A DNA stretch of 63,791 nucleotides, counting the filler, from Asterionella formosa (taxonomy: Eukaryota), in NCBI GenBank assembly GCA_002256025.1. It is 16 parts of 16 records of this genome, joined end to end, with 100 filler letters (N's around TTAATTAATTAA, not from the genome) between each part and the next. Parts side by side here need not be neighbours in the genome. Positions count along the whole stretch, not along the records: positions 1 to 31,834 come from NKIB01000576.1; 15 more parts are not named here. One strand, given 5' to 3'. A model generated the notes under the pieces. It did not search any database. It had not been told where the DNA came from and saw only the letters and a list, made by a program, of their open reading frames with translations. The translations under genes and the position numbers were made by a program. Every line of letters starts with the position of its first letter. Position 1 is the first letter of the stretch. This document shows positions 1-63,791 of the stretch, piece by piece.

Positions 1-188
1 TAACTAGAAGTAGTAGTATTTGTTGAATATATGAGCTTATTTGTTAATCCTTGTGTGTAACTCGTTCTCCAAGTCGACACCAAAGTATACAATGAGGGTT
101 AGTCGAGTTCTCTCATTATTGAGTTCTTATACATACATGATATAACACTAACCCTATATACATCTGTATTGATGCGCAAGATCGCTCA
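1..188 (-). mobile_element. LTR (solo or 5' LTR) of a Ty3/Gypsy element, cut by the window edge
   Basis: Matches 50205-50392 with two mismatches seen. Begins with TG on the minus strand at 188. No polypurine tract next to it, unlike the 50 kb copy. Confidence 0.85.
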
Positions 189-371
189 CCAGGTACCCTG
201 GTCCCACATGTTGTGCTAAGAATAGCTAGCTACCAGGTACCAGGTACCCTGGTACCGTAGTCTACCAGTATGTAGGCCGTGGAGCCGTTTATAAAATGAA
301 ACACATTAAGAATTCAACGATTCGTTGAACCTTTTAAACATACCTCATATTGAACCATCCATCCCTCCAAG

Positions 372-891
372 ATGAAGCTATTTCCTCCTTTCTTCGCTTT
401 CCTTCTGACTATGTGTAGCTATTCGTCATCAGCTCAGACACAGCAGCGTCGTGTTCCCATGATGGGAGGGTACTCTGCTGCAGACGTGAATGATCCATCC
501 GTCACAAAAGCAGCACAGTTTGCCGTGAGTTCTGGTGCGCCCAATTCCAAATATACCTTTGCACTGATGGATGATACGTATTGGATTCGAGTCATCAAGG
601 CGGAGCAACAGGTAGGTGCTGTTTTGATTTCAATTGGACTGCTAGTTGCATGTATGCATCTGTGGACTTACTTTGTTTTTCTAGGTTGTAGCTGGAAAGA
701 ATTACAAACTCACGATTGAGATTTCGGATGAAAACAATACATGCCTTGGAGTATTCGATGTTGTAATTTACGATCGATTTGGTGACTTGAGCGTCACAAA
801 TTGGGGGAATGAACATCCTTGCGGGTTTTTCACCATTCCGAACGATAGCGTTCGTGTGCAGAGTTGTAATCCATTGGAGAGTGGGAATTAA
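372..891 (+). CDS. Secreted cystatin-family cysteine protease inhibitor; exons 372-611 and 685-891
   Basis: Hydrophobic signal peptide and N-terminal GG. Removing the GT-AG intron 612-684 gives in-frame EQQ|VVAGKNYKL, the cystatin QxVxG motif, and the frame stays open to TAA at 889-891. Confidence 0.85.
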
Positions 892-2190
892 TGGTTATGT
901 ACGCAATCAATATGTATACTAGGTAATAGTTGATATCCTTTGATTCATGTATTATATTATCTCTGTAAAGCAGATTCACTTATAAAAATAAAGCAGAATG
1001 TGTGTAGTGATTGGACACATGCTATGCAATTTTAAGAAAAACAAAACCAATTTTCCCACTGTTTTACAAACACACTTTGCTCATCCCAAAGCTCAGGGGA
1101 GAAATGTTTCATGGATCATGCGGGATCCAGATAACTTATCATTGCTGGTGCCTCACTTACTAGTTGATGCAAGCCCTTGCAAATCAAGATTCCCTACTAG
1201 TCCTGCCTCAGTCATCATAAACTGCATGAATGTGGTGAGACATACATAGCGTGGTAACTTTTTGTACTTGCATGACATTGAATATTAAAATTTTAGAATT
1301 GGTGATGACTGTAGCTAAGTTATGAATTGTGAACGAATACATTGTGTTGACTGCTCAAAGATAGTAATTCACACTTTTCTGAATGGGGGGGGGGATCCCA
1401 CACAAAAATGTGACAAGTATATCCGAAATTACTCTGTATATATAAAAACGTTCCCTGCGCCTTGGCTGATCCTTCACCCTCCATCACAGCCACTCCGCCC
1501 TTCCAGGACTTTGCTTCGAAGCGCAACAAATTGTCAGCTCATTCTTTGAAGTTTGTCTGTCTGCATGTGTGTCCTCATTTGCTTTAGCCATACATCTCAC
1601 CAACAAGGAAACTATCTGAGCCAACTGTCTACAATTACTGTTACTTTATTTGTGGTGCTGCAATGGATTGTGGAGGGACTTGGATTGACTATGTATTGTT
1701 AAAATAGAATATATATTATATATATACACAAAGAATATCCTGTAGGTGCAGCAAAACTTATAAGTAGTAAATAGGCAAGAAGGCTTGCATTAGCTAGTAT
1801 ATATCAGTGATTATATACATTTGATAGAGAATTCTTCTCTGAGGTTCATTAGTACCTTAAGAGCCGGTCGTAGCAGAGATACAGAAATTAAAAATATGTT
1901 GCTCAGCCCAATTTTTGTATCTCACACATTCGGGTGGTAGCTATGTTGCTTCCAGCAAAACATTTTTTGTTGCTCCGACATGCGTTTCTGTGTGTATCGC
2001 TGCAGATACAGCGTTAAGCAACACTAGTTTTATAAATTTAATTTATGACATGTAATTTAATTAATCAACAAAGACACTATTTTTATCTTTGATGGAACCA
2101 ACGGAAATGATTTTGGGAGGAGGTATCAATAACAATTATTATTGCTACTCATGTAATTGTGCTTTTCATCACTTGCAAATGACTTACGCT

Positions 2191-2269
2191 TGTTGCTACT
2201 GCTGCTGCTGCTACATTTGCTGCTGCTGCTACATTTGCTGCTGCTGCTACTGCTACTGCTACTGCTACT
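2191..2269. repeat. (TGC/TAC)n microsatellite-like tract
   Basis: Read directly: tgctactgctgctgctgctacatttgctgc... Confidence 0.9.
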
Positions 2270-2359
2270 TCTCATCATGGCATAATTTGATTCTTCAGAC
2301 AATGAAACTTAATCTGTACCAAAGAAACTGGATGACTAGTGTGTCTGCTTTTTCATTTC

Positions 2360-3580
2360 CAGTCCCTGCCGATATTTCATTTGTTGAGGATGGTGATTCT
2401 GAAAAGTTCCAGATTTTCATTATGACACGTGGACGAGCTCCCAAGGATAGTAAGAATAAAGAAATGCTGCAACTGCTCCCAAATATATCAAGCCAAGAAG
2501 CATGGCACATACTACCAATTGATATATAATGTCTTCGTTGATGAGAAACATCGTTGAGATGTTTCGGATCTTGGGAATACACCAACTATGTGTGAGCTGG
2601 CTGGATGCAATTAAATTTACCCATAACTCTCAAAGTTCCAATACAGAATCAACTCGAACAACTCTTGCTGGTGTAAAACATGTGAAGGAACTAATAGATG
2701 TTGTAAGTATGTACCGCGAAAAGTTAAAGGAAGCTTGGTGGGCTGAAGGAGCAAGCAAGCAATGAAGTGGTGTCACAAACATGTGATGGTAAAGAGCATC
2801 AAGAGAATGTTAGTTTTGTTGCATTTTTGAAGCCATGGATGCACTTACAAATAATTCTGTAGCTCTCATACGAACAGCTGAGGATGCACCTAATCATAAT
2901 TGGGGCAGCAATTATTTTTCTAGTTTCAGTTGGTATTACCTTTGAATCAAATTTCTTCCAGATATTGTTCATATGCTACATTAATCCTATTTTAGTCAGT
3001 TCACCTTGTCATTGCAAGATATGAGCTGGAGGCAGCCTAAACCCATTGTTGTTGACAACATCAAGAAAAGTTTGCCGAATTTGTGGAGTACCTAGTACTA
3101 CATCCAATTTCCTGACAGTTGGAAGATAAGCCCACCCAAGAAGAGCATTGGGCATTGAATCATCAAGTTCCAAACTAGTCAGAAATTCAAAACCATTAGC
3201 AAGTTCCTTCTTTTCATAATCTTTCATGATTATTCAAAGATTTTGTAAGCGGGCACAAGCAGAAAGAATAGCAACTGATTTCTTCATGCTGAAGAACAAG
3301 AATGTCCTCAGGATCACCAATCTATAGCACCAATGCATCCACGAAATAGTTGCTGCTCGCTTCTTTCAAGAAATCCACTCATCACTGCTTGTTTCTCTTT
3401 GTTTGTTACAATGAACATGACACACAACAAGTCAGGGAAGAGTGTAGTAGGACTCTACTTTCACTCCCGATAGAGGTCTGGATTCGCAGACACAACTTGA
3501 TCCAGAAGAAACAGTGGGTTGAAACAGTGGCAACAATTATTGGAAGAAGACCAAGGGTTCATGAAAGGAATCGATAGAAG
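2360..3580. mobile_element. Decayed, internally deleted PIF/Harbinger element: transposase remnant on minus, accessory gene remnant on plus
   Basis: Minus ORF 3009-3227 (LLGWAYLPTV...LGTPQIRQTFL) resembles the C-terminus of the intact transposase at 45024 (PLGWGYLPTV...PGSSVMRDVIL). AILSACARL lies just upstream (cf. ILDSCARLHN). A broken ORF MTRGRAPKDSKNKEML converges on it. Confidence 0.65.
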
Positions 3581-4625
3581 GACTCTCATGTCCTTAGTGC
3601 ACAAGTATAATTTTCAGTTAGCTAAAATGCTGTATATCAAAATTTTATTGTGAAAAAAGACAGATACTTGATAGTTATTGGTGATTGCAATCTTTCTAGT
3701 TGGTTGGATATGTAGAATTGCGAAATTGTTGGCAACCAGCAATGTTCCTGGTTCCAGTTGATGTGATTCAACCATGCTGATGCATTCACAGATTATCAAC
3801 AAATTCATGAGAAAACCATGCATCCTAAGGGCCCTAAGGGAACCAACAGGCAATTGTGATAAAATCTCTTACATCATAATTTGTTTTATGAGAAATTTTG
3901 TATTTTTTCAGCCCTAAGGAAATGAATTTCAGTACAAATTAACTTCATTTCGTCTATGTACTGTAGCTAAAATGATGTATAGTACGGATTTCAAATCTAT
4001 TACATTATCCTTATGGGATATTATTCATTTGCTTCCCCTGTCTGTCGGCCTCATGTTTGCCTTTCCTCGTCGCCTTGGTATTCGCTTACCGGTACATAAT
4101 ACTCCACTACCCGGTATTACCTGGTACTACCAGGCTACCTGGTACCTGGTACGTTGCTTGATTACCAGGTTTTTGTAGACATCGGTACCAGGGGTACCAG
4201 CATAAATACTGAGACGATGCCAGTTTTTTTTTGAATCTCATACATATACCGTTACATATGTGCGAGTCTATGTAGACTCTACGAAATGGTTTGTTGCATT
4301 GGTACCAGTAGTATAACTTTATTACACGTCTACATCAGTATCCATTTACCGGTATACTCTGAGTTCATTTCACGCAAAAGAAATGTGAATGATAAGAAGA
4401 ACAACTGCTTGACAATAATTACAGCACGATAAAGAGGAGCTGTGGAGACCTATTTGTTCTTTCGCCCCCATACAAAATACGGTAACTTAGCTTAGCTTGA
4501 ATACATCCCTGTTTCCATCTCTTGCTAGGTTGTCGCTTGTGCTTGATACCTCATCTGCCACTGTCAATAAGAAATACGTAGAATAGTATACTTAAAACTC
4601 TTTCAAGTCATCTCATTCGTTAGAC

Positions 4626-6320
4626 ATGGATGACGAGTTGGAGAAACGATTCGCTTTGCTGTTTGATGTGAACAATGGTCATGTCGACGAAGCCGGCATG
4701 GAAGCCTTGATATGCGAATATCCTCAGCTTGCTCAGAATCAATACAAGCTCGCATTTGAAGGGGATGTGCCATTACTATACGTCATGTGCTTGTTACGAG
4801 CGTCTGCTGGATTGATCAAGTTGGTCTTGGATGCCAATCCATTCAGCATTCGTCAGCTCGATCGGAATGGTTGCAGTCCCTTGCACATCGCCTGTCAAAG
4901 AGGAGCGCTCCTAGAGGTAATCAGGATCCTTGTTGAACGATTTCCGGATGCGCTGATGATAAGAAATACATACGACGCCATTCCCTTGTTCTTGGCTTGT
5001 CGACAAGCAAATTATCAAGATGTTATTGAGTACCTTGTTACGAAAAATGAGTGCACTGCTTCAGATCGAACCAAAAGGAACGAGACCCCGTTGCACTCAG
5101 CTTGCTCTGCAATTCGTGTGCACTCCGAAACTGTCAGATATTTGATCAGGTATGATCCAACTGCTTTGCAAGCTGCAGATGCTCGTGGACGATTGCCGCT
5201 TCACATGTTACTCCTGGAGAAGGTATCTGTCCCTCTAGATTTAATTGAATGGATCATTGATTTGTATCCCGATGCTCTTTCGAGAGTCAGTGACTTTGGC
5301 ATGACCCCATTACACTTAGCGTGTCAAAATCGCTCGTCATTCGAGGTGGTTCGCCATCTCTACGATCGATATCCCGAGGCCTTGTCGGCTCCCTTTGCGC
5401 CTACTCCTCTCCATATTGCCATGATGAAAAACTGTTCTCCCAATGTGATTGAGTTTCTAACCGCAAACTACAAGTTGAGAGAGTTCAATTGTGTTGGATC
5501 ACAGTATTTTCCACTTCGAGCATCATACCCTGAAACAGATATGGCTTTTCGTCAAGGTCTCAAGAGGAACAAATACATTCGAGCAGTAACTTTGGTTGAT
5601 TCAAAACTCGGAGATGCTGTTATGGCAAATTTACTGGGTATTGTGAACGAAAATTTGAATATCAGAAGCCTTTCTCTGGATGGGATCACAGTGGAAGTTG
5701 AGCCGAAACAGACCGGTGCCGCTATCGACCAAGCATTGAAAGATCTCATTTCAAAGAACAAAACGCTTACGAGTCTTTCCCTGAGGAACAATAGTATACC
5801 GATTGGTTGGATGGATTCTTTGGCATCGAGTACTTGCTTCTTGGAGACTATTGATATTACTGGGTGCAATTTTGGTCCCACCCTGGTTCCGATCTTACAG
5901 TCCATTCTTCGCGAAAATTCAACAATTCATACCTTATTGATCGGTGGCAATAACATAGGGAAAAATGCCACCATGGGTATATTCGATATGTTACGATACA
6001 ATCGTTCTATTCGAACCTTAGAATTTTGGCGTGATCCGATCGACGATGACGTATTAGAGTCAGCAGTTCACGCCTTGCAAGAATGCAATTCTACATTAAA
6101 AAAGGTCGGACTCGGCCATTGGTACCAATCGAGGCAATGCAGCCCTCGCCTGAAGTCTCTGCTGGAGTACTACTGCTCCTTGAATCAAGCGGGTCGCTCG
6201 GTTGCGCGCAACCCACAAACTACTAAACTCGAGTTTGTAAGTTTACTATCGTGCTCTGCTCACTCAGCGGTGGTCCTCAACGGATTACTACGTGATCTTC
6301 CCCATTTATGGTCACAATAA
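4626..6320 (+). CDS. Ankyrin-repeat plus RNI-like leucine-rich-repeat protein
   Basis: 564-aa ORF. Repeated (G)xTPLHxAC ankyrin motifs in the N-terminal half; LxxLxLxxNxI-type repeats (LTSLSLRNNSI, IHTLLIGGNNIG) in the C-terminal half. Confidence 0.85.
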   Translation: MDDELEKRFALLFDVNNGHVDEAGMEALICEYPQLAQNQYKLAFEGDVPLLYVMCLLRASAGLIKLVLDANPFSIRQLDRNGCSPLHIACQRGALLEVIRILVERFPDALMIRNTYDAIPLFLACRQANYQDVIEYLVTKNECTASDRTKRNETPLHSACSAIRVHSETVRYLIRYDPTALQAADARGRLPLHMLLLEKVSVPLDLIEWIIDLYPDALSRVSDFGMTPLHLACQNRSSFEVVRHLYDRYPEALSAPFAPTPLHIAMMKNCSPNVIEFLTANYKLREFNCVGSQYFPLRASYPETDMAFRQGLKRNKYIRAVTLVDSKLGDAVMANLLGIVNENLNIRSLSLDGITVEVEPKQTGAAIDQALKDLISKNKTLTSLSLRNNSIPIGWMDSLASSTCFLETIDITGCNFGPTLVPILQSILRENSTIHTLLIGGNNIGKNATMGIFDMLRYNRSIRTLEFWRDPIDDDVLESAVHALQECNSTLKKVGLGHWYQSRQCSPRLKSLLEYYCSLNQAGRSVARNPQTTKLEFVSLLSCSAHSAVVLNGLLRDLPHLWSQ

Positions 6321-7777
6321 TCTTGGGCTAAGTTTACTGTGTATAGGTATATTTTCTATTACGGTACCTTTATGAAGTTCGTCGTCTGTCGAGAAGTCAC
6401 TCTTTCGTTGGATTCGATTTAGTTTCATCTTGGAGCCAACCTAGGTCATCGAAAACAGGTTCTGGAACATCGCTCTATGTTTTAACTCGAAAGTGAAAAA
6501 CTGCACTGTAGTTGCTACTGTCCTCAAACCGGGAGACAAAAGTAATGAAATCAGATATGTAGGACTGAATCACGTAAATATGAATTCTATGGACCCTTTT
6601 GGGTTACCGGTACCTGGTACCAGGTACCAGTACCTGGTATGTAAGAATGGTGCACCGCCTTTACATAGATGCAATAAATATTGTTATGACATAGCTCTGT
6701 CCCCCCCCCCCTTTGATCCTTCCCTTGCGCTGCTGCTGGCTTACATATGGTTACTCATTCTTTATATATCCTGGTTCGCTGAGTATCATACACTTTGTCT
6801 TGCTTGTCCTCGTCGTCAAGAACAAATCGTATACCGGTATACCGTTATGATACCGTTTGGAGTATTTTGTGATAGCCTACAAAGCGAAATATTGACAACA
6901 AATCGCAGGCACTGCTGCTGTGCCACATGATTACTCTGGTGTGATTGATGCCTGCTCTGGACGATTCTCTCTTGCTTCGATGCCATTCTGCCCGCAGCGG
7001 GACATATTCAGTCATTTCTATTTTGGCATCGTGACTCCTCTATGGCACAGTCATACATACAATAAATATTCTTAAGAAACTTCATGCTTCATCATAAAGC
7101 AAAGCAATAAATCTTGTGCCTAAGAATTCTAAGAAACATGTTAATCATGCATTACATCATCATATCTTTTGAATAGAGCGACCACAGGTAGATGGTACTA
7201 ACTGGTACCAGGTGCCGTACCTGCTGGCATGATGTACGGAGCACAATTGGTACATATTGATTTGACTGCCGCCTTATGGGGGTGCTGGCTAAAATTATCT
7301 TTCGGCTCTGGCTTTCAATTTGCTCATTCCAATTTTTGCTTACCTTAGTATTACCATAGCATTGGTCATTGACATTCCCAGGGTAATTTATTGGATGTCA
7401 TGACTAGCCTCTATATGTATCAAGATTGCTTCCTCTGATATACAATTATTGAATTCACAAAAATCCTTTAAGACATGGAATGTCGCAGTGACTTTTTGAG
7501 TTATAATGACTATTGTCAGACATTGTGACTTCACATACACTATGTACTGCAGGTAGATCAAAATTACAGCGTTTTTCGAACCTGTCCTGTAAATTCTGTA
7601 AGGCTAAACGTACTAATCTTTGATCAATTTCCTAAACACCAAACAAGATCGACAATCAAGAATATTACTTAGTTTCGCATGCCCGAGGTTCATAAGTATT
7701 TATTAATCCGTGATATCGCATTCTGCAGAAAGGAGGAAGTCATGATGTCCTAAAAGGATTCGCATTTACAGAGTACG

Positions 7778-7893
7778 AGGGGGGGGGGGGGCGGGGGGGA
7801 GTGTTGGCTTTTGTGGCCCGTGTATTGCCATTAAAAANNNNNNNCCACCCCCACCCCCCCCCCCCCACCCCCCCCCCCCCCCCCCCCCCCCCC
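7778..7893. other. Poly-G/poly-C runs around a short N gap, probably low-quality assembly
   Basis: Homopolymers flank nnnnnnnn, and GCCATTAAAAA is duplicated across the gap. Confidence 0.6.
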
Positions 7894-8076
7894 GGTACTG
7901 TTGGCATTTGATGACCCTGTAATGCCATTAAAAAAAGCCAATAATGGAGCAACAAATGTTGTTGAATTTGAGACGATACCTCTACAGAAGTATCTAATTA
8001 TGCATCGGTTAATTCTGTACTTCGTGGGAGAAAAAACAACGAACGTCGTGAATGTATTTGTCAATTTCCTGGTCCT

Positions 8077-8793
8077 CTAGATCATTTGGTTCTTCATCTG
8101 AGCCATATAGGACTTGAGCATTGACCTTGACTGCTCCAAACCGACAGTGAGAGTGCTTGTTGAGCCACTTAAAAACCGGTCGGCTTTTGAAAAGTTCTGA
8201 GCTTCGACTGCGGCGAGTTTATTTTTGGTCTCTGCGATCTGTCGTTGGCGGATGATTTCGTTTCTTGTCAACTCAGATCGACGCATCGAGAGGGCGAGAT
8301 GCTGCAAGGCGAGTTTGTACTGGTCTTCGAGTCCTGCAAGCTCTGGAGCAGCTAGCAGAAGGGGCGAAGAGCGTGTAGAGCGTACCGTGCTGGTAGACAT
8401 GGGTGATTCCATGTGACGGTGATCAATGCTTCGTCGACGTTTCGGCTTGGGAGGAGGAGAAACCGACCTTCCTGCCTTCCCTCTGCTCTTGGAGGGGGTA
8501 TCCTTATTTGCGGACGGAAACTCAATCTTGACAGTCTCTGAAAGATCATCAAAGGCGTTGCCAGAGTTGATATCGAGCAAACCTGAGAAGTCATCCTCAA
8601 TATCAATGCCGTCCATCATGAGGAAATCATCGCTCATTGAACCGCAGAACTTGTGGTCGAGCGCAGTTTCGTTGTCCTTCTTGATGGCAACCTGGTTATT
8701 TTCCTCGTCATCGTTGAATAATCTTTCTTCCCAGATGTCATCGGAGTACTTGAAAGAGAAATTTGAAATGCGGGAAGAAGTAGAAAGATCCAT
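8077..8793 (-). CDS. Hypothetical protein: acidic N-terminus, basic NLS-like stretch, C-terminal helix or coiled coil
   Basis: Long ORF with first ATG at 8793 (MDLSTSS), PKPKRRRS, and coding-like composition. Confidence 0.65.
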   Translation of the reverse strand: MDLSTSSRISNFSFKYSDDIWEERLFNDDEENNQVAIKKDNETALDHKFCGSMSDDFLMMDGIDIEDDFSGLLDINSGNAFDDLSETVKIEFPSANKDTPSKSRGKAGRSVSPPPKPKRRRSIDHRHMESPMSTSTVRSTRSSPLLLAAPELAGLEDQYKLALQHLALSMRRSELTRNEIIRQRQIAETKNKLAAVEAQNFSKADRFLSGSTSTLTVGLEQSRSMLKSYMAQMKNQMI

Positions 8794-11425
8794 CGTGAAA
8801 CTGGGAATTGATAGTTGTGTCAAGAAGCTTATTCTCAAATTTGTAAGCAAGTTGGAGCCGCGTTTATTTATTATCACAATGCCTTATGCACTCAGGACTT
8901 GTGAGGAGGAGTACATAGGATTGTACAGGGCGTACCTATATTCTTGGTTGAAGGATATTTTTATGTATGTACCGACGAAGAACAAACTATTGGCTAACAC
9001 TTGCTCCCATCTGGTAAATTTTACGATGCGCCCGGACATGATAGGATGTAAAATTGGTACTCGGAGTACCAGGTACTTAGTAGGTATTACGGTCCGTATG
9101 TAGCGCAGAAGTGCTACCGGTAGTCGTATAACAATTGTGAAAATCAAATGCCGGTATGCCACCAAGGTACTCCAGGAGTACCTGGAAGCCGCACGGTAAT
9201 AGAGAAATAAAACGTGTTTTTCCGAACCTTTCTATGGTACCTGGCACCGGTACCAGGTACCAAAATTACCAAATTACCGGTACCTGGTACCTTGTACCAG
9301 TAGTCCACAATATCCCTGCACTGCCATGATGTGCGTGCTACTTGTATTGTGATATATGAATACCGGTGGGAATTCATCCAGGTAACAAGTCTGCCACCGT
9401 CTAAAAAGGGATGATTGGATTCTTGGCTAATCATATCAATTTCTACGTAATATCGACAAAAGGGCAATTCAAAATGGATATTTATTGATCCGCCATCTGA
9501 AAGTTGAAAAGAAAGGTATACAAATGGAATAAATTATGTCGCGTGGGTAGAAATGAATCGCCAAGGAAAACAATAAATGATTTCGCTTTCTGGGAATGTC
9601 TTGTTACATAATGCATAAGTGCTTGAATCCCGAAGGGAAACAATAAATGATTCTCTTTCACCTCCTGTAGCTGGCGTAATGCTGTTTACTTAAACTTATT
9701 TTTAAAAATCAGCGGTACATTCTGTGTTTCGTTGGGACATTCTTGTGTTCCCATGCAGTCTTCCTCTTCTTGTTGTCTCATACTTATTCAGCATGAATTT
9801 GCTCCTTTCTCTACATGGAAATATTCTTACATATGTAGGCCATCAAGCACAAACATATTTAACTGTACCCTTGTACCAGGTACCAGGTACCTGGTACCAG
9901 GAACAGGAAACAGGAGAGGACTACCGGTATAATCAGCACCCAGTACTTTTAATCTAGAACGAAGGATAGGTGCATTTTCACTATCGCCAGAAAAGCCCAA
10001 TTTAGGTGTAGACTTCAGGAAATTGCACCTGAAATTTGCTGACATTTCCTTACATTTCCTGAAAGACATAGTCATTTCCTGAAAGTCATAGTCATATGCT
10101 GTGTGTTCTCTCGTTTTTGCCATACTAAGAAGAACTACGCTATTTATTTCGCGGAATCGTGCTTTAAATAGAAGACGTTCTTTATATAACATTAAATGAT
10201 TACCTGTCCAGCTTCATGTCGTCCGTTTCAGGAATATGACAACGACTTGCAGGAAGGCCCGGTAGCGCACTTATTCAGTTTTGACTCACTCCCAGTAACA
10301 CCTCCCATGCCTACCAGACGAGATAGGCTGGCTTTCCATTCCACACTCTCTTAAGTAACTGTCTATAATGTTACCTTATCATTCATTAAATCCAAATTGT
10401 GTTCTGATCATTGAAATCGTGTTCACCTACTACAATTAGCAACAGGAAGATGATTTGCTTAGAAGGTCCACCAATCAGTAACTTCTAGTCGTTGTCAGCA
10501 ATTTCTAGTCACATGTAGTTGCCAACTAGATCAGTGATCGTAAACTAAAGAGTCATTTTGAAAATGTGAATGAACTATTAATCAAATTATTTAAATAGAG
10601 AATCAAACAAAATTTGGATCGCCGCCCTACAGATCACTTAGTATAGAGTGTTGCATACTGTCAAAGTGTCAAATCTGTTTGCATCGCCATCGTTCTGTAT
10701 TGTACATCAACAAATTTCATGAAAAATGCGCCATAGGCGACGACTTCTCTTTTCGTTGTCGATATTAGCGTTATGATAATTATTCTTCTACTATCGTAAT
10801 GCCTATGTCATGCTTAATACATGTATCTATCCTATCTAATGGCAAACATGGAAGGAAAGAAACGATAGCTTGGACAAGGAGAAAAATCATAACCATCGTG
10901 CATTCGGAATATAATGCCAAGATAATTCAGGTGTATGCCCAAAAAGGGGAGACATGCACTTGGTATCACTATTTATTTGCGACAGCACTACCACAAATGC
11001 TGACTGCGAGGCTGTCCAATAAGAAAAGATTCTTAGAGTTGGCAGCGTACTGCATTCTAGATCAATCTAAAGAGTTTGCAAAAACTGAACAAAGATCACT
11101 ACATGAGTACTTCGCCCCTACTACTCCAGCAGAAAGCCTACAGAACATCACAGAACCAAGACGAACGCCCCAAGGCACTACAACACAACCAAAAATTTCT
11201 TCAGGGACATTACGCGCACATCGTTCCAAAAACAACATGCACTACTATCTACCAGCGTCAAAACAAATTATTTTACATACTTCCATATGAAGGGAGCGAA
11301 TGAGCACCATTATCCACCACTCCATCGCCTTAAATGGTCCATGGAGCGCAATGAAGACGCACCTAGCTAGAAATAGACCAGTAATAATGCGCTATTAAAT
11401 AATTAATATATATTTACTACAGTAA

Positions 11426-11497
11426 ACGGAAATGGCTCAGTTGGTTGAGCACGTTGCCTTTGATTTGAAATTGTGTGGTTCGATTCCCGCATTTTTT
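11426..11497 (+). pseudogene. tRNA-derived sequence (tRNA pseudogene or SINE head)
   Basis: A box TGGCTCAGTTGG at 11433-11444 with D-stem GCTC/GAGC, B box GGTTCGATTCC at 11477-11487, then T6. The anticodon and acceptor stems do not pair properly. Confidence 0.7.
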
Positions 11498-13997
11498 GAG
11501 AAGCAATTGTTGGGTTCTACCCCCACACTCCTCACTGCCCCATGCGGTCTTCTTGCCTGGTGTGCAAGCAAAAGGGATTGCCCCCACCCTACAGCAAGCA
11601 GTGTGCCGCCTTCCTAGGTGGTCGGAGTTTCCCCTAACTCTGTTGCTAAGACAATCACCTTTAGCAAACAAAGCTGGTTGGGGACTCACCTATGCTAACA
11701 AAACTAGTACGAAAGCACACAGACTTGTGGGCAGGATGTGCAACGTATAACTCCATGGTCTTAGAAAGCGCAATTTAAGTGAGTTTCCATTTGTTCATAG
11801 ACTACTACATACTGGTATGAATTTGAGGCGAAGCTTTCAAAAACAAGAGAAATGGCTCTGAACTACAAAAAACAACAACGACAACACCAACAGCTCAGGC
11901 ACTTTGATTTGCGAGAACAGATGAACTACAGCAATACCGACATGGCGGAATTTTTCGAATAAGGAGCCAACAAGAACCAAGAGGGGATGGATATCGATGA
12001 AGATACCAAAAAGAACAACAATCTACACAGCGTCGTAACGGCAAACAAAGAGTCTGCTACGATCATTAGTGATTTGGAAAGAAGAGCAAACCATACATGG
12101 CGATCAACCCAAAGACACTCAGTCAAATACTAACATCAAGCGGAGAAATACATCTCACCAAAAACAGCACACAAGTTCTGGATATATAGTCCAGGTAAGA
12201 CAATCAACACTATCTACATAACCTTGCACTCCAGATCTTACACCAGAGATGTGGGAAGATCCCGGAACAGACACCATGATGGACAACACTTTTCGAGTGT
12301 ATTTCCTTAACACAAAGAGTCTACTCTTACAAAACACAGTAATGGATCTCAAATGTTCATTAAACTCACAAACAGCAGACAAAATCTATGAACCATTTTT
12401 ACACATATATTCCTAGGAATCCAGCGGCGTTTCACCAAAAACAACAGTGTGAACTACATATATATACGGGAAGTCATACAAGACCACATTAATGTGGAGA
12501 GGTCGTATTTTGGACACTGGAATAACAAAGATCTGCGAAACTAATAATTTGAATTCATAATAAGTTAGATGATAAAACTTGATGTCTGTACAATAATGTA
12601 TACATACATACACTTTTCAATTTGTTTCGATGAAATAATGTGGTATACCACATATATCCACCTATATTGAGGACAATAGAAAGAATAATATTGGGTGCCA
12701 GCATTCCTTTTCATCTGATAACAGCTGTAGTAAAAGGGGGGCGTGCGCGTGGTAAGTACTTAACCTACACGAAATTACAAATGCCTACCATGCGCAAAAA
12801 CAATATTTCTGACGCAAAAAAGCCCTTTTGTTTCGGTTAATTACTATATTACATGACGACAACGAGGCAGGATATAGAGTCTATTACAGGGACAACTTGC
12901 GTTTTATAGAGTCGTCTCATAGCAATCATTAAACACACCAAAGTACACACGTACATGCTCCCAGAAAGGAAAGAGGTTCTTATCTGTCAACTTGCGCCAC
13001 TTCTGCACCATTTCTTGTCTATATACAATGGTATGTAGTTTTCTTTGTCGCTTTGTCGACATTCTTGCTTCATCATCATAAATCAGCGATGTTTCGTTTT
13101 ATGTGAGGCACATAGTTTTTTTAACACCAAGTATCAATAGTATTTGAATGCTGTACAATCAACTCTGTCAACACCCCCAGCCAAAAGAAAATATGCCCTC
13201 ATTACGAAGAAAGCAACTACCGGTATATAATGCATCAAGAGGACATAGTACAAGCACTGGTATTTAAAATTCCTACATAGTGGTTATGGTAAAAAGCTAA
13301 ATACACCGGCATCTGGTTTTGTACTGCTGTATTAGTAGGGAAAGTTGAGACAGCAACTCTGTCTTGACCATGACAAAATTATTGAACTGAATATCCCAGA
13401 GAAAATTGACAACAAATCATTACTATTTCGCATGCATATCTAGACTAACATAGACGAGGTAATCGTTCAATAACAAATTTTTTTGCACCAATATTGACAA
13501 CAAAAATTTGATATTGCCGCTAGAACTTGTTTTCGTCGTCGTTTTCTCAATTTTGAGGAATCGAACAAAAATGAGACATCGTTGAGTCGACGGTGACTAG
13601 CTTGATAACTTCTATTAGATAATTATTTCTATCTTCTGAATAAATAGTTGAGAAATAGTAATCTCGGAGAGGGTGCAACACACCCATCTCAAAATTCAAG
13701 AAAATACCTCAATGTATAATTTTGTACTGAGTTTCATGTACACACTAATTGTCCTGGTTCATAAATCTGTGGAATCTTGATTAGGTCAGAAATTTTGCCT
13801 TTGAATATGTTAATACATATAGACATTGAACAATACACTGCTTGTTCTTTATGCGACTAGAAAATTCGATATATACTTTTTAAAAGTCATGAATTCCCCT
13901 GACTAACGGTTTGTGCATTTTCGGACACTTTTTTGGAAAAATTGTACTTTTTCGAAACAGGAAGGGTCCAGTACAGACATCTAGAAGATAGTACGGT

Positions 13998-15376
13998 ATG
14001 TCTCCATCAGCACCCATCACCTGCTACCACGAGACAATCCAGGATCTTCCGCACTACCACAGCAGACTCTTAGAAAATCTCCACTTTGCACCAATTGGAT
14101 CCATCTGCCTCATAAGACACCTTTGGCTGGGCCTGTGCATCAATATAGCGACATATGGCTCTATGTTAGCGGACGGCCAAAGCTTCTTTGGGTGGTGCAT
14201 GCGACTATCATGGACCAGCGGAAAGATTAAGGAAACAATAGCCATATTTTCGGCCCAGTAAATGGCGACAAGAGAGCCAATAGTTCAACTTGGTGTGCGG
14301 AACTGTTTGGGATAGCGTCAAGCCTTCTTTTCATATCCTCTTTTATTTCATTTCACAAGATTGATATCAAATCAACAGTATATGTCTGGCGCGACAGTGC
14401 CGCTTAACTGGCTAGACTTCACTCTCTTTCATGTTCAATGCATCCAGGAAGACCTCCTGCCAATGCGGATATCGTTTCTTCAATAGCTGCGATCATCAAC
14501 GGCTCCCATTATCTACAAGCATCCAGGGGATTAAAGCCCATCAAGATGATGACAGTACATCAAAATTATTGTACTCAGCAGAAATGAACGTCAAAGCGGA
14601 TGAGCTCGCCACTGAGTTCCTAGAAAAATACTAGCCAAACAGCAGAGGATGAAGGACCAACAACAGTACACAATTCAGCCCATTTTCATGCGATGCAGGC
14701 GAGTTTAATAAATGAGGGGTACAAGTACACTTGAGCAGGATGGTCCATCAGAACAAAGATTCAAACAAAGCATTACAACACCTATTTTAGGAAAAAATAT
14801 AAACTCATGCCAACCATGATGGGGAATATAAACTGCTGGGGAAGTCTACTATCTACAACGTACTACTATAACGCCGAAGATGCACCAACGAAGGCGTTTA
14901 TCACAAAATATATGCATGGGTGGCTTGTTCCCCTTGGAAAAAGGAGGAGGCTAATAGATAATGGCAACAATGCTTGTCTGTACTGTGGACTTGCAGAACA
15001 CAACGAACATATGATGATGTGCCAGGACACCAAAGCTCTTTTCCATCAACGGCAGAGAATTACGGTGTTGACAGCAGGAATTTTCAAGAATCAGGGAAGC
15101 CGCAAAGTTACAAAAGTATGGCTAGCACAGGTGAAAAATTTCATGCACAACCAGCTGGGAACGTTCCAGCCCATCCTCTCTAATACAGCATCTGAATCCA
15201 TCAAAGGACCAATCAGGGAGGCATTGACACATCAAAATAAAATGGGCGCCAAACTAAATCTCCAAGGCTACATGAGCATCAAATGGCGGGAAGCCCTAGG
15301 ACAACAAGCGCGACAGATCAATGGAACAAGTGCCAAAAGCAAGATTTGGGTGAAAACAGCTATCTCCCACCTATGA
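13998..15376 (+). mobile_element. Non-LTR retrotransposon (LINE) 3' remnant: RNase H plus CCHC finger, frameshifted
   Basis: Degenerate RNase H motifs across frames (ATYGS..SFFGW, AELFG, IKAHQDD, MNVKADELA), then KYMHGWL...CLYCGLAEHNEHMMMC. Confidence 0.75.
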
Positions 15377-16023
15377 GTTAGTTTGATCATGAACCCTTCT
15401 TGTCATTTAGCTCAGCCATGAGTGCCCATGTGTAAGACATTTGGTGGGTTTATGATTTATAATTGCTATCTGTCAGGTAAAATCCTGACTTAGGGACCAA
15501 GTAAATTACTTATGTGCTACTCCTTCCTAGGGCATAGGTCTTCGTTTCACTTAAGTAACCCTTTAACCATTAGGGAATCAATCTATGAGACCCTAAGTCA
15601 TCAGACATTGTAGTAAGCGGTCTGAAGAGGTAATGCTCATCACTAGTCTAAGTATTAGTCCTAGATGTCTATATACTGAATCATGACACTGGACTAGTGC
15701 ATATTGTTGCACTATCCTTACATGTCAGGTCCATCAAGTTGTTCGGTATCTACTTTGGTAGGGCTTGTGGATTAAGTTATTGCTATATATATATTGAACC
15801 CTGTGGACGAACTGTACCATAGGTCATTATGTGGCACTTTTACAATGCTTCCATTCAATGGACTTCTCACTATTGCCTAGCAGGCTCCAACTTCATTGTA
15901 CCTGCCAGTAAACTGCTCAAATGTTCAGCTTGTGACATTCCAACAAAGCTAGTACTAGAAGCCGGAACACATTATTGAACACTGTAAGGTCGCAAATAGA
16001 GATCACTAGTATGTAAACAAAAC

Positions 16024-19000
16024 TCAACCCTCAGCTGATGTCACGTGCCTCTGGACATGAGTCTGGTTTCTTCTTGAATGTTGCTTTATCACAGTGGTCC
16101 TGTCAGTGTTCCACTTGCCCTCTTCTTTTCTCATTGATTCCACAGATCTGGCTGCACCATATGTGTCTTCGCCTCCTGATGCATTGGGATTTGAGTTGTT
16201 GCCTTCCTTGTCTACCAACTTCCCCCAACGATTACGCTTTCCTTCCTTTACTCGGAGTTCGACTGGGCCATGAGCAAAAACACATTTACTTTTTTTTTTC
16301 ATTGGGCAAAAGGTACCATGACTGACATCCCAATGGTTGCAAAGACGAGATCGGAACTTAGGATCCTCAGAGCACCGTTTGATATTCACATCACGTTTAC
16401 GCAAACACGAATCAGTCCTGAAAATCCATTCATCATCCGATCTCATCCAACCACGACAATTCAATGTTTTAGCAGCAGCACTGCCTTCCCATAACACTAT
16501 CCCAATATTTTCTATTGAGGGAATATTGGAAGTCCTCCCTAGTTGTATTGAAGCTACAAGGGTATCACAAAGAACGTGCTCCCTAAGTAAATCACCCTTT
16601 TCGTCGCAGCCAATCATTCCGTTCATGTCATTGTCTGATAAGTCATCATCCCTTGGTTCCCCTGGCTCTTCAACCATGCTAGACTTCGATTCAATCATAT
16701 CCGATATCGAATTCATGGTCACCTCATCTTGTGTCACATTGTTCGTACCAGTAACACAGGACAATGTAGGTTTGACTTCATCTTGGCTTGATGTTTGGAT
16801 TTCACCCTGTTTGGTGATTCGCCGTCGACAGAGTGGAATCGAATAATTGACAACAAATGGGTCCTCTTCGGCCATGAATTCTTGGCAAACAGAGTAGCAA
16901 TGCATAACCAGTCGAGGGAACTTGCTATCGAAATAGGACATCAATCCATCCAGATTAGACCCCACACGTTTCTTTACATCCAACGGTAGTTCATCATAGT
17001 GATGGTGTTTGTTTCTGATGAGTCTCAAACAATCGCGTACTGATGATTGATCGTACGTTCTAAACCTAGACACGTTGTTGATGAGATCAGAGTCTAATTT
17101 CTTGTCCCATGAAGTAGAGACAACCGCAGCAGCATTACGCTCAATTGCCAGAATCTTGCCACCGACGACAGCTGAAAGTATCACTCCTTCCTCTTGTGAG
17201 AGCTGATCATCACATTCGATCCTATCAGATAGGTCGCAAAGGAAGGACATCCGACGTTGAAGCGACCAGAAGAATGGATGTTCGCAGATTTGTTTTGCTG
17301 ATGGACGGAACGATGGGTCTCGATGAATCATTGAGGATACGAGGTCAAAGGCTTCAGGGGAAATGTCCTTCAATTGCGCCGTTAACGGGCGATTTCGCAT
17401 GATGTTTGCTTCACGTTCATACCATTCACCAAAAGGATGTACTCCAGGAATTAGGGTGCAATGAAAGATGCAACCCAACGAAAAAATATCGATTGAACGA
17501 CTGGTCCTCAAATGCATAGCTAGCCCTAGGGGCGAAGAATCAATCATGGATTCCTGTTTTGCTTTTGAGCTGTTATCTGAAGTCACAGATCCAGCATCAG
17601 TTCGACCTCGTAATGACATAACTTCCGGAGCTTGCCACCCGACACTTCCTGGGCCTGCTCCGACCATACGTGAGCTTTCTCCAACACAGTTTGATGGACC
17701 AGACAACGACGCACCTCCTAGTGCGCTCATTCCGAATGAACTTTGCCCAGTTAATTGCTTGCCAAGACCCATATCAGATATCTTGGCCACAAGCAGTCCC
17801 TCGTTAAAAGCATCAAACAAAAATTCACTCTCATTAGTCCTCTTGCCATTCTTCTTGCTCGTACGGCTTTTTGCTAGCAGAATGTTGGCTGGCTTGAGAT
17901 CACGGTGAACAATACGAAGAGAATGCAAGTGTCTGACTCCTTGGGTAATCTGAAAAAGCGTATTTTTTGTGACGTCCGAAACACCTCTGTCCAACGACGA
18001 CCTATTTTGGAGGGTCCCAATCAAATCATGCAATGACATATCACAAAGCTCCAGTGCGAGATAGACAAAGTCTCCTCGCACTTCTTTGAGAAAATATCGA
18101 ACAACGTTTGGATGGCCATCACTCTCTATTAAAAGTGAAATCTCACGGTCCGCGCTCGCATGGTACGCCTTCAGCATTCTCTTCACCGCGACTCTGCGCC
18201 CATCAAGCATTCCCTTGTAAACAACAGTTCCATGTCCACCAAATCCTAAAACTTCGTCCGTCACCGCAATGACTCCAACTTTACGCATGCCATTTTCTTC
18301 TTCTAGTGGCTGGATGGCCGACACGATTAAGGTCGCATCGTCATCCTTGGCTCGCAAACGCTGTCGTCGGCCCATTTCAAAGGAAAGCACAAATATGAGT
18401 GCCATGGTAGGTGGCAGCCACGACGCCAGAATACGAAAAAAGCTTCGCTTTTTCTTTCGGTATTGGTGCTTCATCTGTTGCAACACTTCTTCGTGATCGA
18501 GCCCCAGTTTTTGTTGTAGTACGAGCGCTCCATAGTCTTGTACATTTTCCAAAAAAGATCCACCGGAGAACTCTCCATCATGGTGAACGCCAACAAGACA
18601 GGCAGGAAATCCTGTAGAAAATGGAGCGCATTTGCGGTTCGTGTTGCTCAACGACAAGGGATATTTTTGTTTGTGCTTCAAAGTTGGATCTTGAAGGTGA
18701 CGTCCAATATTCGGGACTCTTGGTTTCACAGAGCCGATTGCAAATACAGATGAACTCGATGACTGAGATTGTGGAAGGCCGATACCAGCAGATGATGAGA
18801 GTGACTTTGAGAATTTGCCTAACGGCATGGCAAACAATTGACCAGTTTTCAGTGCTCCAACTATCATTTGGTCTTTAGTTTCAGTTCCGTGCAAGGCCTC
18901 CATTTGACGTTCTAGTTCCTTCGATAAATACTCCATTGAATGACTAGATACTGCTGCGCCTGGAACAATGTTAACTCTTAGTGATCTTCCAGTTGACGAC

Positions 19001-20058
19001 TCCAGAGCAAATGCAACCGGCGAATCAAAGGTTACGTCAGAGATCCACTCAGTATGACCAGAGACTGGGTTTCGATATGCGACATTTCCATTGGGAGTTG
19101 CCAAAAGAAACGAATCATTTGTTGACGCATTATCTCGATTGGGAAGCATTAATCTTGGTGCATGTTGTTGTAGGCCCTTTAAGCTCGCTGTAAGTTCTGA
19201 ATTGTCGTCCTTGTCGCTCATCAGCATATCATCAACCGACATGATTTCCGAAGAGGAAAATTGCACATCCATGGCTCCCGTTTGAGCGTCATACAATGAT
19301 GCTGAATAATCCACTCGTCCAACCCAAACGACATTCCGATCGCCCATATTTGTGTCATCGCCACGGTCCTTGGAACCTACTGAAACTACTTTCAAAACTT
19401 CCCCCGAGTCCCGATCTATCGCAGCAGCTGTCGCATGTCTCGATCCAACATAAAATCTCCCACGACTATCAACAAATGGTGCTCTATGCACCAACTCACG
19501 CACAGTCGTCGTGGCCGTCTGTTCCGTCTTGGCGGTGACAGTGAGAAACACTCGTCCATCGACTGAGGGGACCGCCACGGTTTTTCCGTCTTGTCCCGAA
19601 GAAGTTGTCGTTGTAGTTGTCGATAGCAAGGGTGCTGAAATATCCTTGTCGTCTTGCTGTTTCCAAAGTACTTTGCCTGTTCGTCTGGACAAACCAGCAA
19701 GAGTTCCATCGACGGTGGCGACAATAATTACGCCATCGTCCTCGTTGTCGCCTTTCCATGTCGAATCAAAGTCTTCCAAGACAAAATCAGAGTCCACTTG
19801 ATCTCTAAGCACTGATACGGACGAAGCAACGACATTCGGTTCACCGACGCATTTCGAAATTTGTTTGTGAGCCACAGCTAAACTGAGTAACACCCAGGTC
19901 TGAATCCAGAGCGCTCGATTCAGGTGTCGTTTCTTGATGCTGCTTGCGCTACTCATGTTCTGTGCCTGCACTACAGGGATCGTAGTCATATCGTTCTGCG
20001 ATGGATCTATCGGATCCACCGATAAAGGTTCCGATATAGAACGCCTCCGTTCCTTCAT
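16024..20058 (-). CDS. IRE1: IRE1-like ER-stress sensor: luminal domain, TM, Ser/Thr kinase, KEN RNase, plus a C-terminal CCCH zinc finger
   Basis: VATVDGTL luminal motif, one TM segment, LGFGGHGTVVYKG, VAVKRML, ESDGHPNVVRY, HRDLKPANILL, ISDMGL, GWQAPE, and KEN motifs HPFFW and RNKHHHY. The start is uncertain: ATG 20058, or ATG 19956 just before the signal-like hydrophobic stretch. Confidence 0.95.
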   Translation of the reverse strand: MKERRRSISEPLSVDPIDPSQNDMTTIPVVQAQNMSSASSIKKRHLNRALWIQTWVLLSLAVAHKQISKCVGEPNVVASSVSVLRDQVDSDFVLEDFDSTWKGDNEDDGVIIVATVDGTLAGLSRRTGKVLWKQQDDKDISAPLLSTTTTTTSSGQDGKTVAVPSVDGRVFLTVTAKTEQTATTTVRELVHRAPFVDSRGRFYVGSRHATAAAIDRDSGEVLKVVSVGSKDRGDDTNMGDRNVVWVGRVDYSASLYDAQTGAMDVQFSSSEIMSVDDMLMSDKDDNSELTASLKGLQQHAPRLMLPNRDNASTNDSFLLATPNGNVAYRNPVSGHTEWISDVTFDSPVAFALESSTGRSLRVNIVPGAAVSSHSMEYLSKELERQMEALHGTETKDQMIVGALKTGQLFAMPLGKFSKSLSSSAGIGLPQSQSSSSSVFAIGSVKPRVPNIGRHLQDPTLKHKQKYPLSLSNTNRKCAPFSTGFPACLVGVHHDGEFSGGSFLENVQDYGALVLQQKLGLDHEEVLQQMKHQYRKKKRSFFRILASWLPPTMALIFVLSFEMGRRQRLRAKDDDATLIVSAIQPLEEENGMRKVGVIAVTDEVLGFGGHGTVVYKGMLDGRRVAVKRMLKAYHASADREISLLIESDGHPNVVRYFLKEVRGDFVYLALELCDMSLHDLIGTLQNRSSLDRGVSDVTKNTLFQITQGVRHLHSLRIVHRDLKPANILLAKSRTSKKNGKRTNESEFLFDAFNEGLLVAKISDMGLGKQLTGQSSFGMSALGGASLSGPSNCVGESSRMVGAGPGSVGWQAPEVMSLRGRTDAGSVTSDNSSKAKQESMIDSSPLGLAMHLRTSRSIDIFSLGCIFHCTLIPGVHPFGEWYEREANIMRNRPLTAQLKDISPEAFDLVSSMIHRDPSFRPSAKQICEHPFFWSLQRRMSFLCDLSDRIECDDQLSQEEGVILSAVVGGKILAIERNAAAVVSTSWDKKLDSDLINNVSRFRTYDQSSVRDCLRLIRNKHHHYDELPLDVKKRVGSNLDGLMSYFDSKFPRLVMHCYSVCQEFMAEEDPFVVNYSIPLCRRRITKQGEIQTSSQDEVKPTLSCVTGTNNVTQDEVTMNSISDMIESKSSMVEEPGEPRDDDLSDNDMNGMIGCDEKGDLLREHVLCDTLVASIQLGRTSNIPSIENIGIVLWEGSAAAKTLNCRGWMRSDDEWIFRTDSCLRKRDVNIKRCSEDPKFRSRLCNHWDVSHGTFCPMKKKSKCVFAHGPVELRVKEGKRNRWGKLVDKEGNNSNPNASGGEDTYGAARSVESMRKEEGKWNTDRTTVIKQHSRRNQTHVQRHVTSAEG

Positions 20059-20612
20059 CGCGACTGATGACACGAATGATTATGGAACAACACTGCAGAC
20101 AACGACACCAGCAACGAGGGACTGTGTTCTATGGTCCCTGATGTTCCTACATACATTTTGTACTATGGGTAAATTCCGGTATATATATATGATGATAGGC
20201 TATCATACATATACATTTATATGTTGATTTATCATGTTTATGAGGCACTCTTAGACATACGATGGAGATATCTAATAAATAGGGCATGAGTGTGCGAGCG
20301 ACGGATGCATGGTGTGAGCGAGGATGATGACGTGCTCGTGAGTACCACCTAGCCTCGTTGCTATCATTCACTCCATTTACCTAGAGTACATATCATGTGG
20401 TACGGAGCAAATTATTGTCTCCTGGTAGGTATATTCGTGCAATTCCTTGAACAACAGGACGTGGCAAACAATGAATTAAGTGTATAGTTGCTAAAATATT
20501 TATGGCTGTGGCGCGGCACTCCAATCGAGATTGAGCGTCTAGATGAATAGAAGGGTATATTGGTTGAGTTTTTTTCAAGTACCCTTGGGTGAAAATGAGT
20601 CATTTTTGCTTT

Positions 20613-21023
20613 TCAAACCACATCCCTCAAGTTGGCAAATGTATTGGGCAACTTCTGATGAGGACTCCATTTTGTTTTTTTGTCTTTCCAGTGAGGAAGC
20701 ATAAGCTTCTCATTGGCATATTGCAACAAGCGCTTGTCTGGATGATTCTCCAAAGGCCCACCACGACACAGTACATGACTTGCCCCAGAAGGGGGTTCAT
20801 CCCAAAACAACGACGTTGTTTTGACAGAACGAAAGTAGACGCGACGGTCATTCGCTGCGAAGACATGCAGGCCTTCCACCCAAATGTCATTATCGTGAGG
20901 AATTTCTTGAAGCTTCTTCATAATTTTTTTGGATTTTTTTGGCTGGTAGCCATCATCAAGAGAAGGTTTCTTGGGCTGGCAGCCATCATCGACAGTAGGT
21001 TGGACGCGACGAGGACCAAACAT
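20613..21023 (-). CDS. Small basic protein with a WW-like motif
   Basis: ATG-initiated 136-aa ORF. WVEG...RRVYFRSVKTTSLFWDEPP resembles the WW consensus, and DDG(C/Y)QPKK is duplicated. Confidence 0.5.
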   Translation of the reverse strand: MFGPRRVQPTVDDGCQPKKPSLDDGYQPKKSKKIMKKLQEIPHDNDIWVEGLHVFAANDRRVYFRSVKTTSLFWDEPPSGASHVLCRGGPLENHPDKRLLQYANEKLMLPHWKDKKTKWSPHQKLPNTFANLRDVV

Positions 21024-21828
21024 GATGGATGTTCGTTGTATTTGAAAATAGTTGACTGCATAATAATGAGTTTCAAAATTGTTAGTGCCAAAACAAGGAA
21101 AAAGTTAATCGTTGTCGTGTATGGTTGGTTATTCGCAAACTTACTTCGTTTCGTTGTTTTGTGAGCAAATGAGACTTTTGACTTAATCCTTTGAGAAGCA
21201 ACGACTAAACACTAGTCTCGCGATGAGTTAACGGCCATATCAAGACTCTACATCGTTTCGAATTGAAACCTTTTGAAAATCACTTGCAACCTTGACCATT
21301 GTGGTTGGGCCGGGTCGATTAAATGCCAAAACTCGAAATTTCGAAAAATGTGACGAACTGAGAACAGGGAGTGCTCGGAGCTCCGGGCGAGCGATAATGT
21401 CATGCCCTTGTTGGCTTTCGTAGTCCATCGCCACGACCAAGAAGAAAGTTCTCTCACATGCACCTGCCGTACTGACACCTGCTTGCCGCCTGCCCATCGC
21501 GATGCCCTGCCAGTGTGGCAAAAAGGCTGGTTGAGCCTGGGTGTTACAATAACGATTCATTAAGTATGCAGCCACGTACATGATATATTGTAGGACCTGT
21601 CACACGTCACACCCGCATTTTGTGACCCCAGTCACCGGCTAATCTTCATAACGGCATGATTTACCGGTAATATTTTATCACCGATGCTTCCGTTGTTCTC
21701 GCCACTAACAAATCAACCAAATTTACAGCACATCATCGTCGCGCCGAGTCGAGAGACTGCTTAAATTACGATGATTGCTTTGCATAAAGCAACAAAATCA
21801 TCAAACGCAGTCGTATCAATTCATTGTC

Positions 21829-22380
21829 ATGAATCCCAAGATAAAGCACATGATTTCCCTTAGGAGGAGTTCCTGGAGGTCCAAATCGAATTATGAAGCT
21901 TTGGACGACCACCAAGAACAATCGAATGAAAGTGTTATTGATAAAAATGAGAACGTCATGAGGCAAGGCACGGGGCACAATGAGTGTGATTTTAAGCAAA
22001 GACACATGAATCCTTTCAGCATGTGCTTGAAAGGCGCGAACAGTGATGTAATGACTGACCATGCGCACATGAATGTAATAACTGACTTTGGGTCAACTGA
22101 TTTCTCCATCCTCACTATGAATTACAGTTTTCTGGATTCTGATGACGACGAAATGCATGAGGAAGATGGTCTTATTCTGTTGAGTCCTTTATATAAGGAG
22201 AATTCTCCGTTTGTACAATCAACTCCATCGATCAGGGGGGCCCTTAACAAGGCTATAAAAACAGTCCAGAAAGGTGTCAAGCGAGGTTGGCATGATACTG
22301 TCAATAATTCTGCTATCAAAAAACAACGGCAATCTCAGGCATTTAGTAATTTGCAAGACCCCGAAGGTACTTTGTGTTAG
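21829..22380 (+). CDS. Hypothetical protein
   Basis: About 180 open codons from MNPKIK; no recognisable motif. Confidence 0.4.
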   Translation: MNPKIKHMISLRRSSWRSKSNYEALDDHQEQSNESVIDKNENVMRQGTGHNECDFKQRHMNPFSMCLKGANSDVMTDHAHMNVITDFGSTDFSILTMNYSFLDSDDDEMHEEDGLILLSPLYKENSPFVQSTPSIRGALNKAIKTVQKGVKRGWHDTVNNSAIKKQRQSQAFSNLQDPEGTLC

Positions 22381-22566
22381 GCGAATGCCAGCACAGAAAG
22401 CTAACACATGTCGTGGTGGCTGTGGTGACAATTAAGACCAGGGAGCTGAATGTCCTAATCCATTGCTGTTCATTCCTCATGTCTGTCTTCATTTTAGCAA
22501 TAGCTACTTGGGAAGGTATGGTACAAAGCAGTCCAGGTACCTATAAATAATGGTGTGGTACCAGGA

Positions 22567-22606
22567 GAAGTATCTAACTAGAAGTAGTAGTAGCATTTGT
22601 TGAATA
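22567..22606 (-). repeat. Short fragment of the Gypsy LTR end
   Basis: gaagtatctaactagaagtagtagtagcatttgttgaata matches the 50197-50233 region with a small insertion. Confidence 0.7.
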
Positions 22607-22949
22607 CTGTATATTTTATTGTCATGGACTCCCCAATTTACACTACCATGATTGAATTGGACTGATTTAACTTAAGGGGGTCAAAAACAATGAAGAGATT
22701 TCCCTTATATTGGTCCTAAGATAATTTTATTAGTTCTACTGGATAGCGCCCATTTTTCTAATATTTATTAATATGATCCCAGTATCCAAAAAGTAGAAAA
22801 GTGAAAGTTCTTCACCTTGCAAAAAAGCATGACATTAGGCAAAGAGGAATATTAGCAAGGTCTAGAAGCAAGCAATACAATCAAAGGCGCAAGAACACAA
22901 CTTACCAATTGAAGAGACTAAAGCAAAAGTTATCGAAGGATGGGAAAAA

Positions 22950-23550
22950 ACCCAAAGGGTCTATTGCATGTACTTTGGGAGCATGGATTTATTGAAAAAT
23001 TAAGATTGGAGAGTTAAACATTGAGTTGAAAGCAGAATGAATTTGGATTTTTCAGGAAAGATTTTTCATTCAAGTCAATGATGGGAAACGGTATTGATTT
23101 CGAGGAAGAGGAGACATTATTGCAGTCAATTGGAAGGGAAATGGGAGTTTTTGTTGACTGAATACCAAAATGTCACTGTGAACTTGCAGGAGAGGGAATA
23201 AAGTATTCTTGGGGTTGCGCCAAGAATTTTGACAGTCGGGTTTCTCTGAAGAGGAAAGAGGGCAAAGAGAACTTCAGGTCTGTGGTGCAAAAGAGCATGT
23301 CAACAGACAAAGTGTCAACAACAAAAAGGATAAGACATTTTTCAAGGTGAGCAAGACAATATATATATATTATGTGCATAAATAAAGATTTGGAAAGATC
23401 TTGATGAACAACAAGATGACAGGATGGACACCAAAGTGGACACAACAACACATGAAGCAGACTCCATCAGCATTGAGAAGCTTGTCAAACAATTCAAAAC
23501 TCACAGCTGCGCCCTCGATTTCGACACACTTTCTGCAACGCAAGCTATGT
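22950..23550 (+). mobile_element. Decayed DDE transposase C-terminus, IS630/Tc1/mariner-like
   Basis: Translates across stops as LLQSIGREMGVFVD*IPKCHCELAGEGIKYSWGCAKN ... KLVKQFKTHSCALDFD, resembling the PKxHCELxxIExxW motif. Confidence 0.6.
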
Positions 23551-24646
23551 CTATGATCTAACATAGCAAACAAGAAGCAAGCAGCAAAATCAACAAACAT
23601 GAACGATGACAACAGATCAATGTTACATACCTTTTTTGGGGGGGGGGGATAAGAGGAGGGCAATATATATATACTACATCAAATAATTTGCATTCCATAT
23701 CCTTCTATATTGATCTTCAGGTTGCAACCAGCCAGGCATAGGTTTCCAGATTCTTCATACCGGGTGACCTGGTAGCACCCCAGCCAGTACTGGTACACTG
23801 TTGCCACCTTGAAGGTGAGAGATAACGCTAAAGCAAACAAGGACATATGTGCAGACGAGCACACTCCTAAGTAAAAGCTGACAATTAGCCCTGCATCACA
23901 TCGAAGTCCTACAGGGAAGCAGTTGTGATGGTTGGTGAAGGACTAGCCAAATGGCAGGAGAGGGCTTTACAAATATGGATTCGACTCGGTTTAGTTATCT
24001 CATTGTTTTGTGGATTCAATTCGAATTGGCCATGTGAAGGCTTCAATGTTGTTCAGGCCAAATCTTTTACAATGCCCCCACCCACTTGGTCAGAACACTG
24101 CGAACCACTATATTGGAGTCCTCTACCGGTACTTGGAACACAAATACCGGTAGTCACAGTGACACGTCGTAACTAAGCTACGGGTACACTAATTACAAAA
24201 ATTCTACGAGTATATTATTCGACATGGTAAGACTCGTACTAAACGTGATACGATACTACCGGTATCATGCATGTCTGACCACATTGACGCAGTTAAATGA
24301 TGACTGAGGCGGGACCAGGGAATCTTGAATCACACGAAGTAGGTACTACCGGTAAGCAAATCGGATTCCGGATGATATGGTCTGGCCGTTGTTTCCAACT
24401 CGCGGCCACTGATTTTTACATCGGAATGCATTCTCTACATAATGCTCAGACCTCATGGATTTTTCTAAAGCAAGGAGGAAAATGAAAATAATAAGCATCA
24501 TGTTGTATACATAGAATGAAAGCATCGATGTGTGCATCTATTTAGTTATTATTTCTCATCGTCCTCTTCTGAGACGTTTGCTTATCCATCATTTGCATCG
24601 TCAATTTAAAAACAATAAATAATAATAAAAAACATAACTGATAGAG

Positions 24647-27544
24647 ATGGTGGAAATCAAAATGGGAGAAAATGTGGAGAATGAAGTGCAAGCGCCTCCA
24701 GAAATAGACGAGCCCAAAGCAGCGTCATTATCGAAGAGCTGGTCGATTAAATCCGCGCATGTCCCCACATTTTCAGGAGGCAAGATCGCACATTGTCAAA
24801 CAACGAAAGGCTACAGCAACACCAATACGCCATTCTTACTCCTTCCAGTTGACGGAGACCTGGCGATTGTGGACGCAAAGAGAGGTGTCAAGATTCGAAC
24901 GATTCGGCGCGGGGCAAGCAATACAGTCAATGATGACGAGGACGAAGACGGCATGGATGCCGACGCCATTGTTAGCTTTGCACTTTCTCAAAATGATGCA
25001 ACTCTTGTCACTACTTCTAGAAATCACTTGATGCGTCAATACGATTTGACACAAGATTGGGACCTAGACCAGCCTGCTCCAGTGACGAAACTCTGGGGCC
25101 GATCGGGGCATTCCCTTCCTGTCACACACATGGTATTTCATGCATCGCACGTCTTTTTAGCGACGGGGTCCGTTGACGGGACAGTTCGAGTTTGGGATGT
25201 TCGTGGAGCGTATGTTACACACGTGTTTCGTCCAATGAAAGGTGGAGATGGACAGGGAATGAATACCGTCACATCGATTGCTTGGAAGAATGACTTGTCT
25301 CAATTGGTCCTAGCTGTTGGAAGAGACGATGGGAGTATTGTTGTGCATGATTTGCGAGAAGAGCACGATATTGCTATACTAAGAGATCATGTGTCAGCTG
25401 TAACTTGCATGCAATGGGATAATCATGGATACTTCATCAGCAGCGGCCGTGACGCCGTTTTAAACACATGGAAAGTGGTGAAACATTCTAGTTCCAAGAA
25501 GAAGAACAACAGTGGCCCAAAACAAACTTATGAACGAATTTTCACCCTACCGATATATGAGCAAGTGGAGGGAATGGTGTCATTACCATCTATTGATACT
25601 GAGCTATTGGTAGCAACGGCAGGCAGTAAGGGGAACGTCAGACTCTGGAAGGCCATATACAATGAAAGTGGCATATCGGAATTTTCAATGGAGACAAAGG
25701 AGTCTGACTCAGACTCCTTTGGCGAAGCCAAGGGTGGTTACCTCCAAATGACATACACTCCACGAGGAGCTGAAGGAACATTTTATGGGCAAGGGCAACT
25801 TGTGGTGGCTGATGCCGAACATAATTTGCTCTTCATTAGTCATGCTGGCAAGAAACTAGCGGTTCAACGAACCATTGTTGGACACAATGATGAAATTCTA
25901 GACCTCAAGATCATCCCTAAAACGAATATTGTCGCCGTCGCCACAAATAGTGCACAAGTCAGAATGTTTGATCTTGAAACCTTTTCTTGTACAATTCTCG
26001 ATGGACACACTGCCACTGTCTTGTGTGTCGACGTGAGTCCTTGTGGACGATTTCTCGCAACATGTGGAAAGGACAAGACGATGAGGCTGTGGAACGTGAA
26101 GGATCAAAAATGTGTAGCTGTTGCAACGGGTCATACGGAAGCTATTGGTGCAACGGCCTTGTCAAAGAAGGTCGGACGCTATGATGTGAGTGGCAAAGCG
26201 GCCAAGAATGGAGGTGGGTCATTTGTTGTCACGGCAAGTAAGGATCGAACCTTGAAACGTTGGAATTTGCCGGGATTGGCAGAGTTGCAGGGCCAAGAGA
26301 TGGAATTCGAGCTTCGCGCATTTTGTAGTGCTCGTGCGCATGAGAAGGACATTAATATTGTGAGTGTTGCTCCCAATGACTCCTTGGTTGCCACGGGCTC
26401 CCAAGACAAGACAGTCAAGCTGTGGCAGTCCAGCGATCTATCACTCAAGGGCACACTGAAGGGACACAAGCGTGGCGTATGGGATTGTCAATTTTCTCCC
26501 TACGATCGGGTGATTGCTACATCAAGTGGAGACAAAACGGTAAAGTTATGGTCGCTGTCCGACTATTCATGCGTTCGTACATTTCAAGGTCACGTATCTA
26601 GTGCGTTGCGAGTGCGATTCCTCAGCGGAGGACTACAGTTGGTATCGTCTGGTGCTGATGGATTGGTCAAGTTATGGACAATTCGCACGAATGAGTGCGA
26701 GGCTACCATGGATGGCCACATGAACAAGGTGTGGGCGCTGGATCTCGACGGTACCACGTTGGTCAGTGGTGGAGCAGATTCTCAAATTGTTGTCTGGGAA
26801 GACACGACTCAAGAAGAAGAAGACAAAAAGCGAGCCTCCGAAGAACAATCCATTCTCCTTGAACAGCGCTTGGCCAACCATCTTCGTTACAAGGAGTATG
26901 ATCAAGCCCTGGGACTGGCACTGGAACTTAATAAACCCCGCCAGGTGCTCAAGGTGATCACATCGATTGTCGAACAAGATGTTAGCCATGCCTTGACAAG
27001 TCTCCAAGGTCACGTCAAGGACTGGGATATGGATCGGACCAAACAAATCTTGCAGTATTGCCGCGATTGGAATACACGGGCGCGAAATTCCAACATAGCA
27101 ATGTTGGTTGTTCAAGCTGTTGTCACAACCATACCAGCTGCTGACTTGGCTTCAGCAGATGGTATACCTGAAATTCTAGCCGGTGTGGTCCCCTATGCCG
27201 AGCGTCATTTCGATCGCCTTGACAAACTTTTTGAAAGTACTTACCTGATAGACTTCACCCTATCGAGTATGGGCGCATTAGATCTGTACGAAGAGTATGA
27301 GATTTGGGAGACAAAGAGCAAGCTGGTGTTGCCACCAAATCAAATGGATGGACGAATTCAAGTGGGCGGAACACCACTTGTTGGTTCAATCAAACGAGCA
27401 GTGACCGGTGACGATGACAGCGATGAAGTCGTGACAATTGGAGATTCCGAATCGTCAGATGATGAGCACGATGAGGACAAATTAACGAATGCACTATCTG
27501 CAGAAAGTACGGACAGCGATGATGATTCTTCTACAAGTTCTTAG
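24647..27544 (+). CDS. UTP13: U3 snoRNP-associated WD40 protein UTP13/TBL3
   Basis: Many GH...WD repeats, AHEKDIN and GHKRGVW, C-terminal Utp13 motifs WNTRARNS and PYAERHFDRL, and an acidic tail. Confidence 0.92.
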   Translation: MVEIKMGENVENEVQAPPEIDEPKAASLSKSWSIKSAHVPTFSGGKIAHCQTTKGYSNTNTPFLLLPVDGDLAIVDAKRGVKIRTIRRGASNTVNDDEDEDGMDADAIVSFALSQNDATLVTTSRNHLMRQYDLTQDWDLDQPAPVTKLWGRSGHSLPVTHMVFHASHVFLATGSVDGTVRVWDVRGAYVTHVFRPMKGGDGQGMNTVTSIAWKNDLSQLVLAVGRDDGSIVVHDLREEHDIAILRDHVSAVTCMQWDNHGYFISSGRDAVLNTWKVVKHSSSKKKNNSGPKQTYERIFTLPIYEQVEGMVSLPSIDTELLVATAGSKGNVRLWKAIYNESGISEFSMETKESDSDSFGEAKGGYLQMTYTPRGAEGTFYGQGQLVVADAEHNLLFISHAGKKLAVQRTIVGHNDEILDLKIIPKTNIVAVATNSAQVRMFDLETFSCTILDGHTATVLCVDVSPCGRFLATCGKDKTMRLWNVKDQKCVAVATGHTEAIGATALSKKVGRYDVSGKAAKNGGGSFVVTASKDRTLKRWNLPGLAELQGQEMEFELRAFCSARAHEKDINIVSVAPNDSLVATGSQDKTVKLWQSSDLSLKGTLKGHKRGVWDCQFSPYDRVIATSSGDKTVKLWSLSDYSCVRTFQGHVSSALRVRFLSGGLQLVSSGADGLVKLWTIRTNECEATMDGHMNKVWALDLDGTTLVSGGADSQIVVWEDTTQEEEDKKRASEEQSILLEQRLANHLRYKEYDQALGLALELNKPRQVLKVITSIVEQDVSHALTSLQGHVKDWDMDRTKQILQYCRDWNTRARNSNIAMLVVQAVVTTIPAADLASADGIPEILAGVVPYAERHFDRLDKLFESTYLIDFTLSSMGALDLYEEYEIWETKSKLVLPPNQMDGRIQVGGTPLVGSIKRAVTGDDDSDEVVTIGDSESSDDEHDEDKLTNALSAESTDSDDDSSTSS

Positions 27545-27729
27545 TACCATCACACTTATTGTTTATCCATACTTATTTGCTGGTACTGTACAAAATTATG
27601 CAACCACTGTAGATATATAGTTTTCTTTTCATAGAATGCATGTTGCATCTGCATGTTCTGGACTCCCGTCGTCCACCCACCTGCCCTTCGACCCAAAATA
27701 AGGAATCGTGCAAAGCATTGCGCCAATCT

Positions 27730-28575
27730 CTAAACAGTCTTTGCCAAATCCGCTTGAATCAAGGCCATGCGCACGTCATCACCCATGCTTTTGCTGGAAG
27801 GCACGAAGGTCGTCTTGCAGTGAGGAGCGTGACCGACATCGCGAATCATATCGAAATATTGCGTCAATAGCAGCAAATCCATGACTTCCTTGGTAGAGGT
27901 TCCATGCACTTTGTCACTGAACTCCACAATACTCGACTTCAATCCTTCCACAATGGCCTTCCGCTGCTTGGCAACACCGACGCCACTCAAGTACTTGGCT
28001 TCCGCTTCAGCTTCCGCCGACTTGACCTGCAGAATCTTGTCTCCTTCCGCCCGCTCCGCAATGGCGAACTTGAGCCGCTTGCTGGAGTTGATTTCATTCA
28101 TGGCCGCCTTGACGCGCTGATCAGGATCCAAATCAGTAATGAGGGTCTGCAGGATTTGGTATCCATAGCTCGTCATGGTTTCGCTGAGGGCGGCCTTGAT
28201 GGCCAGCGCCAGTTCTTCCTTACATTCAAAGACAGCGTCCAGTTCCAAAGTGGGAAGTTCCGATCTCATCACGTCGTACACGTGGGCCGTAATCTGCTGT
28301 GTGGGGTTCGTGAGCGCATAGAAGGCGTCATAGACTTTCTCGCGAAGAATTTGGTACTGAACCGAGACAACCGCAACCAGAAAGACGTTGTCGAGCGTTT
28401 TGGTTTCGACGCGGACGTCAAGCTGCTGCACTCGAAAGGAGAGGCGACCGACGAGCTGCTCGATGGGACAAACGACGAAGTTGAGGCCGGGCTGCACGAG
28501 CCGACTAAACTTTCCGAAGCGTTCAACAACGCCGACTTCGGAGGTGCTGATGGTGAAGATGCACGGGATGCACAT
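27730..28575 (-). CDS. SPFH/band-7 protein, hypersensitive-induced-response (HIR)-like
   Basis: VERFGKF, ETKTLDNVF, VKAAMNEIN, AEAEAEAKYLSGVGVAKQRKAI, LLTQYFD. Confidence 0.92.
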   Translation of the reverse strand: MCIPCIFTISTSEVGVVERFGKFSRLVQPGLNFVVCPIEQLVGRLSFRVQQLDVRVETKTLDNVFLVAVVSVQYQILREKVYDAFYALTNPTQQITAHVYDVMRSELPTLELDAVFECKEELALAIKAALSETMTSYGYQILQTLITDLDPDQRVKAAMNEINSSKRLKFAIAERAEGDKILQVKSAEAEAEAKYLSGVGVAKQRKAIVEGLKSSIVEFSDKVHGTSTKEVMDLLLLTQYFDMIRDVGHAPHCKTTFVPSSKSMGDDVRMALIQADLAKTV

Positions 28576-30390
28576 GATTGTGATGGCTTGGTTGAGTCGA
28601 GTTGGTGAGAACGATAATGCAAAGTCTTATCGATCTACCGTTTGGATCGAACAAGTGCAGGAGCAATGTGTCGGGATTTGAGGTTATGATGGATAAGAAG
28701 GACACAGCATCAGGAAGAAGCAAGATTCACACATTCTATACTGCTGGTATAAATATATATGTAGGATGTATGAAGTTCTCATGCCTCCCTTGCTTCGGTA
28801 AGATATGCATGTGCTGCATGCTATCTTACAATATGCATGTACATGGTCAGCAAAATGTTAACCTTAACCCCAGTCCGGTTGTTGTCCTTCTGCCGTGGGA
28901 CTAAAATCGTTGATGCCTTGTGTTCGCTCATGTTTCTTGCATTCTGAGGATACTACCTGGTACGGAGTACCAAGTCCCGGTACCCTGGGTGCATGTACTG
29001 AACGTACGCATACTCACCACTACAGTTGAAAAAATCACTCAGTGAGTACGGAGTACAATTAGCGCATATACCGTAATATTCTGTTGACAATCTTAATAGT
29101 TTCACTTGTGTGTTTTCTAAAAGAGTGAGCTTAAACTAAATGTAATTTTGAAACTAAGTTTTGATTGAAAGATGGCAACTCCTACATGTTTCTGAAATGA
29201 ATTTTTCCTTGTTCCTTGGAGGCGAGGTTCTTCATAGCTCCTACAGCGGCTGTAGCAAAGTAAAGTATATCCTCTTCCTTGTAACATATTTATCCATCTA
29301 GCCTAGATAGATTCTAGGACATAGATGTTCCTTCACTGAAATAATTCTTTCAGGTAGCTCCACTATGATGATTGGATTGTTCCTCAATCCTTTGGACAAA
29401 ACTGATTTGTCTCTCCAATCATTTGGAGTTTAGGGTTTACCAAACTTGTTTGGTAAACATAAGGAGAAACTTGATAGAATTCGCTCTTCAACATGATTCT
29501 TTATCAAATGTCTGAAGGTTATTAATATTGGTACTTAATTGTGCATTGTTGTTTTTCCATCAAATAAAATAACTAGTAGGGAAATGTTGTCTTCACACAA
29601 ACCAAATCGAATAGGGCAACTTTTTTGCTTTTTCCCGGCCTCCTTCATCTAAAACCGATCAATAATGCATGTGATAAAACAAAAACCTGTTAAACTGTCC
29701 ATCAGTGGGTGAAATATCACTTATCTTACTTTTAAGATCACCAGCGCTGAAAAATTATTTTCACTAACACTTTGTAATATTGTGAGCTATCTGGTAATAG
29801 CATATCTGGTCTTGTTCTTACATGATTATTCCAGTGTTCCCAAAGAAGACATCTCATATGATTAATTCAGTCATCCCAAATAACAAGACATCTCACACTT
29901 ACCTGATCACATTCTCCTGTTATTTTATTTGTTATTTAATAAATAAGCATCCAATCATGCAAAAATGTATAACAATCTCAAATACATTGTAAGTCCTGGT
30001 TTCAAATCACTCAAAATATCGATCCTCGACTTGTATGATTCCATATGGTTTATCAAATTCATACTCCTCTGTCTACCAGCTACATATGGCACATGGTACT
30101 TACCAAAACACCCCCTCCTTTTGCTATTTTGGATTTTGGATGTGCTTTCTAACTGTTAGTTGATGAACAGATTGGCTTTAGCAATGCACTTGAAAACACT
30201 GGCAGTAGAGCATTTTACATCTACATTATCACAGTGGTTATAGAAAATCTAATAGTATCCCTATTTTGTAATATTCAGGTATGGTATAGCACGCGATCTC
30301 TAACACAATGGCCTCCCCCCCCAAGAGTTCTGAATCAATGGAATGCTGTTACAAGAAAACAATTATCAATGACATGCAATGCATGGATGT

Positions 30391-31173
30391 TTATTGTTTC
30401 TCCTTATGGATCAACTCTTTAAATTTTTGAATATCCTCAGTGGCCATCCTTTTCCTGTCCTGCTCGTATTGCGCTTCCAAGGACAGTTTTTCTTGTTTAG
30501 GCACTTCATCGTCGTCTTCTTCCGATCGTTGACGTTTGTCATTGGCCAATGCTTCCAAACTATCCATGGCTTGATCTGTCAAACGGGTCAACGTTTCGTG
30601 CCCCTGAACCATGATGGACACTGCCGAATGCACTTTCTCCGTTGTTACCACCGTTGCCACATGCTGTGCCACATGGTCGGCATCGCCTAATTGATCCAAT
30701 TTTGTTTGGAGTATAGTCCGACGTCGTTTAGCAAACGTCAGTTGAGTTCGAAGCGACGCAAGTGCGTCATCAATGGCAGCCATATCTGCTTTAGTAGGAA
30801 CGTCTTCTTTGGACGGGTACTTTGGAGCTTCATTCGTCGTAATGGTATTGGTGAGATCCGAGAGTGGTGCTGCTGCGTCCTCGTCCACGCTGTTGCTATT
30901 GTTGTCAAGAAAGGCTTGCACGATCTTGGTTCGCCTCAGTTTGGAAAGACCACCAATGGAACAAACATTGCGATGAATGTATCCCTGGAAAATGTCGACA
31001 TTGCGATGGTATTCCTTTCGTAATGACGCCAGCATCATGGCGCTTGATGAGGGCTGCATCATGGGCAGCGAATGAACGCCTTCCGTCAATGCGGCATCGA
31101 CGCAGTCACCAAAGTCATCCGAGATGTGGTCAGCTGAAGAACCGAAGAGGATTGTATCTTCGTTAGAGGTCAT
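30391..31173 (-). CDS. Probable kinetochore protein, Mis12-like
   Basis: N-terminal LFGSSADHISDDFGDCV and RNVDIFQGYIHRNVCSI resemble the Mis12 blocks (FGFxPxxFIDDIxNxV; DxFELYxLRNIxxI), followed by coiled coils. Confidence 0.55.
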   Translation of the reverse strand: MTSNEDTILFGSSADHISDDFGDCVDAALTEGVHSLPMMQPSSSAMMLASLRKEYHRNVDIFQGYIHRNVCSIGGLSKLRRTKIVQAFLDNNSNSVDEDAAAPLSDLTNTITTNEAPKYPSKEDVPTKADMAAIDDALASLRTQLTFAKRRRTILQTKLDQLGDADHVAQHVATVVTTEKVHSAVSIMVQGHETLTRLTDQAMDSLEALANDKRQRSEEDDDEVPKQEKLSLEAQYEQDRKRMATEDIQKFKELIHKEKQ

Positions 31174-31834
31174 TGGGATGGATGCTCTCTACGTAGTTTG
31201 CTGAGAACTCTCTACAGTAATAGTTCAATGATGCTGTGTATGAGCGAGTCAATGTACCTGGTACCGATAGTTGCAAGAGGTATAGCAGCAAGCAATCAGA
31301 ACAATGAGAAAAAACCCTCAGCAGATATCATGATTTTACGTACCGTCAAAATGAAATGCGCGCATGATGTCAGGTCACTAAATGTACAGTACGGTACCAG
31401 GCACCATAGTATGGATACCGTATGGACATAGCGGCATCATGTGCATTTTATGGCGCGCAAGCACAGAGAAAGCTTTTTCTCCTCCTCCCGAGAAAACACG
31501 TGGCAGACTACTTGTTATAGATGAATAGTACTGTGGACAGTTCTTGCAATGAAGCAGGATGAAGTAGACTCTTGAGGTTGTTCTAACTTGTAGAAGCGGA
31601 AGGTTTGTAATGACGACTAATTCCTAAAGTATTTATTAGAAATTGTGAGCTATATATTATATATGCCGGAAGTGATGGTGGCACAGGTAATGATGGCGGT
31701 ATATGTTATTCAAAACCAAATATCCAATGCTGACATCATCTTATGATATTCCATGGTAACGGTCCTATAACCGGCAATGAAATAATAATCATATGTACAT
31801 ACATCACTCATACTTTCGTTACTCTCCCTCTCAA

Positions 31835-31934
31835 NNNNNNNNNNNNNNNNNNNNNNNNNNNNNNNNNNNNNNNNNNNNTTAATTAATTAANNNNNNNNNN
31901 NNNNNNNNNNNNNNNNNNNNNNNNNNNNNNNNNN
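31835..31934. other. First of 15 artificial N-TTAATTAATTAA-N contig linkers
   Basis: The same 100-nt spacer, with stops in all six frames, recurs about every 2.13 kb up to 61763. Confidence 0.97.
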
Positions 31935-33453
31935 GTGCTTCTAGTTACGAAAAATTGTGATTCTATTGACACCGAATTTTTGCCAAACAAAGGATAACAT
32001 ACAGATTTGCTACAAGCCGGCCGTCCATTTCATCATTTCCGAAAAATATTTAAATAGGATGCGCTGTTAGCCAGAGAATTATCAGAGCTGGCGATTCATG
32101 AGAGGCAGCAGTGAGAGACCTGAATTTTGGTTTCAGCTATACATGAATAGAGGGAGTTTGAATTTAAAATTTTCTTGCTTTTCCGATTTTCACTGTTGCC
32201 CAGCATTCTCTTGAGCAAAATACAGATGTCTGAACCCCCCTGGCTCCTTTTGCCACCACAGTCAGACTTCCATGACTGTGGTCGCCTCGCCAACTTTATG
32301 TTCCACCTTTCCAGCCGCTTCAAATGCCATCCTAACTGGTACATCCCATCATACTAGTGTAATTGTTTCCCCACACCTTTTCATCATTTCCTCATTTGGC
32401 TGGATTGCCTGACCTGTTCCTGCCAGCCTCCAACCCCATTAAACAAATTTGTAACTTGTTCCATCAAACCGGCTTGACTACTATCATACAATGCGTATAC
32501 ACTTTTAGAAGTTTGATTTCCAACTCCTGCACCATCCAGCCATGTGAGATCATTTCATGATTTTCTCATCATAATTAAACCTCCTTCTTGCTCCCCAAAA
32601 AGGAGTAGTCCTAGCTAGCATCAGCCAGACATTTCGCCCTTCATCATCATCATCCATGTGGAATTCTTGGAGCAAAACTACTATAATTGTCTCCCACCAG
32701 TGCCACCATCACACTTTCTTCCAAGCTAATAGTAAAACCGTCTTTTACTGCAACTCCCACAGTATTTACCATGTCGCACAATCTTTGCATAATGGTTGAT
32801 ATATGATATACCGATACCTACTCCAGCACAGGCATTACCGGTGTATATACGTACAGATCATAAAGTGGATGTACGACCAATGGTATTCTGCGTACGAACA
32901 AGATCATGTGCATGTCGTCTGTGTGTGTACCAGGTACGAAATGTTGCGTTGAGTATGCATCATACATAGCATTTATGTGTGTACCGGTACTAGGTACACA
33001 TATCACAGGCACCATGGACTACAGTATACGTAGGTGCTACTGTATGTATGTAAGATACAATGATCAGCGAATCTTTCTTGTTGCATTGAGTATACCGGTA
33101 CTGTTATACGGTATGCCGGTACGTACGCTATTTGTCATATGATTGTATGTCCTGCATCATACATAGGATATTCCGGTCGGTGCATGTATTAGCAACAGTA
33201 CCATCAAAATATTTAATAATTATTGGTATACTTCTCACGCGCTGCTTGTTCGGTTGAAGATAAATGAAACAAAAAAGCAACCAACCAACCAAAGATACCG
33301 GGTAACAAGAAGATATCATCATTGCAAGAGCCGATAGTAGTGAATGTCAAACTCATCCATTGATCTAAATAAAACCTGATTTACTGATTCTCTTTATCGA
33401 TTTTGTAACTTATCTAAACAGACAGTGATTTCCCTTTTTGTTTGATTCGACCA

Positions 33454-33458
<5 letters not shown>

Positions 33459-33493
<35 letters not shown>
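33459..33493. repeat. (CT)n microsatellite just upstream of an ATG
   Basis: Read directly; ends 6 nt before the ATG at 33500. Confidence 0.95.
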
Positions 33494-33497
<4 letters not shown>

Positions 33498-33499
33498 TC

Positions 33500-33967
33500 A
33501 TGGGTTGTAACGGCAGCAAGGATGCTCCCAGTCCTCCTCCTGCTGCTGGTGGCAGCCATGGCCCTTCCAAGTCAGGCACCATCATCACGGCAAAGTCTGC
33601 AGCAAGCGATGCCTTGAAGAATCTGGCAGCACTTCCTACAATGATCAATCACGCTGTTGTTGCTACTGGTGTCATGTCGGGACAAATCAAGGCGGGGGCA
33701 CATCATTTGAAAAATGTCTTTGCATCTCCACTATTGAATATAGATAACTTTACAGCACCTGTCCATCCGAAAACACACGAAGAACAATTATTTATTGAAC
33801 AAGCCGTCTTGATGAACTTTGTCTTTAGTACCATGTCACTTCGGGAAATGAAAACCATGATTGCTGCTTTTGAAAAAGTTCATGTACCTAACGATGATGT
33901 TATTATTCAACAAGGTGATCAAGGAGACTACTTTTATGTACTGCTTCACGGTCAAGTTAGATTCGAA
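33500..33967 (+). CDS. Cyclic-nucleotide-binding protein (PKA regulatory subunit or PKG-like), 5' part, cut by gap
   Basis: MGCNGSK acylation motif; PVHPKT..EQ..I..AV..NFVF and IIQQGDQGDYFYVL of a CNB-A domain. Confidence 0.85.
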
Positions 33968-34156
33968 NNNNNNNNNNNNNNNNNNNNNNNNNNNNNNNNN
34001 NNNNNNNNNNNTTAATTAATTAANNNNNNNNNNNNNNNNNNNNNNNNNNNNNNNNNNNNNNNNNNNNGCCACGAAGTTTTTGTTGTTGTTGATACACACA
34101 GTCCAATACATGTTCGATGCAATCAATCAACTCACTGAATTATCTCACTTGTATAG

Positions 34157-35564
34157 GTTCTCCCCTATTGTTTATTCAATGTTTTCCTTTCTGCGGGGAT
34201 TCAATACCTGGCTACCGCTCACGAGATCAACTTGGCCATTTCAGATAAAGGCCATTCATTTATGAACCTCATGGTTGCCTTTCTCATTGTTGCCCGTGTG
34301 ACGATTAGTATCGGACGGTACAATGAAGCACGGGGGTACTTGGGAGACATGTACCGTGAAACTCGAGCCCTGATGCAAAATGTGGTCGTCCTTAGTGATC
34401 AATTAGACAATGACCAAGTCAAGGAGTGGAGGAATCTAGTCGCGTACCGGTCCAATGTGCTGTTACGTACCGCCATGGCTGTCATTGATTATTCGGATCC
34501 ACCTCATGTGGCGTGTTGGGAATTGAAGGAGTTGAGTGAGGAAGAAAAGGTGGAAATTCAAAAGTATATCTTTTGTGATACTGGCAACAATCAAGGTGGG
34601 ATGAGTCGATGGAAACATGGACATGAATCCACCACCTTGTATGAAGAGAATATGCGTGTCCCCATTCGAATGGCATTTAAATTGAGGCAGGCATTGAGAT
34701 TGCATAAACAAATTTTTGTGGGTGACAATCAAATTGAAGTTCCACAAGAGCTGCGATTAATGGCCAATGTTGATGCCTTTTTGAGTGGATATTTTGGGTA
34801 AGTGTATTGAAAATTGAGTTTCGCTTAAATAGGGGGGAAATAAACATTATATACGCCATCTCATTCAACGTCGTTTTGTATGCTCTTTCTACCCCCCTTT
34901 CCCAATGCACAATGATGACAACTACAGCATTCGAAAATTCTTGACAACACCATTTCCCTTTCCCCTTGTTCAAATGGCAAGAACCTTCCTTTTCTTTTGT
35001 GAGTAAGCCCATACACCGGATGGATATAGCTACCTTGCTGCACCACTCATCAACCCCATTTTGTTATTTCTAAATGTCAACATTTTCGTCCAGATGTCTT
35101 CACTGTCCCATTTGCCTTACTATCAGACACTAGTAGTGTCTATGCTCATTGTGTAACAATATTCATTTTGACCTATGGATTTATGGGGTTGGAATATGTA
35201 TCCATTGAGTTGGATAATCCATTTGGTATTGATGACAATGACTTTGACAATCTTGGAATGGCCTATGTAAGTTACATTAACAGGTGTTGAGTGTGTCTGT
35301 GGGTTTATTTCGAAGATTTTCACCTTTGGTGATACCAAGCACTACTGTGCCTAGTGTGCAAAAGAGTTGAAGATTGACAACTAATATGTGATGTTTGCCA
35401 TTCAAATTTAGACAACATTTGAAGATACTTACTTGACCATTCTCAATATTGATGGCCCCAAATGGAGAGATGAACTTCGATTGAAGATGAATGAAAATAT
35501 CAGTTTGGACAAGCAAACATTTTCTGATGAACAAAGTTTGTTACTCCCTTCATCATCAGTGTAA
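34157..35564 (+). CDS. Bestrophin-like anion channel, 5' end missing; exons 34157-34797, 34928-34998, 35094-35266, 35412-35564
   Basis: AFLIVARV..GRYNEARG, TTPFPFPLVQMARTFLF and GLEYVSIELDNPFGIDDNDFD. The GT-AG introns splice in frame. Confidence 0.85.
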
Positions 35565-36200
35565 TAGGTGGGGATGTATGATGGCGAAGTCAGCAAATGC
35601 ATATTCCTCTGTTTGATTAATATTTTTTACCAACGAAAATGCGGAATATTGAGTTACTTGTTCAACCATTGAATTGACAAACAGTGTTGAAGTTGAGGTG
35701 AATGCATTGTACTACTATGAAAAGAACAATGTTTCTTGCTTGCCTTGCCTTGCCTCTATTAAAAACCCACCCTGCAGCATTTGCTTTGTCCACCTTTGCA
35801 AAAAGACTCATGACTACCTGCTGCATTGCTAACCTAGAATGAAGGATCATGAACTCTATTAACTTTTTAACTTAGTGTGGGCTTGTTTGGATTCAAACTT
35901 GAAGCTTGGAATATATAAAATCTTGCTATCAGCACCTGGGGGTGGTTACTTGCTGGTACCATGTACTCCTGGTACTCCTTCTGACCATAATCAGGTATTC
36001 TACTGGTATACACTTGTTGTGTTAAAAAGGAGTGCTCCTTACCAGGTACCTGGTACCAGGTACTGTTACCACTGAACTGGTAGACTACCTGGTAGTCTAC
36101 NNNNNNNNNNNNNNNNNNNNNNNNNNNNNNNNNNNNNNNNNNNNTTAATTAATTAANNNNNNNNNNNNNNNNNNNNNNNNNNNNNNNNNNNNNNNNNNNN

Positions 36201-38233
36201 TTGAGACTCTTCCAGACCTTGTAGTTCTAACATTTGGGTCTGAGTCATCCTGAGTGCTTGGATTGACTTCTAACATTGCCTCTTCATTTTCAGTTTCATT
36301 TGCTGGCTCTTCATCCTCATCTTGGATTTCATCTGAATTCATTTCAATATTATTCTCATTGTTGCCCTCGTCAGGTTCAGGGTCATCCTCTTGAGTATTG
36401 TCGTTTAATTCGAGCTGTTCTGCTTCATATATTTCATCCGGAGTCATTTCATCATAGTCTTCTTCTCCGAGAATTTCATCATTGCTTTCGTTGTCACTAG
36501 CATCTTGATCTTCATAATCTTCATCTTGTGCATCTTCAAATGCTTCATTATCATAATCCACTCCTGCAATCCAAGCACTATCATAAAATAGTTGCCCCGT
36601 TCGATTTGCTATCTTGAGACCATCTGGCATATTTTCCTGCACAGCAAGGGCGTGTACTTGATTCATGATTGCTGGGGTAAGTGGTAGAGGAGTAATTGTT
36701 CGTCTAGTGATCAATGAGTTTGTAGGTAGGTGTAACAATTCATGACCTCCTTGCACATTGTCATTGTAGCGTAGAAAAATGCAATCTAGGCTGCGAGGTG
36801 CATTTGTGTTTGAAAACACAGGTTCTTCATGTGCTTGGACATAAGTGCCAAATGTATACTGGCAATGTCGAGCATAGTCCAGGTTTTGTTGATGTAAAAT
36901 CATACGAGGACTGTAATACGGGGATATCCCGTTCTTTTCCGGAAAGAAATTCAGTTTCCTTGCAGATTCTGTGACTAGAATCTTAATCATCAGTCGCGGC
37001 AAATGTTTGAAAGGTAATCGATGATAAGCTGCGCGCACGCGTTCTTTAATCACTCGATTATTTCGCTCCGCTTCGGGAACATGTTCTTGTGGGTTTGCGT
37101 AGTTCATAGTGACTTGAAATTCATTGGAAATTTGTTCCATCAAAGGTCGAAACTCGTTGTCACAGTGGATTGTTGTAATTTTAAATCCTCCGGTATTATA
37201 AACACGGAATACCTGAATCAAAGCATCTCGATAGACTTCAGCTGTCTGATTCTTGACCCATTGCGCTGTCCTATACATAATGTTTCGAGAAATTGTTGTG
37301 AGAAATGATTGTCCATTGACTTTCATTCCATCCATGCAAAGAGTCACTTCACGTTGAGCTTGGATAAGCTCCTTAGGAATCTCGATGTAGTCGTTCACGA
37401 CTGGCAGCGGCTTGCGACGAGTTGTCTTGCCTTTTAGTGTTCCGATGTCAGGTCCAAAAATTTTCTCTGCAATTTTGATATCATCGGTAGTCACTGGATT
37501 ATTGTTGATCGTATTCATACGAATTATTGCCTTGAAATCATTAATTGATGGTGTACCCAAGGCATGAAATAGATCATGAGCTTGCTTAGCTCTCTGAAAT
37601 TGACGTTCAGTGTAAAATGTTTTGTTTTCTTCAAGTGTATTTAACATTTGAGCATTCTCCGCTCTAATTCTTGTAGTTGGCTTGAAAACATATAAGTTCA
37701 TCCCAGAGTCATAGGTAATTCTGTACCTATCTGCCATTTCGGCATAACTGAAGATGTTTGTGATAGCCTTTTCATTAAACCATACTTCTCCCCATTCTGG
37801 AAGATCAGCCTTCATATTAGTTACCATGGATCCACCATTTGTGGCCAGGTGCATGCTTCCGTTGGTTGACATTCGAATGTTATTAACCATTTTTGGATTG
37901 CAAAAGACTGTGACACTTGATTGATTATCCAATAGTATCCAGTCACGCATCTCAGATGCTTGGTAAAATTGTAGTTTCATATGAGCTCCCGTCCATCCAA
38001 ATTGATTGGCATTTGCTTGTTGTGAAGCTTGTGATGACGGCGGGTTGTTGGAATTAACAGAGGTAACTGTACTCGTGTCGGATGTATTAGTAGCCTGTGC
38101 CTGTGCATGGCTTTGGGCCTTGTTGATAGCCCATTCCTCTTTGGGTTTATTCTTGTCTCGGCACGAAGGAGATTTGTGACCTGCTTTTCCGCAGCAGTAA
38201 CATTTTCCTTCTAACTGTGCAAACGATAAGTTC
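36201..38233 (-). mobile_element. Ty1/Copia (CoDi-like) gag-protease-integrase segment
   Basis: One frame open across the whole contig: zinc knuckle CYCCGKAGHKSPSC, protease WILLDNQS, integrase HCDNEF...EHVPEAERNNRVIKER. Confidence 0.92.
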
Positions 38234-38333
38234 NNNNNNNNNNNNNNNNNNNNNNNNNNNNNNNNNNNNNNNNNNNNTTAATTAATTAANNNNNNNNNNN
38301 NNNNNNNNNNNNNNNNNNNNNNNNNNNNNNNNN

Positions 38334-38890
38334 CATGAATTTCTTGAAAGCAACTCAGAATGAGGTTGCATCTATGAGTGCTGATGACACTCAGAGCATT
38401 AAATGGTACGTTGATGCAGCGTTTGAGGTACACAAAGATTTTAAAAGTCACATAGGAGCTACAATGTCACTTGGAAACGGAATTATTTGTTCTATTGTCT
38501 ACGAATCAGAAAGTGAACACTAGAAGTTCGACTGAAGCAGAATTGGTTGGTGTCGATGACATTATATCAAAGGTGTTATGGAAAAAATTATTTATTGAAG
38601 CACAAGGACACAAGGTGACTACAAATGTCATTTACCGTGACAACACTAGCGCAATGAAGCTAGAAACAAATGGAAAAGCAAGTTCAGGAAAACGCACGCG
38701 ACATTTCAACATCAAGTAATTTTACATTACTGATCTTATTGAAAGAAAGGAAGTACAGATTAAGTACTGTCCAACGGATGCAATGTTAGCAGACTACATG
38801 ACAAAACCAATGGTTGGAACGAAATGAATTCATTTTCGTGAGAAAATTATGAATTCAAAGTGAGCATCCGTGTCCAGCAGGAGTGTGTTG
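38334..38890 (+). mobile_element. Ty1/Copia RNase H end (frameshift and stops), with PPT and probable 3' LTR start
   Basis: WYVDAAF..HKDFKSH, RSSTEAELVG, YRDNTSA, KRTRHFNIK, ADYMTKP; then CAGGAGTG followed by TGTTG at 38886. Confidence 0.85.
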
Positions 38891-39547
38891 GAAAAATTAT
38901 TTTGAAGGGGAAGGGGGAAGGGGTTGCATGCATGAGCAACTACTCCGGTATAAACTATGATCTTTAATCAATAAATTTTGATTCGTTTATCCTATACCTT
39001 TGATCATAACATATTTATCATATGATAAACGGTGTCGTTAATGAGAAACTGAAAGATCAAAATTTATTTTCAGGAATCAGGATTAATTGATCTTAGAAAT
39101 ATGATCAAATGATCCTAAACACATGAGCATATTCAGTTTTCTGCTGCACTATTGTGGTATTCCCATGATAGAAGTAATACCCAGCAAGTATACAGTACTA
39201 CCGGTAGGCCATATGAATTTTGGTCAATATGTCTATTTATATAAATGTATGATTTCGACCATTTGAAAAATTGGTGATGACTCCCGTTTATTAAGGGGCG
39301 TAATTAAATCAGCCACTGACTTGTAGGTACAAGAAATAACACAACACAAATTGAAAAAATTCAACAGGTTGTGGAAAACTATGAACGCATCACGCATAGT
39401 ATATATTTGAATTATGTATAATCAAAATTGATATAAGTATACACAGGATGTGCCGAATAATGAGCGTGTTTAAAACTATGCAAATGTTTAATTCTTACAA
39501 ATCTTCATTAATATGTCTTCATGGCTGAAACATTTGAAATCATGTTT

Positions 39548-39880
39548 TCATGTTCCTTGTCATGCCTTCACTTTGTTCCTGAATTGAAGGATCATCACAC
39601 ATGATGACCCGGAAAACGAAAGTGATAATACAGCACAATGATACTTGCGGCTTAGAAGAGAAGGGCGGAATCAATTGATAGTAAGTCAAGAGCAAATGCC
39701 TTTCATGTTCCTTGTCATGCACACACTTCCTGAAATGAAGGATCTCAAGCAGCACATGATGCGAAAAACTGATGTGACAATACAACACAATGATACAGCA
39801 TGCGGCTAAGAAGGAGTGAATATGATGGAGAAGGGCGGAATCAACAAGCTGTGCATAGTATCATGGCATGTCAAGAGCAA
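39548..39880. repeat. Diverged tandem duplication, about 155-nt unit
   Basis: ttcatgttccttgtcatgc, cacaatgatac, agaagggcggaatcaa and gtcaagagcaa each occur twice in the same order. Confidence 0.8.
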
Positions 39881-40468
39881 TTGCCAGGATGATCAATTGT
39901 TGGGATTACAAATACAGAATGACTCGTCCCCTTTCAGTGATTCAATAGCTCCTTTTCGATTTGGTGGCTGGCCAACCATCAATGTGGACAAATGAAATCG
40001 GTAAGTGCTATCATCTTTGGATCAATCAACAACTCTTAAAGAAACTGACACATATGTGTTGCTTCTTTCAGGATAATGGTAGACAAACAGTATTTGAAAA
40101 TTACAAACAGCACTGATGGAACCCATTTATTGATCGATACTTGATCGATACTTTCTCATTCAATCTTCAACTGACACGCACATTCTTTTACAGAAATATG
40201 CATCAGTTACTTCCTCAATTTGTGGTAAGTGAAGGCAGATAGAAGCGAAATGCATGTTGTTGTGTAAGCAAAACATGAACAGCTAACAATGAATTGCTTC
40301 TCTTTGTTAGTATGGCTGATTGGAACAACGAAACAGATTCAATAGTAATAGGAAAATGCGTGAATNNNNNNNNNNNNNNNNNNNNNNNNNNNNNNNNNNN
40401 NNNNNNNNNTTAATTAATTAANNNNNNNNNNNNNNNNNNNNNNNNNNNNNNNNNNNNNNNNNNNNTCT

Positions 40469-40635
40469 TGTTGAGGGGAACCTTATCGTGAATAAAGGTG
40501 AACTACAATATTATGACTATTCTATTGCTGTTTTGAGTACATCGTTGTTAGCACTCATGTATGTACCTAATCTGGTGGCTGCGCCGGTATGGTTTGTACG
40601 GCGCATGTATGGAGCATCATATGCAGATATTAACA
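40469..40635 (-). mobile_element. 3' LTR (167 bp) of a Copia element
   Basis: Minus strand TGTTAA...TCAACA, preceded by purine-rich GGTGAGGGTG; second copy at 61537. Confidence 0.85.
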
Positions 40636-42497
40636 CACCCTCACCAGCAGATTCAGGCAGAAGAACAGGAGCGGGGGTGGAGATGATATCAGCATCGGAA
40701 GCCAAGCATGCATAATAGTTAGGAGGACTGGGGAGGGATGGAGGGCAATGGAGATAGTGCGGGCGCATCAACATATGATGGGAAGCGGGATGATGTTTAG
40801 TGAAATAATCAGCACGATTCAAACTACCTTTTTTCCAGTATACAAGAAATTGGCCTTGGCGAACCCAATCGTGTACCCAGTAAAAACGCATATCCATAGC
40901 TTTGGAACGTTTTCGTCGGACGGTATCATTGGCAATGCCACTGGCAGTGCTATTATCGGTGACAATACGGGTAGAAGGTTGGGGATGACCAAGCTCAACA
41001 AGAATGTGCGAATAGCATATGCCTCTTTGCCATTGTGGAACAAAGCAGCTAATTTGGCCTCAGCAGCACTTGATAAAACATCCTTAAGAATTTGACAGTG
41101 TACGTAAATAGCACCGTTAGCCTAAGAGGAGGGATGGACGTAGTGAGGCTAGGCGGAGACAAGGGTTTACAGCTGAGAAAGTGAATGCCGGCAGCACGGG
41201 AGCGACCACGTGTTTCAGAGAGATAGGAAGCATTGCTTTCAACATGGAGGACCATGTAACTGGCAGTAAAGCGAAGTGTGGCCTCAGGATGAGTGGCACA
41301 ATGATTGAGAAGGTGAGTAATAGCAGTCAAGGTAGCCACAGTGGGGGTTGCTTGTTGTGTAGCCAATGTACCAAGGGCTGGCAACATAGTACAGTCAATA
41401 GCACGGGCATAATACAATAAAGTACCAAGAATCTCTTGCACACGTGTTTTATCATGGAGGTCAAGGACAGGTGTGACATCAGAAACAACAAATTGCTGGC
41501 AAGCGCCATAACTAGGTGCAGTCCAGGCATGGGGGGCATGTTGTGGGTGTGTTGGGGTGGTGTGCGTGAATCGTTGTAGAGCACGAACAATGTAACCAGG
41601 CATAGTGAGGTCAACTGTGCAATGTTCGTAGTCCCACGTCAGTGTAAGGCCAATGTAACGAGAGCCAGTCCAATCACTTGTGAGTCGGTATTTGGTACGT
41701 AAAGTGGTGAGGAGACGGTCCACGTCACTACGTTTGGTGTAACGTACACCAAAATCATCAACAACAAGCGTAAACATGAGATCACTGGTGGTATCCATCC
41801 ATAGGCCAGGGGTGACTGGGCAGGGGAGGTAATGATGCGGGAGCAAGAACTGAGCAAGTTGATCATTGGCAAGTTTACCAGCCTGAGGCAGCCCATACAT
41901 GCCACGACGGATTTCGGCATAGATGTGCCCATCAATGATTTTGGGAGCTAGGTTGTAGAGGGTTTGAATGTGTGGGGGGATCATCCATATAGGGATGCGC
42001 ACGTATTCATAGTCGGCAGGTGCAAGATGACTTTCCAGATAAAAATCAGATAAATCCAGAGTCATGAAGCGGCCATTGGGGGTACTGATGGTGCTGTTGA
42101 ACAAACATTTTGCAGTAGTGAGATCAGCAGTCTTGGTGCTGACATTTCCAGTGTAAATGACGCGATCCCCCCCAGCGGTCCAACGAACTCGTTGGGGAAT
42201 GGTTTTTTCAGGGCGATCGGCACACACAATGCGGATGTAAGTGGCGCGTTTGTGTGAGGGCATTTCATGCTTATGAATGAAAAAACAGCAATTAGTACCC
42301 GTGGGCATGTCAGAATGGGGTCCCAAGCCCTGAAATAACCGGCCAATTTATAAGCCATTGGCCTTGGCCAACAGGGGAGCAGTGCTGCAAGTCAATAATT
42401 CTCGATATCCAGCAATTTTGCCATTGTCAGGGTTGATAGCGGTGCCATGGAAACAAAAATTAGTGGCCAGGGGAGTAGCACTGGTTTGAGGAGGGGC
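40636..42497 (-). mobile_element. Ty1/Copia reverse transcriptase-RNase H, frameshifted
   Basis: RVRWTAGGD, GMYGLPQAG, LVVDDFGV, LLYYARAID, MDMRFYW, ADYFTKHH. Confidence 0.93.
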
Positions 42498-42823
42498 NNN
42501 NNNNNNNNNNNNNNNNNNNNNNNNNNNNNNNNNNNNNNNNNTTAATTAATTAANNNNNNNNNNNNNNNNNNNNNNNNNNNNNNNNNNNNNNNNNNNNAGT
42601 ACGGAGTTTCCCGTACCTCCCTGGTACCTGATGGTATACCGTATTCTCCAAACAAACATATACTGGATTAATACAAAGCACCGTCGAAAAAACTCAAGAG
42701 GTCATCATGGTGGAAGGAAATGCTTTGCTTCGCTCTCCGTATTTTGTGGTATTTTCGTCAGACGGAGGTCATGGTGCCCTCGAAGCTTGACTGAAGCTTC
42801 GACCTTTCCTGAATCAACAGCAA

Positions 42824-43833
42824 ATGATTGCCTCCGAGCGCAAGCTCTGGGTACCGAAAGCAGCACACCACACTTTTGACCAATATCTTCTGTCGACAGC
42901 TGATAAGGAGAATGAAATCAAGGCATTGTTTGCCAAGTTCTCGGAAAAAGCTCCGCAGAAATCTTTATGGTGCCTATGTTGTAACTCCCTGGTGGTTGGC
43001 CAAGAATTCGTACTCTCTTGTTTGCTTCTAGCTGGCCATCGAGTTGGAATGCTCGTAGAAAACGAGCACGAACAGTGGAGACAAGTTGCCTCCATTTTGG
43101 CAGTCTCTGTCTCTCTCATTATCATTCTTCGATGTAGCGAGACCAGCAATCCGTCACAGAAAATTATGAAGATGAGGGGCACAGATGCTATCCTTCTTGC
43201 TGGAATCCTACGACTGCTATCTGCGGTTCTCAAAACGTTAACAGCATCGTATTCATCTGATACAGTCCATGCGTTGGCTGCTGTTGGTATGGTTGTACAT
43301 TTACTATTTTGTGACTACACATATGCCAATGGGATATCTGTTTCAAATCACACAACTCAAGGAATCGACTGCGGTCGAAAGCCCTTTATGGGAGGGACCT
43401 TCTCCCTCAACGCAGCTCTATTTTCGACAACTTTGCTGGCGTCGAGACTGTCGTCGAATTCAATTGTCTATGTCTTTGTGTCGTCGTCTGTTTTGCTTTT
43501 TGCCTTTTATCCCGCTGCTCGTCATGCCATATCCAACCAAACTTACGCTCCATACAGTAAGTGTACATGTGCCAAGTGCTAGTTGCCTACCCTGCCGATT
43601 CTCACCTGAGATCAGTTTCTTTTTCTATTTCGACTGTTCTGTCTCTTACACTGTGGGTGCTCCTTCGTGACATGCGTGAGAAGATCTTCGTCACAGGCAT
43701 AACTTTGACAATCTGTGTGCTTGCTCCAGTATGGAAGCACCATATACAGTCTAAAAAGGTCATCATAAGTGGACCTTGGGATATAGTTCAAATCATTTCT
43801 GTTGACAACAACCCAACTCAAACCGACCAGTAA
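42824..43833 (+). CDS. PIGC: GPI-GlcNAc transferase subunit PIG-C/GPI2; intron 43557-43615
   Basis: LSAVLKTLTASYSSDTVHALA, SLNAALFSTTLLASRL and C-terminal K..ISGPWD after an in-frame splice; multiple TM segments. Confidence 0.85.
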
Positions 43834-45023
43834 TTTAAGCCAAAATAACACTAATTGGTCAATTGATCTATGCTTTTATGATTCATTCATTAATCTTCCT
43901 CGTTCATTACACTGTTGTAAGGGGCCTATGATTGCCTGGGACATGTTGGCTGTTCCAACACATTGTTATTGTCACTTTTCCCACCTGACAATGATTTCTG
44001 CCAGTTTGTAGAGGGCACAGCGCTCCGATTCTTTTCCTTGAGATGTCTTTCAATCTTGAGAGCAAACTCAACAACTTCATTTTACTTTCCATTGGGCGGA
44101 TTCAAAGGATTGATGGTTACACGCATATTATGATGGAGAATCATTTCTATTCGGATTCTAGGTCACATTGTCGAAAAAGGATTTCCTACTGGGCAAATCA
44201 CGGCGTCTTTACTTGTTGTCTTTTTATGAAAATCTCTGGTAATCTCTTGCACTTGGCGACTTTCAGTGAAACGCAGTGTTTAGACTTGTGAGATTCCCAG
44301 TAGACACAAAATGATTGTGAGCTGTCTTTAAAATGTAAGAGATGTGAAAATTATGGGAAAAAGTCTTGAGAAAGGCTTCACCTGGTGATATACCCCGTGT
44401 ATTTTCGTGTATGTAGACAAGATTGTTTTTGTCAAAATGATAGAGTGTTTGTCCCGTTAACTCTGGTAGTTGAGGTCGCCACCGCAGTCGCAAGAGAAAT
44501 TGCATTTTCCATTCTGCCGCCAAAAGCTGGTCATGAACAATGTAAGAAGAGAGAAGTTCAGCATGAGACTGCTCATAAAGATTTTTGAAGCAGCTTTTAA
44601 ACATTTCCGCCATCCTCTGACAGGCATGNNNNNNNNNNNNNNNNNNNNNNNNNNNNNNNNNNNNNNNNNNNNTTAATTAATTAANNNNNNNNNNNNNNNN
44701 NNNNNNNNNNNNNNNNNNNNNNNNNNNNAGGGTCGTTCTTATCATTTTTTTTCGTGTATCACGGAATTTGAATTTTTTTGAAAATGTATCAGCAACGGTA
44801 ACTCGATTTGAACTGAATTTCATTCATTCCAAAAGTGTCACTGTATCACTAATTTGTGATCACATTGTATCATGGAGTAAAATGAATCTTCAACGGCAAC
44901 AGGCTGGCGAAGATCATGTGTATATCCCTCCAGAATATAATGATGGTCTTGATATCAAGCAACAACAAAATATAATTACCGGGAAACTAAATATAATATT
45001 AAAAACACACATTTGCATGAATC

Positions 45024-46298
45024 ATGTCGTCGCCATTTGATTTACTTGATGATAATGACGATGACAGTAGTGATCTTGATTTCTTCTTCCTCTGTCATTT
45101 AACTAAGGAAGCAGAGGAAAAAGAACACTCATCCAAACGACAAAGGCGACGCTGTAAACGGCAGCTTCAGTCATCTGAACGACGACGACAACGAAGGCAC
45201 AAGTGGCACCACGAAAGAATCTCCTGGCAATCACATGTCGAGAAACTCAATCACGAGATTGCTTTCGAGAAGACATACAGAATGTCACACAGAGCATTCA
45301 AAAAACTCACCTCCATGCTGGAAATTCAGATTGCAGGGAATTATTCCAAATGTGGCACTTCTGAGCCCATAATTCCCGAAATTGTGGTAGCCATTGGTTT
45401 GCGATGGCTGGCTGGTGGCAGTTACATCGACATTCGTCATGCCTACGGTTGTAGCATTGCTTCACTTTATCGATGTCGTGATTTGTTCATTGATGCTGTA
45501 CTAAACTGTGAAGAACTCGAAATTATTTTTCCAAAAGAAAAAGAAGAATTTATCAAATTGGCTTCCAGCTTTGAATGCAAAAGCTCAGAGGGCGTGATGA
45601 GAGGATGTGTTGGTGCTATTGACGGCTTCCTTGCCACCATCAACCGCCCGACTATAGTTGAAAGTGGCAACAACCCTGGTTCATTTTTTTCCGGTCACTA
45701 CATGACTTATGGAATCAATGTCCAGGCTGTTTGTGATGCTGACTCAAGATTTATTTATTTTGGTGTAATTGCACCGGGAAAATGCAGTGACCAAGTAGCT
45801 TTTGAAAAAACTTCCATTTTCGATCAAGTTGCAGCATTCAACACAGGTTTTTATCTGGTCGGCGATGCAGCTTACACATTGTCTGATGTAATGCTTGTTC
45901 CCTTTGTTGGCTCACAACGTGATGATCCAACACAGGATACATTTAACTTTTTCCTTTCACAGCTAAGGATAAGAATAGAAATGGCATTTGGTCTTCTTCA
46001 GACAAAATGGTGTGTTCTGAAAAAAAACCTATCGACAAGCTTGGAAACATCTGCACGCATTCTTGATTCATGTGCTCGACTTCATAACTATGTGATTAAT
46101 GAGAAGATAATTGATAACGAGATTATGGATGATAATCAAATACTTACAGAGATAATTCCAGTCAGTTTGTCACCCCTTGGTTGGGGCTACTTGCCAACTG
46201 TGGAACCATTGTGTATATTGCCTGGAAGCTCTGTGATGCGAGATGTGATTCTTACCAGATTGCAAACCTTGGGCGTGCAACGCACATCCTCCTGTTAA
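45024..46298 (+). mobile_element. PIF/Harbinger DDE transposase (HARBI1-like), intact ORF
   Basis: YRMS..AF..L, LRWLAGGSY, catalytic GAIDG, GDAAY and RIRIEMAFGLL, plus CARLHN. Confidence 0.93.
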
Positions 46299-46374
46299 TA
46301 TAGAGAGGAGAAGGAAAGAATTACACGAAATAAATTTAATGTAGACAAATATATATTTTATTCATTAGTTGGAT

Positions 46375-46759
46375 TTAATCTGATGTTTCACCTTCTGAAA
46401 GCAGAAGAACATAGTGATCCCGCTTTCTCTTGCATATCTTAATTTCTAGTCGAGCCTGAACTACATCAGAATTATTGAAGTCATACCCATGATTCTCCAA
46501 CTCTTCCAAATCCTTCCGAGCATTCTTGAGATGACTTTTATAGAGATCCAGAACATCTAGGATCTCGCGTCTTGGTGCTGCTGAAGACTGAACCAGCACT
46601 TGAAGTTTTACTGCATTTACTCATTCAAAACACTCTAATGCATTTGCCATTTGTACCATAGAAGAGGAATGATGGGAGAAATTGGATGAGGTAGATGAAC
46701 ATTTTCCTTTCTTTGAGCCAACAGTCTTTGATGATAAGGATGAAGATTTGGCACTATCA
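46375..46759 (-). mobile_element. 3' part of a probable Harbinger accessory gene converging on the transposase
   Basis: Open minus-strand frame ending 77 nt from the transposase stop. A two-gene layout is typical of Harbingers. Confidence 0.45.
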
Positions 46760-46859
46760 NNNNNNNNNNNNNNNNNNNNNNNNNNNNNNNNNNNNNNNNN
46801 NNNTTAATTAATTAANNNNNNNNNNNNNNNNNNNNNNNNNNNNNNNNNNNNNNNNNNNN

Positions 46860-47022
46860 TTGTCAGCTACTCATCCTCTGGTTCTTTTTCTATATTGTAC
46901 TTGCTAGAGTTATCGCTGTAGACTATTTGTAGCTGCTCCGAAAATGAGAAGGCCATTGTGGCACATCTCAATTTCGATTCACTACGGAGACATGCAATGC
47001 TCAACGATGCTCAACAAGTACC
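46860..47022 (-). repeat. Dispersed ~160-nt repeat, inverted copy of 55379-55540
   Basis: gtagctgctccgaaa and gaaggccattgtggcac are reverse complements of segments at 55437-55472. Confidence 0.85.
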
Positions 47023-47411
47023 AACGGTGCTTTATTTCCAATCTGGCAGGCTATTGTAATCTCTACAATCAACAATGACTTAATTATGTGTCTACAACAT
47101 CAACTACTACTACGTGTGCTGAATTCTACAGTGTGAATCTTCCTCTTGCATGTGTTATTCTTTGCCAGTTCAGATCAAAGAAATATGTCGGAGCGGAAAA
47201 AATAATAAGTGAATCGGAATTGGCGACTCTTTCGTTCATTATATGGTGAAAGCAGCATAATATTGCGGCAGAGCAGCATAATTTCGCTTTTAAACTGTTG
47301 CGATGGCTAGTTGGTCAACATATATTGTCACGAACACACATAATTATTGGTGTGATCACATAATTATTCGATAAGTGAAATAAATTTTTGTTTAACCCGA
47401 ATAAATTAGGG

Positions 47412-47488
47412 AAAAAGTAGCATAATATTTCAAAAAAGTAACATAATATTTTAGAAAAGTAACATAATATTTTAAAAAAGTAGCATAA
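47412..47488. repeat. 21-bp tandem repeat, about 3.7 copies
   Basis: Units aaaaagta(g/a)cataatattt(c/t)a start at 47412, 47433, 47454 and 47475. Confidence 0.9.
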
Positions 47489-47732
47489 ATACGTCACTTT
47501 ACACATAAATTCGAAAAAGTGCCGTAAACGGCGTCTTAGATGTATCAAACGGTTTCGAATAAGAGGAGTTGGAACAAAGAGATGTGACAAGAACTGACCT
47601 GACACTTCTGTCCGACTTGGTCGATGGATGTCTCCCACCTATTTATGACTTCCTGCGCAACACAACAAAACTTGCCACAACGACGAATCAAACGGGTTTC
47701 GAATATGGAGAGGTTCACGAATTACACTGCTT

Positions 47733-48890
47733 ATGCTACATCTGTTGGGCAGACCTATAGCTGACTCTGAACCCCTACAACTTGAAGATCTACTCGCGTT
47801 CGAAAAAATGACAGCAGAAGGCTCCCCAGAAGAATCCAAGATAATCTTAGGATGGGAGGTGAACACATGCACTCTTCGACTACGCCTCCCCCACGATAAA
47901 CTCACGTCCTGGAATGCAGAAATTGACCGCATACTACAGTTGCCCACGGTTGATTGTGAAGTATTAGCGACCACGATCGGTCGACTGAACCATGCCTCGT
48001 ATGTGATCCCAACCGCTCGTGCCTTTCTATGCCATCTCCGACGTGCCGAACGGCGAGCAAGGGTCAGCAGAAAAAGAATTCCATTATCGGAATTGCAAAA
48101 GGAAGAATTGCGGCAATGGCTCACCTTCTTACGTACCGCAAGCCAAGGAATCAGCCTAAACAGACTAACACTACGTGTTCCCACCATTCTCCTGTGTGCC
48201 GACGCCTGCCAACACGGAATCGGAGGGTTCTCGCTCACATCGGGCCGAGCCTGGCGATTCGAAATTCCAACAGAATGTCGGGGACATCTGTCGTTGAACC
48301 TACTGGAGTACCTTGCATCAATCACCACCATCGCAACTGAAGCCGCAGTTGGTAACATCAGACCCGACGACTGCATTCTCTCCCAACTGGACAGCTCGAC
48401 GGCGGATTATTGGCTTCATCGCGGTGGCGCACGGTTTCAAGGTCTAGAAAAATCGACCCATTTAGCAATCTCTCGCTGGCTCGCCGCAATCCTCGAGCAA
48501 ACCCAGGCGTGTAGCTACAGCCAATGGATCCCAGGAGATGACAACGTGATAGCCGATGCCCTCTCTCGTGACCATCATCTATCAAATGCACAACTAACAC
48601 ACCTCATCCATCACTCGGCCACCCACCAGATGCCCCCGAATTTCTCCATCTCGCCGCTCCCCACCGACATCGCCTCCAAGCTTACCTTATGGATGCAGAT
48701 CGGGCGCGCTCCCAAGGACTTCAAGCTAACACCACAGCGAAGCTCAATCGCGTCTTCCGAATCTGGACCGAATTCCTTGCGTCCATTGGATTTTGTGATG
48801 TCACCGATCCATTCCTCGCCAACCTCTCCCCAGAACAACGCATTCGACTCATCGGAGCGTTCGCGCATGCCGTCCGGCAGGCCGAGTTCA
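47733..48890 (+). mobile_element. Tyrosine-recombinase retrotransposon (DIRS/Ngaro-like): RT C-terminus and RNase H, with an overlapping downstream ORF
   Basis: ILGWEVNT..LRLRLPHDK, IGRLNHA, DACQHGIGG, LNLLEYLA and WIPGDDNVIADALSR. A second frame opens from 48689. Confidence 0.8.
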
Positions 48891-50193
48891 NNNNNNNNNN
48901 NNNNNNNNNNNNNNNNNNNNNNNNNNNNNNNNNNTTAATTAATTAANNNNNNNNNNNNNNNNNNNNNNNNNNNNNNNNNNNNNNNNNNNNAGTCTAAACT
49001 CAAAAGGGCAATTACTGCTGGACAGCCCTGCCTAGGAGCTTATTACAAGCGCCATGCAATTTCTTTCTCAACACCTCTGGCACCCTTTACCCCCACCTCT
49101 CCCTCTCTTCCTCCCCAACATCTTTCCCTCCCTTCTACTGATAACCACGCAAAGCAAGAAGCGCTTGTGTCACCACTCCAACCCTCCACATACACTCTCT
49201 CCATCCCAGAACTTGCTGGCCACAAAAAAATTCTCAAACTTCATCTGGAAATCACTAGCTTCACCATGTTTGTATTGATGAACAACAGTTTGATCATTTT
49301 CTCAAATACTGGACGATTGTCCGGTGGAGGAACATGGTACACAGAATCTTGCAAGTTGTGGTAAAATTGCCGAAATGACGATTTGGACATCTCGGATATA
49401 CACGCCTGTAGTTCCAACACAAAACATGTAATCTGGCTAGCTCGGAAAACAGTTATCTTTCATTCATGGCATGATCGTTTTGAACTTTTAGAATTTGATT
49501 TGGCAGAAACTATTTTAGGGTCAAACTCATTCCCCCAATCCAAAAAATTGGGTGGTTTTACTGGAAAGCTAGATTTCATCAGGGTCAGCCAGATGCGGCC
49601 ACAGGAGAGGGATCAAAGAACATGATAGTCGACCCCTGCCAATGAGTGCACATGTCCGGGAATACATATAGCGGTACATGCACATACGGTTATACGTTTA
49701 ATATGAATGCTCTCTGCCTACCAGTACATACTGTGTATAATTACAATCGCTCATGAATCGAACAAACATGAGAAATTTCCCATTACCATGATTAAATGAT
49801 TATAAATTTTCGATTTTGTACAACTGCTTAACACTATTATTAGTTTCTTAGATAGAATACATGTGTTGCTAGCAAGTAGTGAAAGAAACAAACACGTAGC
49901 TTTGATATTCATTGCGAAATAGCTAACATTGAAAATCGGCAGAAGCTACATGGTGTTCGACCGCAATGACAATATCTCCATGATTTCTTGCTGGATCAAT
50001 AACCAAGTAGCTAGTTCGCACATAGTAACCGTTGTATATCAAGTAGACATATTCTATAATATCAGAAGCTGAAAACAACTACCGGTATTGGTTTTTAATT
50101 TGTGATTTATCTGTTAACAATAGGCATATCATCATTGTCATCATGTAACCGGTACCAAACCAGCAAACATCATGTTCCTATAACATACATGCT

Positions 50194-50392
50194 TGTGAAG
50201 TATCTAACTAGAAGTAGTAGTATTTGTTGAATATATGAGCTTATTTGTTAATCCTTGTGTGTAACTCGTTCTCCAAGTCGACACCAAAGTATACAATGAG
50301 GGTTAGTCGAGTTCTCTCATTATTGAGTTCTTATTCATATATGATATAACACTAACCCTATATACATCTGTATTGATGCGCAAGATCGCTCA
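50194..50392 (-). mobile_element. 3' LTR (199 bp) of a Gypsy element
   Basis: Minus strand TGAGCG...TTCACA directly after PPT GGGAGAG; near-identical to 1-188. Confidence 0.88.
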
Positions 50393-51020
50393 CTCTCCCA
50401 CACCAAGGGAAAACCTTTTACCTTTGAAAAGGTTTGATGTAATGGATATTAATTCGTTCCGTAGTATGCATAGTTTGTTGAAAAGTAACTGGACCATTGG
50501 CATATACTTGAATAAATAGAATAAGGACCTCGTCCATGGTTATCCAAGGTAGTAGGATTATCCGATAGGATTAAAACCTCATCAACAACCTTGTAATCGC
50601 AAGAACGACGACGGAAATTATCACGACGTAGTCATTTGTCAATTATCACTTATCGACATTGATATCCCAATATCAATTACATATCTGTAATCAAATCATG
50701 TTGGAAAACCCATGTTCCTGGTGAAAATACACAATGTACTATAAATAGTAGCTCGAGCTGCATATGATGCAGCAAACTGGTATCCACAATATTCTGAACT
50801 TGAAATTCCTTGATTGGAGGATGAGCCTTTAACATGACTTGTACATAGGCTTTTAATGTGTATGAAAGGAATACCAGTAAATTGACCTCCATTGTCATGT
50901 ATACAACCTTCTGGACGGAGATATCCGTCCAACCAATCATTTTTAAATTTCATCGCAATATATTCTGATGTCTTATTATTGATATGTGAAATTTCTGGTA
51001 AATTGGTGACTGTGTTAACT
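50393..51020 (-). mobile_element. Decayed Ty3/Gypsy integrase C-terminus
   Basis: WLDGYLRPEGCIHDNGGQFTG, and GPYS...YANGPVTFQ...TERINIHYIKPF (GPY/F region) just before the PPT. Confidence 0.85.
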
Positions 51021-52489
51021 NNNNNNNNNNNNNNNNNNNNNNNNNNNNNNNNNNNNNNNNNNNNTTAATTAATTAANNNNNNNNNNNNNNNNNNNNNNNN
51101 NNNNNNNNNNNNNNNNNNNNGCCAATCATAATTTTGGTTGAGGGCGGGCTATCATTGCTGCTTGCTGAGCTAGGGTGTTGTGCTGGTCTGGTGTGTGTGG
51201 TGATTGTGATACATATATGAAATGATGTATAATGTATATAATGACTTTTAGTGTCATCATCATATTTCAGCGAACAGTCGTCAACATTGGCTACTTCCAA
51301 CAACCAGCTACTCTTCCTTTCAAAAATGGTGGCTACAACATGGAACCGTGGGACCAAGAAACAGCACAAGGTATGCCATTGCAACCATCAGCTCAACCAA
51401 GGAGTGCACACAACCCGGAGTGCCACTTTCGGCATTCATTCCCAATGCACCATCCAAAAATGTTACTACTGGGGTGTAATCTGTAACACAGTAAAACACG
51501 AAAGAGTGAAGTTGTTCAGTTAACTGATAAATTACAAAAGCGTTCCTTGTAGATGCCTTGCAAGACAAGCAAACACATGTGATTTTACAAGAAACCTAGC
51601 GGCTTGTGTTAGATTTGTTGGCTTAATTGCTTCGGTGACCAAATTGATTGATCACACTTTTTTAATGGAAAGTAAGAAGCGCCAATAGTGTTGTTCTCTG
51701 CCGGATCAAAAGTTGCGAATTCAGTTTCAAATACCAGTACATTCTAGCTTGAAAATGGTATAACAAGAAACCACACAATGGACAACAGAACTAACTGTGC
51801 AGCATTGTCCGTACTCTAGAAGTCTAGTTACTAATATCCATTGTAGTAGATATCAAGATTTCTTGGCAGTGCCATGGCAATTTGTACTTGATGATCTGAT
51901 TTTAAGTGGAATGAGGAGTGTCAGTATCCATCACAAAATCAGGAGTATAGGTGGAAACGTTCTGTCATCAATTATTAGTCTCTATTAATATATTAGAAAG
52001 TCTGCAGAAAAAGGGATTGAAGAAATCCCTTGCGAATCAGGGATCTAAATGTTGAGGCTCTGTGCCAATGCTTTTTCATAGTATCAGTATAAAAATATAA
52101 GAAAGCAAACAGCTAGAGTTGCCTTGAGATATTTTATGGACAAGTGAAAGAAGGTGGCTACACATATCGTTTGGGAACCAAGAGTGTTCATATTCATACA
52201 TATGAGAAACCCCTCCTATTATTTCTAGATACAAAGTAGCCTACCTGTATATATAGCGCCACTTTACAATACATAGATTTCAACATTTAGGTTCATTACC
52301 TCAGGACTGATAAAATAAAATATTTCTGATAACAGCTTTTTCTGATAAACAAACCTTGTGATAAGATGTCAAAAAGTATCCAAGCATCTTTGACATAAGA
52401 TGAATGTTATTTGATCGCGGTGGCTCCTGATTTTTAACCTATGAATGGGTTGCACTTCAGGATATTTCGTTGTCCATCGAACATTAATA

Positions 52490-52890
52490 ATTAATATATA
52501 CCATGCATAGCCGGTTCCTTTTCTTCCTTTGCCAGACTCTTTCATACAACATGATGATCGCAAAATTTAATCCGCCAGCTTGCATCCTGCAACAGAAGTA
52601 CTAGGTCTTTATACATTCTGCAAGTTTGCTTATTTTTCCAGCTGGTTAAATTATGATTGATTCTTTACAAAATACCATGTCCTGTAGTATGGATGTATCA
52701 TTGTTTTCTGCATGTCATTGATTTCTATAATGATTTGGACCATTTACATAATGGGTTCTTGTTATACTTTGATGCACCCATCAAGGATTTTTACATCAAC
52801 AAGCTTTAGAAGCAGTAAAAGCATTGTTAGCTGCAGATAGACTCATGGGTTATCCTGATCATAATTTTTTATTTCCATATTTTTACTGAG
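52490..52890 (+). mobile_element. Heavily decayed Gypsy pol fragment
   Basis: 52793-52890 reads HQQALEAVKALLAADRLMGYPDHN..(F)HIFTE, like the RT-RNase H junction. Confidence 0.55.
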
Positions 52891-53249
52891 GTGCGAACCG
52901 GAGTTACCAAATTTGGTCAACGCTTACACAGATTTTTAACAGTTAGAAATAATAATGCATTAAATAAAATTATTTTCATACATGTGTGACTACATGTAAT
53001 TTGCCGGAATATTTCAAGACTGGCTTGCTCATACCCAAAATGGCCTGCTCTCAGCAAAAAAGGTATGCATAATTACAATACAGTACATGTCAATCTTCCA
53101 AAAGGTATTTAACTCAAAGGGATACCTTCATCTTTTTTTGTTGAACTGTNNNNNNNNNNNNNNNNNNNNNNNNNNNNNNNNNNNNNNNNNNNNTTAATTA
53201 ATTAANNNNNNNNNNNNNNNNNNNNNNNNNNNNNNNNNNNNNNNNNNNN

Positions 53250-55278
53250 CCGGCAACGGTCTGCAGATGTTTTGCCTTCGACTGTCTTTCGTTCACAATA
53301 AATGATCCAAAAGTTCCGGCTATGAATGGAAAAGAGAAAACAAGGAGGAACCAGGCGAAGAAAGCATCTTCAGCTTGACCAAAAGAATTTTCCCTTGCGG
53401 TGATGGGCAGTGGATGAATTGTCGCTGTAATGGTATAGGCGTTGTCATCTAAAGCCTCCCGAAGAATGGCTTGATCAGCAAGGGCCTGGTAGAGAGGGCT
53501 AGCATGTACAGACGTGAAGTTGTAGTTGACAACATAGCCGATTCCTTGCAGATACTCACAGAACGACGCATTGAAATAGTCTAAGGAAGCTGCAGCGGAC
53601 TTGCAATTTGCAATAACCTCGTTGTAGTAATCAGTAGAGTTGGTATCGTGCGAAAAGTGAAGCGATCCGTACTGGGATGCAAGAAATGATGATGACGTAT
53701 TGTATACGCTTTTGGACGTCTGTTAAAGGGAATGAATGGGTTAGCACAGAGAGGAAGGAACTCAGAGTATTTGCGTGAGAAAAAGACTCACATCGATGAT
53801 GTAAGTGAGGCCTTGTACACCCACTCCAGTGGCTTCGGATTCATCCAGCCTACTCATGATATCATTCGAGTCCGCAATGGGACATAAAGGACCACAGTAT
53901 TCCTCACTGCATGTGCTAGTCGCAAAAGCTTCTCCGAAAAAAGGGGCACCGCAAAAGGCATAAGATTCCCCTGTTAGAGGTATAGAAAATAAGTCATTAC
54001 TGAGACAAAATCCAGGTTGGCAAGCGAAATCGGCTGATCCTGCATCGTTAAAAGGAATCGGATTTCGGATTTCAGTTGTAGCTTCTTTGTTAAATGCATC
54101 TAGGTTCAACTCGAGAGCGGTCAAATTTCGATTGGGAGATATGAACGTGAACATAAGTAGACCAATCATAACCGTGACGGTTGGAATGATAGTACTGCAC
54201 ACCCAGGCTTTCTTATCGCGCTATTCAATACGGAATGAAATTGAAAAGTGTGAGAATAAGCAATATTTCTTCGAAGCAATCTCTTCGCTTTGCCACCACG
54301 TTCTTACCTTGAAATTCAAAGCTCTCTTTTGGAACAAGGCTTGAAAATGTCGTAGAAAAAGTCCTTCGTTCTCAAGATCCATTCTGGAGCGAAACGATTT
54401 GTCCTCGTTGTCTATAACTTCACCCTCTAAGGCCATGACGTGTTTTGATGATTTAAGTTCAGTCTTTTCTCCAGAGTCACCACGAGCAACCAATAGGAAA
54501 ACTTCATCTAGTGTCGTGATTGACACTCCATACGTCACGATTGATTCATTGCCGACTTCTGCATCAAGGGCTTCAAACATTGTAGTGAAACTTGATGCCG
54601 CGCCAAGGGGTAGTTGGAAGCTCATTTCTGTGCCCACGTTACTCAATAATTTCGCTTCTTTGACCACACTGTGCACTATTTCTCGAAGTGTATCATCTAC
54701 ATTGTCATCATTCGACGCATGATTAGAAGATCCAATGGACTTTGGATTCTTCTCGATGGTTAACTGGTAACCAACACCATAATGTTTTTTAAGGAAAAGG
54801 GAACTTCCTGCACATCTAAGCTGACCAGATGCCATGATTGCAATGCGATCCCCAAGGATATCTGCCTCGTCCTGTATTGCAAAGGAAAATGTAAGTTTGA
54901 ATCAAGGGTTGCCATGAGTTGACAGTTTGAACACTTGTTGCAATACACACCATGAAATGAGTGGTGAGAATAATGCAACGATCTTGGCGATAGTGGCGAA
55001 TTACATTCCAAGTAAAACGTCGACTGAAAGGATCCATCCCTTTCGGAAAAGAGATGGTTAGGAAAAAATTGGCGACAAAGCAATAACACAACAAAAGTTC
55101 GTACCACTCGTAGGCTCGTCAAGGAGGACGGTCTTACTGTCACCACAAAAAGCAATGGCGACACTCAATTTTCTTTTCATCCCTCCACTCAAGTTCTTCG
55201 TGTATGTGTTTCTCTTTTCCAAAAGTGCCACATCGTCCATCGAGGTCTGGATCTTCTCAGCAATTTCTTGTCTCGAAT
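53250..55278 (-). CDS. ABC transporter subfamily A, internal multi-exon fragment
   Basis: LSGGMKRKLSVAIA, LLDEPTSG|MDPFSRR, IILTTHFM|DEADILGDRIAIM, GSSLFLKKHYGVGY and YGVSITTLDEVFL; short GT-AG introns. Confidence 0.93.
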
Positions 55279-55378
55279 NNNNNNNNNNNNNNNNNNNNNN
55301 NNNNNNNNNNNNNNNNNNNNNNTTAATTAATTAANNNNNNNNNNNNNNNNNNNNNNNNNNNNNNNNNNNNNNNNNNNN

Positions 55379-55746
55379 GGTACTCGTTGAGCATCGTTTA
55401 GCATTGCATGTCTCCGCAGTGAATCGAAATTGAGTTGTGCCACAATGGCCTTCTCCGTTTCGGAGCAGCTACAAATATTCTACAGCGATAACTATAGCAA
55501 GAACAATATAGAAAAAGAAGGAAAGAATGAGTAGCTGTCGACAATTGAATCAGTAAATTCGTTAAGAAACAGCTGTTGCATATTTTAATCTTGCATGTCG
55601 CCGTAGTGAGTCAAAATTGAGATGTGCCGCAATGGCCTTCTCCGTTTCGGAGCAGCTACAAATAGTCTACAACGATAACTTTAGCAAGCACAATATAGAA
55701 AAAGAAGGAAAGAATGAGTAGCTGTCGACAATTGAATTAGTAAATC
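55379..55746 (+). repeat. Tandem duplication with 187-nt period
   Basis: ttgcatgtc at 55404 and 55591; both units run on to gtagctgtcgacaattgaat. Confidence 0.9.
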
Positions 55747-55828
55747 AGTAATATTAGTAATAATTTTGGTTCCTAGTTCATTTGCCCTTTGACAATAGTC
55801 AATTCGTCAAAATTGAAATTCATTTTCA

Positions 55829-57407
55829 CTAAACTGGAGTGAAGTTCAATTGTCTTGCAACTTCTTTCATTGACGGTTTGAAATACTCATATTCACTCCT
55901 AGTTTCATTTGCCATCTTGATTCTTTCATCTGTCGTCTCCACTGATTCTTCGTCTAATTTGCTTTTCTTGAACCTGTAAAAGTCCCTGTGCAACTTTGCG
56001 TAGATCTTCTTCTTAGCCACTTTGTATTTACTCTCGCCCTTTGCTGCAACCTCCTCGAATTTTTTAATGTAGCTCTCGTCATTCATCATCCCTTCTTTAA
56101 TTTCATCTCCAAAAAGGTCTGGGGGTGCAATGTTCTGATCAATACAAGCCTTATAAATTTCACTCTTTTTCTTCATCCGAAGCTCCACATACATCTTTCT
56201 CTTCATCTCTTGGAAGTACCAATCTGTAGCACCCTTGACTTGGTCTGAGGGAAAGTGAATAATCACGTTCAAACTCTTTGTACTCTTTGAACTCTTTTCA
56301 CTCTTAGTACTACCAGTTGTTATCCTTGAAGTTCTTCCTGAAATAACTTGTGGAGTCAATCCACTCATGGAAGATGCCGGAGTTGTGCTTACTGAAAGAG
56401 AAATGGCCACTAGATCATTACGAACTCTAATGGCATGCACACTGTTGTTCCCTGGCGTAACTTCAATGAAAATGTCCATCAGTTGGTCAATATTTTCCAT
56501 GAACATCAGTTCAACAATTCCACTTTGTTCACTTCCCCGAAGTGACTAACCTTGTGGAACTCCATCCAAAACAAGAAGATTGGACTTAAAGCTGCCCTCC
56601 AACTGCCTGCTCATGGCAGTTGTCCTTTGATGAACAACTATCTCATATAGGCTGTTGAACATGGTATATCCCTTTGCGTCCCAGCCCCCATATCTCTTTC
56701 CCTGTCCTCCAGTACCGGTATAAACGTATTTTGGTGCAGGAGTATCATCTTCATGACCTTTCATCATTGCCTTATGCAACCAGACATCCCAACAATTCTC
56801 CAAGACCAACAATGAAAAAACCTCGTCAGAAACACTAACAATGTCACTGACATGCTTCTTAGCACACTGTCGTTTCCAAGACAGCTTTCGCCCAACCATG
56901 GAATAAAAGTACTCAACTAGAAGGAAGAAAGGATGATTCTTGGCTCCTTCTCCATCACCTTTCTCCTGAATAGAAACAGAACGGCTGTTGGAGATGGTAT
57001 GCTTATTCAGATGAATGTGCATACCATCACGAAAAAGTTCTGAAGTTTTGTAGATTGGAATGGAATGATTTGTAAGTAGTAAACAATGAGTATGTTAACC
57101 AAGTCAAGAACAAATCAGGCATACCACCAAGTCAAGTTATTTACTTACTAGCAAAGGCATTTTTGAGAGTGGTAACAACGGCATTTCTTTTCTCAGACAT
57201 CACTTTATTAATATCGTTCTTATATATCTGCCAAATTGACTCGAAGTCCTTATCGGTTCCCATGAATAGACTTGGGAAGGGAGCACGAAATGAGAGTGCC
57301 AGACTAGTTGGTCCCCTTTCATCAAGTTCAATATCACCTGTGATAAACTTGACTTTTGGGAAAAGTTCAAGTTTGACCCATTGACCATCATTTCGGGTCC
57401 AATGCTT
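55829..57407 (-). CDS. Hypothetical spliced gene or genes, probably transposon-borne
   Basis: Two long adjacent minus ORFs (DEVFSLLVLENCWDVW...RYGGWDAKG..FNSL; then a Lys/Glu-rich one), next to a dispersed repeat. Confidence 0.45.
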
Positions 57408-60400
57408 NNNNNNNNNNNNNNNNNNNNNNNNNNNNNNNNNNNNNNNNNNNNTTAATTAATTAANNNNNNNNNNNNNNNNNNNNNNNNNNNNNNNNNNNNN
57501 NNNNNNNCACCTGCTGAAATTATTGAATTGTTAGAGGAGTCAGCAGAGGAGTGGACGAAACGGGCTGCGACTGATGGTTGGGGTGCGTTTTCAGCCGATT
57601 TTGAAGAAGGGTTCTAATATAGAAGGGAATAGTGTCAGTTTTTCCCCATGTGGTCGATCTTGAAACTTCAGAAAATCTTTAAAATAGTACCATTGCTACA
57701 CATGATCAATGACTTTTTGATGCGCGGACTGCTTTGTACTATTCTTTGAAACACTGCGTTCTTGGAATGTTGCACTGGAAGGGAGTGAATCGTTCCCATC
57801 CCTCTTTCGAGTACAAACATGTAGCTAATAGACTCTATTTGTTGTCATCGGCATACAAGAAAGATAAAGCATTCTCCGTAAGCATCAGTCATCCAACCCC
57901 AGGTACAGTGCTGTCAACTGCTTCATGAGTACCGTAGTGTAGTGAAATACAATACAGGTCAATGTTACAGTCTTTCATCCCGGAGTGAACGAGAAATAAT
58001 ACACACAAGGGACGACCAGAAACAGGTGGCAAGGACCAACATACAACGACTGCCTCTGCATGACTAGACAAGACAGCTACCTCAATACCTCACAATAGCC
58101 GCTATGTCTGCCGGTCTTGCTTTTTTTGAATTTGAGATTCGTGCAAAGTGGGATCGTATGCTTTCACCACACTAAGTCTAAATTGAAAGTACTATCGCTG
58201 GTCATGACCGTTTTCAATCTAATACGATTAATTAATGCGACCTTACGCTCGCTGTGAATGGCGTTAAGGACTTCAAACTATCGCCATTTTCAATGCTCAG
58301 GATCGTAGAATGGGATCGTACCTATTTAAAATCAAGAATCGTTCAACTACCCTTAACATTCAAATCTACTTCTCAGCCAGTTTGTTAAATAGAATCTCTC
58401 CATTTTTCACGCAGCACCTTAGCTATCCTGGCAAGAAGAAACGCTCAACTGCAACCTCGTTCTACGTTCAGCTCATGGTCTGTGCTTACCCATGGCCAGG
58501 CAGTATCTTTGTTAGCTTTATGGGATTCCGTAACAAGCAAGCATCACTTTATCCATTCAGGTACGATGGTGACGCTGTGAACACAACGTACGTTAAATAC
58601 ATCTATGATACCTAGGCCGTCCTACCTGGTACAGTTTGAACGATAGGCGAAGGAAATATTCGCTCATTATTTCCTCGTTGCTCAAGTCGTCAGCCATCGG
58701 TCCGCACCGCCGTCGTTTTTCAAAGTTGTACTACAGCCAACCAGCATGCCGGTAGTGTGCCAGGTGCTATGTGTTTATGGTACCTGGTACCAGGTACCCC
58801 GGAGTACCAAGTAATTACCAGGTAATATTTTACTCGCGTCAATTTTGATTTCGACCTTTCAATCTGTGTACCAGGGTACCAGGTACCAGGTACCAGGAAC
58901 AACTTACGAACATACTGGTACCTGGTACTTACTTTTGCTATCCATCATGTTGTTGTGGCTCGGCATGCATAAGTAGAGAAATATTCACACTCCTTCTGAT
59001 ACCAAGCTAAAAATGAATCATCCACATGATGAATATTTATTATGTATACAGAATGTATGCCTGTTAGATACTGTGTACCAGGTACCAGGTACCTGGTACT
59101 GTAGCAGAGGATAAGTATACTTGGGTAGGTGGGAGGGAGTACTAGGAGGTGTACCAGGTACGCCTGCTGACAAATGTATGGACGGTAACCTATAGTCTAC
59201 CTGTCTCGAATCGTACATCTTTGCGTACGATGCTCACACTCAACAAATATGTAGCTACCTGTATGGACCACTGGTGTAGACCACATTACAGGTAAGTCTT
59301 GTTTGACGATGGCAGAGGCAGCAAACTGCTCCCGTGAAAACGTCGACCTCGCGCAGCCAAAATTTTGACGCGATTTCGCCTTGTCTGTTACTTACACATC
59401 ATTGGCCGCATTCGGATACATTAGTGTCCCTCCTTCTTTGCTTCGTGTTACCTGAGTTCATGTGCGAGGCCTATAGCCCAACGGCAGGGCCAATATTTTG
59501 ACTGATCCGAATGAATTAACTGCTTCCAAGAACCGNNNNNNNNNNNNNNNNNNNNNNNNNNNNNNNNNNNNNNNNNNNNTTAATTAATTAANNNNNNNNN
59601 NNNNNNNNNNNNNNNNNNNNNNNNNNNNNNNNNNNGTGTAAGTCACAACCCATGTGTATCATTATTTATATGCAAGGATTTTGGTAGCTGATTATTTAAG
59701 CCCCTTACTTGGCGGGAGTTCTTCGTGTGTGCATCATATGATCATAACATTTTATCATATATGCAACATGTGAGGGACCTTTGATAAGTTTTAAACGCAT
59801 CATCACCAGTGCAGGAAGTGCGAGATTTGTAGGAGGGTTGGTGAGTCTTTTTGATTTTCTTCTTGGATGCTGGGGGATGGGGACTATTCCAGGAATTTGG
59901 CGATTGAATTTTGCCCCTATTTCAGACTTGGTTGTGTTCCAGGACAGAAGTATCGAATTTGGCAGGCTGGACCACAACATTGCTAGTGAGTGTGTCTCAT
60001 TCTGCAGTTGGAGGAGTGAAGGTTGGATTTATAAGCTGGTGCAGTGGTGCTGGAGTCGACATCGAGATGAAGCTTCGATTGTGTGTGTTTACTTTCTTCA
60101 TTTGTTTGGTGTGCCCTCATGATGATAATTGATGTAATTACCTCCTGAGGTGTTGAATGGCAAGGGGCACAGCAAATCGGCAATGCTCAAACCACCAAGG
60201 GGGGATTGTGAAACTTTTCCCATGTGATTGAGATATATGTGAATGTCAATTAGAGGAACATTCAGTTTTATGAGGGAACAAAATCTTAGCAAAGGGTTTA
60301 CAGAATTGACATTTAGTAAGTTATCATGTAATGAGGGAACTGAGTAGGTGCTACAACAAGGTGACTGTAGTATGTCATGCACCTCCCACACTTAGGAGCC

Positions 60401-60709
60401 AGAATGGTGAATAATGGAGTAGATGATACAATTGTATGATGGAGGTGGCAAAAATTCACATAGTGTCTGATTCACTGTGACCCTTCTTGAAAGAACTCAA
60501 AATAAGTCTTATGCAACCATTCGAGCTCATTTAATGCTGCCAATGCGCCTGTAGGTTGGCAAGAGCATTCACATCAAGGCGACCATGACCAGGTTGGGGT
60601 ACATTCATCCAATGGAAAGCATTGATTATACAAAGGTTACCATTGTTGCTGCATGGACGTGTTTGAGGTATATAAATATAAAAATCAGTTCAATTTATTT
60701 GGATTTGTA

Positions 60710-60859
60710 ATAATAACAGCGATCCTACTAGCACTGGTGAGCACCCTTGCTACCCATGGAGGGTGACGTATATTTACAGCTACACATAATAACAGCGATC
60801 CTACTAGCACTGGTGAGCACCCTTGCTCACCATGGAGGGTGACGTATATTTACAGCTAC
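60710..60859. repeat. Near-perfect 76-bp tandem duplication
   Basis: ataataacagcgatcctactagcactggtgagcacc...tttacagctac at 60710 and 60786. Confidence 0.92.
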
Positions 60860-60916
60860 CCAATCAAATGAGTCCGTTTCAATGCCACTGCAGCTACAAA
60901 GTATACAACACGCTAC

Positions 60917-61360
60917 AAACCACAAGAATTGACTAGAAACTCATGAGGATAGACCAAAATGACCGAAATCCACCCAAGAACAGCATCTTAAATTCAGGGA
61001 GGATTTTGACAATGTCCCCGCATTCACAAATCAAATCCATTGAGTTTTTTTTCGCCCCACCATACCTACATGGTATATACTGAACAACAAGCAAATGAAA
61101 GAACCACAAGAATTGACAAGAAATTCATGGAGATAGACCAAATGACCGAAATCCACCAACAACATTATGAAATTGAGTGAGGCTTCTGACAATGTCCCTG
61201 CATCCAAATCAGATCCAGACAGTCTGTTTTTGTCCCACTGTACCTCCTTTACAGTGAATACTGAACAGCAAACAGATGAAAGAACCAAAATAATTGACAA
61301 GGAACTCATGAAGATAGACCATATGAGCAAAATTTATCCAACAGCATCATTCAGTTGAGG
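60917..61360. repeat. Diverged ~182-nt tandem repeat, about 2.5 copies
   Basis: aacca..a.aattgac...tcatg..gatagacca recurs near 60918, 61102 and 61283. Confidence 0.8.
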
Positions 61361-61536
61361 AATGCCTAGTCAAATTTTAGGAAAGAAAATATGAAACAAA
61401 CAAAAGAACAAATCCAGGGTCTCGACCCACCTGCAAGACAGGTGTTAGTATTTATGGACTGCCTTGCCACGAAAACTGATGGCCAAACCTTTTTTACTTC
61501 TTTTCAAGACTCCTACACAAGGTACCTGGTAGTGAT

Positions 61537-61663
61537 TGTTAATATCTGCATATGATGCTCCATACATGCGCCGTACGAACCATACCGGCGCAGCCACCAG
61601 ATTAGGTACATGCGTGAGTGCTGACAACGATGTACTTGGAACAGCAATAGAATAGTCATAATA
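61537..61663 (+). mobile_element. Second copy of the Copia LTR (5' or solo), cut by gap
   Basis: Reverse complement of 40509-40635 with 7 substitutions; starts TGTTAA; no PPT upstream. Confidence 0.88.
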
Positions 61664-62435
61664 NNNNNNNNNNNNNNNNNNNNNNNNNNNNNNNNNNNNN
61701 NNNNNNNTTAATTAATTAANNNNNNNNNNNNNNNNNNNNNNNNNNNNNNNNNNNNNNNNNNNNGTTGAGCGAATAAGCTTATTCTACGATTCTTTAATTG
61801 AGACAATTTTTTTTCGAGGAAAGGAATCCGATCCTGATTGCTCCCAGGATCGACATTGCTTGAGCTTGGATTCATCGATGGTTGAAGCAGGCGCTGGATA
61901 GCCATTGCATGGATCGAAACTAATGACTCATCTTTAAGACTTTGGTCTTTCGGATCTTTAACTTCCCTTGATATTTGATCACTGTTTCCGTTACGATTGC
62001 TATTGGCAGCCACCAAAGCTTCTTCCGGGATCTCCATCTGGGTCGCTACGAATCGCCATGGTGCTCCATGGAACGATAAAAAATGGCGCGCCCTGATTTG
62101 CATGATCACCATGCTGCCCAGAAGGATATTTCGTGACTAAACTCTAGTCCCGTGTAGTTGGCTTACCGGTGTTACTAAAAGCTTTTTCTGTGCCCCTATT
62201 TCAACAGGCCTTTCATATGTGTACGGCTCCGTGTGGACCGGAACAAGGGAAACGCTGCGTTGTGCCGGTAGGTGAATCCTCACTTAATTAATTTGCTTTG
62301 GTTCCTTGTGGCAGGTACGACAATGATGTTCAACGTTAAAGGAACGCCACGATACCTTTACCTTGCAATGTGAGCGCAAAGGGGCAATGGAGAGCACTAC
62401 AATGTGACGAAAGACAAGGTTAAACGCTTTATCAC

Positions 62436-62747
62436 GAAAATGGATGATTGGTTGAATTTCGGTGGGAGAGTCTGCATTGAATTCATTGCCTGCCCCAATG
62501 TCGCTGTTCCTCTGTTGAATTAGACTGTATTGCAGTCGAGATTTGATTGTAATTGGCCACTTGACTGCCGTAATGTCGACGTAGTCTAGGTTTCCAATGG
62601 TGCAGACATTTGAGGATATGCTTGAAGTGTGAATTTAATCTGACTTTCGAGCTCCTTTGCTGGTGACGTTGTCATCACCTTAGCTGCTGAAGCATGTCAG
62701 CAACCAGTCTATGCTTGACACTTCCATATCCAACCAATCTATTTTTC
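62436..62747 (+). ncRNA. Candidate structured RNA element upstream of the RPS19 ATG, probably intronic
   Basis: Nested complementary segments form two long hairpins closed by a terminal helix (see findings). Confidence 0.55.
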
Positions 62748-62890
62748 AATTAAGCTGTTCCCTTGGTCTCCATAACTTGCGCTCGTTTGCGGGTAAAGTT
62801 CAGATCGTTGGCTAGAATTTGTCCCCTTCTTAAACCTTTCGCTTTTTTCTCACATATTTCCTCCTTTGTTTTTGTACAGTATTTATTACA

Positions 62891-63346
62891 ATGGCTGATG
62901 AACTAGAACCCCGTGGCATCTGTGTCCGTGATGTGTCCGCACAGGCCTTCATCGCCGCATATGCGGACCATTTGAAGAACTCTGACAAGTTTGAGCTTCC
63001 TGTTTGGGCTGACACTGTCAAGACGGGTGTCTTCAAGGATCTTGCTCCGTATGGCGATGATTGGTACTACATTCGTGCCGCTTCTATTGCCCGCAAGGTT
63101 TATCTTCGACCTGGAATCGGAATTGGACAACTTCAAAAATGGTATGGTGGATCCTACCGTCGTGGTGCCCGAACGGAGCATTTCCGAAAGGCAGCATCTG
63201 GTATTATTCGCTCTGTCCTTCTTCAACTGGAGGAGATGAGAGTGACAGAAAAGCTCGAATCTGGTGGTCGTCGTGTCACCCGTGTTGGACAACAAGATTT
63301 GGACCGTATCGCTGGTGCCGTCTTTCACGCAGCTGAAGAAGAATAG
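62891..63346 (+). CDS. RPS19: 40S ribosomal protein eS19
   Basis: VRDV..QAFI..YA, DTVKTG, DWYYIRAASIARK and GQQDLDRIA. A polypyrimidine tract and CAG acceptor lie 11 nt before the ATG. Confidence 0.97.
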   Translation: MADELEPRGICVRDVSAQAFIAAYADHLKNSDKFELPVWADTVKTGVFKDLAPYGDDWYYIRAASIARKVYLRPGIGIGQLQKWYGGSYRRGARTEHFRKAASGIIRSVLLQLEEMRVTEKLESGGRRVTRVGQQDLDRIAGAVFHAAEEE

Positions 63347-63577
63347 TCAACATTAGCATTTACAAATTGAATATTAAATAACTTCTGTCACATCAACTTG
63401 ACGTCTTGAGATAGAAATTCGCTAGTCTATTAAGCGAAGTATGTTCATCAGTGGCTCTGATAGATCTTGGTGCCCGTTCCCATATTCAAGCATTTATGGC
63501 TGCGAGGGAACAGCGACTAGGAATGTAATTTTTATCGAGACGGAAACGAGAGTAATTGGGATTCTAAAAGTACTTGA

Positions 63578-63790
63578 TTAGTGTGCAGTGAAATCCTCAC
63601 TGCTGCTGCTGCTGTCGTTCCCATTGTCGAGGTTTTGGCCCAGTTGCTCCAGTTTCTTATTGACCAAGATCGCCGTGGCATTGGTAGTATCGATTCCATG
63701 ACTTTGGAAGATGGAGCGAGCCTCCTTGAATGCTTCTGTAGCACGATCAAAATGACGTGTTGCTTCGAAGACGAGACCAGTGCTGCTGAG
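63578..63790 (-). CDS. 3' end of a probable TPR-repeat protein
   Basis: Open frame LSSTGLVFEATRHFDRATEAFKEARSIF...EDFTAH* with TPR-like spacing of small and hydrophobic residues. Confidence 0.5.
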   Translation of the reverse strand, partial: LSSTGLVFEATRHFDRATEAFKEARSIFQSHGIDTTNATAILVNKKLEQLGQNLDNGNDSSSSSEDFTAH

Positions 63791-63791
63791 A

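Follow-up and report, generated by a model that had tools for sequence, protein, structure and literature searches.

The IRE1 of the diatom Asterionella formosa continues beyond its RNase into a conserved module with a CCCH-type finger

The window, a 63,791-nucleotide stretch of Asterionella formosa DNA, is a single contig from 1 to 31834 and, from 31835 to 63791, a patchwork of pieces with paired 44-base N runs every ~2.1 kb. On the minus strand a single open frame runs from 16024 to 20079 and encodes an IRE1; its translation contains the tail peptide that the earlier note had quoted at 16249-16356. Searches of the A. formosa genome (G000) with the KEN domain and with the tail gave one match each. 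This is the organism's only IRE1, and it is intact. Its parts are set out in Table 1, together with the other genes of the window and two bZIP genes from elsewhere in the genome.

Table 1. Features of the IRE1 gene, of the rest of the window and of the candidate substrate genes (residues numbered from the first Met)
Feature	Location	Strand	Basis
IRE1 coding sequence, intronless, 1344 aa from first Met plus stop	16024..20058	minus	open frame, Pfam, RNA contigs
ER-luminal sensor region, residues ~107-345, PQQ-like beta-propeller matches	19024..19740	minus	Pfam PQQ_2 E 1.9e-08 (residues 107-261); conserved blocks in consensus of 132-row alignment
Single transmembrane segment, residues ~540-561	18376..18441	minus	hydropathy maximum (19-residue window) of 1.69, starting at 540; basic residues after
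Ser/Thr kinase, residues 601-~932	17263..18258	minus	Pfam Pkinase E 6.7e-35; HRD and DMG motifs intact
KEN RNase, residues 936-1068	16855..17253	minus	Pfam Ribonuc_2-5A E 4.4e-35
Variable acidic linker, residues 1069-1186	16501..16854	minus	mean identity to query 0.10-0.12, 113 tails
Trp block, residues 1187-1231 (W1190, W1204, W1211)	16366..16500	minus	conservation; model pLDDT 86-87 over first part
CCCH finger with lead-in and tail, residues 1232-1270	16249..16365	minus	invariant residues; tristetraprolin profile match; pLDDT 90-91
Post-finger block, residues 1271-1317 (W1278, SGGED motif, terminal helix)	16108..16248	minus	conservation; predicted helix pLDDT 86-90
Basic C-terminus, unconserved, residues 1318-1344	16027..16107	minus	mean identity 0.09
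Ankyrin repeats	4596-6320		Pfam
Utp13 WD40 protein	24638-27544		Pfam
SPFH/Band 7	27730-28626		Pfam
Bestrophin piece	34157-34801		Pfam
Weak RVT_2 fragment	41049-42347		Pfam
GPI2	42791-43582		Pfam
DDE transposase	45021-46298		Pfam
bZIP paralogue	L011:959-1890 (G000:C2618)	minus	predicted HAC1/XBP1-type unconventional intron
bZIP paralogue	L009:1192-2446 (G000:C5032)		predicted HAC1/XBP1-type unconventional intron

The order of parts is that of an IRE1: a luminal PQQ-like region, one transmembrane segment, a kinase and KEN. The catalytic motifs of kinase and KEN are intact, and Y1002, R1015, N1016 and H1020, which we take to be catalytic by analogy with human and yeast IRE1, are invariant in an alignment of 132 rows comprising diatom and distant homologues. 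Towards the N-terminus, where an IRE1 would have its signal sequence, there is a moderately hydrophobic stretch at about residues 48-64 (hydropathy <1.5), in a provisional numbering that starts at the first Met. After KEN, 276 residues follow in the same frame, in agreement with the extension of ~270 aa reported in the earlier note, whose acidic linker (21 D/E in 118 aa) and Trp block are both present. The distance from the KEN catalytic motif to the finger ranges from 142 to 391 aa in the 126 of 132 aligned rows where it can be measured.

The extension is transcribed. A polyA RNA-seq contig, from a run possibly made on the source strain, covers 15801-20021 with no difference from the genome and no gap, and two metatranscriptome contigs from another study (15761-19882 and 15751-20148) are also ungapped. 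All three, which carry no strand or expression-level information, span the region from KEN to the stop without a gap and with no joints listed. Transcripts ending or splicing ahead of the finger would, by the earlier note, have refuted its reading; the contigs pass through the finger to the stop. RNA depth is zero from 20272 onward.

The finger to which the earlier note pointed is real and conserved, but it is only part of what is kept. Judged by its conservation across homologues, the unit is a basic module of ~130 aa (residues 1187-1317) made up of the Trp block, the CCCH finger and the SGGED helix; it has 27 K/R against 18 D/E, and four conserved Trp. Residues 1160-1325 used as a query matched 143 long proteins, 120 of them listed. 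Every listed match has kinase and KEN, and the named ones among them are diatoms, except for one labelled Alexandrium. The four finger ligands, whose loss in orthologues would have counted against the finger, are present in all 121 tail-selected proteins (query counted) and in 132/132 rows of the alignment. R1236, C1240, C1251, C1259, F1261, A1262, H1263, L1268, R1269 and W1278 are each found in 132/132 rows, W1204 in 130, W1211 in 129 and W1190 in 122, and the residues of the SGGED motif in 126-130. Across 113 tails (8 more, with the KEN anchor pattern unmatched, were left out), mean identity to the query is 0.53 at the KEN end, 0.12 in the linker, 0.63 in the Trp block, 0.82 in the finger, 0.79 in the post-finger block and 0.09 in the last 27 residues, the tail figures being inflated by selection of the homologues on the tail. 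On these alignments the module is better conserved than the KEN end among tail-selected diatom homologues.

A profile search of 1.84 billion representative proteins gave 397 matches at E <= 0.001. The best 150 of these included 108 new proteins: 73 with KEN upstream, 31 short pieces without KEN and 4 unrelated multi-finger proteins. No full-length carrier of the whole module other than IRE1 was seen among those best 150.

These results bear on whether the tail might be an artefact, either a mis-joined gene model or a neutral, functionless read-through. That the finger matches no curated family is the one point in favour of such a reading, against which stand the single open frame across IRE1, the three ungapped RNA contigs of two studies, the identical architecture of all 120 listed long homologues and the invariance of the ligands in 132/132 aligned homologues. 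Given the conserved tail, the RNA contigs from KEN to stop and the invariant ligands, we rejected it as scarcely credible.

The finger has the spacing C1240-x10-C1251-x7-C1259-x3-H1263, as the earlier note had read it, and its ligands are encoded at 16270-16341. With three Cys and a His, a C-x3-H end and invariance in 132/132 rows it belongs to the CCCH type. It does not reach the Pfam cut-off for CCCH fingers (zf-CCCH_UNK scores 14.9 bits where 31.1 are required, and PF00642 is not matched). Among 81 members, 29 match zf-CCCH_UNK at E <= 0.1, the best at 1.1e-4, and no Pfam family matches the module at its cut-off. Because the finger lies below every Pfam cut-off, databases list such proteins as plain IRE1. 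Among solved structures, the profile scores best against tristetraprolin (E 0.0029), a further C3H1 protein (0.018) and POS-1 (6nzl; 0.021). The description of the finger as TTP-like holds in part. Its lead-in, (K/R)(F/Y)R(T/S)RL, resembles the YKTEL of tristetraprolin, TIS11 and POS-1, and the C-x-F-A-H-G..ELR tail is common to all. Those proteins, however, have two fingers of x8/x5 spacing with a Tyr after the second Cys, whereas the diatom IRE1 has one of x10/x7, with Met at that place in 126/132 IRE1 tails. The two C-x8-C-x5-C-x3-H fingers and the aromatic between second and third Cys that mark the TTP/TIS11 tandem zinc finger are absent. A likeness to Regnase-1 (ZC3H12A), an endoribonuclease with one adjacent CCCH finger, is one of logic only, as that protein is soluble and its PIN nuclease is unrelated to kinase-KEN.

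AlphaFold2 with 136 diverse sequences gave a model of pLDDT 77 and pTM 0.54, in which the Trp block, the finger and the last helix reach a pLDDT of 86-91; with 81 close fragments pLDDT was 54. Fold searches returned weak CCCH matches only. From the conserved residues and profile matches we infer that the finger binds zinc and single-stranded RNA.

The module is carried by diatoms, Parmales, a brown-algal fragment and further distant relatives. Two proteins were named among 30 distant ones looked up; Triparma laevis (Parmales) has the kinase-KEN-module order, and the brown alga Hapterophycus canaliculatus is represented by a partial protein with the module only. A KEN-selected search, with the kinase C-lobe and KEN of a distant carrier as query, gave 161 matches, the best 120 of which were listed. 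The module is present in 17 of the best 18, the other stopping early in the Trp block, and in three diatoms further down. Among the remaining 99 listed IRE1s, of which the named ones are mostly fungal, 96 stop no more than 35 aa after KEN, and the named fungal IRE1s end ~13 aa or less after it, while that of the diatom runs on for 276 residues. The premise of a finger-bearing IRE1 in this lineage alone had overlooked green algae. In a quick 68-row tree built without the tail, 49 carriers and the truncated protein fall on one side of a branch (SH-aLRT 92); in a 26-row tree without the tail all 13 carriers do so, with support of 96. These results show a fusion that is transcribed and conserved, and that occurs on a single branch of the IRE1 tree. 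As its carriers lie on one side of these tail-free trees, it looks old and of single origin, and it probably arose within ochrophytes, the group from which the sampled stramenopiles came. Lineage-specific, the term used in the earlier note, is apt in that the module-bearing group is set apart from other IRE1s, but the range is wider than diatoms. One carrier, a Nitzschia IRE1 with kinase, KEN and module (P0111), is misannotated at its source as a P-type ATPase flippase.

A finger on IRE1 has a precedent. PMC11077094, citing Yamaoka et al. 2018, states that green-algal IRE1, unlike that of land plants, has at least one CCCH finger, and proposes that it might recruit mRNA to the ER. Both the combination and the recruitment role are already published for green algae, and with them the idea, raised in the earlier note, that a CCCH finger built into IRE1 selects its substrates (PMC11077094). 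Our surprise is limited for the same reason. The passages that our literature search returned (including PMC13545648, PMC4245714 and PMC4736632) describe neither an IRE1 finger nor a UPR in diatoms or stramenopiles; Yamaoka 2018, its 2019 sequel, the Marchantia paper or supplements may mention stramenopiles.

Chlamydomonas CrIRE1, its finger known here through the citing paper, can be set beside the module by way of P0347, a cluster of 36 members that we guess to be of the published green-algal type. In P0347, also an IRE1, a canonical C-x8-C-x5-C-x3-H finger (PF00642 E 4e-11) follows ~40 aa after KEN, and there is neither Trp block nor post-finger block; the diatom finger, in contrast, is x10/x7, lies inside a 130-aa module and is 142-391 aa from the KEN catalytic motif. 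In a profile comparison of P0347 with the module group only KEN aligns. Joining the two in the 26-row tree was rejected (p = 0.005), and joining them with P0349, the finger-less sister of P0347, was rejected narrowly (p = 0.048). The module is probably an acquisition separate from the P0347-type finger, with tree support that is partly borderline, and this suggests that two algal lineages reached the IRE1-plus-finger design separately.

The two fingers might instead be one ancestral IRE1 appendage, kept or transferred by endosymbiosis and lost elsewhere. They occupy the same position behind KEN, the wider grouping with P0347 and P0349 is rejected at p = 0.048 only, and ancient presence with repeated loss is compatible with every tree here. 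Such shared ancestry nevertheless seems rather unlikely to us: the P0347 finger is canonical, close to KEN and without the flanking blocks, the profiles align in KEN alone, and the module group keeps to one side of a branch at 96, with the addition of P0347 rejected at p = 0.005.

The genome also holds a candidate substrate. It gave 28 bZIP matches, 23 of which, being non-duplicate, were scanned. In two paralogues (C2618 and C5032), each present twice in the genome, the unspliced frame ends with an ISRPA motif, at the place of a hairpin with a CAG|C loop, and a second hairpin, CAG|CAG, follows 59 or 364 bases further on, giving predicted introns of 59 and 364 bases. An acidic frame of 78-79 residues becomes readable only when both loops are cut. 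The family has a third bZIP (L017, L018; G000:C3059, C5628), which has its stop right after the zipper and carries no splice-site motif.

Eighty related metagenome loci (L031-L110) extend this picture: 3 are without the 5' motif, 2 are joined and 75 are otherwise unspliced. The joined contigs, L051 and L089, are joined exactly at the predicted cut. The 3' hairpin is found in 70/75 unspliced loci, against 2.8% in shuffles, and four of the five loci without it have <400 bases of room. All 70, which form 37 clusters at 80% identity, have an in-frame stop inside the intron, and none fits a spliceosomal GT/GC-AG or AT-AC junction in any register. At the 3' site a 7-nt CNG|CNGN loop is closed by four base pairs that hardly vary (33-35/35 per pair); this stem shows no compensatory change and is for that reason unproven by covariation. 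Of 36 distinct 5' sites, only 8 have a loop of 7 nt. L052, L054 and L057 have the 5' motif and no matching 3' hairpin.

Across L031-L109 the intron is laid out as a 5' hairpin with a GATC:GATC closing stem, a CU(1-3)AA spacer, an internal hairpin, a second CU(1-3)AA spacer and the 3' hairpin. CU(1-3)AA, a pattern chosen after viewing the data, occurs 10-19 bases before the 3' cut in 28/37 clusters (shuffled mean 7.7) and 15-27 bases after the 5' cut in 21/37 (shuffled mean 8.2). The second spacer resembles the branch-point consensus. These spacers could be the module's putative site, or that of a branch-point-type protein. Between the bZIP and the stop of the unspliced frame, 0/70 loci have a hydrophobic segment (19-residue hydropathy >1.6; maximum 1.33). 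No 5-7-mer in 33 bZIP 3' UTRs exceeds the shuffle maximum, and hence no yeast-like 3' UTR element is evident. From its hairpins and frames, the bZIP mRNA is likely to be an unconventional-splicing substrate of IRE1.

How IRE1 finds its one splicing substrate differs among yeast, animals and plants and is only partly understood. The mRNAs of XBP1 and bZIP60 are brought to the ER by a hydrophobic segment in their unspliced product, that of HAC1 by an RNA element (PMC11077094), and in yeast the mRNA has to dock on Ire1, away from the RNase, before it can be cut (PMC4279078). The diatom unspliced bZIP is without a hydrophobic segment, so an RNA-based route would be needed, for which a docking site on IRE1 is a candidate. 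Yeast Ire1/HAC1 offers a close likeness, with its kinase-KEN sensor, a long intron with an in-frame stop, no hydrophobic targeting segment and a separate mRNA docking site, required in yeast (PMC4279078, PMC11077094) and proposed here for the diatom. In yeast, however, targeting is by an element in the 3' UTR, and docking is on a basic motif of the juxtamembrane linker, in place of which the diatom would have the tail module.

On balance we lean towards the module docking substrate mRNA. It sits on a flexible acidic tether behind the RNase and is built round one putative zinc-binding finger. When ER stress clusters IRE1, the modules would dock the unspliced bZIP mRNA, the diatom counterpart of HAC1/XBP1, and KEN could then cut both of its hairpin loops. 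Docking would stand in for the nascent-chain membrane targeting of XBP1/bZIP60, a route not open to the diatom bZIP, and the module would do what the basic linker motif does for HAC1 in yeast. A CCCH finger on its own binds weakly, and the Trp block, the helix and IRE1 oligomers would therefore supply avidity.

The module might also bind RNA to other ends, selecting RIDD targets or holding ER-bound mRNA generally, with bZIP splicing independent of it. Its nearest profile match is tristetraprolin, CCCH fingers of the decay factors TTP and Regnase select decay targets, and no enriched 5-7-mer was found in the 33 bZIP 3' UTRs. We think this unlikely, since the candidate substrate has no hydrophobic targeting segment and needs an RNA-based route, and since single-stranded CU(1-3)AA, albeit a post hoc pattern, recurs in its intron (28/37 clusters against 7.7 shuffled).

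Equally doubtful is a protein-binding or regulatory role, in which the module either recruits a partner, be it the RNA ligase, a decay factor or the ribosome/SRP, or restrains the kinase-RNase by folding back on it. About 90 conserved residues outside the finger match no family, SGGED and W1278 are invariant surface-type motifs that could form an interface, and one usual RNA-stacking aromatic is absent from the finger. Yet RNA-binding CCCH proteins share its lead-in, FAH and ELR residues, the module is net basic, and a long variable tether would suit a capture arm better than a fixed interface.

A more specific proposal, that ochrophytes independently fused a new ~130-aa RNA-binding domain (Trp block, atypical CCCH finger and helix) to IRE1 and that it recognises the single-stranded CU(1-3)AA spacers beside the intron's internal hairpin, we put forward tentatively, as improbable in all its parts together. 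If it held, substrates would have a third way to IRE1, besides the basic linker motif of yeast and the SRP route taken by XBP1/bZIP60, and IRE1 would have been fused to a finger a second time, by convergence. The diatom IRE1 supplies the sensor half of a UPR, a response for which our literature search found no description in diatoms. A discrete, deletable domain and a candidate substrate lacking a membrane-targeting signal make the docking directly testable in transformable diatoms.

Two smaller features lie in the same contig as IRE1. A stretch at 11420-11495, in which ARAGORN called no gene, is tRNA-like by eye, with D-arm and T-arm words. Downstream of IRE1, between 14000 and 15400, stop-interrupted frames with a CxxC..H..C motif and no Pfam match look by eye like a decayed retroelement.
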